64,000 nt of DNA from Acidobacteriota bacterium (GTDB lineage: Bacteria; Acidobacteriota; Polarisedimenticolia; Polarisedimenticolales; JAIQFR01): NCBI GenBank assembly GCA_041494445.1, contig JBGQAU010000002.1, positions 16,793 through 80,792 on the forward strand, given 5' to 3'. The notes below the pieces were generated by a model. That model did no database searches. It worked only from the letters and a program-made list of their open reading frames with translations, and was not told the origin of the DNA. A program made the translations under genes and the position numbers. How positions within the stretch are numbered: position 1 is the first letter of the stretch; the number at the start of each line of letters is the position of its first letter. This document shows positions 1 to 64,000 of this stretch, one piece after another.

Positions 1-512
1 CACGGAGGGGAACGCTCCGCCAGGACCTCCCGGAGCAACTCGCGGAATCGGTCGCACTCGTGCTGGGCCTCACCGTCGTCAACGAATATCTCGCCGGCCG
101 CGGGCCCGACAAGGACGAGCGGTGGGCCGCGTGGGCGCTCCGAAAGCTGGTGGTGTTTCCGTTCGCCGTGCTCCCATTCCCGCTGCGCGAGGCGGGCTCC
201 ATGCTCGAGGCGAAGCTCCGGGGCCGCGGCCGCGGGCAGGCGAGGACCTCGCCGGCGCTCGAGCTCCTGACGAAGACGTGGGAGGCGGGGGCGGACGCCT
301 GGGACATCGTCACCGGGCCGCCACGACGCCGGGCGCAAGCGCTCGAGCAGGCGGCCGAGGTCGCGGCGACGTGGGCAGGGCTTCCGGTCGCTCAACCCAG
401 GCTCACGGGCCATTACCTGTGGGATGTCTACAAGGGCCGGGAACACCCGGACTCGGCGTGGCAATTCATGCGAGGCGTCCTGTACGGCTCCAAGAGGAAA
501 AAGGGCCGATAG
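1..512 (+). CDS. hypothetical protein of the element (5' end probably outside window)
   Basis: The frame of the listed 60..512 ORF stays open back to base 3. No recognisable motif. Stop is TAG at 510-512. Confidence 0.35.
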   Translation, partial: RRGTLRQDLPEQLAESVALVLGLTVVNEYLAGRGPDKDERWAAWALRKLVVFPFAVLPFPLREAGSMLEAKLRGRGRGQARTSPALELLTKTWEAGADAWDIVTGPPRRRAQALEQAAEVAATWAGLPVAQPRLTGHYLWDVYKGREHPDSAWQFMRGVLYGSKRKKGR

Positions 513-518
513 CAGGAT

Positions 519-532
519 TGCAGACGTCTGCA
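519..532. repeat. perfect 14-bp palindrome TGCAGACGTCTGCA (candidate operator or short hairpin)
   Basis: Read directly: TGCAGAC/GTCTGCA is self-complementary. It lies 7 nt after the stop of the preceding ORF. Confidence 0.6.
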
Positions 533-661
533 CACCCGAAACGAGGGCCCAGGATGGCTCAGGATCGACGCTCGCGAGGTGGGCAGTACGATCGGACGTC
601 CCATTCTGTCGAGCCCCGCCGGCGGGCGGCGGAGGGAGGGGACGTGCGAGCGAGAAGGCGC

Positions 662-690
662 TTGACGTGGGGCCAGGTGGGGAGTAAGTT
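662..690 (+). promoter_or_regulatory. candidate sigma70-type promoter for the small-ORF/xis/int module
   Basis: TTGACG (662-667), a 17-nt spacer, then TAAGTT (685-690), inside a 350-bp non-coding gap upstream of the coupled ORF chain. Confidence 0.35.
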
Positions 691-864
691 CTCCTCGAAA
701 ACGGCCCCGCACCCGGTAGGAGCCGGGCGCGGGACCTGACCCGAAACGGTGAGGTTAACACCGATGCGGGCTGCGCGAATCGTACCAGACTCCTCCAACA
801 GCGCGAAGCCCCCGCGATGCCTCCTCGCCGTCCATCTGCGCCCACGCGGCGCGAGGAGGATCCG

Positions 865-1134
865 ATGCCGAAGAAGACGTCCATCCTGAAGCAGGCTCCC
901 CAACCGACTCCGGAGCAGCACCTCGCCGGGTGCGCCGAGAACCTGGCCTACTCCGCGAACATCCTCCTGGCGGGGGCCCAGCTGTTCGGCACGATCGTGG
1001 ACCGGGCGCGGGACTGCAAGGATCGAGAGACCGCCGACGCCATGATCGAGTTCCAGAGGTGCGGTTTCGACGCGGCGGCCATCAGGGTTGGCGAGGACCT
1101 GGACGAATACCAGAAGGCCCTGGCGGAGGCGTGA
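865..1134 (+). CDS. hypothetical protein (89 aa)
   Basis: ATG at 865 is preceded by GAGGAGGA. It is part of the listed 817..1134 ORF. The stop lies 2 nt before the next start. Confidence 0.45.
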   Translation: MPKKTSILKQAPQPTPEQHLAGCAENLAYSANILLAGAQLFGTIVDRARDCKDRETADAMIEFQRCGFDAAAIRVGEDLDEYQKALAEA

Positions 1135-1136
1135 CG

Positions 1137-1394
1137 ATGGGAGACCTCATCAGGTTCCCGGAGCGAAAGACCCCGCGCCACCGAACTGCGGAGGAGCGAA
1201 CCAACGCGACCTTTGACGCGATCGGACCGCCAGCCTGCGTCGTGTGTCCGATCCTCGCAACATGCAAGACCCTTTGTGCAGGAATGCTGGAGTGGGCGAG
1301 ACGGTCCGACGCGATCGAGGAGGCAGCGGAGGCGGCCGCAGCGCAACCGCGGCGCCCACGACGGTCCACGAATCCGGAAGGGAAGGGGGCATAA
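1137..1394 (+). CDS. small Cys4 protein (85 aa), paralogue of the next gene
   Basis: MGDLIRFPE... with C-x2-CP-x4-C-x3-C (CVVCPILATCKTLC). Ends ...NPEGKGA. In frame with listed ORF 930..1394. Confidence 0.55.
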   Translation: MGDLIRFPERKTPRHRTAEERTNATFDAIGPPACVVCPILATCKTLCAGMLEWARRSDAIEEAAEAAAAQPRRPRRSTNPEGKGA

Positions 1395-1395
1395 C
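1372..1395 (+). repeat. 24-nt direct repeat copy 1 (ATCCGGAAGGGAAGGGGGCATAAC), forming gene end, SD and next start
   Basis: Identical to 1590..1613. Contains the purine-rich GGAAGGGAAGGGGG just upstream of the next start codon. Confidence 0.9.
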
Positions 1396-1396
1396 C

Positions 1397-1612
1397 ATGG
1401 GAACCGTGATTCCTTTTCCTGTGAAGACCGCGGCGCCCGTCGAAACCCTGGCCGAGGCGGGCTGGCGCTGCCTTCTGTGTCCGACCGCGAAAGACTGCCA
1501 GGAGTTCTGCCCCCCGGTCCACGAAGCGATGGTCATTCATACGCGAGCGGAAGCCCGGCGCGAGGTGATGCGGCCGCGACCGCCGGAGGATCCGGAAGGG
1601 AAGGGGGCATAA
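1397..1612 (+). CDS. small Cys4 protein (71 aa), paralogue of the previous gene
   Basis: MGTVIPFPV... with C-x2-CP-x4-C-x3-C (CLLCPTAKDCQEFC). Ends ...DPEGKGA. In frame with listed ORF 1244..1612. Confidence 0.55.
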   Translation: MGTVIPFPVKTAAPVETLAEAGWRCLLCPTAKDCQEFCPPVHEAMVIHTRAEARREVMRPRPPEDPEGKGA

Positions 1613-1613
1613 C
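1590..1613 (+). repeat. 24-nt direct repeat copy 2
   Basis: Identical to 1372..1395. Immediately followed by the GTG start at 1614. Confidence 0.9.
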
Positions 1614-1859
1614 GTGAACCGCAAACTCGACCCCGTCTACCTGACAGAGGCGGAATTGGCCAGGCGGTGGTGTGCGTCGCGATCAACGATTCAGCGGCTC
1701 GCTCGCGCAGGTCAGCTTCCGCACTTCATCCGGCCGGCGCCGCCCGGCGGCCAGCCCCGCCGGCTTTACCGAATCGCTGATATCGAGGCGCTCGAGGCCG
1801 ACGGCTACCAGGACGCCGCGGCATTGGCGTTCCGGGCGCCGAGGAAGGGAAGGGGGTGA
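1614..1859 (+). CDS. excisionase / AlpA-like helix-turn-helix DNA-binding protein
   Basis: 81 aa with LTEAELARRWCASRSTIQRLARAGQLP (HTH-like). Sits directly upstream of the integrase. Confidence 0.6.
   Translation: MNRKLDPVYLTEAELARRWCASRSTIQRLARAGQLPHFIRPAPPGGQPRRLYRIADIEALEADGYQDAAALAFRAPRKGRG
1843..1856 (+). repeat. third, partial copy of the purine-rich core GGAAGGGAAGGGGG
   Basis: Same 14-nt core as in 1376..1389 and 1594..1607, 4 nt upstream of the integrase ATG at 1861. Confidence 0.85.
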
Positions 1860-1860
1860 C

Positions 1861-2988
1861 ATGGCCGTCTACAGTCGAGGGGAACAGTGCTGGATCGACT
1901 TCTACTATGCGGGCAAGCGGTACAGGCGACCCGCGGGCACGAACGGGAAGGAGGCTCGGAAGGCGCTCGACCGGATCAAGGGAGATATCGCGTCCGGCGA
2001 CTTCGATCCCGCGGACCTCGATCCACAGCCGGAGGAGCTCGGTGTGCTCTTCGAGAAGGCGCTCGACCTGTACATCGAGCACCGCGAGGCGCAGGGGAAG
2101 CAGCGGGCCTCGTATCTCTACCTGGACCGCCTGTGGCGCGAGGTGCTCAAGGGCCGGCCCGTCCGGGAGATCACGTCGGAGGAGATCGAGATGCACCTCT
2201 CGACGTGGGGCGAGGACCGAGACTGGGCACCGGCGACCAGGAACTCGACACTCATGCAGCTCTCCGGCTTCCTCTCGTACTGCTATGGCCGGCGGTGGAT
2301 TGAGAGTCACCCGACCGAGAAAGGGCGCGTGCCACTCCTGGCCGTGGACAACTGCCGCGAGCGGTGGCTTACTCTCGCGGAAATCGAGACGCTCATCGAG
2401 AAGGCGCCGGAGTACATGAAGCCGATGATCCGCTTCGCGTGCTGCACGGCGATGCGCCTCGGCGAAATCTGCACCTTGACCCGCGCCTCGTACCAGAAGG
2501 CCGAGGACGGGAAGCCCTACCTCGTGACCGAGCGGACCAAGAACGGCGAACGCCTCGTGTGGCCCCTGGAGGGATGGGCGAAAGAGTACGTCGAGGCCCG
2601 CGTCGATGATCTGCCGTTCCCGGGGTCGCACCTGTTCGCCGGGCCGGATGGCGAGGCCGCGAGGGAGGGGATACTCCGCGGCTTCCAGGCCGTCGTCGAG
2701 GCGGCCGGCTTCGAGTACGGGCGCACCCGGCAGGGGATCACGTTCCATTCCCTGCGGAGGACGGCCGCGACCCTGGCCCTCAACGCCGGAGTCCCGGAGC
2801 ACGTCGTGCAGAAACTCGGGAACTGGAAGGACCGCGGGATGGTCGCGTTGTACGCGAGGGTCTCGGACGTGACGCTCCGAGATGCCGCGGGAAAGCTCGC
2901 GGGGCTCATCGGCGGTAGTCACAAGGTGGTCACAATCGACCGAGAGGCGCGCGAAGCTGGCGCCGCGAGGATCGGCGCAAGTGCTTGA
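1861..2988 (+). CDS. tyrosine recombinase / phage-type integrase
   Basis: The N-terminal SAM-like region and the C-terminal catalytic region carry AMRLGEI (Arg), HSLRRTAAT (H-x-x-R) and a terminal LYARV Tyr. Adjacent to a tRNA. Confidence 0.9.
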   Translation: MAVYSRGEQCWIDFYYAGKRYRRPAGTNGKEARKALDRIKGDIASGDFDPADLDPQPEELGVLFEKALDLYIEHREAQGKQRASYLYLDRLWREVLKGRPVREITSEEIEMHLSTWGEDRDWAPATRNSTLMQLSGFLSYCYGRRWIESHPTEKGRVPLLAVDNCRERWLTLAEIETLIEKAPEYMKPMIRFACCTAMRLGEICTLTRASYQKAEDGKPYLVTERTKNGERLVWPLEGWAKEYVEARVDDLPFPGSHLFAGPDGEAAREGILRGFQAVVEAAGFEYGRTRQGITFHSLRRTAATLALNAGVPEHVVQKLGNWKDRGMVALYARVSDVTLRDAAGKLAGLIGGSHKVVTIDREAREAGAARIGASA

Positions 2989-2996
2989 TTCTCTTA

Positions 2997-3084
2997 TGGT
3001 GCCGAAGGCCGGACTCGAACCGGCACGGGCTTAGGCCCACTAGATCCTGAATCTAGCGCGTCTACCAAATTCCGCCACTTCGGC
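2997..3084 (-). tRNA. tRNA-Leu(CAG), class II with long variable arm, CCA encoded
   Basis: The reverse complement folds as acceptor GCCGAAG/CTTCGGC, anticodon stem CTAGA/TCTAG with loop TTCAGGA, T arm GCCGG-TTCGAGT-CCGGC, then ACCA. Confidence 0.9.
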
Positions 3085-3191
3085 GAACCGTGCGGCGATA
3101 AACTACCAACCCCGGGACGCCCGTGTCAACAAGAAGCGCGCCGGCGCGATCGCCCGCGCGTGAGCCGATGCTCCGGGAAAAGCGAGGTTTC

Positions 3192-5450
3192 ATGCCGCAC
3201 GACAGGCCGGCGGTCCCCGATCGGGAGACCGTGGAGAAGGCCGTCCTCGACCATCTCCGCGAGCCCGGGTACCGGCCCGCGTCCCTCCGCGAGATCATCG
3301 ACTGGCTCCACGTGCCCCGCAAGGACCGGCCGGCCTACCGGGGCGCGGTGCGGGCCCTCCTGGTCTCCGGGCGGGTCGTTCACGTCGAGGGGCGGAAGCT
3401 CGCGGCCGTCGAGGAACGCACCGCCCGCGGCCGGATCCACGTCCACCCGCGAGGCTTCGGGTTCGTCCGCACCGACGACCCGGGGAAGGACGTGTTCATC
3501 CCGCCCCGGCGCCTCGGCGGCGCGCACCACGGCGATTCGGTGGAGGTGAGGATCCTCGGAACCGACCGCGAGGGGAGGCCCGAGGGCGAGGTCACCGACG
3601 TCGTGGATCGCAGGGGACGGCGCGTTCAGGGGCTCTTCCGGGCCCGCGACCGCGGAGGTCTCGTCCAGCCGTTCGACCCGTCGGCGCCGTCCGACATCTC
3701 GATCCCGGGATCGTTCCGGATGGACGCCGAGGACGGTGACGCGGTGGAGGTCCTGGTCCTGCGGCCCGGCGCCGCCGGCGCGCCGTCCGAGGGAAAGGTG
3801 GTCGAGGTCTTCGGCCGATTGGGCGACCCGGGCGTGGACACGATGGTGGTCGCGCGCCGCCACGAGCTCAGGACCGAGTTTCCCGAGGACGTTCTCGCGG
3901 CGGCGCGGCGGCTGCCGGACGCGGTCCCGGCCGCGGAGGCGGCGCACCGGGAGCGGTTCGACGATCCCGCTCCGGTGACGATCGACGGGGAGACCGCGCG
4001 GGATTTCGACGACGCGATCGCGGTGGTCGCGCTGCCGGGCGGCGGGTTCCGGCTCTTCGTTCACATCGCGGACGTGGCGTTCTTCGTCCGGCCGGGGGAC
4101 ACACTCGACGTCGAGGCGAGGGAGCGGGGCACGAGCGTCTACTTTCCCGACCGGGTGTTCCCGATGTTCCCCGAGAAGCTGTCGAACGATCTCTGCTCGC
4201 TCCGCCCCGGCGAGGACCGGCTGGTCCAGTCGGCGGTCCTCGACCTCAACCCGCGCGGGGAGGTGCGGGACGTCCGCTTCGCCGACGGGGTGATACGGTC
4301 GGCGGCGCGCCTCACGTACACGCAGGTGGCCGCGGTCCTCGACGGGAACGAGCCTGCCGCGCGGATTCCGAAGCGGGTCGCGGCGATGCTAGAGACCGCC
4401 GACCGGCTGCGGGACCTCCTGGAGCGGCGTCGCGCCGCGCGGGGCAGCATCGACTTCGACCTCCCCGAGCCGCGGATTCTCCTCGACGTCGAGGGGGCGA
4501 TGACCGGCATCGCGATCGAGCCCCGGAACCGCGCCCACCGGATGATCGAGGAGTTCATGCTCCTGGCCAACGAGGCGGTGGCCGGGCACCTCGACGGCGA
4601 GGGAGCGCCGTGCCTCTACCGGATCCACGAGGCGCCCGACCCGACGAAGATCGAGGCGCTGGCGGAGTTCGCCGCGACGTTCGGTCTGGTCCTGGCGTGG
4701 GACCCGGAGGCGGTGAAGCCCCGCGACATCCGGCGCCTCGTGGAGGCCGCGGAGGGGCGGCCCGAGCAGGCGCTCGTGAGCCAGGTCGCGCTCCGCTCGA
4801 TGAAGCAGGCGCGGTACAGCCCGGAGAACGCGGGCCACTTCGGCCTCGCCGCACCCGTGTACGCCCACTTCACCTCGCCGATCCGCCGCTACCCGGACCT
4901 GACGCTCCACCGGATGCTCCGCGCGTTCCGGCGCGGCGACGGGGGGCGCCTCGCGCTCCTCGCCGACGGGCTCGGGGAGCTGGCGGACTCCTGCTCGCGT
5001 CTGGAGCGCGAGGCCGAGGCCGCGGAGCGCGAGCTTCTCGAGTGGAAGAAGGTCGCGTTCATGAAGGGGAAGGAGGGGCAGGCGTTTGCCGGGATCGTCA
5101 CCGGGATCGCCCGGTTCGGCCTCTTCGTGCAGATCCTGGAGACGCTGGCCGAGGGGCTCCTGCGCGTCGAGGGGCTCGGGGACGAGCGGTTCGAGTTCGT
5201 GGAGAAGAGGATGGAGTTTCGCGGCGAGCGCACCGGCGCGACGTACCGGCTGGGAGACACGCTCTCGGTCGTCGTGGACCGGGTGGACCCCGTGCTGAGA
5301 CGACTCGATCTCTCCCTTCCGCCCGGGAGCCGGGCGCCCGGGGAGCGGAGCGGCGGGAGGCGTCGCAATCTGCGGGCGGCTTCGCCGCACGGGCGGGAGA
5401 GGCGCGGGCCGGGCGGCAAGGGCAAGGGGGGCGGCGGGAGGCGGCGGTGA
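3192..5450 (+). CDS. rnr: ribonuclease R (RNase II/VacB family, S1 domain, basic C-terminal tail)
   Basis: Cold-shock-like N-terminal domains, an RNB core (DFDDAI..., GHFGL...YAHFTSPIRRYPD), a C-terminal S1-like segment and a Gly/Arg/Lys tail. Alternative in-frame starts at 3123 and 3168. Confidence 0.9.
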   Translation: MPHDRPAVPDRETVEKAVLDHLREPGYRPASLREIIDWLHVPRKDRPAYRGAVRALLVSGRVVHVEGRKLAAVEERTARGRIHVHPRGFGFVRTDDPGKDVFIPPRRLGGAHHGDSVEVRILGTDREGRPEGEVTDVVDRRGRRVQGLFRARDRGGLVQPFDPSAPSDISIPGSFRMDAEDGDAVEVLVLRPGAAGAPSEGKVVEVFGRLGDPGVDTMVVARRHELRTEFPEDVLAAARRLPDAVPAAEAAHRERFDDPAPVTIDGETARDFDDAIAVVALPGGGFRLFVHIADVAFFVRPGDTLDVEARERGTSVYFPDRVFPMFPEKLSNDLCSLRPGEDRLVQSAVLDLNPRGEVRDVRFADGVIRSAARLTYTQVAAVLDGNEPAARIPKRVAAMLETADRLRDLLERRRAARGSIDFDLPEPRILLDVEGAMTGIAIEPRNRAHRMIEEFMLLANEAVAGHLDGEGAPCLYRIHEAPDPTKIEALAEFAATFGLVLAWDPEAVKPRDIRRLVEAAEGRPEQALVSQVALRSMKQARYSPENAGHFGLAAPVYAHFTSPIRRYPDLTLHRMLRAFRRGDGGRLALLADGLGELADSCSRLEREAEAAERELLEWKKVAFMKGKEGQAFAGIVTGIARFGLFVQILETLAEGLLRVEGLGDERFEFVEKRMEFRGERTGATYRLGDTLSVVVDRVDPVLRRLDLSLPPGSRAPGERSGGRRRNLRAASPHGRERRGPGGKGKGGGGRRR

Positions 5451-5878
5451 GCGGCGAGGTCCCCTGGTACCGCCTGATCGACCACTCGGGGGACATCGCG
5501 ATGCTGGTGCGCGCGGCGACGCTCCCCGCGCTCTACGACGCGGCGGCGCGGGCGCTGTTCGACGTGATCCTCGACGTCCGGACCGTCGAGCCGCGGGAGC
5601 GGCTCGACATCGGCGTCGAGGGCGCCGTGGATGCGGAAGACCTGCTGGTGCGCTTCCTGTCGGAGCTGCTGTTCCTGCACGACTCGCGCGGCTGGCTCTT
5701 CCGTGGCGCCGAGATCCTCGACATGGGTCCCGATCGCCTGCACGCCTCGGCGATCGGGGAGCCTTTCGATCCCGCCCGCCACGCGATCCAGCGGGAGATC
5801 AAGGCGGTGACGTACCACCACCTCTTGCTGTCCGAGGACGCGGAGGGGTGGTCGGCGCGCCTCGTGCTGGATCTTTAG
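5447..5878 (+). CDS. archease (RtcB cofactor/chaperone family)
   Basis: HSGDIA near the N-terminus, KAVTYHHL near the C-terminus, and a ...LVLDL end, all typical of archease. The GTG start overlaps the rnr stop (GTGA). Confidence 0.85.
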   Translation: MSGEVPWYRLIDHSGDIAMLVRAATLPALYDAAARALFDVILDVRTVEPRERLDIGVEGAVDAEDLLVRFLSELLFLHDSRGWLFRGAEILDMGPDRLHASAIGEPFDPARHAIQREIKAVTYHHLLLSEDAEGWSARLVLDL

Positions 5879-5889
5879 ACGCAAATGGG

Positions 5890-5919
5890 TTCAAATCCAT
5901 GACGCATATGCAGTATAGT
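5890..5919 (+). promoter_or_regulatory. candidate promoter in the AT-richer patch upstream of the cytochrome cluster
   Basis: TTCAAA (5890-5895), an 18-nt spacer, then TATAGT (5914-5919). This is the only clearly AT-richer stretch between archease and the giant cytochrome gene. Confidence 0.25.
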
Positions 5920-6144
5920 AGACTCGTATTGTCGTCAAATTCCCCAGTGACCTTGTGCGAATAGTCGCAGCGCTTCCCGCTACCGCCACCGCCGAGACGT
6001 TGGCAGCATGAAAGTTGACGAATTCTGCAACATCCGGAGCGGCAATAGGGTCCGAGGCGGGGGGCGAGCCGCCGTCGAAGGAGCGCACGGTTTTTGCACA
6101 TCGGCCGTCTCTGGCGGGATAACTCTGGGAGGAGGCCAAAGAGC

Positions 6145-9100
6145 ATGTACGTAAGAAAGGGAACGCTTCTCATGAAAACTCTTGTTAAGGGTGCGCTCGC
6201 GCTCGTCGTTCCCCTGCTGCTGGCCGGGGGGACTTCCTGGGCGGTCCCGCAGTATCTCGATGACGGAGCCTTGCAGAACGCTCAGGGAGGATGGAACCTG
6301 CCGGCGCAGGGCAGCTGCCCCGAGGCGAGCAGCGCGCTGACCCGGCCGGATTGCCTGGCGGTGCGGCTCACGTCGTATACCACGAGGGGGACCTGCGTGC
6401 CGACGGGCAACATCACCCGCAGCTGGAGCACGGGCGTCTGCAACGACACGGCTCACAACGCGGACCTGGCCACCTGCGAGAACACGTTACCTCTGGGCAG
6501 CCGGAAGTTCAGTGCCGGGAGCCCGAATGTCTGCGCCATCGTGATGAAGGGCGACGACAGGAACAAGGCCGTGTGTACGGCCGTGTACGGGGGCACCTGG
6601 GTCACGGCGGGAGCCTGCATCCCGGCCTGGGTGATGCCCGATCGAACCCAGTACACGCCGAACCTCTTCTCCGGCGCGCTTTCGGGCCCCTCCGGCCCGG
6701 GAGACCAGTGCCTCCGCTGCCACAACAGCGTCACCGAGTACAACGGTCCGAGGGTCAGGGACGTCGAGTGGTTCCTGCGGACCGGCCACAAGAACATGGC
6801 CAGGAAAGTGACGCCGGCCGCGGCTGGAGCGGGCCTGCCGTGGGCGGGCCCGGCCTACGCGTGCAGTCTGCCGGGCTTCAACGACATGACGAGCTGCGAG
6901 CTGCACGGCGGGACCTGGGATGCGGCACTGGTCACCTATCCTTCCGACGACAGCGCCGACCCGATCGATTGGCCGAACGGCAAGATCGGCTTCTGCAGCA
7001 ATACGGCTTACAAGACGCAGGCGACGTGCGTCGCCGCCGCCGGGACGTGGACCTGGTACACCCTGAAGTGGATCTATGGCGACTGGCTCAGCTCGCTGCC
7101 CAGGGCGATCTTCGCCGCGCCTCCCAGCTTCGGGAACGCGTCCTCGCCGAATACCTGCGTCGATCCGAGATCCGGGCTTTGCAGCCTCTCCCAGTACATC
7201 ACCCAGGCGACCTGCGAAGCCAATGCCGGCGTCTGGACTTCGAATGGCACCCAGGCGGGGTGCGAAACCAATAACGGCGCGGGCAGCTGGGTGGCGAAGC
7301 CGGGCGCCTCGTACTCCTGCGGGCGGTGCCACACCACCGGCTGGACCAGCGATTCCGTGGTCAACATCGCGAAGGAGCCCGAGAAGTCGTTTTCCGGCAT
7401 CGTTTGGAGTCGGCTGGGCGCTCCCACCGACGGCAAAGTGGACACCGCAGGGGCCGTCGCCGGCGATCCCAACAAGTCCTCCTCGTGGGACGTCTGGGGC
7501 ATCAGCTGCACCCGTTGCCACAACTCCGTGGTCGAGAACACGAGCGGAGTTTGCACTCCCCCCGGCACCGCCGCGGTGCAGTCGAGCCTCGTGACGCAGG
7601 CCCTCTGCGAGGCTGCCGGAGGCACGTGGAGCGCGGGCCCGCCCTATGCGGCGCCTGTCGGATTGTCGAGCCATCACAACGCGATGACGTCGGCCGACGC
7701 CTCCAGCGGAGGCTACTGCAGCGACATGACGCTCGGCAGCCTGACCAAGGAGCAGTGCGAATTCAAGGGCGGCACCTGGTACGCCGTGAATTGCAGCGAT
7801 CCGGTCTGGCCGTCGGCGCGACAGTGCCTGGACACCAGCGGCTGCAGCAATCACCTTTCGGTGTTCACCACGTCGGCGCTCTGCACGGGCGGCGTGTGCA
7901 GCGCCAACACCAGCTCGGCGACCTACGCGACGCCGGCAGATTGCGCGACGAACGGGGGCTTCTGGTACGAGCCCGGGACGTGCAGCAACCCGTTCTACTT
8001 CTCACAGGCCACGTGCACCGCCGCCGGCGGAGCCTGGGCGGCCAACACGTGGAACGCGAAGACCCCCGGAACCTGGAACGCCTCGTCGTGCAGCATCGGG
8101 GGCGGCACGTGCACGGCTCCGCAGTACGTCACCAGCGGCGACTGCACGGGTCACAGCGGAACGTGGAGCAGCAGCGGCAGCGGCTCCTGCTCGTTCCCCG
8201 CGTACACCACGCCGTCGGACTGCCAGTCGCATTCCGGCGCGTGGTCCGCCACCTGGAGCGACAACCTCCAGTGCATGGACGCGGGGGTCTGCAGTGACGT
8301 AACGAAGACGAACCAGATCGCGTGTCTGGCGGTGACTGGAAACACCTGGACCAACGGCAAATGGACCGGCACCAGGACCCGGCGAGGCCAGATGATCACG
8401 TCGGTCTGCATGAACTGCCACCGGCAGGAGACGGGCGGCAAGCCGTACGACAACGCCAGCGCCAACCCGGGGACGGAGGCCACGGTCAATCCGGGACTCT
8501 ATCTCAAGGCCGGGGCCGCCCACGGGACGTTCTCGTTCGTGAGCCACCCGCACGGCAACCAGTTCCTGAACAGCCCGCACGGGCAGTTCACCGGCACCTT
8601 CAACCAGATCGGAACCGCGACCTACGGCAACGGCTACGGCAGCTACTTCCAGAATGACGGCGAGGCGGCCAACACCGGCAACGGCTGCACCGGCTGCCAC
8701 GACGTGCACAAGAGCGTGGTGGAAGAAGCCTTCGAGCCGGCCCCCGGCCAAGAAGGCGCGATCAAGGAGGAGTGCACGGCCTGCCACAAGAAGAATCTGG
8801 CCGGGCTGCTGCACCCCGGCGGCGTGGGCACGCCGCTCGAGGAGATGGAGTCCGAGCCTGCCGACGCGTGCGTGAGCTGTCACATGCCCGACGGCATGCA
8901 CCTCTACCGGATCAAGGCGGATGCCGGGTACACCACGTTCCCGACGGCCGCGATCACGGCCACCACCGCGGCCCAGTGCACGGCCGCCGGCGGCACCTGG
9001 TCCAGCTCGAGCAGCAGCTGCACCGTCAACGCCAACATCTCGCCGGACGGCTCGTTCACGCGGGCGGTCTGGGTGGACATGGACCACGCGTGCGGCCAGT

Positions 9101-10287
9101 GCCACGGCGGCGGCACCGCGCAGGCGAGCACCACGGGCAGCACGAGCACCAGCACCGCGAGCGTCACCGTCACGACCTCCGCCGGCTTCCTGCCCGGCGA
9201 GAGAGTCAGGATTGCGGACGCCGGCGCCCTCGACTACGACGATCAGGGTCTCGGCAGGGGCGATCTCGACAGCTACATCGCCGCTGTGCCGGACGCCACG
9301 CACATCACTCTGGTCGCCAAGCCATCCTTGGCGGTCAGCGGAAAGAGCGTGGTGCAGAACCCCACCAAGAACGGCGCGGGCTACATGACCAGGACCCAAC
9401 TCGGCGCCCTCGCGGAAGGGATGCACAACGACCAGCCGAGCGTTTCGTTTGTCTATTCGCTCGGCAATCCCAACACGCAGGTCGTCAACCTGGACGCGTC
9501 GGCTTCGATGTGCAGCGGGAGCACCGCGGCCTGCGACGCATACGAGTGGGACTGCGGCTCCGACGGGACGCTTACGGCCCCGGCGTATCCGGAGAAGGCC
9601 ATCACCGCCACCTGCACGTACGCCACCGCGGGCACCAAGACGATCACCCTCACCGTGGAGCAGTACGGGGTGAACGGCGCCTCCACCAGCCGGCTCGTGA
9701 ACACGTACCCGTACGTTCCTGCGCCCGTGGTCGGGGGCACCTGCTCGTTCGGGGACGGGACCACCGAGAACACTTGGACCGCGACCGTCACCGACACCTC
9801 GACATCCGCTTCGAAGGTGACCGTGGGTTGGGGCGACAACACCCCGCTCACCAGCGACTTCACGAGCCCCTTCGGACCGTTCACGCACACCTACACGACC
9901 GCGGGCACCTACACGATCACCCACAAGGCGTACAACTCCAGGGGAGAGTCGAGCACCGAGACGTGCCAGGGGATCCTGGGGTACTTCCGGATCGCCGGCA
10001 CCGTGTTCAGGACCGGCGGGGTCCTGCCGGTGGCGTACGCGAGCGTCGAGGTGAAGCAGGGCGCAACCTTCACGGGATCGACCGTCAGAACGGTCATGAC
10101 GGCGGGGGACGGCACGTACACCATCGCGAACCTCAAGCCGGGTGCGTACAGTCTCCGCGCCCGTAAGAGCGGGTCCACGCTCACGTTCTCCGACGTGCTG
10201 AATGTCACGATCGGACCGAGCGGCACCGTCGACTTCACCGCGACAGGCGGGAGCAAGGCGGGAATGGGCAAGCCGTTGGCCCAGTAG
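6145..10287 (+). CDS. giant secreted multihaem cytochrome c (8 CXXCH) with Cys/Trp-rich repeats, two PKD-like modules and a carboxypeptidase-regulatory-like C-terminal domain
   Basis: SD GGGAGGAGG lies 9 nt upstream of ATG 6145 (alternative ATG at 6172). Signal peptide ...LLLAGGTSWA. Haem motifs are CLRCH, CGRCH, CTRCH, CMNCH, CTGCH, CTACH, CVSCH and CGQCH. PKD-like signatures are TYATAGTKTITLTV and HTYTTAGTYTITHKAYN. The C-terminus reads GTVF...DGTYTIANLKPGAYSLRA. Confidence 0.85.
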   Translation: MYVRKGTLLMKTLVKGALALVVPLLLAGGTSWAVPQYLDDGALQNAQGGWNLPAQGSCPEASSALTRPDCLAVRLTSYTTRGTCVPTGNITRSWSTGVCNDTAHNADLATCENTLPLGSRKFSAGSPNVCAIVMKGDDRNKAVCTAVYGGTWVTAGACIPAWVMPDRTQYTPNLFSGALSGPSGPGDQCLRCHNSVTEYNGPRVRDVEWFLRTGHKNMARKVTPAAAGAGLPWAGPAYACSLPGFNDMTSCELHGGTWDAALVTYPSDDSADPIDWPNGKIGFCSNTAYKTQATCVAAAGTWTWYTLKWIYGDWLSSLPRAIFAAPPSFGNASSPNTCVDPRSGLCSLSQYITQATCEANAGVWTSNGTQAGCETNNGAGSWVAKPGASYSCGRCHTTGWTSDSVVNIAKEPEKSFSGIVWSRLGAPTDGKVDTAGAVAGDPNKSSSWDVWGISCTRCHNSVVENTSGVCTPPGTAAVQSSLVTQALCEAAGGTWSAGPPYAAPVGLSSHHNAMTSADASSGGYCSDMTLGSLTKEQCEFKGGTWYAVNCSDPVWPSARQCLDTSGCSNHLSVFTTSALCTGGVCSANTSSATYATPADCATNGGFWYEPGTCSNPFYFSQATCTAAGGAWAANTWNAKTPGTWNASSCSIGGGTCTAPQYVTSGDCTGHSGTWSSSGSGSCSFPAYTTPSDCQSHSGAWSATWSDNLQCMDAGVCSDVTKTNQIACLAVTGNTWTNGKWTGTRTRRGQMITSVCMNCHRQETGGKPYDNASANPGTEATVNPGLYLKAGAAHGTFSFVSHPHGNQFLNSPHGQFTGTFNQIGTATYGNGYGSYFQNDGEAANTGNGCTGCHDVHKSVVEEAFEPAPGQEGAIKEECTACHKKNLAGLLHPGGVGTPLEEMESEPADACVSCHMPDGMHLYRIKADAGYTTFPTAAITATTAAQCTAAGGTWSSSSSSCTVNANISPDGSFTRAVWVDMDHACGQCHGGGTAQASTTGSTSTSTASVTVTTSAGFLPGERVRIADAGALDYDDQGLGRGDLDSYIAAVPDATHITLVAKPSLAVSGKSVVQNPTKNGAGYMTRTQLGALAEGMHNDQPSVSFVYSLGNPNTQVVNLDASASMCSGSTAACDAYEWDCGSDGTLTAPAYPEKAITATCTYATAGTKTITLTVEQYGVNGASTSRLVNTYPYVPAPVVGGTCSFGDGTTENTWTATVTDTSTSASKVTVGWGDNTPLTSDFTSPFGPFTHTYTTAGTYTITHKAYNSRGESSTETCQGILGYFRIAGTVFRTGGVLPVAYASVEVKQGATFTGSTVRTVMTAGDGTYTIANLKPGAYSLRARKSGSTLTFSDVLNVTIGPSGTVDFTATGGSKAGMGKPLAQ

Positions 10288-10351
10288 GCTTCCTGAACGG
10301 CCAAGAAGGGAATCCAAGAGAATGCGAACCCAGGAGATCCTCGGAGGAAAC

Positions 10352-11197
10352 ATGAAGAAGTTGACTCAAGGCGCGCTGATCGTCGCTCTTGGACTGTTCG
10401 CCGTGTCCTTCGCCTCGGCCTACACAGGAAACGCCGTGCCGGGCTCGGGAATCAACGGAACGGTCCACGATCTCAATCGAACGGACACGGGGATGGGCTA
10501 CACGGCAAATCCGGAGGATCCTCTCACCAGGATATGCATCTTCTGCCATGCCCCGCACCACACATACAGGCTGCTCCCGCAGAACGGCGGAAGCTTCACG
10601 GGTAGCGGTCCGACGGACCCGGCCCCGGACGTGTACGACTACCTGCCGCTGTGGAACCACGAGCTCACGATGAACTACACGCAGTACACGATGTACGTGA
10701 ACGGCGTCGGCGCCCCCACGATCGGCCCCAAGGCCTTGCAGGCCAGGGGCGACATGATCCCGGGAAGCGCCTCCCTGCTGTGCCTGAGCTGTCACGACGG
10801 AAGCGTTGCCGTCAACTCGTACGGCAATCCTTCTCAGGTGACGCCCACGAACCACTCGGTCAGCACCGGCAACAAGTTCATCGGGCAGACCTCGCCGTAC
10901 CTCATCGGCAAGGACAACTACCTCGGGAACCACCACCCCATCGGGTTCGACTACGACCAGGTGCAGGCCGGGGACAACGAGATCCGGCCCGCGGACGATG
11001 CCGACCTGGGTGGGGCCGGCAAGGTGCGGGATCACCTGTACGGTCCGGGGAACACGCGGATGGAGTGCGCGACCTGCCATGCCGTCCACAACAAGCAGAA
11101 CACGGGAGAAGCCCTGCTGTGGAGGAGTGATCAGGACAGCAGGCTCTGCCTCACCTGCCACGACAAGGGCACGAATCCGGGACCCACGATTCCGTAA
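10352..11197 (+). CDS. secreted tetrahaem cytochrome c (doubled-CXXCH type)
   Basis: SD GGAGG and signal peptide MKKLTQGALIVALGLFAVSFASA. Haem motifs are CIFCHAPH, CLSCHDG, CATCH and CLTCH. The N-terminal HDL...C-F-CH-PH...PLWN...CLSCHDG pattern is shared with the 16251 gene. Confidence 0.85.
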   Translation: MKKLTQGALIVALGLFAVSFASAYTGNAVPGSGINGTVHDLNRTDTGMGYTANPEDPLTRICIFCHAPHHTYRLLPQNGGSFTGSGPTDPAPDVYDYLPLWNHELTMNYTQYTMYVNGVGAPTIGPKALQARGDMIPGSASLLCLSCHDGSVAVNSYGNPSQVTPTNHSVSTGNKFIGQTSPYLIGKDNYLGNHHPIGFDYDQVQAGDNEIRPADDADLGGAGKVRDHLYGPGNTRMECATCHAVHNKQNTGEALLWRSDQDSRLCLTCHDKGTNPGPTIP

Positions 11198-11220
11198 CGC
11201 ACGATCGGTCGACGTTCGAC

Positions 11221-11260
11221 GAGAGGGGAATGGGAGCCATTCCCCTCTCGTCGTTCTTCC
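11221..11260 (+). terminator. candidate intrinsic terminator
   Basis: Perfect 13-bp stem GAGAGGGGAATGG/CCATTCCCCTCTC with a 3-nt loop, followed by the T-containing GTCGTTCTTCC. Lies 24 nt after the stop. Confidence 0.5.
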
Positions 11261-11416
11261 GCGGCTCCTCGCGCTCTCCCCCCGCGCCCGCGCGATGATA
11301 AGATGCGGCCTGCTTTCGGCTTTCCGGGATGGTCGGGTCCGTGGGGCACGGTCCTGATGGGACACGGAACGCTCTCCCCGCTTCGTGCTCGGGGTGTTCG
11401 CGGACGGGACGGGTCC

Positions 11417-12553
11417 ATGTCGAATGCTCTCAGGGGCATGGCTTGCGCCGCTCTGGCGCTCCTGGCGGCGGCGTGCGCCGCGCCCGTCAGGAAGAAGGAA
11501 GCCGGGGTGTTCTTCCCGCCCGCGCCCGAGCTTCCCCGGCTTCAATACCTGATCTCCTTCAGCGGCCTCAAGGACATCGAGCGGCAATCCGCGTTCGACC
11601 GTTTCGTGGTGGGCGAGACGCAGGACGTGAAGCTCGAGAAGCCTTACGGCGTCGCGGTCCACGAAGGGAAGATCTACGTTTGCGACACCAACGCGACGGT
11701 CGTCGTCTTCGACCTGGTGGGCAAGACCTTCCGGACCCTGAAGGGTGCGGTCGGCCCGGGAAAGCTGATCCAGCCGATCAACATCAGCATCGATGTCGAC
11801 GGCACCAAGTACGTGGCGGATCCGGTCCGCGGCCAGGTCGTGGCCTTCGACCGGAACGACGAGTACCTGAAGGCCTACGGGGCCCCCGGGGACTGGAAGC
11901 CCGTGGACGCGGTCCCGTTCGAGGACAGGCTCTACGTCGCCGACGTCGAGCACGGGATGGTCAAGGTCTTCGACAAGGGCAGCGGGGAGTCGCTCAAGAC
12001 CATCGGCGCCACGGGGGAGCCTTCCGAGCGGCTCGACCGCCCGACGAATCTGGCTTTCGACCGGGAGGGCTACCTCTACGTCACGGACGCCGGAAGATTC
12101 CAGGTGGTCAAGTTCGACCGGGATGGTCACTTCAAGTCGACGTTCGGGAAGGTCGGGGACAACCTGGGACACTTCGCGAGACCCAAGGGGATCGCTCTCG
12201 ATCGGGAAGGCCGCCTCTACGCGGTGGACGCCTCCTTCAACAACGTGCAGATCTTCAATAAGGATGGGCGGCTCCTGATGTTCTTCGGGGAGAGCGGGGA
12301 CAAGCCGGGTGGCTTCCTGCTGCCCGCGAAAGTCGCGATCGACTACGACAACCTGCAGTACTTCAAGGGCTACGTCGAACCCGACTTCCAGCCGGACTAC
12401 CTGGTTTTCGTGACAAGCCAGTTCGGAAGCCGCCTGGTCAACGTCCTGGCGTACGGGCGGGCCAAGGGGAAGAAGTATCCGACCGATGCGGAGATCCTGA
12501 AGTTGTTCGAGGAGCGGCGGAAGACGGAGCTTGAGAAACTGCAGAAGCAGTGA
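11417..12553 (+). CDS. NHL-repeat beta-propeller lipoprotein 1
   Basis: Lipobox LLAAAC. Repeated motifs such as YGVAVHEGKIYVCD, PINISIDVDGTKYVAD, PTNLAFDREGYLYVTD and [16 protein letters not shown] are typical of NHL blades. Confidence 0.85.
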   Translation: MSNALRGMACAALALLAAACAAPVRKKEAGVFFPPAPELPRLQYLISFSGLKDIERQSAFDRFVVGETQDVKLEKPYGVAVHEGKIYVCDTNATVVVFDLVGKTFRTLKGAVGPGKLIQPINISIDVDGTKYVADPVRGQVVAFDRNDEYLKAYGAPGDWKPVDAVPFEDRLYVADVEHGMVKVFDKGSGESLKTIGATGEPSERLDRPTNLAFDREGYLYVTDAGRFQVVKFDRDGHFKSTFGKVGDNLGHFARPKGIALDREGRLYAVDASFNNVQIFNKDGRLLMFFGESGDKPGGFLLPAKVAIDYDNLQYFKGYVEPDFQPDYLVFVTSQFGSRLVNVLAYGRAKGKKYPTDAEILKLFEERRKTELEKLQKQ

Positions 12554-12590
12554 GCCGCGGGGGAGCGCTGCCATCGCCGGCCGGGAGTCG

Positions 12591-13127
12591 ATGAAGGCGT
12601 GGATGATCGTGGTGTGCGTCTCGGTCGTCGCCGCGCAGTCCATGGGCTGCGGCGCGGCGGAGCGCCGCAGGGTCCTCACGTTCCTGTTCGACGGGGTGCC
12701 GCCGCCCAAGGCGGCCGAGGCGCCGGACGCCGGACAGCAGGAGATCCGGCCGGACGCCGGCCGGTCGAGAGACGTTGGCTACAGGGAACATGGCCCCTAC
12801 GCGGCGAGACAGTGCGGTGCGTGCCACCAGCCGGGAGCTGCCAACGCCCTCGTGGCGCCGAAAGAGAGTCTCTGTCTCCGGTGCCACGAGATCAAGCTGG
12901 ACAAGAAGTACGTCCACGGTCCCCTCGCCTCGGGCGGTTGCCTGTCGTGCCACGACCCCCATAGCTCCCAGTACCGCTACCTCCTCGTGTCCGAGTCCGA
13001 TGGCTTCTGCGTGAATTGCCACGACCCACAGGCGATCGCACGGATCGCCGCGCACGGAGGGTCCCAGGAGAACTGCACGACGTGTCATGACGCCCACCTG
13101 TCCGACACGAAGTACCTGCTGAAATAG
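12591..13127 (+). CDS. pentahaem c-type cytochrome lipoprotein (c7/c3-like modules)
   Basis: Lipobox AQSMGC. Haem motifs are CGACH, CLRCH, CLSCHDPH, CVNCH and CTTCHDAH. Confidence 0.85.
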   Translation: MKAWMIVVCVSVVAAQSMGCGAAERRRVLTFLFDGVPPPKAAEAPDAGQQEIRPDAGRSRDVGYREHGPYAARQCGACHQPGAANALVAPKESLCLRCHEIKLDKKYVHGPLASGGCLSCHDPHSSQYRYLLVSESDGFCVNCHDPQAIARIAAHGGSQENCTTCHDAHLSDTKYLLK

Positions 13128-13142
13128 GAACGGAGACCCGGC

Positions 13143-15176
13143 TTGCGCCCCAAGGCCATCCTCGTTCTCCTGGCGGTCGCGGGCTCCGCACTCTCCCTGA
13201 CCCTCGCCGACCTGAGCGTCTTCGTTCCGAAGTCGGTCGGAAGCGGCGCGTACCTCGATCTGTTCGGCTCGTTCGAGGAAGACGACAGCCGCAGCAGCTC
13301 GCGAACGTTCGGGTGGACCGACACCTTCGTCAAGGAGAAGCTCACTCTCTACTCGAACGGCTACCTCTATCACCCGCGTTTCCTGCAGTACCGGCTCTCC
13401 GTCGCCGGGGCCCTCAAACAGGAGAAGTACCAGCCCTCCTACTATGACAGGCCCCTGGGATGGCAGCGAGCCTCGGGCATCGAGTACGACGGAAAGCTCC
13501 TGTTCCTGGCCGACCATCCCTACACCCTGGAGTTGTTCGCCTCCCGCTACGAGCCCCTCTTCAAGGACGAAGCGGCGACGCGGCACAACAGCGTCGCGAC
13601 CCGGCAGGGCGGTCTCTTCCGGTACCGCAGGAGACCGTACCTGTTCCGGGCCGACTTCTCCAAAGGCACCAACCGGTCGGCCTCGTCGTACTCCGAGGTC
13701 ACCCGGTTCGGCGTGGACGGCGAGTATCTCAAGCAATACAGGAACGGAAACCAGTTCTCCCTGCGCGCCGGTTACACCCCCTCGCGGTTCGCCAGCTCCT
13801 CGGGAGTGGAGGGTCATTCTACGGAATCGCTCTTCAGCAGCTTCGTGGACCTGCAGCGGGCGCGGTTGGAGTCTGGCGTGACCAGAAACTCGCGCGATCA
13901 GGAGGACCGGGTGTCGGGGAGGTTCGAGAGCGACCAGTTCGCATGGTACGAGCGTCTGAGCGCGTACCTGCCGCTGAACCTGAGGAGCGACATCTCCTAC
14001 CGCTATCAGAACAACGAGAACACGTTCCCCGGCGAGGATGCTTCGGGCCGCCACAAGCTGTCGGACATCGGCAAGGACCTTGAACTCAATATCGATCACA
14101 GGCTCTACCAGAGCCTGGTCTCCCGATACACCTTCTTCGATAGATCGAGGGAGTCCTCGGGTGGCGATTCGTCGTTCACGTCCCACGCCCTGGCCTTCGA
14201 CTACAACAAGACGATTCCGCGGGGCAAGATCCTGGCGGCGTTGAGCTTCTCCCGGGGCGACTCGGACAACCGGGGCCGCGCGGACGTCGTGGACGAGCTG
14301 CACGCGGCAGCTGTCGGTGGGGCGTTCAGCCTCGGCCGGCAGAACGTGGAGCCGCTGAGCCTGGTCGTCTTCCTCAAGTCGCCCCTGCCGCCGTTCCAGA
14401 CGGTTCGCCTGGAGAAGAACGTTGACTACGTGGTGGCGCCGCTCCTGAACACGCTCGAGATCAGCGTGCTCCGTGTGCCGCCGGAATTCGAGGTGGCGGG
14501 GACGACGGACTACGACTTCCTGGTCTCCTATTCCCTCACCACCGACCGGTTCGAGCTCCGGACCGAAACGGTCGCGCACAGCGCGAGCGTCGAGCTGCTC
14601 GACAACCAGCTGACCCCGTACTACAGCTACGTGGCGGTCCGATCCACGACGCTCTCCGGGGTCCTCCCGGGCGGCCCTCTCGACTCCACGACCTACACGA
14701 CGGGCCTTAGATTCCAGAGCGGGCCGCTGCGAGGGCTGGGGGAATTTCAGTACCTGAAATGGGACGTCAGTCCCTACAGGGCCTGGAGGGTAGAGGTCCA
14801 GTACGTCGGCCCGCTGAACCCGACCACCACCGTCTACGGGACCGTGTCGTACCTGAATAAGCGGTATCCCCAAGGCACGTCCCTGCAGCTGCGCGAGGCC
14901 TACACGGACGAGAGGGAGTCCGTCACCGGCAGCCTCCGGAAGCAGCTCTCTCCGCGGGGTCTGATGCTGTCCGCGGGGGGTTCCGTTTCGCGATGGCAGG
15001 GGCGGATCCGTAGCGACGCCTACGCGCTGAACTCCTCCTTGGACTGGAAGATCGGGAAGCTGGCGCTCAGCGCCGGCGCGAGCGCGTACCTGTCCCAAAC
15101 GGAGGACGGCGTCATCCTGTCGAACCGGCGCTTCCATCAGTACTATTACGTGAGCGCCCGGAGAGAGCTGTTCTAG
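13143..15176 (+). CDS. predicted outer-membrane beta-barrel protein (candidate porin of a porin-cytochrome complex)
   Basis: Signal-peptide-like N-terminus. Alternating hydrophobic/polar strand pattern rich in Y, R, S and G throughout. C-terminal ...YYYVSARRELF ends in Phe. The start is a TTG with GGAG 6 nt upstream, so it is uncertain. Confidence 0.65.
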   Translation: MRPKAILVLLAVAGSALSLTLADLSVFVPKSVGSGAYLDLFGSFEEDDSRSSSRTFGWTDTFVKEKLTLYSNGYLYHPRFLQYRLSVAGALKQEKYQPSYYDRPLGWQRASGIEYDGKLLFLADHPYTLELFASRYEPLFKDEAATRHNSVATRQGGLFRYRRRPYLFRADFSKGTNRSASSYSEVTRFGVDGEYLKQYRNGNQFSLRAGYTPSRFASSSGVEGHSTESLFSSFVDLQRARLESGVTRNSRDQEDRVSGRFESDQFAWYERLSAYLPLNLRSDISYRYQNNENTFPGEDASGRHKLSDIGKDLELNIDHRLYQSLVSRYTFFDRSRESSGGDSSFTSHALAFDYNKTIPRGKILAALSFSRGDSDNRGRADVVDELHAAAVGGAFSLGRQNVEPLSLVVFLKSPLPPFQTVRLEKNVDYVVAPLLNTLEISVLRVPPEFEVAGTTDYDFLVSYSLTTDRFELRTETVAHSASVELLDNQLTPYYSYVAVRSTTLSGVLPGGPLDSTTYTTGLRFQSGPLRGLGEFQYLKWDVSPYRAWRVEVQYVGPLNPTTTVYGTVSYLNKRYPQGTSLQLREAYTDERESVTGSLRKQLSPRGLMLSAGGSVSRWQGRIRSDAYALNSSLDWKIGKLALSAGASAYLSQTEDGVILSNRRFHQYYYVSARRELF

Positions 15177-15199
15177 GGGGCCGAAAGGAGAGCGCCAGG

Positions 15200-16270
15200 G
15201 TGAGCACGCTCGGTGGGAAAGGCGGGGGCAGGAGAAGGACCGCGGTCCTGCTCGGCCTCGTCTCGCTGCTCTCGGGATGCGTCTCGAGGTGGACGCTCCG
15301 CACGGAGCAGCCGGCCCTCGCCCTCCAGTGGCCGTACCAGCCGATGAAGGCGAAGCTCACCTACCTCCGGTCGTTGACCGGTTTCGCGAAGCAGCAGGGC
15401 GCCGCCTCGACGTTCAAGGCCTTCGTCTACGGGGGCGAGAGCGAGGACCGGAACGCCTTCGTCCTGCCGGTGGCGGTGGCGACCGGGGCCGACGGTCGCA
15501 TCGCGGTCGCCGACATGGGGCGCAGGTGCGTTCACCTCTACGTTCCCGGTGAGCAAACCTACGTCCGGATCGACGGCTCGAAAGGGGAGAAGATCCGGTC
15601 GCCCGTCGCGGTCGTCTTCGACGACGAGCTGAGGCTCTACCTCTCCGACTCGGCGGGGAAGGTATTCGCGTTCGGCCGGCAGGGCGAGTTCCTCTTCACG
15701 CTGGAGAAGGCCGGCGAGGAAGTCCTCCGGCGGCCGACCGGTCTCGCGTACAGCCCCGGCCGAAAGCTGCTCTACGTCGTGGACACCCTCGCGAACAGGG
15801 TCCACGCCTTCAGCAAGAGCGGGGAAGTCGTCTTCTCCTTCGGCCGGCGAGGGGAGGAGGCGGGCAGCTTCAACTTCCCGACGCACATCTTCCGGTCCTC
15901 CGCGGGAGATCTCTACATCACGAACTCGCTCGACTTCCGGATCGAGATCTTCGACGAGACGGGAAAGCACCTCGGGTCCTTTGGCCATCACGGCGACGGC
16001 TCCGGGGACCTGGCGATGCCCAAGGGGCTGGCCGTGGACAAGGACGGCGTGGTCTACGTCGCCGACAGCATCTTCGACAACGTGCAGCTCTTCAACCGGC
16101 GAGGGGATTTTCTCCTGACTCTCGGCAGTAGAGGCGCGGACTTCGGCGAGTTCTGGCTCCCCTCCGGAGTCTTCATCAGTGAAAACGACGAACTGTACGT
16201 CTGTGACACCTACAATCGGCGCATACAGGTGTTTCGGATCACGGAGCGGTATGCTGAAGAATCGTCCTGA
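15200..16270 (+). CDS. NHL-repeat beta-propeller lipoprotein 2 (paralogue of 11417..12553)
   Basis: Lipobox LLSGC. NHL blades include PVAVATGADGRIAVAD, PTGLAYSPGRKLLYVVD, PKGLAVDKDGVVYVAD and LPSGVFISENDELYVCD. Confidence 0.85.
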   Translation: MSTLGGKGGGRRRTAVLLGLVSLLSGCVSRWTLRTEQPALALQWPYQPMKAKLTYLRSLTGFAKQQGAASTFKAFVYGGESEDRNAFVLPVAVATGADGRIAVADMGRRCVHLYVPGEQTYVRIDGSKGEKIRSPVAVVFDDELRLYLSDSAGKVFAFGRQGEFLFTLEKAGEEVLRRPTGLAYSPGRKLLYVVDTLANRVHAFSKSGEVVFSFGRRGEEAGSFNFPTHIFRSSAGDLYITNSLDFRIEIFDETGKHLGSFGHHGDGSGDLAMPKGLAVDKDGVVYVADSIFDNVQLFNRRGDFLLTLGSRGADFGEFWLPSGVFISENDELYVCDTYNRRIQVFRITERYAEESS

Positions 16271-18107
16271 TCCCGGCCCGCCCCGCTGGCGGGTCCTGGT
16301 CGGCGCCCTATGTCTGCTCGGCTCCGGGCTCGGGCCCGGCCCCTCGGCGCAGACGGCGGCGAACATCGCCAACACGAAGCACGACCTCTCGGTGTCGGGC
16401 GCGGGACCGATCCGGTCGCTGACGGAGACCCGGGTCTGCGTCTTCTGCCACACGCCCCACAACGGAATGCCGCTCTCGCCGCTCTGGAACAAGGAGCTCG
16501 AGCCGCAGGTCTACCAGGTTTACACGAGCCCGACTCTCAGGGCGGGCCCGCTTCCCCAGCCCACCGGCCCGACGAAACTGTGCCTGAGCTGCCATGACGG
16601 CACGATCGCCATGGGAGCGGTCCTCAATCCTGCCGGGGGAATCCTCATGGCGGGCGGCGACACGCTGCCCCCGGGGAGCCTCTCCGATTTCGGCCTCGAC
16701 CTGTCGGGGCACCACCCGGTCTCGTTCATGTACTCGAATTCGCTGCCCAACGAGGAGCTTCAGCCGTCGCCCCCCTCGGATCTCGTCTTCGGCGGCACGG
16801 ACGAGGTCCACTGCATCACGTGCCACGATCCGCACAGCGACGTTTACGGCAAGTTCCTGGCGAAGGACAATCGCTACTCGGCGCTCTGCACCAGCTGCCA
16901 CCTGATCGCGGGGTGGAGCGGGTCGGCCCACGCCACCTCGACGGCATCGGTGGCCGGCATCCTGCCCCGGCCCCCCAAGACGTGGCCGACGTGGACGCAG
17001 CTGAACGAGTGGGGGTGTGAGACGTGCCACACGCCCCATTTCGCCCCGACCGCGCAAGGCCTGCTGAATTTCACCGCCTTGCCGCCGTCCCCGTTCTCCT
17101 GCACCTCCGACGGATGTCACGTGTCGCAGCCGCCCTCGCCTCACGCCCTGACCGCCTCGGACGTCGGGGTGCCTGGCAGGACGGGGGTTCGCTCCGTGGC
17201 CGGGCGGGTGGACATCGGCGGTCAGACGCGGAAGATCTCCGCGCACCACGAGGATCCCGGCATGAACCCGTCGGGGCTTCGGAGACCGGGACAACCTTCC
17301 CGGCCCGGTGCCGGCGGCGTAGGCTGCTCGGATTGCCACAATCCTCACGTCGCCAACTCCCGGGAAGCCACCGCACCCTATGCCTCAGGCATGCTGCAGG
17401 GGGTGAGCGGCGTCGACAGAAACGGCGCGGATGTCCCCGCGGCGACCTACCAGTACGAGGTCTGCTTCAAGTGCCACGGCGACTACAATCCGGACGTGGA
17501 GTACGTTCCCCGCTTCCTCGGCGGCACGAACACGCGACTGGTGTTCGATCCCGGGAACCCCTCGTTCCACCCGGTCGTGGGCATGGGGAGGAACCCGAAC
17601 GTCCCCAGCATCCCGTCGTCCTTCGAGCCCACCATGAGCCCATCGGACGTGATCTATTGCACGGCCTGTCACGCCGACGACGGGGGAGTCTCGAGCGGGC
17701 CGCACGGGTCGTCCTTCGCGCCGATCCTGAAGGCGCGCTACGAGACCGCGGACAACACGCCGGAGAGCTACGAGAGCTACGCTCTCTGCTACCGCTGCCA
17801 CGACAGGTCCAGCATCCTGAGCGACGTGAGCTTCCGGAAGACGGGGATCCCCACGACGCCTTCGGGCGGAGGCCACAGCGGGCATCTCGCGGCAGGCGCG
17901 CCGTGCTCCGCGTGTCACGACGCGCACGGCGTGTACGAAACCGACGCGACGGGGACGGGATCCCACACGCATCTCATCGACTTCGACAAGCGGATCGTCT
18001 TGCCGAGGGGCGGCGCGTACCCGGTTTACAACGACGCGGGGGCGGGCTCAGGAAGCTGCAATCTCGTCTGTCACGGCAAGGAACACGACAACTGGTCCTA
18101 CCCCTGA
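16251..18107 (+). CDS. multihaem cytochrome c (10 CXXCH plus CX4CH and CX3CH variants)
   Basis: ATG 16251 overlaps the previous gene by 20 nt. Signal peptide. Canonical motifs are CVFCHTPH, CLSCHDG, CITCHDPH, CTSCH, CETCHTPH, CSDCHNPH, CFKCH, CTACH, CYRCH and CSACHDAH. Variants are CTSDGCH and CNLVCH. Confidence 0.85.
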   Translation: MLKNRPDPGPPRWRVLVGALCLLGSGLGPGPSAQTAANIANTKHDLSVSGAGPIRSLTETRVCVFCHTPHNGMPLSPLWNKELEPQVYQVYTSPTLRAGPLPQPTGPTKLCLSCHDGTIAMGAVLNPAGGILMAGGDTLPPGSLSDFGLDLSGHHPVSFMYSNSLPNEELQPSPPSDLVFGGTDEVHCITCHDPHSDVYGKFLAKDNRYSALCTSCHLIAGWSGSAHATSTASVAGILPRPPKTWPTWTQLNEWGCETCHTPHFAPTAQGLLNFTALPPSPFSCTSDGCHVSQPPSPHALTASDVGVPGRTGVRSVAGRVDIGGQTRKISAHHEDPGMNPSGLRRPGQPSRPGAGGVGCSDCHNPHVANSREATAPYASGMLQGVSGVDRNGADVPAATYQYEVCFKCHGDYNPDVEYVPRFLGGTNTRLVFDPGNPSFHPVVGMGRNPNVPSIPSSFEPTMSPSDVIYCTACHADDGGVSSGPHGSSFAPILKARYETADNTPESYESYALCYRCHDRSSILSDVSFRKTGIPTTPSGGGHSGHLAAGAPCSACHDAHGVYETDATGTGSHTHLIDFDKRIVLPRGGAYPVYNDAGAGSGSCNLVCHGKEHDNWSYP

Positions 18108-19438
18108 TCCCTTTGCCGCCCCTCGGCCTTTCCGGCGGGCTTCGGTGCCTCGGGCTTCCGGCCGGGGGTCACTCGATCGTAGTAGGAAGGCCTGTGACAC
18201 CCCGGGGAGCACCCTCCGCCGGTCTCGGTCTTCACGAACTTCAGGGGAAGGCTCCATTTCCCGAACGGGACGGCCTTCGCCATGAGCTTCGGCAGGTCGC
18301 CGCCGTGGATCTCGTGGCACAGCTTGCAGCTTCGCCCCTTCTGCCGGTTGTTCACGTGCAGATAGTGGAGGTTCCTCTCCCCGTCCCTGAAGTTCGTGGC
18401 GAAGGAAGTGTCCGGATACTGAACCAGATCCCGCTTGTGACAGCCGAAGCACAATGCGAACTCCGTGTCGGTGTACGGGACATAGACATCGGCAGGGAAT
18501 TCCTTCACCAGGAGCTTCGGGTACGGGCCGCCGTGGGGGTCGTGGCAGGGAGTGCACCTGCCGTCCTGGATGGGGCCGTGGAGCATCGTCATGCTCTTCG
18601 CAATGACGCCGCCGTGGCAGCCCAGGCAGGTCTCCTTCTCCGGCTTCAGCAGTAGCTTCCCCTGGTCGCTGGCGTGGGGGGAATGGCAGTTGGCGCAGCC
18701 TTTTCCGTCCTTCACGGCGACATGGGCGACCGGGGCCTTCTCGACCTTCCCCGCGATCTCCTCATGGCACTTGAAGCAGACTCGGGCGCCTTCCTCGGAC
18801 AGCAGCTTCGGGTGCGCGGCACCGTGCGGGTCGTGACACGAGGTGCAGCCGCTCGCCATCGCCGGATGCACGTCGGGCTTTTTCAACAGGTCCTGGATGC
18901 CGAGATGGCAGCCGGTGCACACCGCGTCTCCCTCCCTCAGCAGGAGCGCCTTCGTGTCAGATTCATGAGGGGTGTGGCAGGCCGTGCAGTCCCCGGCGGA
19001 GACGGGGCCGTGGAGGAACTTGAAGGCGACCCGGTCCGAATGACAGGACTCGCACAGGTCCTTGAGCGGCTGCGACAGGAGCTTCGGCTGGTCCCCGGCG
19101 TGAGGGTCGTGGCAGGTCGTGCACGATCCTTCCTTCACGGGCTCGTGGACGTGGCTCTTCTTCCCGAACGCGTCATGACAGTCGTCGCAGAGCCCGGGCG
19201 GCGTCTTGGTGAGCTTGAACGTCTTCGTGCCTTTCTGAGGATGCGGCGTCGCCACGGACTCGTGACAACTGTCGCAGGACTCCGTGACGGGGTGGACGAC
19301 CTTGTGCTTGAGCAGCGTCTCGTGGCACGAAGCGGAGACGCACCCTTCCTGGGCCGCGGCGTCGGAGCAGGCGACCCCCAGGCCGACCGTCACGAGCGGG
19401 GTGAGCAGGAGAGTCAAGAGAAGCCGTTTCTTTCCCAT
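18098..19438 (-). CDS. multihaem cytochrome c lipoprotein (13 CXXCH plus 2 variants) built from repeated c7-like units
   Basis: Lipobox LGVAC. Reiterated unit C-x2-CH ... (V/L)H-P ... C-x2-CH-(D/T/S)-PH ... PKLL. Canonical motifs are CDSCH, CDDCH, CTTCH, CESCH, CTACH, CTGCH, CTSCH, CFKCH, CANCH, CLGCH, CTPCH, CFGCH and CKLCH. Variants are CVSASCH and CSPGCH. Confidence 0.9.
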   Translation of the reverse strand: MGKKRLLLTLLLTPLVTVGLGVACSDAAAQEGCVSASCHETLLKHKVVHPVTESCDSCHESVATPHPQKGTKTFKLTKTPPGLCDDCHDAFGKKSHVHEPVKEGSCTTCHDPHAGDQPKLLSQPLKDLCESCHSDRVAFKFLHGPVSAGDCTACHTPHESDTKALLLREGDAVCTGCHLGIQDLLKKPDVHPAMASGCTSCHDPHGAAHPKLLSEEGARVCFKCHEEIAGKVEKAPVAHVAVKDGKGCANCHSPHASDQGKLLLKPEKETCLGCHGGVIAKSMTMLHGPIQDGRCTPCHDPHGGPYPKLLVKEFPADVYVPYTDTEFALCFGCHKRDLVQYPDTSFATNFRDGERNLHYLHVNNRQKGRSCKLCHEIHGGDLPKLMAKAVPFGKWSLPLKFVKTETGGGCSPGCHRPSYYDRVTPGRKPEAPKPAGKAEGRQRDQG

Positions 19439-19567
19439 GAACGTGTGATCCTACCAGAGGGCGGAGCCGTTTCGCAGGCGTCATCGCAACGCCGCGAAAA
19501 TAGCAAGAAGCGTGCCCGCACGGTCCGCGAGCGTGGTAGGCTGACCCGGCCGGGAGGACCATCCGCC

Positions 19568-21016
19568 ATGGCTCCGATTCCCGCCGCCGAGCGGCTCGAC
19601 GACTATCGCTGGCGCATTCCGCGGCAGGGGGCGATGCGGACCGACGGGATCGTCTTCGCCAGCGACCGCCTCATGCGGGACCTCCTGGGAGACCCGGCGC
19701 TCGAACAGGTGGCCAACGTCGCGTGCCTGCCCGGCATCGTCGGCGCTTCCCTGGCCATGCCCGACGCCCATTGGGGATACGGGTTCGCCATCGGAGGAGT
19801 CGCCGCGTTCGACGCGGAGGACGGGATTGTCTCGCCCGGGGGAGTCGGGTACGACATCAACTGCGGGGTGAGGCTGCTCCGATCGAGCCTCGACCGCGAC
19901 GAGGTCCGGCCCCTCATGACGCGGCTCGTCGACGCGCTCTTCGCGGCGGTCCCCACGGGGGTGGGATCGCACCGCAGGGAGGAGGTGCTCACCGAGAGGG
20001 AGGAGCGGGACCTCCTCGTGCGCGGCGCGGCGTGGGCGGTGGAGCGGGGATACGGCTGGTCGTCGGACCTCGAGGCGATCGAGGCCGGAGGCGTGCTGCC
20101 CGGGGCCGACCCGGACGCCGTCTCCGCGCGGGCGATCGAGCGGGGACGCGCGCAGGTGGGGACCGTCGGGAGCGGCAACCACTTCATCGAGGTCGGCTTC
20201 GTGGACGAGGTGTACGACGAGGCGGCCGCGTCGGCGTTCGGGCTCAGGCTCCACGGCGTGACGGTCCTGATCCACTCGGGCTCCCGCGGCCTCGGCTACC
20301 AGGTCTGCGACGACGCGGTGAAGGGCATGGTGAAGGCGGCCGCGAAGTACGGGATCGACCTCCCGGACCGCCAGCTCTGCTGCGCGCCTCTAGGGTCCAA
20401 GGAGGCCAGGGCCTATCTCGCGGCGATGGCGTGCGCGGCGAACTACGCCTTCGCCAACCGCCAGCGCATGGCGCACGGCGTGCGCGAGGCGTTCGAGAAG
20501 ACCTTCGGGGTCGGTCCCAGGGAGCACGGTCTGCACACCGTCTACGATGTCTGCCACAACGTGGCCAAGTTCGAAACGCACGAGGTGCAGGGGACTCCCC
20601 GACGGGTCTGCGTTCACCGGAAAGGGGCCACGCGCGCGTTCCCCGCCGGCCATCCGGACGTTCCGGAGCGATACCGAGGCGTCGGCCAGCCGGTCCTGAT
20701 CCCCGGGGACATGGGGCGCTACTCCTACGTGCTGGCGGGAGCCCCGGGCGCGATGCGCGAGACGTTCGGGAGCACTTGCCACGGAGCGGGCCGGGTCATG
20801 AGCCGGACGGCGGCGAAGCGCGCGGCGCGCGGCCGCTCGCTGCTGAAGGAGTTGGAGGCCCGGGGAGTCTCGATCCGATCCGCCGGGATGGCGACCGTGG
20901 CGGAGGAGATGCCCGAGGCCTACAAGGACGTGTCCGACGTCGTGGACGTCGTCCACGGGGCGGGGCTCTCCACGAAGGTGGCGCGGCTCGTTCCGATGGG
21001 CGTCATCAAGGGGTGA
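19568..21016 (+). CDS. rtcB: RNA 3'-phosphate/2',3'-cyclic phosphate ligase RtcB
   Basis: PDAHWGYGFAIGGV, GYDINCGVR, GSGNHFIE, HSGSRGLG and CHGAGR motifs, with the C-terminal ...PMGVIKG typical of RtcB. Confidence 0.92.
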   Translation: MAPIPAAERLDDYRWRIPRQGAMRTDGIVFASDRLMRDLLGDPALEQVANVACLPGIVGASLAMPDAHWGYGFAIGGVAAFDAEDGIVSPGGVGYDINCGVRLLRSSLDRDEVRPLMTRLVDALFAAVPTGVGSHRREEVLTEREERDLLVRGAAWAVERGYGWSSDLEAIEAGGVLPGADPDAVSARAIERGRAQVGTVGSGNHFIEVGFVDEVYDEAAASAFGLRLHGVTVLIHSGSRGLGYQVCDDAVKGMVKAAAKYGIDLPDRQLCCAPLGSKEARAYLAAMACAANYAFANRQRMAHGVREAFEKTFGVGPREHGLHTVYDVCHNVAKFETHEVQGTPRRVCVHRKGATRAFPAGHPDVPERYRGVGQPVLIPGDMGRYSYVLAGAPGAMRETFGSTCHGAGRVMSRTAAKRAARGRSLLKELEARGVSIRSAGMATVAEEMPEAYKDVSDVVDVVHGAGLSTKVARLVPMGVIKG

Positions 21017-21019
21017 GCG

Positions 21020-21057
21020 GGAAAAGAAAACGGGGCGGCCCCTCAAGGACCGCCCCG
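21020..21057 (-). terminator. candidate intrinsic terminator for the c3 cytochrome gene
   Basis: 8-bp stem CGGGGCGG/CCGCCCCG (21031-21038 / 21050-21057) with an 11-nt loop. On the minus strand it is followed by TTTTCTTTTCC. Confidence 0.45.
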
Positions 21058-21094
21058 GGCGTACCGCAAAGCGGACGTTTCTGTCCTCGGGACG

Positions 21095-21478
21095 CTACGC
21101 CGCCTTGACGTGACAGCTCTTGCAGCTCTTGGGGTCCGGCGCCTTCTTGCCCGCCGTGACGGACTTCTCGTGGCAACCCTTGCAGAGCTTGTGAGCGGCG
21201 TCCATCATCTTCGGCGTCTTGTCCTTGGCTTCCTTGCCGTGGCAAGTGGTGCACGCCTTGGGGGTCTCGCCCTCCTTCAGCCCGTGATGGCAGTCGGCAC
21301 ACTTCACGCCCCGGTCCGCGTGGGCCTTGTGCGGGAAGGTCACCGTCCCCATCTTCGTGTCGAACTTGATCGTCGCCTTGTCGGCCGGGATGTCCGCGGC
21401 CATCACGCACATGCTGACCAGGAACAACCCGGCTACCAGAAGCGCCACTCTCCTCACGATCGAGCCTCCTTTTCGCAC
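21095..21478 (-). CDS. tetrahaem cytochrome c3 (class III) family, periplasmic
   Basis: Signal peptide. TFPHKAH plus CADCHH, CTTCHG, CKGCHE and CKSCHV in about 100 mature residues. Confidence 0.85.
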   Translation of the reverse strand: MRKGGSIVRRVALLVAGLFLVSMCVMAADIPADKATIKFDTKMGTVTFPHKAHADRGVKCADCHHGLKEGETPKACTTCHGKEAKDKTPKMMDAAHKLCKGCHEKSVTAGKKAPDPKSCKSCHVKAA

Positions 21479-21894
21479 CCGCGGGTGCCCTGCGCGGCAC
21501 TCGCCGTTTATGGGTCGAACCGCCTTCGCGCCTCACGCGCGCCACATGTCCCGGCGTTCTCGGGAACGGCGTCACGAATAGCGGCAACACAGCACCAACC
21601 CGCTCCTTATACCACAACCCGACATCGATCCCGACGCCCCGATTTCGGCCCATGCCGCATCGGGCGAGAGCGTCTCCCTCTCCGGATGCGAACGTCGTGC
21701 CGATGCGGTGCCGGCGCCTCCCGCCCCGCTTCCGCCGTGCATTCCGTCCCATTTTGGCCCATTTCTGCGGGATATCGCCCAGGTGTCGCGTCACGGTCCG
21801 CACGAGGGCCCGGATCCCAGCGGCCCGACGCCTGGAGCGTTGCCGTAACATGTTGAACGATGGGTGGTTACATCGCCGATCTCGGATGGCCGAG

Positions 21895-21917
21895 CTCTTG
21901 CAAAAAGCGCGCAAGAG
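21895..21917 (+). promoter_or_regulatory. hairpin overlapping the putative ribosome-binding site of the response regulator gene
   Basis: CTCTTGC (21895-21901) pairs with GCAAGAG (21911-21917) across a 9-nt loop. The SD-like AGAGGG (21914-21919) lies in the 3' arm, 6 nt before ATG 21926. Confidence 0.3.
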
Positions 21918-21925
21918 GGCGATTC

Positions 21926-22324
21926 ATGAGCGAGCGAAGCCATCCGCACCCGAGAATCCTCGCGGTCGACGACGAATCGCTCATCCGCATGAGCCTCAGA
22001 ATCGCGCTGGCTCGGGAAGGCTACCTGGTGGACACCGCGTCCTGCGGCGTCGAGGCGATGGCGCTGCTCGACCGACACCGATACGACCTGGTGCTGCTCG
22101 ACCTCCGTCTCCCCGACGTGAGCGGGATCGAGGTCCTGCGCTACGCGCGCCGCCACGACCCGGAAGTCAAGGTGTTGCTGGTGACCGCGTCCACCAACGC
22201 GCCCACCGCTCTGGAGGCGGCGCAGGAGGGGGCGGCCGGAGTGGTCTCGAAGCCGTTCACGCTCCAGGCTATCGCGGCGGAGACGCGGCGCGTCATCGCG
22301 GGACCATCCCGGACCGGCGGCTGA
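21926..22324 (+). CDS. single-domain CheY-like response regulator (receiver only)
   Basis: ILAVDDE, DLVLLDLRLPD (phospho-Asp context), LLVTAS and SKPF motifs. No output domain. Confidence 0.85.
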   Translation: MSERSHPHPRILAVDDESLIRMSLRIALAREGYLVDTASCGVEAMALLDRHRYDLVLLDLRLPDVSGIEVLRYARRHDPEVKVLLVTASTNAPTALEAAQEGAAGVVSKPFTLQAIAAETRRVIAGPSRTGG

Positions 22325-22938
22325 TGGTGGTACGATGGGGCCCGCCGCGGAAGCGGCCGGGAGGCCCCATCGTGAGCTACAGCGCCCGGGACATCATGAT
22401 CAGGGAAGTGATCTGCGTCCAGCAGGACATGGACCTCCGCGACCTCGCCCGACTCTTCCTCGAGAAGGGGATCACCGGCGCTCCGGTTTTGGACCAAGAG
22501 GGCAACCTCGCCGGCGTGATCTCGCAGACCGACCTTCTCTACTACCAGCTCGCCCGGGGCGACGAGCTGATCCTCGAGTCGGACTTTTATCAGAGCGTCA
22601 AGGTGGAGGGGCGGCACCTGCCGGCGGGGTTCCAGGTGGAGGACGTCAACGTCCAGCGCGTCGCGGACGTCATGACCCCGGTGGTGCACTCCGTGCTGGA
22701 GACCAGCGACGTGGACGCCGTGGCGCGCATGATGACCCGCAAGCACATCCACCGGGTCATCGTCCGTAGGGGCCGCAAGGTGGCCGGAATCATCACCGCC
22801 CTGGACGTGCTGAGGATGTACGGCCGCGCGGTCGCCGCCGGGCGCGCGGTTGCGCGAGGCAAGGCGCGGGCGACGCCGCCCGCGGCGGCCGCGCGCGCGG
22901 GGCGGGGAAAGAAGCGGGCCACGAAGAGCAGGCGCTGA
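22324..22938 (+). CDS. CBS-domain pair protein with basic C-terminal tail
   Basis: Two CBS-like units ([12 protein letters not shown]...GITGAPVLD and [12 protein letters not shown]...HIHRVIVR). ATG 22324 overlaps the upstream stop. Alternative GTG start at 22372. Confidence 0.8.
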
Positions 22939-23047
22939 GCGGTTCCGGCACGGGGACCTCGGATCCGAGACACGGAAGAGCCTGACGACCGGACGCGGAG
23001 CCGCCGCGTCCCGCCGGAAGGCCGGGCAAGAGAAAAGGACGGCAGCC

Positions 23048-25351
23048 ATGATTCGTGACAACGACGCTCTCGACTACCACAGCATGGGGCGCCCGGGAAA
23101 GCTCGAGGTGGTTCCCTCGAAGCCCTGCCTGACGCAGAGGGACCTCTCCATGGCGTACACGCCCGGAGTGGCGATCCCCTGCCTCAGGATCCGCGACGAC
23201 CCCAATGACGCCTTCAAGTACACCGGGAAGGGCAACCTCGTCGCGGTGATCAGCAACGGCACGGCGGTGCTGGGCTTGGGCGACATCGGGGCGCTCGCCG
23301 GCAAGCCGGTCATGGAGGGCAAGGGAGTCCTCTTCAAGAGGTTCGCCGACGTGGACGTGTTCGATATCGAGCTGGACACGCACGACGCGGAGGAGATCAT
23401 CAAGTGCGTGAAGCTCCTCGAGCCGACGTTCGGCGGGATCAACCTCGAGGACATCAAGGCGCCCGAGTGCTTCCACATCGAGGAGACGCTCAAGAAGGAG
23501 ATGAACATCCCGGTGTTCCACGACGACCAGCACGGGACCGCCATCATCAGCGGCGCCGCGCTGCTGAACGCCGTCGGGATCGTCGGGAAGGACGTCAAGA
23601 AGATCCGCGTCGCGTTCTCCGGCGCGGGCGCCGCCGGGATCGCGTGCGCCAACATGTACGTCGCGCTCGGGGTGGACCCGAAGAACATCCTGATGGTGGA
23701 CAGCAAGGGCGTGCTCCACGACGGGCGCGAGAAGATGAACCCGTACAAGGAGAAGTACCGCCGCAAGACTTCCTCGAAGACCCTCGCCGACGCGATGAAG
23801 GACGCGGACGTGTTCGTCGGCGTGTCCGTGAAGGGGATGGTCACGCAGGACATGGTCCGCTCGATGGCGAAGGACCCGATTATCTTCGCCATGGCGAACC
23901 CGGATCCGGAGATCACCTACCCCGACGCCAAGGCGGCGCGCTCCGACCTGATCATGGCCACGGGGCGGTCCGACTATCCCAACCAGGTCAACAACGTGCT
24001 CGGCTTCCCCTTCATCTTCCGCGGAGCGCTCGACGTCCGGGCCGCCGCCATCAACGACGAGATGAAGATCGCCGCGGCGCATGCGCTGGCGACCCTCGCC
24101 AAGGAGGACGTCCCGGACGTCGTGATCAAGGCGTACGGCGGCGAGCGATTCTCGTTCGGCCGCGAGTACATCATCCCGAAGCCGTTCGATCCGCGCGTCC
24201 TGACCTGGGAGGCGCCGGCGGTGGCGAAGGCCGCCGTCGAGACCGGGGTGGCCAGAGCGCCGATCCAGGACTGGGACGAGTACGTCGCCGTGCTCGAGCG
24301 GCGAATCCTGGGGAGGGGCCGCGAGGTCATGCGGGTGGTTCGCCAGAAGGCGATTCGCAGCAAGAGCAAGCGGATCGTGTTCCCCGAGGGCGGCGAGGAG
24401 AAGGTCCTGCGGGCGTGCCAGCAGATCGTCGACGACAAGATCGCCGAGCCGGTCCTTCTGGGCGACGCCGAGCAGATCAAGGCGCACGTCAAGCAACTCG
24501 GCCTCGACCTGACCGGCGTCGAGATCGTGGATCATCTCAAGTCCCCCAAGGCGGAGTCGTACGCGAAGCGGCTCTACGAGCTGCGGCAGCGCAGCGGAGT
24601 GACTCCGTTCGCAGCGGCGCGTCTCCTGAAGGACCCGCACTACTTCGGCGTGATGATGGTCGAGAAGCACGACGCGGACGGCCTCGTCTGCGGCCTCAAC
24701 CGCTCGTACCCCGACACGATCCGGCCCGCCCTCCAGATCATGGGACTCAAGGAAGGGGTGACCCGGGTCTCCGGCATGTACTGCATGGTGCTCAAGGACA
24801 GGGTGCTGTTCTTCGCCGACGCGACCGTGAACATCGACCCCAGCGCCGAGGAGCTGGCCGAGATCGCCGTCTTGGCCGCCCTGATCGCGAAGGAGGACTT
24901 CGGCATCGATCCCCGGGTGGCGATGCTCTCGTTCAGCAACTTCGGGTCGGTGAAGCACCCGTTCACGGACAAGATGCGCCGGGCGACGGAGATCGCGAAG
25001 CGGCTCGCGCCGGAGCTGGTCGTGGACGGCGAGATGGCCGCGGACACGGCCCTCGTCCCGGAAATCTGCCAGACCACGTTCCCGCACTCGAAGATCGTGG
25101 GCGATGCCAACGTGCTCATCTTCCCGGGGCTCACCTCGGGGAACGTGGCCTATAAGCTGGTCCAGCACCTGGGTGGGGCCGAAGTGATCGGGCCGATTCT
25201 CATGGGGCTGAAGCGGCCGGTGAACGTCCTGAACCACTACTCGTCGGTGAGCGAGATCGTCAACATCACCGCGATCACCGCCGTCATGGCCCGCAGGGCG
25301 GACCAGCCCGTCGTCTCCGCCCAGACCCGAGCCGAAGCCGTCGTCCGGTGA
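23048..25351 (+). CDS. maeB: NADP-dependent malic enzyme (malic enzyme domain fused to PTA-like domain)
   Basis: [32 protein letters not shown] and FHDDQHGTA motifs, followed by a C-terminal phosphotransacetylase-like half. 767 aa. Confidence 0.9.
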
Positions 25352-25376
25352 TCCGCTCCCTCCGAGGACTTCCGGC

Positions 25377-25400
25377 GGCGGGCCGCGATGGCGGCCCGCC
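25377..25400 (+). terminator. candidate terminator hairpin after maeB
   Basis: Perfect 10-bp GC stem GGCGGGCCGC/GCGGCCCGCC with loop GATG, 26 nt after the stop. The downstream T-tract is weak (ACCGTGCCGTTTC). Confidence 0.45.
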
Positions 25401-25630
25401 ACCGTGCCGTTTCACGACCCCCGAGAGATCCGGGTTGCGCCATTTCCCGCAGCGATGCGGTGAATCGAGGGAGGCGCCTCGCGCGACGGACGGCCGGCGC
25501 GCGGGAATCGGACGCCAGGAGGGCGTCCCGGGTTCCCGGGAATCCGAGTACGGTGGCGCGTAGATTGCAAAATCGACGCCTCCCTTCGAGGGGAGGAGGC
25601 GGGGGCTTCCGCCCGAGACGAGACACGAGA

Positions 25631-28390
25631 ATGAGACGGTTTGTCGCCCTGGCCTTTCTGGCGGTCCTCGCCGTGGCGGCATCTGCCGCGCAGGCGGACG
25701 AGCCGTGCCTCGAGTGCCACAGCGCGGGCGCGCTCGGGAAGCCGCGCCTCGACGTCAAGCTCGACGTTCTCAAGGCGTCCGTCCACGGCACGGCGGGGAT
25801 CGGCTGCGCCGACTGTCACCAGTCGCTGGCGGGGGTCACCGACTTCCCGCACGGGAAGGTGGCTCCCGTGGATTGCGGGGGTTGCCACGGCGAGATCGCC
25901 AAGATCTACGACGGGAGCCTCCACGGGCAGGAGGTGAAGAGGGGAGCGAAGCTCGCGCCGCGCTGCCCGACCTGCCACGGGGGCCACGATGTCCTCCCGG
26001 TGAAGGATCCCCGGGCCAAGGTCGCCCGCGCGAGGATCCCGTTCCTCTGCGGCTCCTGTCACAAGGAAGGCACCCCGGTCACCCGGACCTACGACATCCC
26101 GCAGGACAAGATCCTCGAGCAGTACTCGGAGAGCATCCACGGTGAGGGGCTCCTGAAGCGCGGGCTCACCGTGGTCGCCGTGTGCATCGACTGCCACACG
26201 TCCCACAACCTGCTCCCGCACACGGACCCCCGCTCGAGCATCAATCGCAAGAACATCGCCAGGACCTGCGAGCAGTGCCACGGGCTCATCGAGCAGGTCC
26301 ACCAGAAGGTCATCCGCGGCGAGCTCTGGCAGAAGGCGCCCAACGAGGTCCCCGCCTGCGTGGACTGCCACCAGCCGCACCGGATCCGCAGGATCTTCTA
26401 CGACCAGGGGATATCGGACGCGCAGTGCCTGCGGTGCCACGCCGATCCGAAGATCGCCACGACACGGAGCGGGAAGCCCGTCTCGCTGTACGTGAACCCG
26501 GACGAGGTCCACGAGTCGATCCACCGGAACACGCGGTGCGCCCAGTGTCACACGGGCACCGATCCGACGGCCAAGGACCGGCCCTGCTCGGCGATCCGCA
26601 CGAAGGTGGACTGCTCGATCTGTCACGCCGAGATCTCGAAGACCTACGCCACGAGCACCCACGGGAGGCTCGTGGAGAGGGGCGACCCGAACGCGCCCCT
26701 CTGCCGCGACTGCCACGGGATCCACGGCGTCCGGTCCCGCAAGGACCTCCGGTCGAACACGTTCCCGACGAACGTCCCGGCGCTGTGCGGCCAGTGCCAC
26801 CGGGAGGGGAACAAAGCGGCGGTCCGGTACAAGGGGGATCAGCACCGCGTCGTCGAGAACTACACCGAGTCGATCCACGGGAGGGGGCTGCTCGGCAGCG
26901 GCCTCGTCACCACGGCGAAGTGCACGGACTGCCACACGGCGCACCACGTCCTGCCTCACGAGGATCCGACCTCCAGCGTGAACTCCGCGAACCTGCCGGG
27001 CACCTGCGGGAAGTGCCACACCGGGATCTACGAGACGTTCGAGAAGAGCATCCACTCTCCGGCGGTCTCGAAGAGCGACAAGCCGCTTCCCACCTGCTAC
27101 GACTGCCACAGCTCCCACCAGATCGCCCGGCACGACACGGAGGGGTTCAAGCTCGCGATCCTCGCCCAGTGCGGAACGTGCCACCGAGAGGTGACCGAGA
27201 GCTACTTCGAGACGTACCACGGAAAGGCGTCGAAGCTCGGCGGGACCACCACGGCGAAGTGCTACGACTGCCACGGATCGCACGACGTCCTCCCGCCGAC
27301 GGAGACGGCGTCGCACCTCTCGCGCCAGAACATCGTCGCGACCTGCGGCAAGTGCCATCCGGGCTCGCACCGGCGCTTCGCGGGATACCTCACGCACGCC
27401 ACGCATCACGACCGGCGCAAGTACCCCTGGCTCTACTGGTCCTTCTGGTTCATGACGATCCTCCTGGTGAGCACGCTCACGGTCTTCGGGGTGCACACGC
27501 TGCTGTGGCTCCCGCGCTCCTGGCAGCTGATGAAGCACCGGAAGACCCTCGAGGCCGCCCCCCACGGGAAGGAGTACCGCCGCTTTCCCAAGCTCTACCG
27601 CCAGCTCCACATCATGGTCATCGTGAGCTTCCTCGGCCTGGCCGTCACCGGGATGTGCCTGAAGTTCTCCTACCTCCCGTGGGCGCGCTGGATCGCGGGT
27701 CGCCTGGGCGGGTTCGAGTCGGCGGGATTCATTCACCGCGTCTGCGCGATCATCACCTTCGGGTATTTCGGAATCCACGCCTGGGACCTGTTCCGGAAGA
27801 AGCGCGCTTCGGGCCGGGGCTGGTTCCGGTTCATCTTCTCGGGGGACTCGATGGTCCCCAACGCGGGAGACCTCAAGGATCTCGCGGCGACGTTCAGGTG
27901 GTTCGTGGGCCGCGGCCCGCGCCCCGCCTACGGGCGGTGGACGTACTGGGAGAAGTTCGACTACTTCGCGGTGTTCTGGGGCGTGGCGATCATCGGAGCG
28001 ACCGGGCTCATGCTCTGGTTCCCCGAGCTGTTCACCTACATCCTGCCGGGCTGGTTCATCAACGTGGCCACCATCGTCCACTCGGACGAGGCGCTCCTGG
28101 CCACGGGCTTCATCTTCACGATCCACTTCTTCAACACGCACTTCCGGCCCGACCGCTTTCCGATGGACGCGGTGATCTTCACCGGCCGCACGACGGTGGA
28201 GGAGCTCAAGGAGGACCGCCCGCGCGAGTACGAGGCGCTTCTGCGGTCCGGCGAGCTCGAGAAGCATCTCGTGGATCCGCTCCCATCGTACGTCGTGAGG
28301 GGCTTCAGGATCTTCGGGGCGGCGGCGCTTCTGATCGGTATCGGGCTGATCCTCCTCATCGTGTGGGCGGAGGTTTTCGGGTATCGCTGA
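25631..28390 (+). CDS. 19-haem cytochrome c fused to an integral-membrane b-type cytochrome-like domain (candidate quinol:periplasm electron-transfer module)
   Basis: Signal peptide MRRFVALAFLAVLAVAASAAQA. I counted 19 CXXCH motifs. From about 27421 onward there are hydrophobic helices with conserved His (LHIMVIV, IHRVCAI...GIHAW, VHSDEALL...TIHFFNTH), homologous to the separate protein at 29651. Confidence 0.85.
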   Translation: MRRFVALAFLAVLAVAASAAQADEPCLECHSAGALGKPRLDVKLDVLKASVHGTAGIGCADCHQSLAGVTDFPHGKVAPVDCGGCHGEIAKIYDGSLHGQEVKRGAKLAPRCPTCHGGHDVLPVKDPRAKVARARIPFLCGSCHKEGTPVTRTYDIPQDKILEQYSESIHGEGLLKRGLTVVAVCIDCHTSHNLLPHTDPRSSINRKNIARTCEQCHGLIEQVHQKVIRGELWQKAPNEVPACVDCHQPHRIRRIFYDQGISDAQCLRCHADPKIATTRSGKPVSLYVNPDEVHESIHRNTRCAQCHTGTDPTAKDRPCSAIRTKVDCSICHAEISKTYATSTHGRLVERGDPNAPLCRDCHGIHGVRSRKDLRSNTFPTNVPALCGQCHREGNKAAVRYKGDQHRVVENYTESIHGRGLLGSGLVTTAKCTDCHTAHHVLPHEDPTSSVNSANLPGTCGKCHTGIYETFEKSIHSPAVSKSDKPLPTCYDCHSSHQIARHDTEGFKLAILAQCGTCHREVTESYFETYHGKASKLGGTTTAKCYDCHGSHDVLPPTETASHLSRQNIVATCGKCHPGSHRRFAGYLTHATHHDRRKYPWLYWSFWFMTILLVSTLTVFGVHTLLWLPRSWQLMKHRKTLEAAPHGKEYRRFPKLYRQLHIMVIVSFLGLAVTGMCLKFSYLPWARWIAGRLGGFESAGFIHRVCAIITFGYFGIHAWDLFRKKRASGRGWFRFIFSGDSMVPNAGDLKDLAATFRWFVGRGPRPAYGRWTYWEKFDYFAVFWGVAIIGATGLMLWFPELFTYILPGWFINVATIVHSDEALLATGFIFTIHFFNTHFRPDRFPMDAVIFTGRTTVEELKEDRPREYEALLRSGELEKHLVDPLPSYVVRGFRIFGAAALLIGIGLILLIVWAEVFGYR

Positions 28391-28415
28391 CCCGACGAGG
28401 CGGAGAGGGACGATC

Positions 28416-29654
28416 ATGGTGTTTCGGCAGGGGATGAGTTGCGGCTTCCTGCTGGCCGCCTCGGTGGCGGCCCTGGGAGGGGCCGCATGGGCCGCCAAGG
28501 GAGGCGGCGACGCCGCCTGTCTCGAGTGCCATTCGGGCGGCAACCTAGGGAAGCCCGAGCTGGATGTGGACGCGAAGGTGCTCCATGCGTCGCTCCACGG
28601 CGCGGCGGGGCTCTCGTGCACCGACTGCCACGCGGACCTCGTGGCGGCGAGGGAGTTCCCCCACGGCAAGACGGGGCCACCCGCGTGCGGCACTTGTCAC
28701 GACGCCGAGCGGCAGGCGGTGGAGCGGTCGGCGCACCGGCAGAACGACGCGGCGTCCCCTCGGTGCTGGTCCTGCCACGGCGGCCACGACGTGCTCAAGG
28801 CCGGGGACAAGGCCTCGAAGGTCGCGCCGCTGAACCAACCGACCACCTGCCTGCGGTGCCACGCCGATACTAAGCTCGCGGCGGATCACGGCCTGCCGGT
28901 CCGGGAGAGTCCGGAAGCGTTCCAGAGGAGCACCCACTACCAGCAGCTGCTCTCGGGGAACGGCGCGGCGCCGACCTGCACCACGTGCCACGGGGCCCAC
29001 GACAACGTGTCGCATCGGGACGCGAACTCGCCGATCGCCCGCCGGAACGTCGCATCGACGTGCGGCATGTGCCATTCGGGGATCGCCGATCAGTTCCTGG
29101 CGAGCGTTCACGGCGTGAACCTGACGAAGGCGAACGCCGACGTGCCGACCTGCACGGGGTGTCACAGCGAGCACTCGATCCGGGGACCGAAGGATCCCTC
29201 CTCGCCGGTCTACCCGACCCACGTCGCCACGACCTGCTCCCACTGCCACGAGAACGAGAGGCTCGCGAGCCAGTACGGCATCGCCGCGGCGAGGCTCCAG
29301 ACCTTCACCGGGTCCTACCACGGGGCGGCCAGCCGCTTCGGCGACGCCACCGTCGCCAACTGCGCCTCCTGCCACGGGGCCCACGACATCCGGCCGTCCG
29401 GCGACCCGAAGTCGAGCATCAACCCCTCGAACCTCACGCGGACCTGCGGGAAGTGCCACCCGCAGGCGGGCCTGAACTTCGCCTCGGGGAAGATTCACGT
29501 TCGCGATCTCCCGGAGGACAACTACTGGGCTTGGATGGTCAAGCGGGTGTACCTGTCGATGATCTGGTCGGTCATCGGGGGGTTCGTGGCGCTGATCCTC
29601 CTGGACCTCTGGTGGAGGGCGAGGACGCGCTGGTCGGCGAGGGGCAGGGCATGA
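28416..29654 (+). CDS. 11-haem cytochrome c with C-terminal membrane anchor, paralogue of the c-domain of the upstream gene
   Basis: The N-terminus ...CLECHSGGNLGKPELDVDAKVLHASLHGAAGLSCTDCH parallels CLECHSAGALGKPRLDVKLDVLKASVHGTAGIGCADCH. 11 CXXCH motifs. One C-terminal TM helix. Confidence 0.85.
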   Translation: MVFRQGMSCGFLLAASVAALGGAAWAAKGGGDAACLECHSGGNLGKPELDVDAKVLHASLHGAAGLSCTDCHADLVAAREFPHGKTGPPACGTCHDAERQAVERSAHRQNDAASPRCWSCHGGHDVLKAGDKASKVAPLNQPTTCLRCHADTKLAADHGLPVRESPEAFQRSTHYQQLLSGNGAAPTCTTCHGAHDNVSHRDANSPIARRNVASTCGMCHSGIADQFLASVHGVNLTKANADVPTCTGCHSEHSIRGPKDPSSPVYPTHVATTCSHCHENERLASQYGIAAARLQTFTGSYHGAASRFGDATVANCASCHGAHDIRPSGDPKSSINPSNLTRTCGKCHPQAGLNFASGKIHVRDLPEDNYWAWMVKRVYLSMIWSVIGGFVALILLDLWWRARTRWSARGRA

Positions 29655-30544
29655 GCCAGGCGATACAGGACGTGTCGTCGTTCATCGGCGACGACGAGAT
29701 CTTCGTCCGGATGACGCTGGCGCAGCGGCTCCAGCATGCCTTGATCATCGTCACGTTCACGACGCTGGTCCTGACCGGATTCCCGCTGGTCTATCCGAGC
29801 TTGGGGATCTGGAACTGGATCGGGCTCGGCCCCTCCGGCTTCGGCGTCCGCTCGCTCGTGCACCGGATCGCCGGAGGCGGGCTGATCTTCGTCAGCCTCT
29901 GGCACGTCGCCTACGTGATGCTGACCGAGGAGGGAGGGCGTTACTTCCGCGAGATGATGCCGAAGCTGGTCGACGCCCGGCAGCTGATCGAGTCGTTCAT
30001 GAACAAGCTCGGCCTCATGGAGTCGCTGCACCGGCGAGGCCTGCTCAGGGGGCTCCTGGACCGGAACCCCTGGCTCCGCTTCGCCGAGCCGCCCCGGTAC
30101 GGGAAGTACAACTGGGTCGAGAAGTTCGAGTACCTCGCCATCGTGTGGGGCAACTTCGTGATGATCCTGACCGGTCTCTGCCTCTGGTTCTTCGAGGCGG
30201 CGTTCGCGCTTTTCCCGAAGCCGGCCGTCGACATCATCAAGCTGGTCCACGGATTCGAGGCGCTGCTCGCCTTTCTCGCGATCATCATCTGGCACATGTA
30301 CTGCGTCCACCTCAACCCGGAGGTGTTCCCGATGAGCCGCATGTGGCTCAACGGGAGGATCTCCGGTAAGCTTCTCCGTCACCACTACCCGGGTTGGTAC
30401 CGGGAGATCGAGGCCGAACGCCGGGAGAAGGCCCGCGTCGAGGCGGCGCTCCGGTGGTACGACTTGCAGCAGCCGCCCGGGGGGGCGGAGGGCGCGCGGA
30501 ATGTCGCAGGAGACGGGGAAGGGGGCCGCCCGGCGGGACGCTGA
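29651..30544 (+). CDS. integral-membrane b-type cytochrome-like subunit (FdnI/HydC-like, 4 TM)
   Basis: ATGA overlap with the upstream stop. Four hydrophobic helices with His residues (LQHALII, VHRIAGG...LWHVAY, VHGFEALL...IWHMYCVH). Aligns by eye with 27421..28390. Confidence 0.75.
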   Translation: MSQAIQDVSSFIGDDEIFVRMTLAQRLQHALIIVTFTTLVLTGFPLVYPSLGIWNWIGLGPSGFGVRSLVHRIAGGGLIFVSLWHVAYVMLTEEGGRYFREMMPKLVDARQLIESFMNKLGLMESLHRRGLLRGLLDRNPWLRFAEPPRYGKYNWVEKFEYLAIVWGNFVMILTGLCLWFFEAAFALFPKPAVDIIKLVHGFEALLAFLAIIIWHMYCVHLNPEVFPMSRMWLNGRISGKLLRHHYPGWYREIEAERREKARVEAALRWYDLQQPPGGAEGARNVAGDGEGGRPAGR

Positions 30545-31175
30545 GGACCTCGGGCGAGCCGTCGCGATTCTGGTCGCGGTCGGGATCGCCCTGGGCCTGG
30601 GGTTCAACGCGCTGGGAAGGGCGGGGACGCCCCCGCGAGGGCTTCCCTGGATCGCCGAGGTGAAGCCCCTTCTCACCCTCGAAGAGTTGAGGGGAAGGAT
30701 TCCGGGCGCCGCTCCGGCGCCGCCGGCCGCGCGCGCGCCCGTCAGCGACGATCCGCTGGCCCTCTCGGGAGGTGCGGTGGAAAGTGGGGCGGGCGTTCCG
30801 GAGATCCCTGACGTCGACCGGCCGGTCAAGATCCAGCTCCCCGCGGTGAAGAAGTTCTTCGATGCCGGCGCGGCGCTGTTCGTGGACGCCCGCGAGGCGG
30901 CCGACTACGCCGCGGGGCACGTGCGCGGGGCCGTCAACCTGCCGTTCGACGAGTCGGTCACCGATCCCGAGCGGCTCGAGAAGCTCGCCAGCGGCGGGAA
31001 GCCGATCATCGTGTATTGCGGCGGTGGTGGCTGCGAGGTGTCGATCCAGCTCGCCGGAGCGCTGATGCAGGCGGGCCACCGCAAGGTGCTGGTCGACGAG
31101 GGCGGGTTCGGGGAGTGGGAAGCCGCGAAGTACCCGATCGCCAAGGGGGACGAGCCCGGGGAAGCGACGCGCTGA
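30501..31175 (+). CDS. membrane-anchored rhodanese-domain protein
   Basis: N-terminal TM helix, then FVDAREAADYAAGHVRGAVNLP and the active-site loop IIVYCGGGGCEVS. Confidence 0.8.
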   Translation: MSQETGKGAARRDAEDLGRAVAILVAVGIALGLGFNALGRAGTPPRGLPWIAEVKPLLTLEELRGRIPGAAPAPPAARAPVSDDPLALSGGAVESGAGVPEIPDVDRPVKIQLPAVKKFFDAGAALFVDAREAADYAAGHVRGAVNLPFDESVTDPERLEKLASGGKPIIVYCGGGGCEVSIQLAGALMQAGHRKVLVDEGGFGEWEAAKYPIAKGDEPGEATR

Positions 31176-31639
31176 TGGACGCGTTCCGCCGCCTGCTCTC
31201 CGATCGCCGCACGATCCGGGCCGGGCAGCTCGCGATCGGCCTGATCTTCGTGACCGCCTCGCTGAGCAAGATCGGCGACCTCTCCGCGTTCGCGCAGCAG
31301 GTCCACAACTTCCGGGTCGCGCCGGTGTGGAGCGAGAACCTGATCGCGATGACCCTCCCCTGGATCGAGTTGGTCGCCGCGTTGTCCCTGATCCTCGGCG
31401 TGCGCCCGCGGTCCGGAGCCGCGGTCGTCACGGTGCTGATGGCCGGGTTCACCGCCGGCGTCGTCCTGGCGATGGCCCGCGGCCTCGACTTCGAGTGCGG
31501 GTGCTTCGGGACCGCGGATCACACGAGGGTCGGCGCGATCAAGCTCGCGGAGAACCTGCTGATGCTGGGGACCTCGCTCGTGGCCGTCCGATGGCCGGTC
31601 GGGGCTTCGCCTAGCGCGACGGCTGGCCGAGCTTATTGA
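31175..31639 (+). CDS. DoxX/MauE-family membrane protein
   Basis: Four hydrophobic helices, FVTASLSKIGD and a CGCFG motif typical of MauE-like proteins. The start overlaps the rhodanese stop (TGATG). Confidence 0.75.
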   Translation: MDAFRRLLSDRRTIRAGQLAIGLIFVTASLSKIGDLSAFAQQVHNFRVAPVWSENLIAMTLPWIELVAALSLILGVRPRSGAAVVTVLMAGFTAGVVLAMARGLDFECGCFGTADHTRVGAIKLAENLLMLGTSLVAVRWPVGASPSATAGRAY

Positions 31640-31886
31640 CCGCCCGGGTCGCGCGGGACTTCGTCCGCGCCGCGGCGTTGTCGTGGAGGATTCCCAGCTT
31701 CGCCGTGCGGTCGACGAGGGAGAGCGTCTCAGGCAGCAGTTCCCGGGCCGCCTTTTCGTCGCCCGAGGCCACCGCCTTCCGGAACTTCTTCACCTGCGTG
31801 CGCAGGCGCGATGCGTGCTGCCGGTTGAGGACGCGGCGCTTCTCGTCCTGGCGGTGTTTCTTGAGCGCGGATGTGTGGGACGCCAT
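31611..31886 (-). CDS. rpsT: 30S ribosomal protein S20
   Basis: MASHTSALKKHRQDEKRRVLNRQHASRLRT... is a typical S20 sequence. Confidence 0.9.
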   Translation of the reverse strand: MASHTSALKKHRQDEKRRVLNRQHASRLRTQVKKFRKAVASGDEKAARELLPETLSLVDRTAKLGILHDNAAARTKSRATRAVNKLGQPSR

Positions 31887-32033
31887 ACGGGGTCTCTCGC
31901 TCCTTCCCGTCGCGCCGGGACCGGGGGCTTGCTGCCGGCCCCCGAGGAGCCGGTGGGGCCCCCGTTCCGCTTCCACGCGACGTAAGCGCGAATTCTAGAG
32001 AACCGGGGCCGGATCGTCAAGGGACGGCCGGGC

Positions 32034-32873
32034 TTACCTCCTGGAGGCGCCCAGGCTCGACAGCTTGTCCCGCGCGATCCGGGCCTCGTCGCTCGACGGA
32101 TACGTCGTGGCGACATAGCGGAGCTGGACGATCGCCTGAGCGATCTGGTTCTGCTCGAGGAAGGCCAGTCCTTTCTTCAGGTTGGCCGCGGCGGCCCGGT
32201 CGCTCTGCGGGTACTTGTCGAGCACCCGGTCGAACGCCTCGACCGCCTCGGCGAACTTCCCCTGGCTGAAGAGGCATTCGGCGACCCAGTAGAGCGCATT
32301 GTCGGCGAGATCGCTGTCCGGGTATCGGGTCGCGTACTCCTGGAACCCGGAGACCGCCAGGACGAAGTTCCCCTTGGAAAAGTCGGCGTAGGCCGTGTTG
32401 TAGAGCGACTGCGGGTCGGGGACCGCTTCGGCGGAAGCCGTCCCCGGGGCGGGCGGCGCCACGGCGACCTCGGGAGCGGCCCCGGCGGGCGACCCCGGAG
32501 ACGCGGCGGCGGCGCGGCGCGCCAGCTCGCGGTTGGCCTGGACGTCCGACGACAGACGGTCCACCCGCCGGTTCGTCTCCTTGACTCGCTCGTCCAGCGC
32601 GGCTTGCTGGCGCGTGACCTCGTCGAGCCGGACCCTGAGGTCCGCGAATTCGGAGCGCTTCACGGGATCCTGGCCGGTCATTCTGCTCTCGACTCCGGCG
32701 AGGTGCTCCCGCGCGTCGGCCTGCTCCTTCCCGATCTTCAGGATGTCCTGCCGCACGTCGGCCATGTCCTTCTCGAGCCGGGCCACCTGGTCCGGCAACA
32801 CGCAGGCCGACGCCGCGAGCGCCGCGGCGATCGCGGGGGCGAGGCGCAGCATGTGTCGGGCCGCTCCGCGCAT
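32034..32873 (-). CDS. cpoB: Tol-Pal system protein CpoB/YbgF (coiled coil plus TPR)
   Basis: Signal/lipobox region, coiled-coil N-terminal half, and TPR-like C-terminal half (YNTAYADFSKGNF..., ALYWVAECLFSQGKF...). Last gene of the tol-pal cluster. Confidence 0.8.
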   Translation of the reverse strand: MRGAARHMLRLAPAIAAALAASACVLPDQVARLEKDMADVRQDILKIGKEQADAREHLAGVESRMTGQDPVKRSEFADLRVRLDEVTRQQAALDERVKETNRRVDRLSSDVQANRELARRAAAASPGSPAGAAPEVAVAPPAPGTASAEAVPDPQSLYNTAYADFSKGNFVLAVSGFQEYATRYPDSDLADNALYWVAECLFSQGKFAEAVEAFDRVLDKYPQSDRAAAANLKKGLAFLEQNQIAQAIVQLRYVATTYPSSDEARIARDKLSSLGASRR

Positions 32874-32919
32874 GGTGTGCTCCTCGATGGCCGGTCGGCG
32901 GAGATTTGCCTTCGCGGCG

Positions 32920-33498
32920 TCAGGACTCGATGACGAACTCGGCCCGGCGGTTCTTCGCCCTCGCGGCGTCGTCGTGGCCGGGATCCACCGGGCGCTCCTT
33001 GCCGTACGAGATGGTCCTGAGGCGCGACGGGTCGATCCCGAGCCCCGCGAGGTAGTCCCTTACCGAAGCCGCACGGCGCTGGCCGAGCGCCAGGTTGTAC
33101 TCCACCGTCCCGCGCTCGTCGCAGTTCCCTTCGACCCTCACGACGCGCCCCGGGTTCGCCTTGAGCCACTCCGCGTTGGCCTGAAGCGTCGCGCGCGTCG
33201 CGTCGGACAGATCGGACTTGTCGTAGTCGAAGTAGACCGTCGACAGAATCTTCTTCCGGTTCAGCTCGTCCACCGTGCTCTCCGCGGCGATGGGCGTCGA
33301 GGAGACCGGCTGGGTCGGGAAGGACTCGGTCACCTCTTTCTTCGGCTCGGCCCCCGGCGGTTGCGCGGGCACGGCCTTGTGCTCGGCCTCGGCGGGCGTC
33401 GCGGCCGGAGAGATCGGCTGCGTCCTCCGGCAGCTCCCCGCCGACAGGAGCGGGACCACGAGCAGAACAGCGCAGAACAGAGCGAGGCGGGAGCGCAT
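32920..33498 (-). CDS. pal: peptidoglycan-associated lipoprotein Pal (OmpA-like domain)
   Basis: Lipobox LLSAGSC. VYFDYDKSDL..., GNCDERGTVEYNLALGQRRA and NRRAEFV motifs. Confidence 0.9.
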   Translation of the reverse strand: MRSRLALFCAVLLVVPLLSAGSCRRTQPISPAATPAEAEHKAVPAQPPGAEPKKEVTESFPTQPVSSTPIAAESTVDELNRKKILSTVYFDYDKSDLSDATRATLQANAEWLKANPGRVVRVEGNCDERGTVEYNLALGQRRAASVRDYLAGLGIDPSRLRTISYGKERPVDPGHDDAARAKNRRAEFVIES

Positions 33499-33614
33499 CG
33501 TGATTCTCCTTCGCGCGCGAGCGCGCCGACCGTTCGAGGTTAACAGAACCCGGTAGCGGGATGCAAGGAAACCCGGGTGACCCCGGGAACGACGTCGACG
33601 AGCCGCCACCCCCC

Positions 33615-34961
33615 TCAGCGGGACCAGTCGGGAGTGTAGGAGTCGCTTCCGCGGGTCAGCTGGCGCACGCCGGTGCCGTCGGCGGCCATGGCGTAGATCT
33701 GCCACGCGCCGGAGCGGTTCGACGCGAACACCAGGTGCCGGCCGTCGCCTGCCCATCTCGGGTCCTCGTTGCTCCCTTCGCCGCGGGTGAGGCGGGTCGA
33801 GGCACCGGTCACGAGGTTCAGCACCACCACGTCGAAGCGCCCCTCGCGGCGCGAGACGAACGCCAGGCGGTCCCCCTTCGGCGACCACGCAGCGGAGTCG
33901 TTGAAGTCCCCCTCGGTGGACACGCGGCGCACGTTGAGCCCCTCCGCGTCCATGATGTAGACCTGGGGGCTGCCGGAGCGATCGGAGGTGAACGCGATCT
34001 CCCGTCCGTTGGGAGAGAAGGACGGCGAGGTCTCGATGCCGGGGGTGTGCGTGAGGCGCGTGTTGCGGCCGGTGCCCAGGTCCACCACGTAGATCTCGGA
34101 GTTCCCGTCGGCGTCCGAGTTGTACACGATCCTCCGCCCGTCCTGCGACCAGGCCGGAGCCGAATTCAGGTCGCCGCCCGCGGTGGCCACGCGGGTCCGG
34201 CGGCCTTCGTTGTCCATGAGGTAGATCGCCGGGCGGCCGCTGCTCCACGAAACGTACGCGAGACGCTCCCCGTCGGGGGACCACGCGGGCGAGAGGTTCA
34301 GCGTCCCGGAGGTCGTGAGCCGGCGGAGCCGGCGCCCGTCGTAGTCCATCAGGTAGATCTCCTTCCCGTCGCCGTGCTTCGAGCAGAACGCGATACGGGA
34401 CAGGGCCACTCCGGGGCGCCCCGTGAAGTGGCGCACGAGGTCGTCGGAGAGCTGATGGGCGATCCGTCGGGCAAGGTCCGTCCCGCCGCCGTAACGGCGG
34501 GCGAACGCCATCGTCCGGCTGGGATTGTCGTAGAGCCTGGCCTCGAGGTCGATCCGGTCCCCCTGGAGGGCGACGCGGCACAACACCAGCGTGTCCGCGC
34601 CGATCGACCGCCAGTCGTCGTAGGGGACCGCGTTCGCCTTCGGGGCGGGCACCAGCCGGTACAACGACGGGTCCACGACGTCGAAGAAGCCGGCGAAGCG
34701 GAGGTCGTCGCGAAGGGTTTCGACGATCTCCTGGGCCGGTCCCGCCGCCGAGGCGGCGGCGTCGGCGGCGGGCAGCGCGATGCGGATCGGTGTGAACCCT
34801 TCGCCGGTGACCACGCCGGTGATCTGGGGCTGGGAGGGTTGCTGGGGCAGCGCCGGTCCCGAGGCGGCGGCGATCGCCGCGACCGCGACGAGGGCGGTGC
34901 TTCGGACGAAGGCGCGTCGAGAGGCGGCCGCGCCGGCACGGGAAAGCGGATCAGGCATCAC
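33615..34961 (-). CDS. tolB: Tol-Pal system beta-propeller protein TolB
   Basis: N-terminal TolB domain plus repeated PAWSPDG/PSFSPNG/AAWSPKG WD40-like blades. Confidence 0.9.
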   Translation of the reverse strand: MMPDPLSRAGAAASRRAFVRSTALVAVAAIAAASGPALPQQPSQPQITGVVTGEGFTPIRIALPAADAAASAAGPAQEIVETLRDDLRFAGFFDVVDPSLYRLVPAPKANAVPYDDWRSIGADTLVLCRVALQGDRIDLEARLYDNPSRTMAFARRYGGGTDLARRIAHQLSDDLVRHFTGRPGVALSRIAFCSKHGDGKEIYLMDYDGRRLRRLTTSGTLNLSPAWSPDGERLAYVSWSSGRPAIYLMDNEGRRTRVATAGGDLNSAPAWSQDGRRIVYNSDADGNSEIYVVDLGTGRNTRLTHTPGIETSPSFSPNGREIAFTSDRSGSPQVYIMDAEGLNVRRVSTEGDFNDSAAWSPKGDRLAFVSRREGRFDVVVLNLVTGASTRLTRGEGSNEDPRWAGDGRHLVFASNRSGAWQIYAMAADGTGVRQLTRGSDSYTPDWSR

Positions 34962-34982
34962 GGGTCCTCGAGCACCTTGCGC

Positions 34983-35777
34983 TCACGGGTTCCCTGGGCT
35001 CCAGCGGAACTCGAAGCGCGCGGCGAACGGCGGCTGTCCCCAGCCGGAGGGGAGCGGGGGCAGCGGGGAAGCGTCCTGGACCGCGCTGAGCGCGGAACGG
35101 TCGAGCGACGGGACCCCGCTGGAGTCGGCGACCTTGACGTTGCGGAGGGTTCCGTCGCGATCCACGTCGAACGTGACCGTCACCGAAAGGGTGCCGCGCA
35201 CGCCTTCCAGCACCGGCCGGATCCAGCGGCTCTGCAAGGACGCGACGACGGTCGCCCGGTACCAGGCGAGCTGGGAATCCACCACGTCCATCGAGAAGAT
35301 GCCGGTACCGCCGGCGGCGCCGACCCCCGGTCCCGCGGGCCCTGGGGATCCTGACGCAGGGCCAGGGGACGCCGGTCCGGGCGGCGGCATCGGGCCGGTG
35401 GTCGGGAGCGGCGGCGCGGTCTTCGGCTGCGGCTTCTCCGTCTTTCCTTCCTTCTTCTTGTTCTTGTTGTTCTTGTCGGCCGCCTTCGCCGGCGGCTTCG
35501 GAGCGTCGAGCCGGACGCCGGACGCCGGAGCCGGCGGCGCGGCATGGGGGGGCGCGGAAGCTCCGCCGCCGGCGGAGGTCCCCGGCGAGGGAAACGGCGC
35601 CGCAAGCCCTACGACCCAGGCGTCGCCGATCGGCGCCGGCCGGTGGTGAAGACCGGGTAAGATCGCCAGCGCGGCGGTGGCGCAGACGTGGACGAAGAGG
35701 GAGCCGGTCACGAAGGGAACCAGCGGGCTTCGCCGGGGCCCGACCCGGATCACCAGCGAGATCCCTCGCCGCGTCAC
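34983..35777 (-). CDS. tolA: TolA/TonB-family energy transducer
   Basis: N-terminal TM helix, Pro/Ala/Lys-rich spacer and a TonB_C-like C-terminus (...TVTFDVDRDGTLRNVKVADSSG...). Sits between tolR and tolB. Confidence 0.7.
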   Translation of the reverse strand: MTRRGISLVIRVGPRRSPLVPFVTGSLFVHVCATAALAILPGLHHRPAPIGDAWVVGLAAPFPSPGTSAGGGASAPPHAAPPAPASGVRLDAPKPPAKAADKNNKNKKKEGKTEKPQPKTAPPLPTTGPMPPPGPASPGPASGSPGPAGPGVGAAGGTGIFSMDVVDSQLAWYRATVVASLQSRWIRPVLEGVRGTLSVTVTFDVDRDGTLRNVKVADSSGVPSLDRSALSAVQDASPLPPLPSGWGQPPFAARFEFRWSPGNP

Positions 35778-36217
35778 GGCTTCCTCTCCCCGGGGATCAC
35801 GAGCGGGACCGTGACCAGCGCCACGCGGGTCACGCCGGCCTTGCGGATCCGGTCCATGACCAGCAGGACCTCTCCGTAGGGGAGGAGCTTGTCCGCGCGG
35901 AGGAACACCGTCTCCCCGGGTCGAGTCGAGGCGAGCGTCTTCATCTGCTGGCCGAGGAGATCGAGGTGGACCGGGCGATCGTTGATTCGGATCCTGCCGT
36001 CGCGGTCGAGAGAGACCACGACCCGAGCCTCCTCCATCTCCGCGGCGGTCTCCGTGGCGGGCAGATCGAGCTTGATGCCGCGCTCCAACATCGGCGCGGC
36101 CACCATCGAGATGATCAGCAGCACGAGCATCACGTCCACGAGGGGTGTGACGTTGATCTCGGCGAGCGCCCTCCGGCCTCCCGACCTGCCGCCCCCACTC
36201 GACACCGAGACGCCCAC
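35774..36217 (-). CDS. tolR: TolR/ExbD biopolymer transport protein
   Basis: INVTPLVDVMLVLLIISMV is a signature helix. The GTG start at 36217 lies 5 nt after the tolQ stop. The listed 35774..36961 ORF overextends upstream. Confidence 0.8.
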   Translation of the reverse strand: MGVSVSSGGGRSGGRRALAEINVTPLVDVMLVLLIISMVAAPMLERGIKLDLPATETAAEMEEARVVVSLDRDGRIRINDRPVHLDLLGQQMKTLASTRPGETVFLRADKLLPYGEVLLVMDRIRKAGVTRVALVTVPLVIPGERKP

Positions 36218-36222
36218 TTGGA

Positions 36223-36909
36223 TCAGGCCCTCCGCCCCTGCACGCGGTGGATGAAGTCGGCGATGAACTCGTCGGTCTTCGCGTCCATGCCGCGAAGCCG
36301 ACCGTGGAAGTGATTGTAGGCGATCACCGCGGGGATCGCGGCGGCGAGGCCGGCGGCGGTCGTGACCAGGGCCTCGGTGATCCCCGGCGCGTACGCCGCG
36401 ATCGACGCGGCGCCCGCGGTGCCGATTCCGTGGAAGGCTTTCATGATCCCCCAGACCGTCCCGAAGAGCCCGATGAAAGGGGTGGCGCTGGCGGTGGTGG
36501 CGAGGAAGCCCAGGCTCCTCTCGAGTCGGGCGGTCTGCACGAGGGCGCTCTTGCGGAGCATCCGGTCGAGCGAGTCCAGCTCGTCTCCCTGGGGCGCTCC
36601 ACCGGGGGGGGGATTGAGGCTGATCTCGCGGAATCCGGCGCGGAACACCTCGGCGAGCGGGCTCTCGCGGAGCGTGGTCGTCGAATCCTGGATCGCGGCG
36701 AGGCCGCCGCCCTTCCTGAACCGCTCGAGGAAGGTCTCGGTCTCCCTCTCGGCCCTCCGGAAAACGCGCAGCCGCTCCGCGATGATCCCCCACGAGACCA
36801 CCGAGAACACCGACAGGACGAGGAGGACGAACCTCCCCATCGCGCCGGAATCGCGGATCAGCGCCCAGATTTCGACTTCGCCGGCCGTCGCGGCGGGAAC
36901 CATGAGCAT
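36223..36909 (-). CDS. tolQ: TolQ/ExbB (MotA/TolQ/ExbB proton channel family)
   Basis: Three TM helices and the GLFGTVWGIM motif. Confidence 0.85.
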   Translation of the reverse strand: MLMVPAATAGEVEIWALIRDSGAMGRFVLLVLSVFSVVSWGIIAERLRVFRRAERETETFLERFRKGGGLAAIQDSTTTLRESPLAEVFRAGFREISLNPPPGGAPQGDELDSLDRMLRKSALVQTARLERSLGFLATTASATPFIGLFGTVWGIMKAFHGIGTAGAASIAAYAPGITEALVTTAAGLAAAIPAVIAYNHFHGRLRGMDAKTDEFIADFIHRVQGRRA

Positions 36910-37098
36910 GCACGACCTCCCGCGCGGCGATCGAGCCCGAGGCTCGCGCGCCGCTCGCCAAGGGTCATGCTAACCGAGGGGGGTGGGGGCGGCAAGACGC
37001 GCGCGGGGTCCGGCCGCGCCTCGACGCGGTTCTCCCGGCCGTGCTAGGATCGCGACTCCGCGCCGATGCGCCCAAAAACGCGCGGTGTCTCCGAGCCG

Positions 37099-38829
37099 AT
37101 GCTCAAGACCCTTCGAATCCGCAACGTCGCCATCATCGAGGATCTCACCGTCGACTTCGGGCCCGGGCTCAACGTGCTGACGGGGGAGACCGGCGCGGGG
37201 AAGTCCATCATCGTGGACGCCCTCGGGCTCGCGGCCGGGGATCGCGGGGACGCGACGCGCGTGCGCACCGGGGCCGAACGGGCCGTCGTCGAGGCGGTGT
37301 TCGCTGCGGGGGCGTCGGCATCGGTCCGCGCGCTCCTGTCGGAGCGCGGACTCGACGACGCGGGGGACGATCTGGTGGTCCGAAGGGAGGTGTCGGCCTC
37401 GGGGGGGAAGGTGTTCCTCAACGGCTCCCCTGCCACCCTGGGCGCCCTTCGGGAGATCGGGGACCGGCTCGTGGAGCTGCACGGCCAGCACGAGCACCAG
37501 GACCTGCTGGAGCCGGACCGCCACCTGGCGCTACTGGACGAGTTCGGCCATCACGACGCGCTGGCGCGATCGGTCGAGGAGGGGTGCGACGCGGTCCTCG
37601 GCGCCCGGGAGCGGCTGGATCGGCTCCGCGCGACGTCCGAAGAATCCCGGTCGCGGGGCGACGACTTGGAGCGGCGGGTCCGAGAGATCGACGCCGCGGC
37701 GCCCGCGCCCGGGGAGTCGGAAAGGCTCGACCGGGAGCGTCGCGTGCTTCAGCACGCGGGGACGCTGGCCCGCCTCCTCGACGAGATGGTGGAGCTGCTC
37801 TACGAGGGCGAACCTTCCGCGGCGTCGCTGGCCGCGGCCGCGGGGCGGCGGGCTTTAGAGGCCGCGTCGGTGGACCCGGCGCTCGAGGAGGCCGCGACGC
37901 GGATCGAGTCGGCGCGGATCGAGCTGCAGGATGCCGGCGCCACGCTCCGGGACTATCGCGAGCAGGCGGATTTCGACCCCGCTCGGCTGGAGGCGGTGGA
38001 GGCGCGCCGCGTGCTCCTGGAGCGGCTGCGCCTGCGGTACGGCGCGGACGAGGAGGCGATCCTCGCCCATCGCGAGGCGTGCGCGCGGGAGCTCGCGACG
38101 CTCAGGGACCTCTGCGGCGAGATCCGGCGGGGGGAGGAAGCGGTCGCGGCCGAGGAGGGGCGGTACCTCGAAGCCGCCGCGGCGCTGGGCCGTGCGCGCC
38201 GCGAGGCGTCGGAGCGCCTGTGCGTCGCGGTGGAGGCGCAGCTTCGGCACCTGGCGCTCGGTCGCGCCGCGTTCTCGGTGCGGTTCTCGGCGGCGAGGGG
38301 TCCTCTCGTCGGATCGGGAGAGCGCGGCGCGGGTCCGCTGGGACGGAGGGGCGCCGAGCGCGCGGAGTTCCTCCTCGCGGCGAATCCCGGCGAAGAAGAG
38401 CGCCCCCTGGCGCGGGTCGCGTCGGGCGGCGAGCTGTCGAGGGTGATGCTCGCCCTCCACTTGGTGCTGGAAGGGGCCGCGGAGGGTCGCGTCCTGGTAT
38501 TCGACGAGGTCGACGCCGGCGTGGCGGGGGCGGTCGCCGACGCCGTGGGGTCGCGGCTCGCGCGGCTCGGCGAGCGGAACCAGGTCCTCTGCGTGACGCA
38601 CCTTCCGCAGGTGGCCGCCCACGCCGATCATCATTACCATGTCCTGAAGCGGGTCACCGCGGGGCGCACGCGCGCCGACGCGCGGCGCCTGGGCGCGCGC
38701 GAGCGGGTCGATGAGCTGGCGCGGATGCTCGGAGGGCGGGAGGTCACCGCCGCCTCGCGCCGGAACGCGGCGGCGCTGCTGGCGGCCGCCGGCGACGGGA
38801 AAAGGCGGTCTCAGAGGAGGGAGGCGTGA
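37099..38829 (+). CDS. recN: DNA repair protein RecN
   Basis: MLKTLRIRNVAIIEDLTVDFGPGLNVLTGETGAGKSII, long coiled coil, and C-terminal SGGELSR...LVFDEVDAGV. Confidence 0.9.
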   Translation: MLKTLRIRNVAIIEDLTVDFGPGLNVLTGETGAGKSIIVDALGLAAGDRGDATRVRTGAERAVVEAVFAAGASASVRALLSERGLDDAGDDLVVRREVSASGGKVFLNGSPATLGALREIGDRLVELHGQHEHQDLLEPDRHLALLDEFGHHDALARSVEEGCDAVLGARERLDRLRATSEESRSRGDDLERRVREIDAAAPAPGESERLDRERRVLQHAGTLARLLDEMVELLYEGEPSAASLAAAAGRRALEAASVDPALEEAATRIESARIELQDAGATLRDYREQADFDPARLEAVEARRVLLERLRLRYGADEEAILAHREACARELATLRDLCGEIRRGEEAVAAEEGRYLEAAAALGRARREASERLCVAVEAQLRHLALGRAAFSVRFSAARGPLVGSGERGAGPLGRRGAERAEFLLAANPGEEERPLARVASGGELSRVMLALHLVLEGAAEGRVLVFDEVDAGVAGAVADAVGSRLARLGERNQVLCVTHLPQVAAHADHHYHVLKRVTAGRTRADARRLGARERVDELARMLGGREVTAASRRNAAALLAAAGDGKRRSQRREA

Positions 38830-39314
38830 AGAGAATCGCTGTCTACCCCGGCACGTTCGATCCCGTCACGAACGGGCACCTGGACCTCGTCGAGCGCGGG
38901 CGCCGGCGGTTCGACCGACTCGTCATGGCGATCCTGAGCAACGAGGAGAAGCAGCCGATGTTCACCCTGGAGGAGCGGATCGGCTTCCTCCGCGAGGCGA
39001 CGTCCCAGTGGCCGGACGTCGAGGTGGCCACGTTCGACGGCCTGCTCGTCGACCACGCCCGGCGCATCGGCGCCTCCGTGATCCTGAGGGGGCTCCGCGC
39101 CGTCTCGGACTTCGAGTACGAGCTGCAGATGGCGATGATGAACCGGCGCCTCGCGCCCGACGTCGAGACGGTGTTTCTCATGCCCAGCGAGGCGTACTCC
39201 TACGTCTCCTCGAGGCTCGTGCGCGAGGTGGCGCGGCTCGGAGGGAACGTCACGGGGCTCGTCCCCGCCGGCGTGGCACGGGCGCTCGCGCGGCGCCACT
39301 CGGAGCGGCGTTGA
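38826..39314 (+). CDS. coaD: phosphopantetheine adenylyltransferase
   Basis: IAVYPGTFDPVTNGHLD and ...SSRLVREV motifs. GTGA overlap with recN. Confidence 0.9.
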   Translation: MKRIAVYPGTFDPVTNGHLDLVERGRRRFDRLVMAILSNEEKQPMFTLEERIGFLREATSQWPDVEVATFDGLLVDHARRIGASVILRGLRAVSDFEYELQMAMMNRRLAPDVETVFLMPSEAYSYVSSRLVREVARLGGNVTGLVPAGVARALARRHSERR

Positions 39315-40609
39315 GCGGCCCGCCCCCCTGCCGCCTGCCGTACGGCAAGGAGGGACTGGATCTCCCGTCCACGCCGTTCCGCCTCGAGACCGTGACGCCC
39401 CCCCGTCCCCCCTCGCCTCCGATCGGCGACGAGGGGATCCGCGAGGCTCTCGCGCGCCCCGTGGCGTCTCCCAGCCTCGCCGAGATCTTTCACGGCGCGC
39501 GCCGCGTGCTGGTGGTGGTTTCCGACGCAACGCGCGCCACCGGCTCGGAACGGTTCCTGCCGCCGCTCGTCGAACGGATCGAGGCAGTGTCGAAGGCCGA
39601 GATCCGATTCGCCGTGGCCAGCGGCATCCATCGCCGGCCGACGCGGGAGGACGTGGAGACGATCCTCGGGCCGCGCCTCGCGGCGGGCCACGAGGTCCTG
39701 CTGCACGATCCCGACGACCGATCCCGCCTCGTGGAGCTGGGCCGGACGCGGGCCGGGACGCCGGTCGCGATCCACGCGGCGGTGCGGGAGCAGGATCGGG
39801 TCGTGCTGACCGGATCGGTGGGCTTCCACTACTACGCCGGCTTCTCCGGAGGGCGGAAGGCGCTCGTTCCCGGCCTCGCCTCGCGGGCCACGGTCACGGC
39901 GAACCACCTCCGCGCGCTCCGCGCCGATGGGACGCGCCACCCGATGGCGCGCGCCGGGCGCCTCGGCGGGAACCCGGTCCACCTGGACATGGCCGACGGG
40001 GCGGCCCTCGTCGGCCCCCATCTCCTGGTCAACTCGGTGCTGGGGGAGGACGGCGCCATCGAGCGGCTGTGGGTCGGCCACTGGCGGAGGGCCCACGAGG
40101 CCGCATGCCGCCACGTGCGGGCGACCCGAAGCGTGAGGGCCCGGCCACGCGATCTCGTGGTCGCCTCCGCGGGCGGCGAGCCCACCGACATCGACCTCAT
40201 CCAGTCGCACAAGGCGTTCGAGGCCGCGATCGGGGCGGTCAAGCCGGGCGGCGCGTTCGTGCTGGTCGCGCGTTGCCGGGAGGGGGCGGGACATGCCGAC
40301 TTCCTCCCGTTCTTCGGGCACGGGAGCGAGGAGGAGATGGTCCGGGCTCTCCGGGAGGACTTCCGCGTCTATCGCCAGACGGCGCTGGCCTGGTACCGCA
40401 AGGCGAAAGCCTGCCGCCTGATCCTCGTCTCCGGCCTCCCCGCGGACACCGTCCGGCTGCTCGGGGCGGAGCCGGCGCGGGACCTGGAGGAGGCGTTCCG
40501 CATCGCTCGCGCCAGCGTGGGAGCGGGATCCCGAGGGTGGGTGCTGGCCCACGGGAGCCGGCTGCTCATCGAGGGGGACGCTCCCGGCGAATCGGCGGCC
40601 GCGGCGTGA
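39311..40609 (+). CDS. LarA-like (DUF2088, lactate racemase N-terminal domain) protein
   Basis: GSVGFHYYAGFSGGRKALVPG and SGIHR motifs characteristic of the LarA family. The proposed TTG start overlaps the coaD stop, so the start is uncertain. Confidence 0.65.
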   Translation: MSGPPPCRLPYGKEGLDLPSTPFRLETVTPPRPPSPPIGDEGIREALARPVASPSLAEIFHGARRVLVVVSDATRATGSERFLPPLVERIEAVSKAEIRFAVASGIHRRPTREDVETILGPRLAAGHEVLLHDPDDRSRLVELGRTRAGTPVAIHAAVREQDRVVLTGSVGFHYYAGFSGGRKALVPGLASRATVTANHLRALRADGTRHPMARAGRLGGNPVHLDMADGAALVGPHLLVNSVLGEDGAIERLWVGHWRRAHEAACRHVRATRSVRARPRDLVVASAGGEPTDIDLIQSHKAFEAAIGAVKPGGAFVLVARCREGAGHADFLPFFGHGSEEEMVRALREDFRVYRQTALAWYRKAKACRLILVSGLPADTVRLLGAEPARDLEEAFRIARASVGAGSRGWVLAHGSRLLIEGDAPGESAAAA

Positions 40610-40659
40610 GCCGGCTCGCGCTTGACCCCCCTCGCGAGCGGCCCCTATACTCGCGATGC

Positions 40660-41970
40660 ATGAGAAGCGTGCTGGTTTTCGCGACGCTCGTGCTCCTCGT
40701 CGCCGCTCCGGCGGCGGCGGCGGAGCCCAAGGTCCGGCTCGTCGATTTCGACGACATCGTCACTCCCGTGAGCGCGGATCGCGTGGTGCACGCCATCGAG
40801 CGGGCCGATCGCGACGGCGAGAGCCTGGTCGTGATCCGGCTGGACACTCCCGGCGGTCTCGTGTCCTCCCTCGAGCGCATCGTCCAGGGCGAACTCCGCG
40901 CGAGGACTCCCGTGGTGGCCTGGGTGGGGCCCGCGGGGGCGAAGGCGGCGTCGGCCGGGTTCCTGATCCTGATCGCCGCGGACGTCGCGGCCATGGCGCC
41001 GGGGACCCACACGGGTGCCGCCGCGGTGATCTCTTCGCTCTTCGGCGCGAATCCCGAGAGCGACGTCGGTCTGAAGAAGGCCTCGAGCGACCTCGCCGCG
41101 CGCGCCCGGACGCTCGCGGAGCACCGGGGCAGGAACGTTGAGGCGTGCGAGAAGGCGGTGCTCTCGGCCGACGCCTACACCGACGGCCAGGCGCTCAAGG
41201 ACAAGGTCATCGATCTCGTCGCGAACGACGTGGACGATCTGCTCCGGCAGCTCGACGGGCGCGAGATCCGGCGGTTCGACGGGAGCGTGACGAAGCTCAC
41301 GACCGCGCACGCTCGCGTCGTGCGGGAAGAGACGACGTTCGGGGAAGAGGTGCTCGGGATTCTCGCGAACCCGGTGGTGGCGTATCTCCTGCTCCTCGTG
41401 GGGCTCGGCGGGCTTTACGTGGAGCTGAGCCACCCGGGGCTGGTGTTTCCAGCGGTGACGGGCGTGCTCTGCCTCCTGCTGTTCGCATTCTCCGCGCAGG
41501 TGCTCCCGGTGTCGGCCGTCGGCATCCTGCTCATCCTGCTGGCGATCGTGCTGTTCATCCTGGAAATCAAGGTCGTCTCCCACGGGATGCTGGCGGTGGG
41601 CGGCCTCGTGTGTCTCGTGGTGGGGTCGCTCATGCTGTTCAGGGGACCGATTCCCGAGATGAGGCTTCCCTTGTTGGCGGTGCTCCCCGCGAGCCTGACC
41701 CTGGCGGCGGCGTGCACGCTCGCGGTCCGGCTTGCGGTGCGCGCTCGGTGGGCGCCCGTCGCCACGGGTGCCGAGGGTTTGAGGGGCGAGATCGGGACCG
41801 CGGTGAGCGACCTCGCTCCCGAGGGAAAGGTCTTCGTTCACGGCGAGATCTGGGACGCGGTGTCCGCGGCCGGTCCGCTGTCGATGAACACGCGCGTCCG
41901 GGTGGTGCGGGTGGAGGCGATGCGTCTGACCGTCGAGCCGGCGGAAAGGTCGCCGGTGGAGGGGGGCTGA
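40660..41970 (+). CDS. nfeD: NfeD-family membrane-bound ClpP-class serine protease
   Basis: Signal peptide, protease domain (IRLDTPGGLVSS, GAKAASAGFLI), multi-TM middle region and a C-terminal OB-like NfeD domain (GKVFVHGEIWDA...). Confidence 0.8.
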   Translation: MRSVLVFATLVLLVAAPAAAAEPKVRLVDFDDIVTPVSADRVVHAIERADRDGESLVVIRLDTPGGLVSSLERIVQGELRARTPVVAWVGPAGAKAASAGFLILIAADVAAMAPGTHTGAAAVISSLFGANPESDVGLKKASSDLAARARTLAEHRGRNVEACEKAVLSADAYTDGQALKDKVIDLVANDVDDLLRQLDGREIRRFDGSVTKLTTAHARVVREETTFGEEVLGILANPVVAYLLLLVGLGGLYVELSHPGLVFPAVTGVLCLLLFAFSAQVLPVSAVGILLILLAIVLFILEIKVVSHGMLAVGGLVCLVVGSLMLFRGPIPEMRLPLLAVLPASLTLAAACTLAVRLAVRARWAPVATGAEGLRGEIGTAVSDLAPEGKVFVHGEIWDAVSAAGPLSMNTRVRVVRVEAMRLTVEPAERSPVEGG

Positions 41971-41971
41971 G

Positions 41972-42094
41972 ATGCTCGGCGTGGAGTTGCCCGTCGGGAT
42001 CCTCGCGGCGCTGCGCTACGCGGAGATCGCCTCGGAGAAGAACTCGACCCTCGTGTTCCCGTTGCCCATCGACCTGATCAAGGGGTTCCTGTAG
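41972..42094 (+). pseudogene. remnant of a stomatin/SPFH (slipin) gene: only the C-terminal ~40 codons remain
   Basis: Translation MLGVELPVGILAALRYAEIASEKNSTLVFPLPIDLIKGFL matches the conserved stomatin C-terminal segment (LRY...AAEKNSTIVFPLPID). It starts 2 nt after the nfeD stop. The SPFH core is absent. Confidence 0.6.
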
Positions 42095-42135
42095 GCGTGA
42101 TCTGAGGCCCCGCGGTCCCAGACGGGAGGAGTCCG

Positions 42136-43182
42136 GTGAGTGCCACGGCGGGAAGCGGCCGAGAGCCCGGGGCGCCGCCCGTCCCGCCGGACGGCGTCGA
42201 TCCGGAGGTGCTGGCCGCTCTGCTGGAGCTGCACCGCCGCCTCGACCTGCCCGATCAGCTCCAGGTGCTGGTCGAGCGCGCCGCGGCCTGGACCGGCGCG
42301 GACGCGTGCTTCGCTCTCGCGCCCGACGAGGAGCGGCAGGTCCTCGTGCCGGTGGCCTCGGTCCGCGCGCGGGGGAGCTTCGACCTGACCGGGGCGCGGC
42401 TGAGGTCCGGCGAGGTGCGGCGATGGGTCGAAGAGGGAGAGCCGCCGGGCCGCGCCGCCGACCTCCTGTCCGGCGTCCTTCCCGCATCGAGCGCGATGCT
42501 CCCGCTCCGGGGCGACGGGGACGAGGCCGTCGGCCTCCTGGTGGTCGTCAACGCGCGCGGCATGGGCGCGGAGATGGACCTCGTTCGGTCGCTCGCGACC
42601 CTCGGCCGCCGGGCGATCGAGAACGCGATCCAGGTCCGCGCGATACGGGATCTCGTCATCAAGGACGACACGACCGAATGCTTCAACCGGAGGTACTTCG
42701 AGGATTTCCTCGCCGAGGAACTGTCCAGGGCCAGCCGGTTCCACGCTCCGCTCTCGCTGATCTTCTTCGACATGGACGGGCTCAAGCAGGTCAACAGCCT
42801 GCTCGGTCACGCCATGGGGAGCCGAGCGCTCTATGAGGTTTCCGTCCGTGTTCGCGTGAAGGTCCGGAAGTTCGACAAGCTGTTTCGGTTCGGCGGTGAC
42901 GAGTTCTGTATCGTGCTGCCGGAGACGGAGTGGCACGGCGCGCTCGAGGTCGCCGAGCGCGTGCGCGTGGCGATCGCCGGCAAGGCTTTCCTCGCGGACC
43001 GACTCGGCGAGAAGGGGGGCGTGAAGATGACCGCCTCCTTCGGCATCGCCTCGTTCCCCCTCCACGCCCGGAGCAAGGCGGAGCTCCTGGAGCGCGCCGA
43101 CTGGGCGATGCAGCGGATCAAGAACGGCGTGAAGAACTCCATAGCGGTCGCGGAGATCGTCGAGGACGGGCATGAATCCTGA
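42136..43182 (+). CDS. GAF-like sensor diguanylate cyclase (GGDEF with RxxD I-site)
   Basis: N-terminal GAF-like half. RYFEDFL..., FFDMDGLKQVN, and RKFD five residues before GGDEF. Confidence 0.85.
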   Translation: MSATAGSGREPGAPPVPPDGVDPEVLAALLELHRRLDLPDQLQVLVERAAAWTGADACFALAPDEERQVLVPVASVRARGSFDLTGARLRSGEVRRWVEEGEPPGRAADLLSGVLPASSAMLPLRGDGDEAVGLLVVVNARGMGAEMDLVRSLATLGRRAIENAIQVRAIRDLVIKDDTTECFNRRYFEDFLAEELSRASRFHAPLSLIFFDMDGLKQVNSLLGHAMGSRALYEVSVRVRVKVRKFDKLFRFGGDEFCIVLPETEWHGALEVAERVRVAIAGKAFLADRLGEKGGVKMTASFGIASFPLHARSKAELLERADWAMQRIKNGVKNSIAVAEIVEDGHES

Positions 43183-43741
43183 AGCCCGCGACGAGACCGG
43201 GGTCGCACGTGAGGTGCGCATCCAGGGGCCCGCCCTTTTCGTCGCCGGCGGCGTGCTTCTCGCGCTGCTCGCCCTCGCGTTCTGGGCGGGGCGGTGGTTC
43301 GAGCGGCAGGTGTCGCCGCCACCGGCGGCCGTCGGGCGCGATACGCCGGGACACGTGGCCAAGGACGAGCCGACGGCCGACGACGTCACGTTCTTCGACA
43401 CGCTCGGGGGAGGTGGAAAGGCCGCGGAGCCCCAGCGCGAGGCCCGCCCGAAGGGCCCGCCCGCCGAGCCGCCCTCCGTCGCGCCCGCGACGGCCGTCGC
43501 GCGAGGCGGGCCGTTCTTCGTGCAGGTTTTCGCCGGTAGGGACCGGCAGGCCGCCGAGGAGATCGTCCGGTCCCTCGGCGGTCGCGGCTACCCCGTCACC
43601 GTGGAAGGCGAGCGCGAGGGACGGGGGGCGCTCTTCAAGGTCCGGGTCGGCGGCTACCCCGACCGAGCGGAGGCCCAGACGGTCGCCGACCGGCTCAAGC
43701 GCGAAGGCGAGGCCGGGGCGTGGGTGACCCGGCGAGATTGA
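43172..43741 (+). CDS. SPOR-domain membrane protein
   Basis: N-terminal TM helix. C-terminal FFVQVFAGRDRQAAEEIV...FKVRVGGYPDRAEAQTVADRL is SPOR-like. Confidence 0.75.
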   Translation: MNPEARDETGVAREVRIQGPALFVAGGVLLALLALAFWAGRWFERQVSPPPAAVGRDTPGHVAKDEPTADDVTFFDTLGGGGKAAEPQREARPKGPPAEPPSVAPATAVARGGPFFVQVFAGRDRQAAEEIVRSLGGRGYPVTVEGEREGRGALFKVRVGGYPDRAEAQTVADRLKREGEAGAWVTRRD

Positions 43742-43860
43742 GCCGACGGGAGGGCCGCGACGGGTCCGCACCCAGGGGGAGGGGTGTGTTATGTTGAACG
43801 GGCGAGGCTTGCGCAGGCGCCCTCGAGTCTTAGATTTGCCCGATGTGCGGAGGACGGATC

Positions 43861-44995
43861 GTGAGGAGCCCGGATCTCCAGGATCTCGCCGACCGGATCG
43901 AGGCGCTCGCCGACAAGGTGGACGCGCTCCGGAGGTTCCTTTGATGTGGACCGGAAGCAGGGCGAGCTCTCCGACGTGGAGCAGCAGCTGACCCTGCCGG
44001 AGGTCTGGGGGGACGCCGACCGCGCGCGCCGGCTCCGGCAGAGACGGTCCAGGCTCCTCGAGAGCATCGAGACCGCGCGGGGCCTCAAGACGCTCCAGGA
44101 CGACGCGAAGACCTTTCTCGAGCTGGCCCGGGAGGGAGAGGACGTCGGCGGCGAACTGGCCGGCGCCGTGGCGACGCTGGGCGCGCGGACCGAAGAGGTC
44201 GAGCTCGCGATGCTCCTGACCGGGGAGCACGACGCGGCGGACGCGATCCTCGAGGTGCACCCGGGCGCGGGCGGGACCGAGTCCCAGGACTGGGCCGAAA
44301 TGCTGCTGCGCATGTACACGCGGTGGGCGGAGCGCCGCGGCTTCAGAGTGGAGACCCTCGACTACCAGGCGGGGGACGAGGCCGGCATCAAGAGCGTCAC
44401 GCTGGGGATCCGCGGGCCGAACGCGTACGGCTACCTCCGGACGGAGCGCGGCGTCCACCGGCTCGTGCGGATTTCGCCCTTCGACGCCCAGGCGCGCCGT
44501 CACACGTCGTTCGCGTCGGTCGACGTGATCCCGGAAGCCGGGGCGGACGTGGACGTGGTGGTCGACGACAAGGACCTGAGGATCGACACGTACCGGTCCT
44601 CGGGGGCGGGCGGCCAGCACGTGAACGTCACGGATTCCGCCGTCAGGATCACGCACCTCCCGAGCGGGATCGTCGTGACGTGCCAGAACGAGCGCTCCCA
44701 GCACCGGAACCGCGACATCGCCATGCAGATCCTCAAGGCCAAGCTCCTCGATCGCGCGCAGAAGGAGGCGGACGAGAGGATGGCGCTGGAGGTGGGGGAG
44801 AAGAAGAAGATCGAATGGGGAAGCCAGATCCGGTCGTACGTTCTCGCGCCGTACCGGCTCGTGAAGGACCACCGGACCGGCACCGAGGTCGGGGACGCGG
44901 ACCGCGTGCTCGACGGAGACCTGGACGGGTTCATCCGCGCGGCGCTGGCCGTCGCGCGGGAGCCGGGGGAGGCCCGGGCGGGGCGCCCGGCCTGA
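43861..44995 (+). CDS. prfB: peptide chain release factor 2, requires programmed +1 frameshift at 43939-43945
   Basis: Frame 0 (GTG 43861 with SD GGAGG 7 nt upstream; alternative ATG 43843) ends ...RRFL-TGA. The +1 frame continues DVDRKQGELSD... and contains the SPF and GGQ motifs. Confidence 0.9.
43931..43945 (+). promoter_or_regulatory. RF2 autoregulatory +1 frameshift site
   Basis: GGAGG TTC CTT TGA T: an internal SD 3 nt upstream of the slippery CTT followed by an in-frame TGA, as in the classical prfB site. Confidence 0.85.
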
Positions 44996-45038
44996 GCGCC
45001 CGCGGCGAAAAGCCAAGGGCGACCTGGGGCTGAGAATC

Positions 45039-46103
45039 GTGTCGAAGGAAACGAGAGCACAGGCCGGGATCGAGCTGGATTTGAGGGAGCGCGAGATCCT
45101 GCGGTCCGTGATCCAGGCGCACGTCCTGACCGGGGAGCCGGTGGGATCGAGGACCCTATCCCGGGAGCGGGCGCTGGACCTGTCCCCCGCGACGATCCGG
45201 AACATCATGTCCGACCTCGCGGAAAAAGGTCTCCTGTCCCAGCCGCACCCGTCGGCGGGGCGGGTCCCGACCGACCGGGGCTACCGGTTGTACGTGGACC
45301 GGTTGATGGAGCCGGCCAGGATGGCTCCCGCCCAGGCCCACGCGATCGACGAGGCGCTCCTGAGGAGCCGCGGAGGGATCCCGGAGCTCCTCGGCGAGGC
45401 GAGCCGTCAGCTGTCGCGCTTCTCGAAGCACGTCGGCGTGGTCCTCGCGCCGGAACTGCGGCGGATCGTCGTGGAGCACCTCGAGTTCATCCGTCTCGAG
45501 AAGCAGCGGGTGGTCGCGATCCTGGTGGATCGCGCGGGAGTCGTGCACAACCGGATCCTCGACGTCGAGGACCCTCTCGAGCAGGAAGAGCTGGACCGGA
45601 TCGGGCGTCAGCTCTCGGAGCAGTACTCGGGCTTCACGCTTCCGAGGATGCGTGAGGCGGTGCTGCGCCGGATGTCCGAGGAGACGGCCCAGTGCGACGG
45701 CCTCGTCGCCGCGACCCTCGAGCTGGGACGGCGCGCGGTCGACCTCGAGACCGCGGGGGACGTGTTCGTCGAGGGGGCCTCGAACCTCCTCGGCTCGCCG
45801 GAGTTCGCCAACCTGCAGCGAATGAGGTCGCTGTTCAGGACGCTGGAGGAGAAGAGCCGCCTCGTGGAGCTCCTGAACCGGGTCCTCGAGGGGGAAGGGG
45901 TCCAGGTGGTCATCGGAAGAGAGAACCTGGCGTCGGACCTCGCGGACCTCTCGGTCGTTGCCTCCACTTACGGCGCCGGGGACCGCGTCATGGGAACGGT
46001 GGGGATCGTGGGTCCGACGCGGATGGAGTACGCGAGAGCCATCGCGCTTGTGGAGCATCTGGCGCGGGTCCTGACCCGGCTTCTGTCGAGCACGGGCGAG
46101 TAA
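45039..46103 (+). CDS. hrcA: heat-inducible transcription repressor HrcA
   Basis: LDLREREILRSVIQAHVLTGEPVGSRTL...ATIRNIMSDLAEKGLL...PHPSAGRVPTDRGYR. Confidence 0.9.
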   Translation: MSKETRAQAGIELDLREREILRSVIQAHVLTGEPVGSRTLSRERALDLSPATIRNIMSDLAEKGLLSQPHPSAGRVPTDRGYRLYVDRLMEPARMAPAQAHAIDEALLRSRGGIPELLGEASRQLSRFSKHVGVVLAPELRRIVVEHLEFIRLEKQRVVAILVDRAGVVHNRILDVEDPLEQEELDRIGRQLSEQYSGFTLPRMREAVLRRMSEETAQCDGLVAATLELGRRAVDLETAGDVFVEGASNLLGSPEFANLQRMRSLFRTLEEKSRLVELLNRVLEGEGVQVVIGRENLASDLADLSVVASTYGAGDRVMGTVGIVGPTRMEYARAIALVEHLARVLTRLLSSTGE

Positions 46104-46118
46104 CGACGCTCGGGAGCT

Positions 46119-46775
46119 TTGGAAATGACGAAACCCAGCCAAGACCGGCCGCCGCACGAGATCCCCGACGATCCGGAGGAGATCGAGATCCTCGAGATCG
46201 AAGGGATGGCGGAGTCCGCCGTCCCGGCCGCGGACAGGGATCTCGACATCCTCTTCGACGAGCGGCAGGAGGCCCCGGCGCAGGCGCCGCCGCCCGTCCG
46301 GGAGCCGCCGCGAGAGACCGCGGCCAGCGGCGAGCGGCTGATGAGGCTCCAAGCGGATTTCGACAACCTGAGGAAGCGGATCGAGCGGGAGGAGGCGGAG
46401 TTCAGGAAGGTGGCGACGAGCAGGCTGGTGACGGCGCTCCTGCCGGTGCTCGACAACTTCGAGCGGGCGCTCGCCTCTGCGCGCCCGGAGCGGGACGAGG
46501 GGGCGTTCCGCACGGGCGTCGAGATGATCCACCGCCAGCTGCTGGACGTCTTCCGGAAGGAGGGGCTCACGCCGGTGGACGCCCTGGGCCGACCCTTCGA
46601 TCCCATGATGCACGAGGCGCTGGCCACCGAGCCGTCGTCGACGTTGCCGCCGAACACCGTCATCGAAGAGATCCAGCGGGGCTATTTTCTTCACGACCGA
46701 CTGCTGCGCCCGGCCCTCGTGCGCGTGAGCGAGGGCGCGGCCGCGGAGGACGCCGATCCCAGGGAGGAGCCGTAG
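46119..46775 (+). CDS. grpE: nucleotide exchange factor GrpE
   Basis: RLQADFDNLRKR..., LPVLDNFERA and FDPMMHEA motifs. Confidence 0.9.
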   Translation: MEMTKPSQDRPPHEIPDDPEEIEILEIEGMAESAVPAADRDLDILFDERQEAPAQAPPPVREPPRETAASGERLMRLQADFDNLRKRIEREEAEFRKVATSRLVTALLPVLDNFERALASARPERDEGAFRTGVEMIHRQLLDVFRKEGLTPVDALGRPFDPMMHEALATEPSSTLPPNTVIEEIQRGYFLHDRLLRPALVRVSEGAAAEDADPREEP

Positions 46776-48638
<1,863 letters not shown>

Positions 48639-48680
48639 GAGCGAGTGGGGCGGCGGCCCGGGTCGCCGTGGAGGAGCAGG

Positions 48681-49790
48681 GTGTCCGATCGGGACTACTA
48701 CGAGATTCTCGGGGTGACCCGGGGTGCTTCTGCCGCCGACATCAAGAAGGCCTACCGGCGCCTCGCGGTGAAGCACCACCCGGACAAGAACCAGGGGAAC
48801 AAGGACGCCGAGGAGAAGTTCAAGGAGGCGGCCGAGGCGTATGCCGTCCTCTCGGATCCGGAGAAGCGGGAGCGGTACGACCGGTTCGGGCGGGCGGGCC
48901 TCGGCGCGCAGGACGGTTTCCGCGGGTTCGATCAGGAGATCTTCGCGGACTTCGCGGATGTCCTGGGCGACTTCTTCGGGTTCGGGAGCCTGTTCGGGGG
49001 AGGGCGCCGGCGCGCCGCCCGCCGGCCGGGAGACGATCTCCGCTACGACCTCGAGCTGGAGTTCGACGAGGCCGTGCGCGGCCTCGAGACCAGGATCAAG
49101 GTGCCTCGCACCGAGAAATGCGCCGATTGCGGCGGCCGCGGAGCGAAGACCGCCGACGGCATCAAGACGTGCCCGCAGTGCGGCGGGCGCGGGCAGGTCG
49201 CCTTCCGACAGGGGTTCTTCACCCTGACGCGGCCCTGCGGCCGCTGCCGCGGAGCGGGGCGCGTCATCACCGCGCCCTGCCCTCAGTGCGAGGGAAAAGG
49301 GAAAGTGCGCCGGGAGCGCACGCTGACGGTGCGGATCCCCACCGGCGTGGACGAGGGGATGCACCTGCGGCTCGCCGGCGAGGGAGAGGCGAGCCCCGAC
49401 GACGGGCCTCCCGGGGACCTCTACGTGGTGGTCCACGTCGCCGCGCACCCGTTCTTCCGCCGCGACGGCGACCATCTCCACTGCGAGGTGCCGATCGGCT
49501 TCGCGCAGGCCGCGCTGGGCTCGAAAATCACCATCGAGACGCTCGACGGCGAGGAGGAGTTCGAGATCCCGCCGGGGACCCAGTCCGGAACCGTGTTCAG
49601 GCTCCAGGGCAAGGGGATTCCCGCGCTGGACGGCGGCCGCCGTGGCGACCAGTACGTTTCGGTGATGCTCCGGACGCCGAGCCGCCTCACCGCGGAGACG
49701 CGCGAGCTGTTCGAACGTCTCGCGGAGCTCGAAGGCGAGGAGGCCACCGGCCGGGGCCTGTTCGACCGTGTGAAGGACATCTTCAACTAG
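48681..49790 (+). CDS. dnaJ: co-chaperone DnaJ
   Basis: J domain DYYEILGV...HPDKN, G/F region and four CxxCxGxG zinc-finger repeats. GTG 48681 is preceded by GGAGGAG. The listed ORF starts at 48645. Confidence 0.9.
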
Positions 49791-49833
49791 CGCCCGCGCG
49801 AGCGACGCCCGCGCGCGACACGGATCACCCCTC

Positions 49834-50709
49834 ATGCCGCAGGACACCTCGTGGATCGCGGTCGTCCTCGAGATCCCGTCGGATCTGGAGGAAGAGGTCG
49901 CCGCGGCCCTCGGCTCCTCGAGCCTCGGAGTCGAGACGGTGCCGGCGGCTCCCGGCGCCGTCCGCCTGCGCGTCTACCTGCCCGGGGGGCGTGATTCCCG
50001 TGCGGACCTCGACGAGGCGGCCGGCGCACTCCGGGGCCAAGGGCTCGATCCGATCGCCTGTGGCCTCGGCGTCGAGGCGGTGGAGGACGGGCGGTGGGTG
50101 GAGCGGTACCAGGCCGCGCTCCGACCGTTGCCGCTCGGGGACCGGTTCGTCGTGGTTCCGGGCGGGAACGCGCCGTCCGGGAGCGGGAGGGACCCGATTC
50201 TCCTGGTTCCCGGTCGGGCCTTCGGCACGGGCGAGCACCCGACGACCCGACTCTGCGCCGCGGCGCTGGAGCGCCGGGTGCGTCCGGGGAGCCGATGGCT
50301 CGATCTCGGGACCGGGAGCGGGATCCTCGCGGTGGTGGCCGCGCGGTGCGGCGCCGGCTTCGTCGAGGCCGTGGACGAGGACGGGGAGGCGGTCGAAGTG
50401 GCCGTCGCGGTCGTCGAGGCCAACGGTGCAGCCGCGCAGGTGCGGGTCCGGCACGGATCCGCGGTTGCCCTCGCGGGAAGCCGCCTCGACGGGTGCGTCG
50501 CCAACGTCGCGACGCGGTATTTCCTCGATCATGCCCCGGAGGTCGCGGCGGTCCTGAGACCGGCGGGCGTCCTCCTGTGCTCGGGGCTGCTCGGCGACGA
50601 CGCGGCCGACGTGTCCCGGGCCCTGGATTCCGCGGGGCTCCGGACGGTCGAGCGTCGGGACGAGGGACCCTGGTGTCTCCTCGTCGCGCGGCGCGGGACG
50701 GCGACCTGA
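49834..50709 (+). CDS. prmA: ribosomal protein L11 methyltransferase
   Basis: [16 protein letters not shown] and [11 protein letters not shown] motifs. Confidence 0.85.
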
Positions 50710-51455
50710 TGGAGCGGATCCGCAGGGTCCACCACTCCGACGTGCCCGGGACGGGCTCGGTGATCGTGCTCGACCCGGAGGAGACGCATCACGCGGTTCG
50801 TGTGCTGAGGCTCCGCCCGGGCGATCCGCTCTCGGTTTTCGACGGCAAGGGGCGCGAGTGGGAGGCGGTGCTGCTCTCCGCCGACCGCGCTTCGGCGGCG
50901 GTGCGGACCGTTTCCGAGCTGCCCGGCCGGGTGGATCCGGTGCTCGCGGTCACGCTCTTCCAGGCCCTGTGCCGCCCGGAGCGCATGGAGTGGCTGATCC
51001 AGAAGGGGACGGAGGTCGGTCTCGCCGCGATCCGCCCGTTCTCGGCCCGCCGCTCCGAGGCCGGGGATCCGTCCGGCGGCCGGCTCCGCCGTTACAGGAG
51101 GGTGGCCCTCGAGGCGGCAAAACAGAGCGGCCGGCGTGCGGTTCCCGAGGTCGCCGAGCCGGTCGTGGCCGTGCCGCCGCCTCCCGAGGGGACCCGCGCG
51201 TTGCTGCTGGATGCGGGGCCCGGCGCGCGGCCGCTCGCCGAATGGATCGCGGCTCCGGAGCCCGCCGAGGTGTGGCTCGCGGTCGGTCCGGAAGGCGGAT
51301 TCGAGCCGGAGGAGGCGGCGTCGCTCGAGGCGTCGGGATGGCGGCGTGCCAGCATCGGGCCGAGGACGCTCCGCACGGAGACGGCGGGCGTCGTCGCCGC
51401 CGCCCTCGTGCTTTACGCCTGGGGGGACCTCGGGTCGGGGCGGAGCGTCGGTTGA
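50709..51455 (+). CDS. rsmE: 16S rRNA (uracil1498-N3)-methyltransferase RsmE
   Basis: [27 protein letters not shown] and GPEGGF...RTLRTETA motifs. The start overlaps the prmA stop. Confidence 0.85.
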
Positions 51456-51481
51456 AGCGCTGGGCCGCGCTTCCCTATAAT
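51452..51481 (+). promoter_or_regulatory. candidate sigma70-type promoter for ilvE
   Basis: TTGAAG (51452-51457), an 18-nt spacer, then a perfect TATAAT (51476-51481). Lies 64 nt upstream of ATG 51545. Confidence 0.4.
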
Positions 51482-51544
51482 CCCCTCTCACGCGCCTTAG
51501 CTTCAGCCGTCCCTCTCGCCGGCCGGCCCGGCTTCGGAGGCCCG

Positions 51545-52465
51545 ATGTCCTTCACCCCCAGCAAGCTCATCTGGATGAACGGGAAACTCGTGCCCTGGGA
51601 CGAGGCGCGCATCCACGTCCTGTCCCACGTCGTCCACTACGGGTCCTCCGTGTTCGAGGGGATTCGGTGCTACGACACGAAGCGAGGCCCGGCCGTCTTC
51701 CGGCTGCGCGAGCACGTCGCGCGGATGTTCGACTCCGCGCGGATCTACCGGATGCCGATCCCCTACACGCCGGAGCAGACATCGGCGGCGTGCCTCGAGA
51801 CGGTGAAGGCCAACGGGTTCCGAGCGTGCTACATCCGCCCGGTGGCGTACCGAGGGTACGGCGACGTGGGCGTGAACCCGCACGGCTGTCCCGTGGACCT
51901 CGTGATCGCCACGTGGGCATGGGGGGCCTACCTGGGCGCGGAGGCGCTCGAGCGCGGGGTGGAGGTGCAGGTCTCCTCCTGGACGCGGCTGGCTCCCAAC
52001 ACGCTGCCCGCCATGGCGAAAGCCGGGGCCAACTATGCCAACTCGCAGCTGATCAAGATGGAGGCGATCGCCAACGGTTACGCCGAGGGGATCGCCCTCG
52101 ACCGCGAGGGGTACGTGAGCGAGGGATCGGGCGAGAACATCTTCCTGGCGCGCGACGGAAGGCTCGTCACCCCGCCGCTCGGAGCGTCCATCCTCCCCGG
52201 AATCACACGCGCGAGCGTGATCCTCCTGGCCCGGGAGCAGGGGCTCGAGGTCGAGGAACAGCGGATTCCCCGGGAGGCGCTCTACCTCGCCGACGAGCTG
52301 TTCTTCACCGGGACCGCGGCGGAGATCACGCCGGTGCGGAGCGTCGACCGGATCGAGGTCGGGTCGGGCCGGCCGGGGCCGATCACCCGCCGGCTCGATG
52401 CGGCGTTCCGCTCGATCCTCTCCGGCGAGGTCGAGGACAGGCACGGCTGGCTCGTGCCGGTTTGA
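51545..52465 (+). CDS. ilvE: branched-chain amino acid aminotransferase
   Basis: [33 protein letters not shown] and [12 protein letters not shown] motifs. Confidence 0.9.
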
Positions 52466-52583
52466 GCGCCCCTCTGCCTTGCCGCAGGCCGATTTGACTC
52501 CCGGCGGAGGCGTCCCTAGATTCAACCCTCGGGGCGGGCCGGTTCCCGCCCGCCGACTGCCCGCGCGGCAGTGAGGAGTCGCC

Positions 52584-53756
52584 GTGCACATCAACGACCT
52601 GCTCAAGATCGCCACCGACCACGGAGCGTCCGACCTCCACCTCAAGGTCGGCAGCCACCCCGTGATCCGCGTCGACGGAAGGTTGATCCCGCTGACGGAC
52701 CAGAAGCGCCTCATGCAGGAGGACACCATCGCGATGGCCTTCAGCATCATGAGCGCGCGTCAGAAGCAGAAGTTCAAGGACAACTTCGAGATCGACATGG
52801 CGTACTCCGTCCCCGGGCTCGGCCGCTTCCGCTGCAGCGTCTTCCAGCAACGGGGGACCGTGGGAGTCGTGCTCCGGGTCATCCCCGTCCGGATTCTCAC
52901 CATCCGCGATCTGCTGCTGCCGCAGGTCGTCGAGCAGATCGGGTTGGAGCGGCGCGGCCTCGTCCTCGTCACGGGAACGACCGGATCGGGAAAATCCACG
53001 ACGCTCGCGGCGTTGATCGACTACATCAACTCGACGCGCACCGAGCACATCATGACGATCGAGGACCCGATCGAGTTCCTGCATCGGGACAAGAAGAGCC
53101 TCGTGAACCAGCGCGAGGTCGAGGTGGACACCCGGTCCTTCGCCACCGCACTCCGCTCCGCGCTGCGGCAGGATCCGGACGTGGTCCTGGTCGGCGAGAT
53201 GCGGGACTACGAGACCATCGAGACGGCGCTCACGGCCGCCGAGACCGGCCACCTGGTTCTGTCCACGCTGCACACCCTCGACGCCACGGAGACCGTGAAC
53301 CGTATCATCTCCGTTTTCCCTCCCCATCAGCAGAAGCAGATCCGGCTGCAGCTCGCGGCGGTCCTGAAGGCCGTCGTCTCGATGCGGCTGGTGCCGCGGG
53401 CCGACGGGCAGGGCCGGGTGCCCGCCGTCGAGGTGCTGCGCTCCACCGCCTACATTCGCGACTGCGTCGAGAACAAGGAGAAGACCAAGCTCATCCACGA
53501 CGCCATCGCGGCGGGGACCTCGCAGTACGGGATGCAGACCTTCGACCAGTCGCTCTACCGGCTGTACAAGAACGACCTGATCTCGCTGGAGGAGGCCCTC
53601 CGCCAGGCGTCGAACCCCGACGAGTTCAAGCTCAAGGTCGCGGGGATCCAGTCCACGTCCGACCTGTCCCACGAGGAGATGGAGCGGACGATCCACTCTC
53701 CGGGACCGTCGGGAGAAGGCACGTTGGATTCGCCGTTCGAGTACTCGAAGAGCTAG
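52584..53756 (+). CDS. pilT: type IV pilus retraction ATPase PilT family
   Basis: ASDLHL, Walker A GTTGSGKSTT, MTIEDPIEF, LRQDPDVVLVGEMRD and TGHLVLSTLHT motifs. GTG start. Confidence 0.9.
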   Translation: MHINDLLKIATDHGASDLHLKVGSHPVIRVDGRLIPLTDQKRLMQEDTIAMAFSIMSARQKQKFKDNFEIDMAYSVPGLGRFRCSVFQQRGTVGVVLRVIPVRILTIRDLLLPQVVEQIGLERRGLVLVTGTTGSGKSTTLAALIDYINSTRTEHIMTIEDPIEFLHRDKKSLVNQREVEVDTRSFATALRSALRQDPDVVLVGEMRDYETIETALTAAETGHLVLSTLHTLDATETVNRIISVFPPHQQKQIRLQLAAVLKAVVSMRLVPRADGQGRVPAVEVLRSTAYIRDCVENKEKTKLIHDAIAAGTSQYGMQTFDQSLYRLYKNDLISLEEALRQASNPDEFKLKVAGIQSTSDLSHEEMERTIHSPGPSGEGTLDSPFEYSKS

Positions 53757-53766
53757 AATCCGCGGC

Positions 53767-54255
53767 ATGGCGGCGGAGGGTTCCGGCAAAGGGGCGCTCG
53801 ACCGGGCGCTCGATCTCGTGTCGCGCCGGCCCCTGACCCGGGCCGAGGTCCGCCTCAAGCTCGTCGCCGAGGGGTACGATCCGTCCGACGCGGGCGCGGC
53901 GGTGGACCGTCTCGCGGCTTCGGGCGTCCTGGACGACTCACGGCTGGCCTCGCATTACCTCCTCACGCGATCGGAGCGGCTCGGGCACGGGCGCGAGCGG
54001 CTGCTGAGGGATCTCCTGAGCCGCGGCGTCGACCCCGAGGTCGCCGAGAGCGCCTGGGTGGCGGTCGTCGGGACCGGCGACCTCGACCCCGGCGCCCAGC
54101 TCGCCCGCGAAGCGGAGCGCCGCGTGGCCGCCCAAGGCGGCGTGCTCGACCGGAAGCGGTACGCCCGCGTGTATAATGCGCTGCTCCGCGCCGGCTTCGA
54201 CCCCGGGGCCGTCGCAGCGGCGCTCGAGCGGTACCGCGCCGACATCGAGAGCTGA
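53767..54255 (+). CDS. recX: recombination regulator RecX
   Basis: Three-repeat helical pattern with ...LDDSRLASHY... and ...YARVYNALLRAGF.... Confidence 0.75.
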   Translation: MAAEGSGKGALDRALDLVSRRPLTRAEVRLKLVAEGYDPSDAGAAVDRLAASGVLDDSRLASHYLLTRSERLGHGRERLLRDLLSRGVDPEVAESAWVAVVGTGDLDPGAQLAREAERRVAAQGGVLDRKRYARVYNALLRAGFDPGAVAAALERYRADIES

Positions 54256-54318
54256 CCCTCGACCCACCCGGGCCGGCACCGGGCGGGCCCTTCCGAACCA
54301 CCAAGGGGACCGATCACC

Positions 54319-56997
54319 ATGACCTCGGCCGAGACCCGACGCGCGTTCCTGGAGTTCTTCGCCTCCCGCGGGCACCGCATCGTGCCCAGCTCCCCTCTGG
54401 TCCTCCCGGACGACCCGACGCTGCTGTTCGCCAACGCGGGGATGAACCAGTTCAAGAACGTGTTCACCGGGAGGGAGAAGCGCGACTATACCCGCGCCGC
54501 CTCGTCGCAGAAGTGCCTGCGCGTGTCGGGCAAGCACAACGATCTCGAGCAGGTCGGCAGGACGCCTCGCCACCACACCTTCTTCGAGATGCTCGGGAAT
54601 TTCTCGTTCGGGGACTACTTCAAGGCGGACGCCGTGGCTCTCGCGTGGGACCTCGTCACCCGGGTGTACGGCATCCCGGAGGACCGGCTCTGGGTCACCG
54701 TGTTCGGCGGCTCGGAGGCGGTGCCGGGAGACGACGAGGCGCTGGCGCTGTGGCGCGACCGCGTCGGCGTCAGGCCGGACCGGATCCTGCGCCTCGGCGA
54801 GAAGGACAACTTCTGGCGCATGGGGGACACGGGTCCCTGCGGGCCGTGCAGCGAGATCCACTTCGATCTGGGAGAGGACCTGACGTCCGTCCGGGGCGAG
54901 TCGAATCCCGCCACCGACGAGCACCGCTACGTCGAGATCTGGAACCTCGTGTTCATGCAGTTCGAGCAGCGCGACGACGGGAGTTACTCGCCGCTTCCCG
55001 CCCCGAGCATCGACACCGGGATGGGGCTCGAGCGGATCACGGCGGTGGTCCAGGAGAAGCGCAGCAACTACGACACCGACTTGTTCACGCCGATCCTCGA
55101 GGCGGCCGCGGCTCGCGCGGGGACCCGTTACGGCGGTGGCGGCGAGACGGACTTCTCCCTTCGCGTCGTCGCGGACCACGCGCGGGCCCTCTGTTTCCTC
55201 GTCGCCGACGGTGTCGTGCCGTCCAACGACAAGCGAGGCTACGTGCTGCGGCGGGTCCTGCGGAGGGCGATCCGTCACGGGCTGAAGCTGGGCATACGGG
55301 AGCCTTTCCTGCACGAAGTCGCCCCGGCGGTCCTCCACTCTCTCTCCGCCGTGTACCCCGAGCTCCTCGCCGCGTCGGACGCGATCCTCGAGGTTGCGCG
55401 CCGCGAGGAGGAGCGCTTCGCGGAGACGATCTCGGCGGGGATCGGCCTCCTCGAGCGCTCGATGTCGGGCCTTAAAGACGGATCGAGGACGCTCCCGGGC
55501 TCCGAGCTGTTCCGTCTCTACGACACCTTCGGGCTCCCGCTGGACCTGGCGCAGGACATCGCGGAGGAGCGAGGAGTCGCCCTCGATTCGGACGGCTTCG
55601 AGCGTGAGATGGCGCGGCAGCGCGCGCGCGCGCAGGCGTCATGGAAGGGGCGCGACCGCGGGGAGGCGGCTCAGCTCTGGGGATCGCTCGCGGGGAAGGT
55701 GCGGACGCGCTTCCTCGGGTACGAGACCACGAAGGCGGACGGCGTCCCCGTCGTCGCGGTACGCGCCCCGGCCGGCGGCGAGGGGCCGATCGCGGCAGGG
55801 GAAGAGGGGGAGATCCTGCTCGAGAGCACGCCGTTCTACGGCGAGGCCGGTGGCCAGGTCGGCGACACCGGCTGGCTGATCTCCGCCTCGGGGCGCGCGC
55901 GGGTGCTGGACGCGTATCGTCCGGCGGACGGGATCGTCGCGCACCGCGTGCGGGTGGAGGCGGGGCGGATCGCCGAGGGGGACACCGTGCGGGCGGAGGT
56001 GGACGAGGCGCGTCGCGAGGCGATTCGCCGGAACCACACCGCGACGCATCTCCTGCACGCGGCGCTGCGGGAGGTGGTCGGCACCCACGTCAAGCAGGCC
56101 GGCTCCCTCGTGGCGCAGGATCGGCTGCGGTTCGACTTCAGCCACTTCGCGGCCCTGAGTGACCGCGCGCTGGCGGACATCGAGTCCCTGATGAACCGCA
56201 AGGTTCTCCAGGACCTCCCGGTGGGCGCCGAGGAGATGGCGCTGTCCGACGCCCTCCGCACCGGAGCGATGGCGTTGTTCGGGGAGAGGTACGGCGACCG
56301 CGTGCGGGTGATTCGCGTGGGGGACTTCTCCACGGAGCTCTGCGGCGGAACGCATTGCGCGCGATCCGGCGAGATCGGGCTCGTGAAGGTCGTGCAGGAG
56401 CGGGGGATCGCCGCGGGCACGCGGCGGATCGAGGCGGTCACCGGCGAGGGCTCCCTCGCACGATTCCGCGAGGACCACCACGTGGTGAAGGCGCTGGAGG
56501 AGCTGCTCGCGGTCCCGAAGGACGCCGTGGTCGCCGAATTACAGAAGCGTATCGAGCACATGAAAGCGCTCCAACGCGAGCTGGAACAGCAGCGGATCCG
56601 GTCCGCGCGCCTCGAGCTTGCCCGGGAGGCCTCCGATCCCCACATTGTAGAGGGAGTGAAGGTCGTGGCCGCACGCGCCGACGCCCTCTCGCCGCAGGAG
56701 GCGAGGGTTCTCGCCGACGGGCTACGACAGAAGCTCGGCTCCGGCTGCGTGGTGATCGGCCGCTCGGACGGGGCCAAGGCGTACCTCCTGGTCACGGTGA
56801 CGCGCGACCTGGAGGACACGCTCCCCGCGGGCGACGTGGTTCGCGAGCTGGCGAAGGTCGTCGGCGGCGGAGGCGGAGGCAAGAAGGACCTCGCCGAGGC
56901 GGGAGGGAAGGACCCCTCGAGGCTCGACGAGGCGCTGGGTATCGAGTCGCTCTCGCGCGCCTTCAAGGCGATTCGGGAGAGGAAACCGCCAACATGA
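54319..56997 (+). CDS. alaS: alanine--tRNA ligase
   Basis: [35 protein letters not shown], the editing domain HTATHLL and a C-terminal DHHA1-like domain [14 protein letters not shown]. Confidence 0.95.
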
Positions 56998-57671
56998 CAC
57001 GGAAGCTCCTCGGGGGGATGACGGCGGCCGCCGCGATCATCGCGTTCCTGGCCGCCGCCCTTCCCACTTCCGCGGAGGAGCTTCTGTACTACGTCAAGGA
57101 CGGGGCGATCGTCGTCACGAACGTCTCCGACCGACGAGACGCCCGTCCGGTTCCCGGCTTCGAGTCGACGCGGCGGTTCTCCGGTGCCGCCCTTCCCGCG
57201 ACCTCCTACGACGTCTTCATCGACCGGGTCGCCCGCGAGAACGGCCTGGACCCGTCGCTCATCAAAGCCGTGGCCCTCGTGGAGTCCGGCTTCGAGCCCC
57301 GCGCGGTCTCGTCCAAGGGGGCGCGGGGGATCATGCAGCTGCTGCCCGCCACCGCGAAGCGCTACGGGGTCACCGACCTCCACGACCCGTACCAGAGCCT
57401 GAGGGCCGGCGCCAGACACCTGCGCGATCTTCTGGACGAATTCGGAGGCGACGTCACGCTGGCCCTCGCCGCCTACAACGCCGGCGCGGGCGCGGTCCGA
57501 CGGTACGGCGGCGTGCCCGCCTACGCCGAGACGCGCGCCTACGTGACTCGCGTCCAGAAGAAGCTGGATGCTTGCCCCCGGCGACGTGTCCCCGCTCGAA
57601 GGCCGGATTCCCTCGCGCTCGCGGTAACGCTCCGCGTGACGGCGGACGGATCGGTGATCCTCGTCAACTGA
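56994..57671 (+). CDS. lytic transglycosylase (SLT domain)
   Basis: Signal peptide. [25 protein letters not shown] and [10 protein letters not shown] motifs. ATGA overlap with alaS. Confidence 0.8.
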
Positions 57672-57945
57672 CGCGGCGGCTCGGTGCGAACGATGGGGGG
57701 CGACACCGATTCGAAGCGCGACCGAGGTGCCGACCGGCCGGCGCAGCCGGGGGCCACCCATGCCCGGCAAGAAAAAGCACGGATGTAAGACAAAAGTTGG
57801 ATTTGAGCGCTGAACCGACCGATGACGGCCCGGTGTCCGATCGGCGCGAGGCGGTCCTGCGGAGAGGAGAGGATATGCACCGCGAGGGGCCGAGACGGGT
57901 GCGGACCCCGAGTCCGCAGGCGCGTAAGCCGATCCGAAGCACTTG

Positions 57946-57974
57946 TTGACAAATCCGCTTGACCGTAATAGATG
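57946..57974 (+). promoter_or_regulatory. candidate promoter for the HTH-TPR regulator gene
   Basis: A perfect TTGACA (57946-57951), a 17-nt spacer, then TAGATG (57969-57974). About 50 nt upstream of ATG 58027. Confidence 0.3.
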
Positions 57975-58026
57975 AGAGACGAGAAGCCGCCGTCAGACAG
58001 GCTCGAGGGCTCGGGGGGGGGTAAGG

Positions 58027-59295
58027 ATGAGCCGCCTAGCCAGGAATGCGGCAGCGAGGGGCGAGGATCTCCTGCCTTCGAAACCGGCGCGCGAGGAGGA
58101 GCGGGGCCCGGAACAACCGTCGTCCGCTCGGCTCGGGTCGTACTTGCGTCGCCTGAGGGAGGGGTACGGCTACACGCTCCGCAGGGTGGAAGAGGCCGCG
58201 ATGGTGCTCGGCGAGGTCATCGACAACTCGCAACTCAGCCGTTTCGAGAAGGGAAAGGCGATCCCTTCCTTCGACAAGCTCCGCGCCCTCGCCAGGATCT
58301 TCAACGTGTCGGTCCAGACCTTCTCGGACGTCCTCGACCTCGAGGCGTACGAGGCCTTCGAGCCCGCGTCCCACGGGTTCGACGATCTGATCCGGGAGGC
58401 GACGGGCCTGTTCGCGTCGGGCGAGCACGGCAAGGCGTTCGTGACCTTCGAACGCGCCCTGGGCGTCGCGCTCGAGGAGCCCGAGACGGCCCTGGCGGCG
58501 GAACGCGAAGCGCAGGCGCACTGGAGCATGATCACGTCGCTCCGGGCCCTGGGCAAACTGGCGATGACCGAGCGCGAGTTGCGCGAAATCCTGAAAGCGC
58601 GATCGAAGCTGAGCGGGGTCACGCGGACCCGCACGGTGCTCGAGCTGAGCTACGTCCTTCGCGAGCTGGGCGACCTGTACCTCGCCGGAGTTCTGGCCCG
58701 GGAGGCGCTCGAACTCGCCCTCGGGCAGGGAGACGTGAAGACGCAGGCGGGCGTCCTCAACACGCTCGGGAACATTCACCACGACGAGGGAGACGCCGAT
58801 CGCGCGCTCGGGTTCTACCAGCGGTCGCTCACGATCCTCGATGCCCTCGGCGGGCACGAGAAGCTCCGGAGCACGGTGACGACGAACCTCGGCGGATGCC
58901 TCGTGGAGCTCGGCCGGTTCGACGAAGGGATCGGACGGCTCCGTGAGGCGCACGCGAAGGCCCGCGAGATGGGCTTTAGACGGGTCGCCGCGCTGTCGCT
59001 GACCCGGCTCTCCGAGGCCTTCATGCGACGAGGAGAGCGCGATCGGGCCCTCGAGGCCCTCGGTGAGTCGGACGCTCTCGCGTCCCGGCCCGACGAGGCC
59101 TACCAGGACATCATGTTCCTCAACGCTTACCACCGCTGGCAGATGGCCCGCCACGAGGGGAACCCGACGCGCGAGAAGATCGCGTTCGGCCGCCTGCGCC
59201 ATCTCCGCTCCACGCTCGAGCGGAAGTTCCCGGAGGTAAATGAGTTCGACCGGCATATCGAGCGGATCGGGAGAACCCATGCGCACACACCGTAG
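58027..59295 (+). CDS. XRE-family helix-turn-helix regulator with C-terminal TPR array
   Basis: LGSYLRRLREGYGYTLRRVEE...SQLSRFEKGKAIPSFDKLRALARIF (HTH_XRE-like), followed by repeated TPR-like helices (GNIHHDEGDADRALGFYQRSL...). Confidence 0.75.
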   Translation: MSRLARNAAARGEDLLPSKPAREEERGPEQPSSARLGSYLRRLREGYGYTLRRVEEAAMVLGEVIDNSQLSRFEKGKAIPSFDKLRALARIFNVSVQTFSDVLDLEAYEAFEPASHGFDDLIREATGLFASGEHGKAFVTFERALGVALEEPETALAAEREAQAHWSMITSLRALGKLAMTERELREILKARSKLSGVTRTRTVLELSYVLRELGDLYLAGVLAREALELALGQGDVKTQAGVLNTLGNIHHDEGDADRALGFYQRSLTILDALGGHEKLRSTVTTNLGGCLVELGRFDEGIGRLREAHAKAREMGFRRVAALSLTRLSEAFMRRGERDRALEALGESDALASRPDEAYQDIMFLNAYHRWQMARHEGNPTREKIAFGRLRHLRSTLERKFPEVNEFDRHIERIGRTHAHTP

Positions 59296-60010
59296 TTTCG
59301 TCGCTGCGGTCGTCTTCCTCGCCACCGCAGGGTACGCTTTCGAGGCGCGCGCCGAGGTCGTGGCGGAGACGGACGTCACCGGCAACTACTTCCGCACCGA
59401 GGTCCTCGTCGGCGCCTCGGCCAAGAAGCCGAAGATCTGGTCGGTTCAGCGGCCGCGCGCGCTCTCCTATCCCCTGAATCCCGAGGGCGACCTGAACGGC
59501 GACCTGTGGCCGGTCATCGCCGAGAACCCGCACGAGGCCAACCATCCGTGGGTGGTCTGGAGCCGCAACACGCGGACGGGCTACGACCTCGCATGGGCCC
59601 GCTGGCTGCCGACCGGATGGACGCGTCCGGCCTGGGTGGAGGACCCGGTCGAAGCGAGCGTGGGCGACGACGTCGATCCCCGCGTCGCGTTCGGCTCGGA
59701 GGGCCGGCCGTACCTGGTGTGGTGGCGGAACGAGGGCGGGGTGGGCCGCGTCTACCTCAGCATCTTCCTGGTCAGCCGCTGGATGCCGGCGTATCCCGTC
59801 TCCGACGGCGGGGTGGACAGCCGGCTGCCGGGGATCACGCTCCTCGACGACGGGCGGATCCAGGTGGACTACGACACCCCGGCGGGACACGTCGTCCGCT
59901 TCGTGACCTTCATCCGGCCGATGTCGATCACCGACGACATCGACCCGATGGCTCGGCTCAACGGCGGGACGCCCGGGTTTCAGCTGCCCCCGAGCAACCC
60001 GGGTTACTGA
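59279..60010 (+). CDS. secreted hypothetical protein with Trp-rich repeated strands
   Basis: Signal peptide MRTHRSFVAAVVFLATAGYAFEARA. Repeated HPWVVWSRN...YDLAWARW and RPYLVWWRN...RVYLSIF. ATG 59279 overlaps the regulator gene by 17 nt. Confidence 0.55.
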   Translation: MRTHRSFVAAVVFLATAGYAFEARAEVVAETDVTGNYFRTEVLVGASAKKPKIWSVQRPRALSYPLNPEGDLNGDLWPVIAENPHEANHPWVVWSRNTRTGYDLAWARWLPTGWTRPAWVEDPVEASVGDDVDPRVAFGSEGRPYLVWWRNEGGVGRVYLSIFLVSRWMPAYPVSDGGVDSRLPGITLLDDGRIQVDYDTPAGHVVRFVTFIRPMSITDDIDPMARLNGGTPGFQLPPSNPGY

Positions 60011-60123
60011 GCCGTCCGCCTTTCCTACTCTCCCGGCCGCACGGGCGGTGCGGTCCGGCCGAACCTCTCGGGGATGGATCGTAGGTCCCGCGCGTGCTAC
60101 CTTTCGCCGGCGCGAGGGCGCCG

Positions 60124-60762
60124 ATGCGTCTCAACCTGCCGAACAGCCTGACGGTCACCAGGATTTTCCTGGTCCCGTTGCTCGTGGTGGTGCTGCTCAC
60201 GCCGCCGTGGGCCACCGCCTGGGTGAAATCCAAGCTGCAGGACGTGGATTACGCCGCCTGGATCGGCCACCTCGCCAGTTGGCTGTCGGACTGGCGCGAG
60301 GTGGTCGGCGTGGTCATCTTCCTCACGGCGGCCGCCACGGACTGGCTCGACGGCTACCTGGCGAGGCGCCGCGACGAGGTCACGACCCTCGGCCAGCTCC
60401 TGGATCCGATCGCCGACAAGCTGCTCACCGGGTCCGCGTTCATCTCCCTGGTCGAGCTCCAGCTGGCGCCGGCGTGGATCGTGGTCGTGATCATCGGGCG
60501 CGAGTTCGCGGTCACAGGGCTCAGGAGCGTCGCCGCGGCGCATGGACTGGTCATCGCGGCGTCGCCGTGGGGGAAGTTCAAGACCGGGAGCCAAGTCGTG
60601 GCGATCACGCTGATCATCCTGACCAGCACCCTCGAGCGATGGGGGCGGTTCGGCTTCGTCGGCGTCGCGGCGCTGTGGGTGGCGATGGCCGTGGCGCTCG
60701 TGTCGGCCGTGGACTACTTCGTGAGGTTCGCTCGCCGGTTCGACCTCGAGGCCCGGCCATGA
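60124..60762 (+). CDS. pgsA: CDP-diacylglycerol--glycerol-3-phosphate 3-phosphatidyltransferase
   Basis: LPNSLTVTRI and the CDP-alcohol motif DWLDGYLARR...G..LDPIADK. Confidence 0.85.
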   Translation: MRLNLPNSLTVTRIFLVPLLVVVLLTPPWATAWVKSKLQDVDYAAWIGHLASWLSDWREVVGVVIFLTAAATDWLDGYLARRRDEVTTLGQLLDPIADKLLTGSAFISLVELQLAPAWIVVVIIGREFAVTGLRSVAAAHGLVIAASPWGKFKTGSQVVAITLIILTSTLERWGRFGFVGVAALWVAMAVALVSAVDYFVRFARRFDLEARP

Positions 60763-61448
60763 TCGGGCGCGCCGTGGCGCACGTGAGAGACCGGATCGGC
60801 AGCGGCCTGCTCATCGTGTTGCCGCTGCTGATCACCATCTGGCTCCTGAGCATTCTCTTCAACCTGATCAACACGCGGGTGACCCCGTGGGTGCTCGCGG
60901 CGCTCCGGGCGGCGCGGACTCCCGGCCTCGAGCTGTGGCCCGCCCGGGCCTTGGTCCCGCTGATCGGTGTGGTCCTCACCGCCGTCCTCATCTACCTCGC
61001 GGGGCTCCTGACCGGGAACCTCGTCGGCCGGCGCGTCCTTGCGATCTTCGAGTCGGCCATGCTCCGCATCCCGCTGGTCAAGGGGATCTACGGCGCCGCG
61101 CGCCAGCTGCTGGACGCCGTGAGCCTCACCGGCAAGCGCCCGTTCTCGCGCGTCGTCCTGGTGGAGTTCCCCAGGGCGGGAATCTGGACCGTCGGTTTCG
61201 TCACCCAGGAGCGCGTGCACGGGATCGGCGGCCCGCGGGGAGACGAGGACGCGGTGCCGGTGTTCGTCCCGACCGCGCCGAATCCCACTTCCGGCTGGGT
61301 GCTCTTCGTTCGCGAGGTGGATCTCGTGGACCTCGACCTGACGATCGAGCAGGGGCTCAAGCTCATCGTGTCGGGGGGGATCGTGAGCCCCGAGGATCTC
61401 GGCGCCCACCGAACTCCCAAGGCCCGAGCCGCCGCGTCGCCGCCGTGA
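60759..61448 (+). CDS. DUF502-family membrane protein
   Basis: Two N-terminal TM helices and the motifs IPLVKGIYGA...PFSRVVLVEFPR...PTAPNPTSG. ATGA overlap with pgsA. Confidence 0.7.
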   Translation: MIGRAVAHVRDRIGSGLLIVLPLLITIWLLSILFNLINTRVTPWVLAALRAARTPGLELWPARALVPLIGVVLTAVLIYLAGLLTGNLVGRRVLAIFESAMLRIPLVKGIYGAARQLLDAVSLTGKRPFSRVVLVEFPRAGIWTVGFVTQERVHGIGGPRGDEDAVPVFVPTAPNPTSGWVLFVREVDLVDLDLTIEQGLKLIVSGGIVSPEDLGAHRTPKARAAASPP

Positions 61449-62065
61449 GAGGGAGCCCGTTCTATCGCGTGGCGCGCGCCACGTTCCGCGTCCTCGCGCT
61501 CCCCCTGTTCCGCTTCAGCGTCGAAGGGGCCGAGCGGATCCCCGCGACGGGCCCCGCGATCGTGGCCGCGCTGCACCGATCCTGGCTCGACCCCGCGTGC
61601 GTCGGCGGGGCGTGTCCCCGCCCCGTCTACTTCCTGATGCAAAGGGACGTGTACCATAAGCCGTGGGGCCGATGGTTCTACCGTCGCATGGGAGCCATAC
61701 CGGTCCCGGTGGGGGGGACGCCCTCCGTCGCGGCACTGAAGGCGGCGGTTCAGTGCCTGGAGGAAGGGGCGGTCCTCGGGATCTTCCCCGAGGGAGGGAT
61801 CGGCGGAAAGGGCTCCCGGACGGCGTTGTATCGCGGCGTGGCGTATCTCGCGGTGCGCTGCGGGGCACCGGTGATCCCCGCGGCGATCCACGGTTCGGCT
61901 CGGGCCTGGCCGCACGGGAGAAATTGGCCGGCGCCCGCGAGGGTCAGGGTGCGGTTCCACGCCCCGCTCGACCCGCCGACCGGGCTCGGAGGAACGGAGG
62001 CCGTGGACGATCTGATGCGGCGGACGAGGCTGGCCCTCGACGAAGCGGAGGAAGGGCGCTCATGA
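61445..62065 (+). CDS. plsC: 1-acyl-sn-glycerol-3-phosphate acyltransferase
   Basis: HRSWLD (H-x4-D) and IFPEGG acyltransferase motifs. GTGA overlap. Confidence 0.8.
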   Translation: MRGSPFYRVARATFRVLALPLFRFSVEGAERIPATGPAIVAALHRSWLDPACVGGACPRPVYFLMQRDVYHKPWGRWFYRRMGAIPVPVGGTPSVAALKAAVQCLEEGAVLGIFPEGGIGGKGSRTALYRGVAYLAVRCGAPVIPAAIHGSARAWPHGRNWPAPARVRVRFHAPLDPPTGLGGTEAVDDLMRRTRLALDEAEEGRS

Positions 62066-62622
62066 GGCTGTTCCTGGCGATCGACCTTCCCGCGCCGGTG
62101 AGAAGTGCCGTCGCGGAGGTCGGGGAGCGGCTCCGCGGAAACTGCCCGGGCTGGCGCTGGGTCCGCCCCGAGGGGATCCACCTCACCCTCCGATTCCTCG
62201 GCGAGGTCGCCCCGGCGGACGATGCCCGGCAGCGAGAGACCTGGCGCCGCGCGGTCGCGGCCCATCCCTGCTTCCGGTTCCACGTCGGCGGTCTCGGCGT
62301 ATTCCCCGGCGGCACGCGGCCGAAGGTCCTCTGGGTGGGGTTGGAGGAAACGTCGGCGTCACGGGTGCTGGCGCCCCTCGCGGCCGCGCTCGAGAGCGCC
62401 GCGCGGGACCTCGGGTTCGAGGCGGAGGAGCGTCCGTTCCGCGCGCACCTCACCCTCGCACGGGCGGCGATCGAGGCTCGTCCGGTCGCCCCGCCGCCTG
62501 GGGTTGCCGCGATTGCGACGGACGTGCTCGCGGAGGAGGTCGTTCTGTTCCGGAGCGAGCTCGGCCCCGGCGGAGCGCGCTACAGCCGGCTCGAGGCGTT
62601 CCCCCTCGGCGGGGTGCCGTGA
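62062..62622 (+). CDS. thpR: RNA 2',3'-cyclic phosphodiesterase ThpR/LigT (2H phosphoesterase)
   Basis: MRLFLAIDLP plus two H-x-T-x motifs (HLTLRF, HLTLAR). ATGA overlap. Confidence 0.8.
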   Translation: MRLFLAIDLPAPVRSAVAEVGERLRGNCPGWRWVRPEGIHLTLRFLGEVAPADDARQRETWRRAVAAHPCFRFHVGGLGVFPGGTRPKVLWVGLEETSASRVLAPLAAALESAARDLGFEAEERPFRAHLTLARAAIEARPVAPPPGVAAIATDVLAEEVVLFRSELGPGGARYSRLEAFPLGGVP

Positions 62623-63236
62623 GCGCCGCGCCGCTCCTGTCCGCCGCCGCCGGTTTCGCGCTCGGGAGCATCCCGTTCGGCTGGCTCCTGGCTCTCCGCA
62701 TCGCGCGCCGCGACGTCCGGAGGGCGGGGAGCGGGAACATCGGGGCGACGAACGTGCTTCGCGTCGCCGGCCCGGGCCCCGCGGCGGTCACGCTCCTGCT
62801 CGACGCGGCGAAGGGGGCCGCGGCGGTGGTCCTGGCCGGCGCGATCGGATCCGGCGACGGGATCTCCGGCCAGGCGGGGTGCCTCGGGGCGATCGCGGGC
62901 CACGTCTTCACGCCGTGGCTGGGATTCCGCGGCGGGAAGGGCGCGGCGACCGGCGCGGGGGCGCTCGCGGTGCTCGCGCCGATTCCGCTGGCGGCATCGC
63001 TCGCGGTGTTCGGAGCGGTGGTGGGCGTGACGCGCCGCGTCTCGGCGGGCTCTCTCGCCGCCGCGGCGGCATTCCCGGCCTGGGCCGCCGTGCTCGGAGC
63101 GGGGCTCGCAACCGTCGCGACCGGCGTGGCCGTGGCCGTGCTGCTCCTGTTCAGCCACCGGGCCAACCTGGCCCGCTTCCTGTCCCGGCGGGAGCCGAAG
63201 ATCGGCCTGGGCGGATCCCGCGGGGAGAGACCTTGA
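62619..63236 (+). CDS. plsY: glycerol-3-phosphate acyltransferase PlsY
   Basis: GSIPFG, GSGNIGATN and FRGGKG motifs. GTGA overlap. Confidence 0.9.
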   Translation: MSAAPLLSAAAGFALGSIPFGWLLALRIARRDVRRAGSGNIGATNVLRVAGPGPAAVTLLLDAAKGAAAVVLAGAIGSGDGISGQAGCLGAIAGHVFTPWLGFRGGKGAATGAGALAVLAPIPLAASLAVFGAVVGVTRRVSAGSLAAAAAFPAWAAVLGAGLATVATGVAVAVLLLFSHRANLARFLSRREPKIGLGGSRGERP

Positions 63237-64000
63237 ACCCGGGCGCGCGGGTCGCGGTGGTCGGCGGCGGAGCGTGGGGGACCGCCCTCGCCGTTCACGC
63301 CGCGCGCCTGGGCCATCCGGTAGGCCTTTGGATGCGCGAGCCCGATCTCGTCGCGCGCATGGCGCGGCGCCGAGACAACCCGCTTCATCTCCCGGGCGTG
63401 TCCGTTCCCGAGGGGGTCGTGCCGACGACCGATCTCGACGAGGCGGTCCGCGGCGCGTCGCTTGTGGTGGCGGTGGTCCCGACGCCGCACGCGCGCACCG
63501 TGTACCGGAGGCTCGCTCCGTCCCTGGCTGCCGGAGTGCCGGTGCTGCTCGCCGCCAAGGGGATCGAGGAGACGAGCCTCGCGCTGCCGTCGGAGGTCGC
63601 GTCGCAGGAGCTGGGGACGGCGCGGCCGGCGGCGGTCCTGTCGGGGCCCTCGTTCGCCGCGGAGGTCGCGCGGGGCGTGCCGACGGCGGTGGTGGTCGCC
63701 TCGGAGGACCTCGATCTCGCGGTCCGCCTTCGCGATCTTCTCTCGAGCCCCGCGCTCAGGTTCTACGCGAGCCCGGACGCTCGAGGGGTCCAGCTCGCGG
63801 GCGCGCTCAAGAACGTCATCGCGATCGCCGCGGGCGTGCTCGACGGGCTCGGGCTCGGCCACAATACCCTCGCGGCGCTGGTCACCCGGGGGCTAAGGGA
63901 GATCTCGAGGCTCGGCGTCGCCCTCGGCGCCGATCCCGCCACGTTCTTCGGCCTCGCGGGTCTCGGCGACCTGGTGCTCACCTGCACGGGGGACCTCTCG
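63233..64000 (+). CDS. gpsA: NAD(P)H-dependent glycerol-3-phosphate dehydrogenase (3' end outside window)
   Basis: Not in the ORF track because it has no stop in the window. Translation ...VAVVGGGAWGTALA...SGPSFAAEVA...ALKNVIAIAAG.... The proposed TTG start overlaps the plsY stop. Confidence 0.85.
   Translation, partial: MNPGARVAVVGGGAWGTALAVHAARLGHPVGLWMREPDLVARMARRRDNPLHLPGVSVPEGVVPTTDLDEAVRGASLVVAVVPTPHARTVYRRLAPSLAAGVPVLLAAKGIEETSLALPSEVASQELGTARPAAVLSGPSFAAEVARGVPTAVVVASEDLDLAVRLRDLLSSPALRFYASPDARGVQLAGALKNVIAIAAGVLDGLGLGHNTLAALVTRGLREISRLGVALGADPATFFGLAGLGDLVLTCTGDLS

Follow-up and report, generated by a model that had tools for sequence, protein, structure and literature searches.

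Two β-propeller lipoproteins are encoded on either side of a large outer membrane β-barrel in a cluster of multihaem cytochrome genes for electron export from the cell. What do they do there? The question is raised by a 64,000-nucleotide stretch of acidobacterial DNA, referred to here as the window. The genes for the propeller lipoprotein NHL1 (11417..12553, plus strand, 378 aa), a pentahaem lipoprotein (12591..13127, plus, 178 aa), the barrel (13143..15176, plus, 677 aa) and a second propeller lipoprotein, NHL2 (15200..16270, plus, 356 aa), follow one another with the coordinates and strand given in a preliminary description of the locus. The favored reading, with a probability of about one half, is that NHL1 and NHL2 are the propeller-lipoprotein pair of an OmcE-type filament and porin-cytochrome cassette, serving in docking or positioning at the barrel.

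The Pfam NHL and DUF5128 models, the latter a six-bladed propeller model, match both proteins (NHL on NHL2 at E 9e-21). The AlphaFold2 model of NHL1 (pLDDT 87.8) has six blades of four strands each. An N-terminal strand (residues 42-48) closes blade 6, and the C-terminus consists of a β-hairpin and a long helix (357-377) that is missing from NHL2. In a Foldseek search with this model NHL domains rank first, with target-normalised TM scores of 0.80-0.85 and 6XG7 as the top fold match, and a PDB sequence search also matched NHL domains, at E 6e-37. The suspected paralogy of the two proteins was borne out by pairwise alignment, which gave 33% identity across 293 aligned residues (E 2e-34) and takes in a family-specific N-terminal segment beyond the generic NHL repeats. 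By homology NHL2 is predicted to be six-bladed like NHL1; the earlier estimate of about six blades thus agrees with the model of one protein and the homology of the other. The lipoboxes previously recognized in NHL1 (LLAAAC) and NHL2 (LLSGC), and that of the pentahaem protein (QSMGC), each have a cysteine kept in essentially all orthologues examined, those of Geomonas included. Beside LLSGC, an aromatic residue at about +4 is conserved in the NHL2 orthologues.

The neighboring genes encode cytochromes. Upstream of NHL1 is the gene of a 281-aa tetrahaem cytochrome with a Sec signal (10352..11197, plus), assigned to the OmcE family by PDB sequence matches. It aligns over nearly its full length, in two stretches, with Geobacter sulfurreducens OmcE (7tfs_A, E 4e-13) and likewise with the filament entry 9yuq (9yuq_N). 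All four CxxCH motifs and the further haem-ligand histidines, in HDL, PH, HP and VH, line up with OmcE, and the four haems are kept in orthologues. This protein is a candidate filament (nanowire) subunit, and because it belongs to the OmcE family the cassette matches the minimal OmcE nanowire cluster. The preliminary description had overlooked both this kinship and the published pairing of propeller lipoproteins with a large barrel as a mark of such clusters. Downstream of NHL2 lies the gene of a 618-aa cytochrome (16251..18107, plus) with 10 CxxCH and two variant motifs. Its N-terminal domain (about residues 31-217) is OmcE-like (7tfs_A, E 1e-23; 9yuq_N, E 2e-22), and Pfam places an MtrC/MtrF domain II/IV-like region in the protein. 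On the opposite strand follows the gene of a DmsE/MtrA-like periplasmic cytochrome of 446 aa with 13 CxxCH (18098..19438, minus; Pfam Paired_CXXCH_1, E 9e-69). It scores 130 bits against NCBIfam DmsE, under the cut-off of 192, and has a Sec signal without a conserved lipobox; it is the candidate for a cytochrome sitting inside the barrel. At the other end of the cluster a large secreted multihaem cytochrome of 1371 aa (6172..10287, plus), with 8 CxxCH and PKD and CarboxypepD_reg domains by Pfam, probably forms the cell-surface end of the pathway.

The two genes between the propellers encode the pentahaem lipoprotein, a Pfam Paired_CXXCH_1 match with a lipobox Cys and five CxxCH motifs in 36/36 orthologues, and the barrel. 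The confident AlphaFold2 model of the latter (pLDDT 87.1) has about 28 long strands. A β-domain of some 85 residues is inserted at about 380-465, in a loop that strand parity makes extracellular, and the C-terminal residue is Phe. Neither Pfam, including MtrB_PioB (PF11854), nor NCBIfam gave a match for this protein. Foldseek returned generic large barrels only, with MtrB (6r2q_B) at TM 0.37.

Are the propeller genes truly part of this cluster? With 72,317 cluster representatives matching NHL1 at E <= 0.001, NHL repeats are highly widespread, and generic NHL genes could in principle lie beside a porin-cytochrome cluster by chance. The linkage was followed in 33 genomic loci found by the barrel alone and in 10 distinct loci to which NHL1 relatives of as little as 40% identity led. 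These come from Acidobacteriota, Binatia, Nitrospirota and Desulfuromonadia. The cassette runs OmcE-like tetrahaem cytochrome, NHL1, pentahaem lipoprotein, barrel, NHL2, 10-12-haem cytochrome. This order, with NHL1 upstream and NHL2 downstream, is kept in all 33 barrel-found loci wherever the contig reaches, and the 10-12-haem cytochrome is directly 3' of NHL2 in every locus extending far enough. The same cassette is present in all 10 NHL1-found loci, two distant ones lacking the pentahaem gene; cultured carriers among them are Geomonas paludis, Geobacter sp. AOG2 and Malonomonas rubra (Desulfuromonadia). Among genomes that share the flanking genes, a Terriglobia MAG is the nearest. In most loci an orthologue of the PKD cytochrome adjoins the cassette; it lies on the upstream side in the barrel-found loci and on the downstream side in Desulfuromonadia.

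The paralogue type also fits the position without exception: every upstream propeller is of the NHL1 type and every downstream one of the NHL2 type. NHL1-to-NHL2 identity is 22-36.5%, and the medians are 64% within NHL1 and 56% within NHL2. NHL1 and NHL2 thus go back to an ancient duplication, and each copy keeps strictly to its own side of the barrel gene. The propeller genes are fixed parts of the cassette, and the two paralogues were already separate before at least four phyla diverged. Chance linkage is left with a negligible probability and is refuted by the synteny data: there are no exceptions in 33 plus 10 loci from several phyla, and the two proteins have the family-specific N-terminal motif in common. 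The preliminary description had judged incidental linkage less likely and had named absence of NHL genes from homologous clusters as one finding that would overturn its proposal. The NHL genes are never absent and their positions are fixed in 33/33 and 10/10 loci, so incidental linkage is ruled out.

The junctions between the genes are tight. NHL2 and the next cytochrome gene overlap by 20 nt in the window and in locus L041 and by 4 nt in L044 and L045, and the barrel gene abuts or overlaps NHL2 in L040, L045 and L046. Upstream, 20 nt past the stop codon of the OmcE-like gene, there is a perfect hairpin with a 17-bp stem (11217..11253, plus), to which no Rfam family matches. A strong hairpin is found at the equivalent site in nearly every locus, and the stem motif GGGGAATG...CATTCCCC is kept in 14 distinct loci with no other occurrence in 0.78 Mb. 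The element resembles a terminator or attenuator between the subunit gene and the NHL1-to-NHL2 genes.

These features bear on a second reading, less probable than docking and still deserving weight, in which the propellers are transient biogenesis or secretion factors, acting in folding, export through the barrel or polymerization of the OmcE-like cytochromes, and not stable parts of the finished conduit. The terminator-like hairpin after the subunit gene recalls pilin-type operons, in which the subunit is made in excess over its machinery. Nitrospirota and Desulfobacteraceae loci have a SurA-like PPIase gene inserted between barrel and NHL2, Geomonas and L046 have one next to the cassette, and in L043 an FKBP gene is found upstream. 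PPIase and propeller sets recur in other multihaem clusters (PMC5539420; the Uet cluster). For the OmcE cluster the barrel was proposed to act in "secretion or anchor" and was likened to chaperone-usher systems (bioRxiv 10.1101/2025.10.22.684050), and the osc operon is proposed, as described in PMC13194489, to act in OmcS folding, secretion and morphology. Because of the SurA-like PPIase in or beside the cassette in some lineages, a biogenesis role fits as well as a structural one. However, two old paralogues that are position-specific and permanently lipid-anchored look more like fixed subunits than like general chaperones, and the gene overlaps with the barrel and the 618-aa cytochrome suggest stoichiometric co-production. 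In the window cassette itself (6172-19438) no PPIase gene was found.

Few proteins of the cassette are as well conserved as NHL1. In the barrel-found loci its identity to the window protein is 56-79%, the highest in the cassette, as compared with 29-54% for the barrel and 31-50% for the PKD cytochrome. In 20 complete loci its mean pairwise identity (0.62) equals that of the cytochromes; the value for the barrel is 0.42. Between Geomonas and the window the propellers are still about 40% identical and the cassette proteins 32-42%, except for the barrels, which BLAST no longer aligns. Conservation is even across both propeller faces, neither being preferentially conserved or variable. As an observation against docking, this evenness marks no interface.

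The same data weigh on a third reading, in which the propellers are surface lipoproteins that bind mineral, humic or particulate organic substrate, or are adhesive, and so bring the cytochromes to their acceptor. Top faces of NHL structures, as in those matched by Foldseek, commonly bind ligands, and the propellers DFE_0451, DFE_0452 and DFE_0463 of D. ferrophilus were detected among the extracellular proteins of that organism (PMC8322314). Substrate binding is nevertheless unlikely, given that the propellers evolve far more slowly than surface-exposed parts of the cassette, as shown by NHL1 against the barrel and the PKD cytochrome, and that no face stands out as conserved or variable. Locus L046 adds a further hint. 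There the same added Cds6_C NTF2-like domain is carried by NHL1 and by the pentahaem lipoprotein, which suggests a common location or partner for the two. The Cds6_C domain is found in periplasmic L,D-transpeptidase-type proteins, and its presence on NHL1 would hint at the periplasm.

In a fourth reading the propellers are enzymes, or bind a metal or cofactor, and act on a shuttle or on iron, for example in the manner of lactonases, arylesterases or PAL. In its favor Pfam gave weak SGL (gluconolactonase) and Arylesterase matches, and NCBIfam a ScyF match far under the cut-off. JGI names for the propellers include "sugar lactone lactonase YvrE". These matches are at the level of fold or repeat, near or under the family thresholds. 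No conserved metal or catalytic residues were found in the propellers; most residues conserved at >=95% (Gly, Pro, Asp, Tyr, Val, Phe) belong to the motif that recurs in each NHL blade. His238 and His252, considered as candidate ligands, are replaced in Geomonas, and no conserved Cys/His/Met cluster common to NHL1 and NHL2 was found. Catalysis or metal handling is thus very improbable.

Docking or positioning at the barrel is the reading to which these lines of evidence return. The earlier proposal of docking, scaffolding or chaperoning fits the anchors, the tight or overlapping junctions, the high conservation and the missing conserved catalytic site. Most likely the propellers take no part in redox chemistry themselves and, anchored in the outer membrane, serve in docking or assembly around the barrel. 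NHL1 and NHL2 would lack a redox cofactor, would be held by their lipids in the outer membrane beside the roughly 28-strand barrel and would act as docking or positioning subunits. Going by gene adjacency, the partner of NHL1 may be the pentahaem lipoprotein and that of NHL2 the 10-12-haem cytochrome with the OmcE-like N-terminal domain. The two distant cassettes without a pentahaem gene count against the former pairing. Together with the barrel, the propellers would align three components across the membrane, the MtrA-like 13-haem cytochrome, the pentahaem lipoprotein and the OmcE-like extracellular cytochromes, and would also fix the base of an OmcE-like filament on the barrel.

A more ambitious and doubtful version gives the barrel and both propeller lipoproteins the role of an usher-like outer membrane platform on which the OmcE-type filament is exported, nucleated and anchored. 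NHL2 would then hold the 618-aa cytochrome, whose OmcE-like N-terminal domain would be the base or initiator of the filament, and electrons would enter from the periplasm by NHL1 and the pentahaem lipoprotein. How cytochrome nanowires are mounted, started and wired to the cell is listed as unanswered in the OmcE preprint (bioRxiv 10.1101/2025.10.22.684050). Such a platform, if real, would supply the answer and would extend the machinery to abundant soil and peat Acidobacteriota and to Binatia.

How does the cassette compare with known systems? With MtrCAB and Pcc/Ext conduits it has in common a periplasmic multihaem cytochrome (here with 13 CxxCH), a large barrel and lipoprotein or extracellular cytochromes. 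Small pentahaem lipoproteins are used in the Geobacter Ext clusters too. In contrast to the cassette, these conduits have no propeller subunits, in agreement with the preliminary description, which had placed NHL propellers outside the Mtr/Pcc models. MtrB has 26 strands (bioRxiv 10.64898/2026.05.27.727921), as against about 28 in the window barrel. An MtrCAB/MtrB-PioB conduit was considered for the window and rejected: there is no PF11854 match, the DmsE score is sub-cut-off and no OmcA/MtrC-family lipoprotein was found in the window cassette.

In ANME partner bacteria and in D. ferrophilus (DFE_0448-0465) NHL lipoproteins also occur among multihaem genes and are co-expressed with cytochromes, with a pentahaem lipoprotein and a PPIase nearby. 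The core set there is a six-bladed propeller, a 16-haem and a 26-haem cytochrome and a PPIase (PMC5539420, PMC5815863, PMC8322314). NHL proteins "may ... stabilize the OMC complex" in D. ferrophilus (PMC5815863). Compared by description, that system differs in its 16- and 26-haem cytochromes, and no barrel was originally recognized in it.

The Uet/Occ cluster of Tenderiales, Gallionella and "Ca. Dechloromonas occultata" has, by description, two NHL proteins (UetH and UetI), a predicted 28-strand barrel (UetC), a tetrahaem cytochrome (UetA) and UetJ, an extracellular cytochrome with about 11 haems. These are the only parts it has in common with the window cassette, where UetJ is matched by the 10-12-haem cytochrome. 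Its gene order is different, with the two NHL genes adjacent, whereas those of the window bracket the barrel, and one of its propellers is predicted to be seven-bladed. It further has a PPIase (UetB) and, as UetD, E, F and G, a cupredoxin along with three trihaem cytochromes of the c7 type; no trihaem c7, cupredoxin or PPIase gene was found between 6172 and 19438 in the window.

The osc operon of Geobacter sulfurreducens (Shen et al. 2025, Cell Chem Biol) is described in PMC13194489 and PMC9070056 as a cytochrome-filament gene followed by the NHL or propeller-like GSU2505, the channel-like OscEFG and the PPIase-containing chaperone OscH, and is thus a set of accessory genes dedicated to one cytochrome filament. 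GSU2505 is taken here to be OscD. OscD is reported to affect filament morphology and OscEFG secretion (PMC13194489), and the role of a propeller may therefore be more specific than plain "scaffold". The operon differs in its subunit, hexahaem OmcS as against the OmcE-like tetrahaem protein here, the propellers being compared by description. PDB sequence searches with both OmcE-like window cytochromes returned only OmcE-type chains and no OmcS match. An OscH-type PPIase gene is missing from the window cassette.

In the EET1 system of acidobacterial Terriglobia an MtrB-like porin gene is directly followed by the genes of an NHL propeller (DUF5128; 6XG7 is its best PDB match) and of an OmcE-like cytochrome with some 13 haem motifs (bioRxiv 10.64898/2026.05.27.727921). 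Within this "Porin-NHL-CytC" core the propeller is called an "NHL β-propeller scaffold protein", and it is expressed in peat (supplement of the same preprint). The core corresponds to the adjacent barrel, NHL2 and 618-aa cytochrome genes at 13143-18107, the two sets being equated by description and by fold and family matches. The preprint describes a three-gene core and calls the propeller Sec/SPI-secreted, not a lipoprotein. It mentions neither a second propeller, a pentahaem lipoprotein or an OmcE-like tetrahaem gene nor a spread to Binatia, Nitrospirota and Desulfuromonadia.

The cassette also matches the minimal OmcE cluster, which consists of the OmcE subunit, two β-propeller lipoproteins, a large β-barrel and two multihaem cytochromes (bioRxiv 10.1101/2025.10.22.684050); structures of the OmcE filament are 7TFS and 9YUQ. 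All these parts are present in the window, as the tetrahaem subunit, the two propeller lipoproteins, the barrel and the 618-aa and 446-aa cytochromes. In the Desulfuromonadia Geomonas paludis, Geobacter sp. AOG2 and Malonomonas rubra, orthologues of the window parts lie in the same core order, and the OmcE-like genes of these three match 9yuq and 7tfs at 1e-11 to 1e-22. No glycosylation gene block was seen beside the window cassette, and the pentahaem lipoprotein gene between NHL1 and the barrel, together with the upstream PKD cytochrome, perhaps goes beyond the parts given in the preprint. The preprint lists neither Acidobacteriota nor Binatia; the hosts found here include both, the Acidobacteriota being Terriglobia-like. 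The window cassette is thus a new acidobacterial example of an arrangement whose propeller pair is already listed in recent preprints as a hallmark of the OmcE cluster.

NHL1 and NHL2 are obligatory, position-specific members of an OmcE-type cassette, which lies in a block of cytochrome genes between the genes for RNase R and RtcB. The G+C content of the window is ~68% and the real genes were picked out by their high-GC3 frames; the MAG GCA_041479655.1 holds the exact window sequence. The block begins with a 1371-aa multihaem cytochrome (6172-10287) carrying PKD and CarboxypepD_reg domains, followed by a 281-aa tetrahaem cytochrome (10352-11197), NHL1 (11417-12553), a 178-aa pentahaem lipoprotein (12591-13127), a 677-aa barrel protein without a family match (13143-15176), NHL2 (15200-16270) and a 618-aa cytochrome with 10 CxxCH motifs (16251-18107), whose gene overlaps that of NHL2 by 20 nt. 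All of these genes run in one direction. The last gene, on the opposite strand, encodes a 446-aa cytochrome with 13 CxxCH motifs (18098-19438) that is DmsE/MtrA-like with a score under the family cut-off. In the window sequence this protein has a Cys after the signal peptide and it was considered as a fourth lipoprotein, an assignment that was dropped because its orthologues have ordinary Sec signals.

The 281-aa tetrahaem cytochrome aligns over nearly its full length with the OmcE filament subunit of G. sulfurreducens (GSU0618; 7TFS, E 4e-13), and also with a second filament entry, 9YUQ. In the alignment all four CxxCH motifs coincide with those of OmcE, as do four further histidines. The N-terminal domain of the 618-aa cytochrome (residues 31-217, window 16341-16901) is likewise OmcE-like and, at E 1e-23, a better match than the stand-alone tetrahaem protein.

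The preliminary description, of a pair of six-bladed NHL lipoproteins flanking the pentahaem lipoprotein and the barrel, was borne out by Pfam matches, by a structural model of NHL1 and by conservation of the lipobox. Both propellers match the Pfam NHL family and the six-bladed DUF5128 model, as well as solved NHL domains (NHL1 at E 6e-37). The AlphaFold2 model of NHL1 (pLDDT 87.8) consists of six four-stranded blades, the sixth completed by an N-terminal strand (residues 42-48), and its C-terminus has a hairpin as well as a long helix, the latter absent from NHL2. Foldseek matches of NHL1 are NHL domains, with a target-normalised TM of ~0.8. The paralogy that had been claimed was upheld by a pairwise alignment of the two propellers, which shows 33% identity over 293 residues (E 2e-34) and takes in a proline-rich N-terminal segment outside the generic NHL repeats. 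The lipobox Cys is kept across orthologues in NHL1, NHL2 and the pentahaem protein, and both propellers bear a lipoprotein signal. In NHL2 orthologues an aromatic residue, mostly Trp, is found ~4 residues past the lipidated Cys, often followed by Arg. The resulting motif, C-x-x-x-W-x-x-R (window 15278-15300), is not present in NHL1 orthologues, and may be a sorting or barrel-contact motif.

The 677-aa protein was modelled as a confident β-barrel (pLDDT 87.1) of ~28 long strands. A well-conserved β-domain of ~85 residues (residues ~380-465, window 14280-14537) is inserted after strand 17; strand parity in the model places it as an extracellular loop, a possible docking site for surface cytochromes. 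Homology to MtrB was considered and rejected. Pfam and NCBIfam gave no match to the barrel, and in Foldseek its likeness to known barrels, MtrB included, is only generic, with a TM of at most 0.37. An LptE-LptD style arrangement with a propeller plugging the barrel was also set aside, on our own geometric estimate that six blades are ~45-50 Å wide and the lumen of 28 strands ~40 Å.

Linkage was tested independently of the propellers by using the barrel alone as query. Alignment of barrel homologues, with one genome per species searched, gave 33 loci in Acidobacteriota (Thermoanaerobaculia, Terriglobia), Binatia, Nitrospirota and one MAG labelled Margulisiibacteriota. In a tblastn comparison with all window proteins, gene order was identical in all 33, as far as the contigs reach: (large cytochrome), tetrahaem, NHL1, pentahaem, barrel, NHL2, 618-aa type, an order that the 446-aa-type gene then completes in the non-Nitrospirota loci. 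In the reverse direction, a search with NHL1 found four close homologues and six distinct loci of more distant relatives (40-48% identity), every one of them in the same cassette. Among the distant loci are those of three cultured bacteria, Geomonas paludis (CP096574.1, about 1,248,000-1,262,000), Geobacter sp. AOG2 and Malonomonas rubra DSM 5091. Propellers are present in every locus as far as contigs reach, and the earlier view that incidental linkage is less likely thus holds. The NHL2 gene lies tight against, or overlaps, both the barrel gene before it and the cytochrome gene after it. The pentahaem gene between NHL1 and the barrel is missing from two distant cassettes (L044:10313-12958 and L045:9001-12212; L numbers denote loci in other genomes), in the first of which the barrel gene encodes 881 aa. 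The invariant core is therefore the OmcE-like gene, NHL1, the barrel, NHL2 and the ~600-aa cytochrome.

The paralogue follows position without exception, the upstream propeller being of the NHL1 type and the downstream one of the NHL2 type. Identity between the types is 22-36.5%, and the within-type medians are 64% (NHL1) and 56% (NHL2). Since the types are bound to position and well separated, the duplication is older than the spread of the cassette across phyla. Judged by their sequences, NHL1 and NHL2 form two distinct orthologous groups that parted long ago and keep to fixed positions.

NHL1 far exceeds the barrel in conservation. Its mean pairwise identity of 0.62 is level with the cytochromes, versus 0.42 for the barrel, and identity to the window protein is 56-79% versus 29-54%. 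The Geomonas propellers are ~40% identical to those of the window, at a distance where the barrels are beyond BLAST alignment: no collinear BLAST alignment was found between the window and Geomonas barrels, which makes the barrel a poor long-range marker and the propellers good metagenome markers for such cassettes.

NHL1 alone has more than 3,000 homologues, and over 100 cassettes with this synteny can by now be recognised. Residue conservation was read from alignments of 38 NHL1 and 39 NHL2 sequences. Both faces of the propeller are evenly conserved (top- and bottom-face loops alike at 0.67-0.72), so that an interface could not be located by face-specific conservation. The invariant residues are mostly Gly, Pro, Asp and aromatics of the blade motif; outside it, no conserved His, Cys, Asp or Met is shared among the aligned sequences, and the candidate ligands His238 and His252 are lost in Geomonas. 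This pattern argues against an enzyme or metal site, leaving an enzymatic role for the propellers very improbable, and for a constraint over the whole propeller surface. With a probability of about 0.5, we infer that the propellers have no redox cofactor, are anchored in the outer membrane beside the barrel and dock or position the cytochromes. The presumed partner of NHL1 is the pentahaem lipoprotein and that of NHL2 the OmcE-like 618-aa cytochrome, and a continuous path would lead from the periplasmic 13-haem cytochrome through the barrel to the extracellular OmcE-like proteins. Docking of this kind agrees with the structural or assembly role first suggested. Its main rival, a purely transient role of the propellers in export or assembly, is less likely, and a role as surface adhesins is unlikely.

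Several loci have additional features. In one MAG (L046:9001-12634) a Pro/Glu-rich linker and three Cds6_C NTF2-like domains are added to the NHL1 orthologue, and the adjoining pentahaem lipoprotein has one copy of this domain; the common domain hints that both act in one place. SurA-like PPIase genes (SurA_N plus Rotamase_2, one with a lipobox) are found at L037:11268-12272, L036:11408-12595, L044:13045-14055, L046:17701-18672 and L039:5125-6132, lying between barrel and NHL2 in Nitrospirota and Desulfobacteraceae and next to the cassette in Geomonas and L046. L043 has a PPIase gene of the FKBP type upstream of its cassette, and the window cassette contains no PPIase gene. A gene of the 23S rRNA intervening-sequence protein family (PF05635) is inserted between the barrel and PPIase genes of a Nitrospirota cassette (L036:11027-11404).

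A perfect hairpin with a 17-bp stem (11217-11253) begins 20 nt past the OmcE-like gene. Its T-poor tail caused it to be missed by a generic terminator scan. In nearly every locus (L006-L043) the orthologous gene is followed at the same place by a strong hairpin, in most cases one whose tail is rich in T. The stem itself, GGGGAATG-loop-CATTCCCC, is kept in 14 distinct loci of Acidobacteriota, Binatia and Nitrospirota, with a single copy in each, and is absent from the rest of the 0.78 Mb of fetched sequence; a search of Rfam with the hairpin gave sub-threshold chance matches only and no family. In pilin operons the subunit is produced in excess over the machinery, and by analogy the hairpin would fit an attenuator setting the filament subunit in excess over the machinery genes.

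The flanking genes of the window are shared only with the Terriglobia locus L032 (MAG MFD02979.bin.1.14), and the cassette is therefore a self-contained module. Across window 3123-25351 the flanking genes common to the two (RNase R, RtcB, c3 cytochrome, response regulator, CBS protein and malic enzyme) are 72-88% identical, whereas cassette identity is only 40-72% (barrel 43%); either the cassette evolves at a much higher rate than the neighbouring genes, or recombination at the same site has replaced it. Upstream of RNase R, a gene for a phage-type integrase (1672-2988) lies directly next to one for tRNA-Leu(CAG) on the minus strand (2997-3084). The pair (1672-3084) possibly marks the boundary of an integrated element, with the cassette beyond RNase R. 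Downstream, window 25388-29654 encodes two multihaem cytochromes, one of 1000 aa whose C-terminus weakly matches the cytochrome b (Ni_hydr_CYTB) family and, after it, one of 412 aa. The 1000-aa protein resembles CbcL and is thus a candidate for the inner-membrane quinol oxidase that supplies the outer-membrane cassette; a relative lies near the cassette in L010. Response regulators of the sigma-54 activator type lie directly upstream of five cassettes in unrelated hosts (L041:1-3042, L043:1-2490, L046:1-6281, L047:4624-6174 and L048:2714-4156), in three of the five together with HAMP histidine kinases, which suggests conserved sigma-54-dependent control. None lies immediately upstream of the window cassette.

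In the assembly, anchoring and periplasmic wiring of cytochrome filaments and porin-cytochrome conduits, no recurring part is understood less well than the propeller lipoproteins. As cultured hosts carry the full cassette, propeller function is open to genetic test; D. soudanensis is a further carrier suited to such work. If the cassette produces filaments in Acidobacteriota and Binatia, bacteria that rank among the most abundant in soil and peat would have access to long-range extracellular electron transfer.

NHL propellers have been reported beside multihaem genes in D. ferrophilus (PMC5815863, PMC8322314, PMC9769857) and in the partner bacteria of ANME archaea (PMC5539420), with multihaem genes in Dethiobacter (PMC10376724), near them in Uet/Occ clusters, and next to omcS as GSU2505 (PMC9070056). 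The window cassette differs from Uet in missing trihaem c7 cytochromes, a cupredoxin and a PPIase, from osc in missing an OmcS-type subunit, and from MtrCAB in missing an MtrB_PioB-family barrel. The osc operon is reported, as cited in PMC13194489, to serve OmcS in folding (OscH), secretion (OscEFG) and morphology (OscD). Two recent preprints describe closer counterparts. In the minimal OmcE nanowire cluster of Desulfuromonadia, a barrel and a propeller lipoprotein mark nanowire-type OmcE homologues (bioRxiv 10.1101/2025.10.22.684050), and its parts list is the same as that of the window cassette. An OmcE-like filament could have its base or initiator subunit in the N-terminal domain of the 618-aa cytochrome; according to the same preprint, a component of this type was not found in OmcE operons. 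The second preprint reports that the acidobacterial EET1 'Porin-NHL-CytC' core is expressed in peat Terriglobia and names the propeller a scaffold (bioRxiv 10.64898/2026.05.27.727921). By its description, this core corresponds to the window barrel, NHL2 and 618-aa cytochrome. The second propeller, the pentahaem lipoprotein and lipidation are unmentioned there, and the propeller is called a plain secreted protein, whereas both propellers here bear a lipobox. Neither preprint links the two descriptions, and every testable defining feature of both the OmcE-type cluster and EET1 is found in the window cassette. The acidobacterial EET1 and the Desulfuromonadia OmcE cluster are one family. The cassette is therefore of the known OmcE-type kind, now from Acidobacteriota and Binatia, to which the present analysis adds the rule of paralogue by position, conserved predicted lipidation, cultured carriers and the joining of two separately described clusters.

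What the first reader, a model, noticed from the sequence alone, without database searches (positions are those of the whole stretch)
25631..30544. Fused and split versions of the same cytochrome c / cytochrome b module sit side by side
Gene 25631-28390 encodes 19 CXXCH motifs followed by a multi-TM domain with conserved His pairs. The next two genes encode an 11-haem cytochrome with one TM anchor and a separate 4-TM protein. The N-terminal ~70 residues of the two c parts are clearly alignable (CLECHS-G-LGKP-LDV...H...CxDCH...FPHGK...CGxCH), as are their last haem motifs (CGKCHP). The b-type parts also align (KF[ED]Y[LF]A[IV][VF]WG, VH..EALLA). This records a gene duplication plus a fusion or fission event. 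The c-part also expanded or contracted by 8 haems. The architecture recalls inner-membrane quinol-oxidising cytochromes such as Geobacter CbcL, a b-type domain plus a multihaem c domain, but with far more haems.
Basis: partly seen in the sequence, partly recalled or inferred. Interest (0 to 1): 0.7.

Follow-up and report, generated by a model that had tools for sequence, protein, structure and literature searches.

The report
Paired CbcL-type quinol-cytochrome modules, fused and split

Summary
Gene 25631-28390 has 19 CXXCH motifs plus a six-helix membrane domain. Gene 28416-29654 has 11 CXXCH motifs plus one anchor helix. Gene 29651-30544 is a four-helix FdnI-type dihaem cytochrome b.

- **Homology is specific.** The c parts match at E 2e-57 and 7e-42, and the b parts at E 1e-22. 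Other multihaem genes in the window score at most 44 bits.
- **Haem arithmetic.** The extra 8 haems are an internal tandem repeat: 19 = 8+8+3 and 11 = 8+3.
- **The duplication is ancient.** The 19-haem "type A" protein occurs in at least 596 species genomes across many phyla. One member was already listed in 2018 as a CbcL/MtrH/MtoC homologue.
- **The pairing is conserved.** A "type B" paralogue lies beside type A in 26 of 49 well-flanked loci.
- **Fused and split forms alternate often.** Both families contain both states, and parsimony needs at least 46 changes among 210 type B domains. Polarity for this locus cannot be settled.

The most likely function is two menaquinol:cytochrome c oxidoreductases that feed an extracellular electron-transfer chain. 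Direction of electron flow and division of labour are inferred, not shown. I rate it a new member of a known kind, of moderate interest.

The parts
25554..25569 (+). Sigma-54-type promoter-like element, TGGCGCGTAGATTGCA, starting 77 nt upstream of the g1 ATG (78 nt on the offset scale printed, where both sequences read -78)
   Evidence: It has one mismatch to TGGCAC-N5-TTGCW. The -24 and -12 boxes and the distance to the ATG are conserved in relative L090, although the spacer has diverged. The number of matches in the window is not above chance on its own (2 found against 0.57 expected).
25631..28390 (+). g1: fused type A protein of 919 aa, with 19 c-type haem motifs and a six-TM FdnI-like cytochrome b domain
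   Evidence: An identical protein is called on two public contigs.
25631..25699 (+). g1 signal peptide (residues 1-23, MRRFVALAFLAVLAVAASAAQA|DE)
   Evidence: Read directly from the sequence. The hydropathy peak covers residues 4-22.
25706..26392 (+). g1 c-domain repeat 1 (haems 1-8, residues 26-254)
   Evidence: 41-42% identical to repeat 2, E 5e-55. About 41% identical to g2 haems 1-8, E 4e-54.
26426..27130 (+). g1 c-domain repeat 2 (haems 9-16, residues 266-500)
27170..27358 (+). g1 three-haem tail (haems 17-19, ending in CGKCHP)
   Evidence: 40% identical to the g2 region holding haems 9-11, E 5e-19.
27425..27508 (+). g1 TM0 anchor helix carrying the invariant His622 (motif G.HT.LWLPRS)
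   Evidence: A His is present in TM0 in 70 of 70 type A proteins.
27581..28150 (+). g1 FdnI-type four-helix cytochrome b core (TM1-TM4) with ligand His660, His702, His817 and His832
   Evidence: These His are invariant in 144 of 144 aligned domains. The best solved-structure match of the g1 model is FdnI 1kqf_C (TM-score 0.78, probability 1.00).
28286..28381 (+). g1 sixth helix, TM5
   Evidence: TM5 is present in all fused type A proteins, is missing from one of the seven split type A b subunits, and is absent from type B.
28416..29654 (+). g2: type B c subunit of 412 aa with a signal peptide, 11 haem motifs and a C-terminal anchor helix without His (nt 29538-29615)
   Evidence: In other loci, partner subunits of the g3 clade have 10-11 haems with the same spacing and a His-free anchor.
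29651..30544 (+). g3: type B stand-alone dihaem cytochrome b of 297 aa with four TM helices and ligand His29, His71, His200 and His215
   Evidence: PF01292 at 40.3 bits against a cut-off of 30.1. FdnI 1kqf_C by sequence at E 1.5e-8, with the four His aligned. The model has pLDDT 85, and its best fold match is 1kqf_C at TM-score 0.77.
30501..31175 (+). Membrane-anchored rhodanese, probably in the same operon; its link to the cytochromes is unproven
   Evidence: It is conserved downstream of g3 in relatives L088-L091.
31175..31639 (+). MauE/DoxX-family membrane protein, the last gene before the convergent rpsT

Best explanation
The locus encodes two paralogous inner-membrane quinol:multihaem-cytochrome oxidoreductase modules of the CbcL/MtrH/MtoC type. 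They probably form one sigma-54-driven operon: g1, g2, g3, rhodanese, MauE/DoxX.

**Shared design.** Each module has a Sec-exported periplasmic chain of bis-His c-type haems. One anchor helix (TM0) ties the chain to an FdnI-type four-helix bundle. That bundle holds two b-type haems stacked across the membrane.

**Differences between the two modules**
- g1 is one polypeptide with 19 c haems arranged 8+8+3. It has a His in TM0 and a sixth helix, TM5.
- g2 and g3 are two translationally coupled polypeptides with 11 c haems arranged 8+3. The g2 anchor has no His, and there is no sixth helix.

**Inferred mechanism.** Menaquinol is oxidised at a site near the cytoplasmic-side haem b, as the FdnI alignment suggests. 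Electrons then cross the membrane through the two b haems and run along the c-haem chain. From there they reach periplasmic and outer-membrane cytochromes, such as the cytochrome and porin cluster 6-19 kb upstream. If the quinone site is on the cytoplasmic side, outward electron flow would be driven by the membrane potential and would not build it. The two modules would then serve different acceptor potentials or different partners, as ImcH, CbcL and CbcBA do in Geobacter.

**What is shown and what is inferred.** Anatomy, homology, ligand conservation, fold and synteny are shown. Substrate, direction of flow and division of labour are inferred.

**Evolution.** A and B are ancient paralogues that usually travel together. 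Type A arose from an 11-haem form by tandem duplication of an 8-haem block. The junction between TM0 and TM1 has been cut or joined many times.
For: **Anatomy and homology**
- Gene anatomy.
- Homology of the c parts and of the b parts.

**Cytochrome b domain**
- g3 passes the Pfam PF01292 threshold.
- g3 aligns with FdnI so that His18, His57, His155 and His169 match its four His.
- These four His are invariant in 144 of 144 type A and type B domains.
- The g3 and g1 models match FdnI 1kqf_C best, at TM-scores 0.77 and 0.78.
- FdnI Asn110, Gln113 and Lys114 align with g3 Asn154, Glu157 and Lys158. The Glu-Lys pair is invariant.

**Haem ligation in g1.** All 19 CXXCH motifs and 20 further His in the c part are invariant in 47 homologues, which is enough for bis-His ligation.

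**Match to CbcL**
[quoted passage not shown] This is the layout described for CbcL in bioRxiv 10.1101/2021.04.15.440034.
- Orthologue L072 equals OGU58019.1 (952 aa, 19 motifs, 6 TM) in Table S2 of PMC6295460.

**Breadth and pairing**
- At least 596 species genomes carry a type A relative.
- A type B gene lies next to type A in 35 of 77 loci, and in 26 of 49 loci with at least 4 kb of flank on both sides. The gap is 300 nt or less in 22 of those 35.
- An ImcH-like gene is adjacent in 23 loci.

**Operon evidence**
- The gaps are 25 nt, then overlaps of 4 nt, 44 nt and 1 nt.
- No terminator-like site is found on the coding strand.
- The same gene order is kept in relatives L088-L091.
- The sigma-54-like box is conserved in L090.

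**Cytochrome-rich surroundings:**
Against: - There is no experimental evidence for any member of either family.
- The direction of electron flow cannot be read from sequence. PMC6295460 found no feature that separates quinol-oxidising CbcL/MtrH from quinone-reducing MtoC.
- The window has no ImcH-like gene.
- The upstream cytochrome cluster is separated from g1 by unrelated genes: RtcB, a CBS-domain gene and malic enzyme.
- The placement of the quinone site rests on one pairwise alignment with FdnI.
- I could not compare g1 or g3 directly with the Geobacter CbcL, CbcB or MtoC sequences, because they were not retrievable with the tools.
- The sigma-54-like match is a single site and is absent from L088 and L089.
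- The trees are neighbour-joining only.
Confidence: 0.7

Rival explanations
1. The anatomy is the same, but the modules run inwards. They take electrons from periplasmic or extracellular donors, such as Fe(II) or a syntrophic partner, and reduce menaquinone at the cytoplasmic face. This would build proton-motive force as formate dehydrogenase-N does, and as proposed for MtoC.
For: - FdnI, the closest solved relative, works in this direction (established knowledge of Fdn-N).
- PMC6295460 reports family members in both Fe(III) reducers and Fe(II) oxidisers.
- The CXXCH spacing at the end of the g1 c part (30, 25, 30, 28) resembles that of MtoC (31, 25, 30, 28).
Against: - Frequent adjacency to ImcH-like genes (23 loci). 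The literature reports ImcH homologues only in reducers.
- The carrier phyla are mostly anaerobic heterotroph lineages.
- Neither point is decisive.
Confidence: 0.2
2. Type A and type B are not alternatives. They are parts of one machine, for example a heteromeric membrane supercomplex or a relay in which one module hands electrons to the other.
For: - The tight and widespread adjacency, with a gap of 300 nt or less in 22 of 35 cases.
- Membership of the same operon in this window.
Against: - About half of the well-flanked type A loci have no type B nearby.
- Modules of the g3 clade occur alone in other genomes.
- Each module has its own complete set of parts.
Confidence: 0.1
3. In this lineage the split module serves periplasmic sulfur chemistry (thiosulfate, polysulfide or persulfide handling) together with the downstream anchored rhodanese and the MauE/DoxX protein, rather than metal respiration.
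For: - The rhodanese start overlaps the end of g3, and it has an N-terminal anchor helix.
- MauE/DoxX follows directly.
- The five-gene order is conserved in relatives at 73-84% identity.
Against: - The rhodanese and MauE/DoxX pair is absent from the other g3-clade contexts examined.
- It did not appear among the neighbour clusters shared across the 80 type A loci.
- No catalytic sulfur enzyme is encoded nearby.
Confidence: 0.08
4. The split is an artefact: a frameshift or assembly error in a gene that is really fused.
For: One such case does seem to exist elsewhere. In L082 the type A c part stops before TM0, while the near-identical L026 is fused.
Against: - g2 ends with a complete anchor helix and a basic tail, and the g3 ATG overlaps the g2 stop codon.
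- The same split is present on independent contigs and in relatives at 73-84% identity.
- All 120 best homologues of g3 are stand-alone proteins of 253-324 aa.
Confidence: 0.02

Closest known systems
Geobacter sulfurreducens CbcL (GSU0274) and the CbcL/MtrH/MtoC family as surveyed by Zhong & Shi 2018 (PMC6295460)
   Same: - An N-terminal periplasmic multihaem c domain with bis-His haems.
- A C-terminal six-TM HydC/FdnI-like dihaem b domain.
- The His pattern: one in each of TM1-3 and two in TM5.
- An orthologue of g1 (OGU58019.1) is in their table of homologues, which spans 416-1034 aa and 3-23 motifs.
   Different: - g1 has 19 haems against 9 in CbcL, through an internal 8-haem tandem repeat.
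- The 19-haem form is a separate and very conserved clade (50-98% identity in the b domain across phyla). It is found mainly in Acidobacteriota and the FCB-group phyla, not in Desulfuromonadia.
- Direct sequence comparison with GSU0274 could not be run.
- Type B (g2 and g3) lacks the sixth helix.
Geobacter CbcBA (CbcA, a seven-haem c with a C-terminal anchor, plus CbcB, a four-TM dihaem b)
   Same: - A two-gene architecture: a multihaem c subunit with a C-terminal TM anchor, plus a separate four-TM cytochrome b.
- Possible sigma-54 control.
- The N-terminal haems of g1 and g2 resemble PDB 28pb, which is probably CbcA (E 1.6e-9 with the g1 family profile, 2e-3 with g2 alone).
   Different: - CbcB is reported to have three ligand His, with the fourth supplied by the CbcA anchor, and to share no sequence homology with CbcL.
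- g3 carries all four FdnI-type His, the g2 anchor has none, and g3 is clearly homologous to the CbcL-type domain of g1.
- g2 has 11 haems, not 7.
E. coli formate dehydrogenase-N gamma subunit FdnI (PDB 1kqf chain C)
   Same: - A four-helix bundle.
- Four His ligands in the same helices.
- A conserved stretch before TM3 that aligns with the FdnI quinone-site residues.
- It is the best fold match for both g3 and g1.
   Different: - The electron partner is a multihaem cytochrome c, not an Fe-S subunit.
- There is a long insertion in the cytoplasmic TM2-TM3 loop.
- g1 adds the helices TM0 and TM5.
- The physiological direction is probably reversed.

Membership tests
CbcL/MtrH/MtoC-type fused cytochrome (applied to g1) | Signal peptide followed by an N-terminal periplasmic domain with multiple CXXCH motifs | tested here: met
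   g1 has 19 motifs, all invariant in 47 homologues.
CbcL/MtrH/MtoC-type fused cytochrome (applied to g1) | Six transmembrane helices in the C-terminal half | tested here: met
   Helices at residues 599-642, 654-678, 695-727, 772-796, 807-837 and 886-917 in the model. The hydropathy scan at my threshold picked out only four of the six (TM0, TM1, TM3, TM5); TM2 and TM4 were too weakly hydrophobic.
CbcL/MtrH/MtoC-type fused cytochrome (applied to g1) | [quoted passage not shown] | tested here: met
   His622, His660, His702, His817 and His832 are invariant. The pattern is described in bioRxiv 10.1101/2021.04.15.440034.
CbcL/MtrH/MtoC-type fused cytochrome (applied to g1) | Significant sequence similarity to G. 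sulfurreducens CbcL itself | not testable with these tools
   The GSU0274 sequence could not be retrieved. Indirect support: orthologue L072 equals OGU58019.1, which is listed as a homologue in Table S2 of PMC6295460.
CbcL/MtrH/MtoC-type fused cytochrome (applied to g1) | Needed for reduction of low-potential extracellular acceptors | not testable with these tools
   This needs genetics in a cultured carrier.
CbcL/MtrH/MtoC-type fused cytochrome (applied to g2+g3) | Single polypeptide with six TM helices | tested here: not met
   There are two polypeptides with five TM helices in total (1+4), no sixth helix and no His in the anchor. The pair is homologous to the family but differs in architecture.
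FdnI/HydC dihaem cytochrome b (Pfam PF01292) | Score above the Pfam gathering threshold | tested here: met
   g3 scores 40.3 bits against a cut-off of 30.1. g1 does not reach the threshold itself. It is linked through g3 (E 1e-22) and through fold.
FdnI/HydC dihaem cytochrome b (Pfam PF01292) | Four His ligands on TM1, TM2 and TM4 (two on TM4) | tested here: met
   The four His are invariant in 144 of 144 domains.
FdnI/HydC dihaem cytochrome b (Pfam PF01292) | Four-helix bundle fold | tested here: met
   Foldseek finds 1kqf_C as the top hit, at TM-score 0.77 for g3 and 0.78 for g1, probability 1.00.
FdnI/HydC dihaem cytochrome b (Pfam PF01292) | Quinone site at the cytoplasmic-side haem | tested here: inconclusive
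   FdnI Asn110, Gln113 and Lys114 align with g3 Asn154, Glu157 and Lys158, and the Glu-Lys pair is invariant. There is no structural or biochemical test.
Geobacter CbcBA (applied to g2+g3) | Separate c subunit with a C-terminal anchor, plus a four-TM b subunit | tested here: met
Geobacter CbcBA (applied to g2+g3) | Three ligand His in the b subunit, with the fourth supplied by the c subunit's anchor helix | tested here: not met
   g3 has all four His. The g2 anchor (VYLSMIWSVIGGFVALILLDLWW) has none.
Geobacter CbcBA (applied to g2+g3) | Seven-haem CbcA | tested here: not met
   g2 and most clade partners have 11 motifs; one gene call has 10.

The most novel reading that the evidence does not exclude
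The invariant 19-haem chain of type A may be a membrane-rooted wire long enough to reach across most of the periplasm. At roughly 8-10 Å per haem, as in known linear multihaem cytochromes, it would measure about 15-19 nm. The quinone pool could then connect directly to outer-membrane conduits without soluble carriers, with the shorter type B module serving periplasmic partners. In addition, the extra invariant His of the type A membrane part (His622 in TM0 and His716 at the cytoplasmic end of TM2) could bind a third haem b or allow a ligand switch that gates electron flow by potential.
Probability: 0.12. Interest if true: 0.7.

Novelty: new member of a known kind. Interest (0 to 1): 0.4.

Why it matters
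Quinol:cytochrome oxidoreductases are the least understood step of extracellular electron transfer. They have been studied almost only in Geobacter and Shewanella.

This locus points to a very widespread and very conserved 19-haem CbcL-type protein. It occurs in at least 596 species genomes across Acidobacteriota, Zixibacteria, Ignavibacteria, Gemmatimonadota, Planctomycetota and other phyla. It usually travels with a shorter paralogue and often with an ImcH-like gene. Together they could serve as a genomic marker set for this kind of respiration in uncultured soil and sediment bacteria.

The frequent natural cutting and joining at one linker also shows that the c subunit and the b subunit can work as one chain or as two. 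That is useful for protein engineering and for reading annotations. None of this changes the known mechanism.

Tried and rejected
- **Out-of-frame comparison.** I repeated it in frame.
- **Self-BLAST of the g1 c part.** It returned only the trivial hit. Splitting the sequence revealed the repeat.
- **First adjacency count.** under-counted type B neighbours because my span filter absorbed them. I redid the count per ORF.
- **First tree.** With 66 type B domains it suggested one fission at the base of the g3 clade, with a fused sister L066 (bootstrap 97). Denser sampling with 210 domains overturned this. At least 46 changes are needed, the root state is uncertain, and a fused protein (P0241) is the next sister. 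I therefore dropped the claim that the window's split is a derived fission.
- **Literature search for 19-haem proteins.** It was swamped by unrelated matches.
- **Papers on Melioribacter and MBNT15.** They did not mention this protein.
- **Curated family models.** No NCBIfam or Pfam model covers the full-length proteins.
- **ImcH homologue in the window.** tblastn found none.
- **Length of the haem chain.** It could not be measured because model coordinates are not exposed. The g1 model is also only moderately confident in the c part (pLDDT 72.7, pTM 0.45).

Full report
**1. What is in the sequence**

- g1 (25631-28390, 919 aa) begins with a Sec-type signal peptide and carries 19 CXXCH motifs. 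It ends in a membrane domain.
- g2 (28416-29654, 412 aa) has a signal peptide, 11 CXXCH motifs and one C-terminal hydrophobic helix.
- g3 (29651-30544, 297 aa) has four hydrophobic helices and no haem c motif. Its ATG overlaps the g2 stop codon.

The window matches a metagenome-assembled genome, GCA_041479655.1, contig JBGOYL010000011.1. On that contig independent gene calls give the same g1 and g2. g3 is called from an upstream GTG at 29612, giving 310 aa. Relatives use the ATG start.

**2. Is the similarity real?**

Yes.
- The c part of g1 matches g2 twice. Residues 26-390 match g2 35-348 at 34% identity, E 2e-57. Residues 266-589 match g2 35-361 at 31% identity, E 7e-42.
- The b parts match at 29% identity over 243 residues, E 1e-22. 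One search used an out-of-frame boundary and should be ignored.
- Four other multihaem ORFs in the same window served as a control for generic CXXCH similarity. They score at most 44 bits against g1 or g2.
- In a three-way alignment, identity stays at 24-34% after removing the Cys and His columns.

**3. Where the 8 extra haems come from**

- g1 haems 1-8 and g1 haems 9-16 are 41-42% identical (E 5e-55).
- g2 haems 1-8 are about 41% identical to g1 haems 1-8.
- The three-haem tails are 40% identical, E 5e-19.

So g1 is 8+8+3 and g2 is 8+3. The difference is a tandem duplication of an 8-haem block.

**4. The membrane parts**

- g3 passes the Pfam threshold for PF01292.
- By sequence, g3 hits E. 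coli FdnI at E 1.5e-8. FdnI His18, His57, His155 and His169 line up with g3 His29, His71, His200 and His215.
- In my alignment of 144 b domains these four His are invariant. They correspond to g1 His660, His702, His817 and His832. An R, a D, an EK pair and a WG pair are also invariant or nearly so.
- The g3 model has pLDDT 85 and the g1 model 72.7, with its membrane part at 75-88. Both have FdnI (1kqf_C) as the top solved-structure match, at TM-scores 0.77 and 0.78.
- g1 has two helices that g3 lacks. TM0 lies just after the last haem and corresponds to the g2 anchor. TM5 lies at the C-terminus.
- TM0 carries a His in 70 of 70 type A proteins and in 31 of 32 fused type B proteins. It carries none in g2.
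- TM5 is present in all fused type A proteins, is missing from one of the seven split type A b subunits, and is absent from type B.
- The six helices of g1 and its 1+1+1+2 His pattern match the description of CbcL in bioRxiv 10.1101/2021.04.15.440034.

**5. Relatives elsewhere**

*Type A*
- g1 has more than 5000 database relatives. Full-length proteins of about 920 aa at 58-80% identity occur in many phyla.
- A scan of one genome per species found at least 596 genomes with a relative.
- In 80 fetched loci, 61 of 73 full-length "type A" proteins have exactly 19 motifs.

*Type B*
- A second family has 9-17 motifs and a b domain closer to g3.
- It lies beside type A in 35 of 77 loci, and in 26 of 49 loci with at least 4 kb of flank on both sides. 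The gap is usually under 300 nt.
- Neighbour-joining separates type A from type B with bootstrap 100.

*Fused and split states*
- Type A is usually fused, but it is split into a c subunit and a b subunit in L046, L049, L052, L063, L073 and L074. L082 looks like a frameshift.
- Type B next to type A is usually fused.
- All 120 best homologues of g3 are stand-alone proteins of 253-324 aa. In most of the other genomes examined (L084-L087, L088-L091) the partner is an 11-haem c subunit, 10 in one gene call, encoded directly upstream with overlapping stop and start. In L083 a 209-aa ORF lies between the c subunit and the b gene. All these partners have a His-free anchor.
- An exhaustive profile search found 2715 representatives at E ≤ 1e-3. 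The best 150 comprise 74 stand-alone b proteins, 69 c-b fusions (most often 11 haems), 6 b-c fusions and one protein with haems on both sides of the b domain.
- On a tree of 210 type B domains, parsimony needs at least 46 changes of state, and a fused protein is the next sister of the g3 group.
- The junction is therefore very labile, and I cannot say whether the window's split is ancestral or derived. Neighbour-joining error and fragmentary metagenome proteins inflate this number, but they do not change the conclusion.

**6. What is known**

- Zhong & Shi 2018 (PMC6295460) surveyed CbcL/MtrH/MtoC homologues. They found them in 15 phyla, at 416-1034 aa, with 3-23 motifs and mostly six TM helices.
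- Their Table S2 lists OGU58019.1 from Ignavibacteria GWF2_33_9 (952 aa, 19 motifs). This is my type A locus L072. The 19-haem form is thus already catalogued, but it has not been analysed.
- Their ImcH table lists RBG1_1C00001G0778 of Zixibacteria RBG-1. It is the neighbour of the type A gene ...0777, my P0072.
- My neighbour cluster of about 500 aa fits ImcH. It has 5-6 haems, three N-terminal helices, an NrfH-like segment and ImcH-like motif spacing. It is adjacent to type A in 23 loci.
- CbcL has nine His-His haems. CbcA has seven haems and a C-terminal anchor (PMC13591261).
- CbcB is said to have three ligand His, with the fourth supplied by CbcA, and to share no homology with CbcL. g2-g3 fails that test, so it is a split CbcL-type module and not a CbcBA orthologue.
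- The first five haems of the g1 family match PDB 28pb, a 278-aa "Cytochrome c", at E 1.6e-9. I infer that this is the CbcA structure cited in the review. The tool does not say so.

**7. Surroundings**

*Upstream*
- Malic enzyme/PTA, a CBS-domain gene, a response regulator, a c3-type cytochrome and RtcB.
- Further upstream lies a cluster of six multihaem cytochrome genes. It includes a 677-aa protein with a signal-peptide-like N-terminus and a C-terminal Phe, which is a candidate porin.

*Downstream*
- An anchored rhodanese and a MauE/DoxX protein, with overlapping reading frames.
- Then the convergent rpsT gene and tol-pal genes.

*Conservation and regulation*
- The order from maeB through g1, g2, g3 and rhodanese to MauE is kept in relatives whose g3 is 73-84% identical. 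One of these relatives is labelled Acidobacteriia.
- No terminator-like site was found inside the five genes.
- A sigma-54-like box starts 77 nt upstream of the g1 ATG. It is conserved at the same offset in L090 (both print as -78), with a diverged spacer, and is absent from L088 and L089.
- The only other one-mismatch site in the window lies about 64-79 nt upstream of the 13-haem gene on the minus strand.

**8. Interpretation**

- The best reading is two paralogous quinol:cytochrome c oxidoreductases of the CbcL type in one operon.
- The FdnI alignment suggests a quinone site near the cytoplasmic-side haem. Outward electron flow would then be helped by the membrane potential and would not add to it. 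That fits a role with low-potential acceptors. This step is inference.
- Whether the two modules cover different potentials, serve different partners or run in opposite directions is open.
- The family is known, and the 19-haem form is already listed in a survey. I did not find three things described in the searchable literature. The first is the 8+8+3 anatomy. The second is the conserved A+B pairing, often with an ImcH-like gene. The third is the frequency of fusion and fission.
- I rate this a new member of a known kind, with moderate interest.

Noticed in passing
window 6094-19450: A cytochrome island. It holds ORFs with 8, 4, 5, 10 and 13 CXXCH motifs; the 8-motif ORF is 1397 aa and has PKD and CarboxypepD_reg domains. 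It also holds an NHL-repeat protein and a 677-aa ORF (13143-15176) with no Pfam hit. That ORF has a signal-peptide-like N-terminus and ends in ...RRELF, which suggests an outer-membrane beta-barrel of a porin-cytochrome conduit.
   Followed up: partly
window 30501-31639: A rhodanese with an N-terminal membrane anchor and a CGGGGC active-site loop overlaps the end of g3. A MauE/DoxX membrane protein follows it. The pair is conserved behind g3 in close relatives (L088-L091) but not in more distant g3-clade loci.
   Followed up: partly
window 19502-19517 (-) and 25554-25569 (+): These are the only two one-mismatch matches to the sigma-54 consensus in the 64-kb window. Each lies about 62-79 nt upstream of a multihaem cytochrome gene start. 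The count alone is not significant (12 of 100 shuffles reach 2 matches). The g1 site is conserved in L090.
   Followed up: partly
L035 10789-13943, and similar stretches in L039, L052, L063 and L078: In several Bacteroidota, Ignavibacteria and Calditrichota genomes the type B and type A genes are followed by an ImcH-like gene and by a Rieske protein plus a cytochrome b6/ExtP-like gene. Together they form a dense island of alternative quinol oxidoreductases.
   Followed up: partly
L082 7899-10865, compared with L026 7899-10745: The type A gene of L082 is broken. Its c part has 18 motifs and stops before TM0, and a 327-aa b part follows after a 130-nt gap. The near-identical L026 gene is intact, so this is probably a frameshift or assembly error rather than a real split.
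   Followed up: partly
g1 residues 622, 716 and 837 (window 27494-27496, 27776-27778, 28139-28141): Three His in the type A membrane part are invariant in addition to the four FdnI-type ligands. His716 is also common in type B, in 56 of 66 domains. Their role is unknown.
   Followed up: partly
P0259, P0265, P0365 and P0377 (representative proteins): Some relatives have the reverse order of parts: the cytochrome b domain comes first and 3-16 CXXCH motifs follow. One protein (P0352) has haems on both sides of the b domain.
   Followed up: no
L087 971-3958: In one genome (a candidate Abyssubacteria contig), a g3-clade module lies directly downstream of futalosine-pathway menaquinone synthesis genes (VitK2_biosynth and two radical-SAM CofH_C-type genes). 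This fits a menaquinone-linked role.
   Followed up: no
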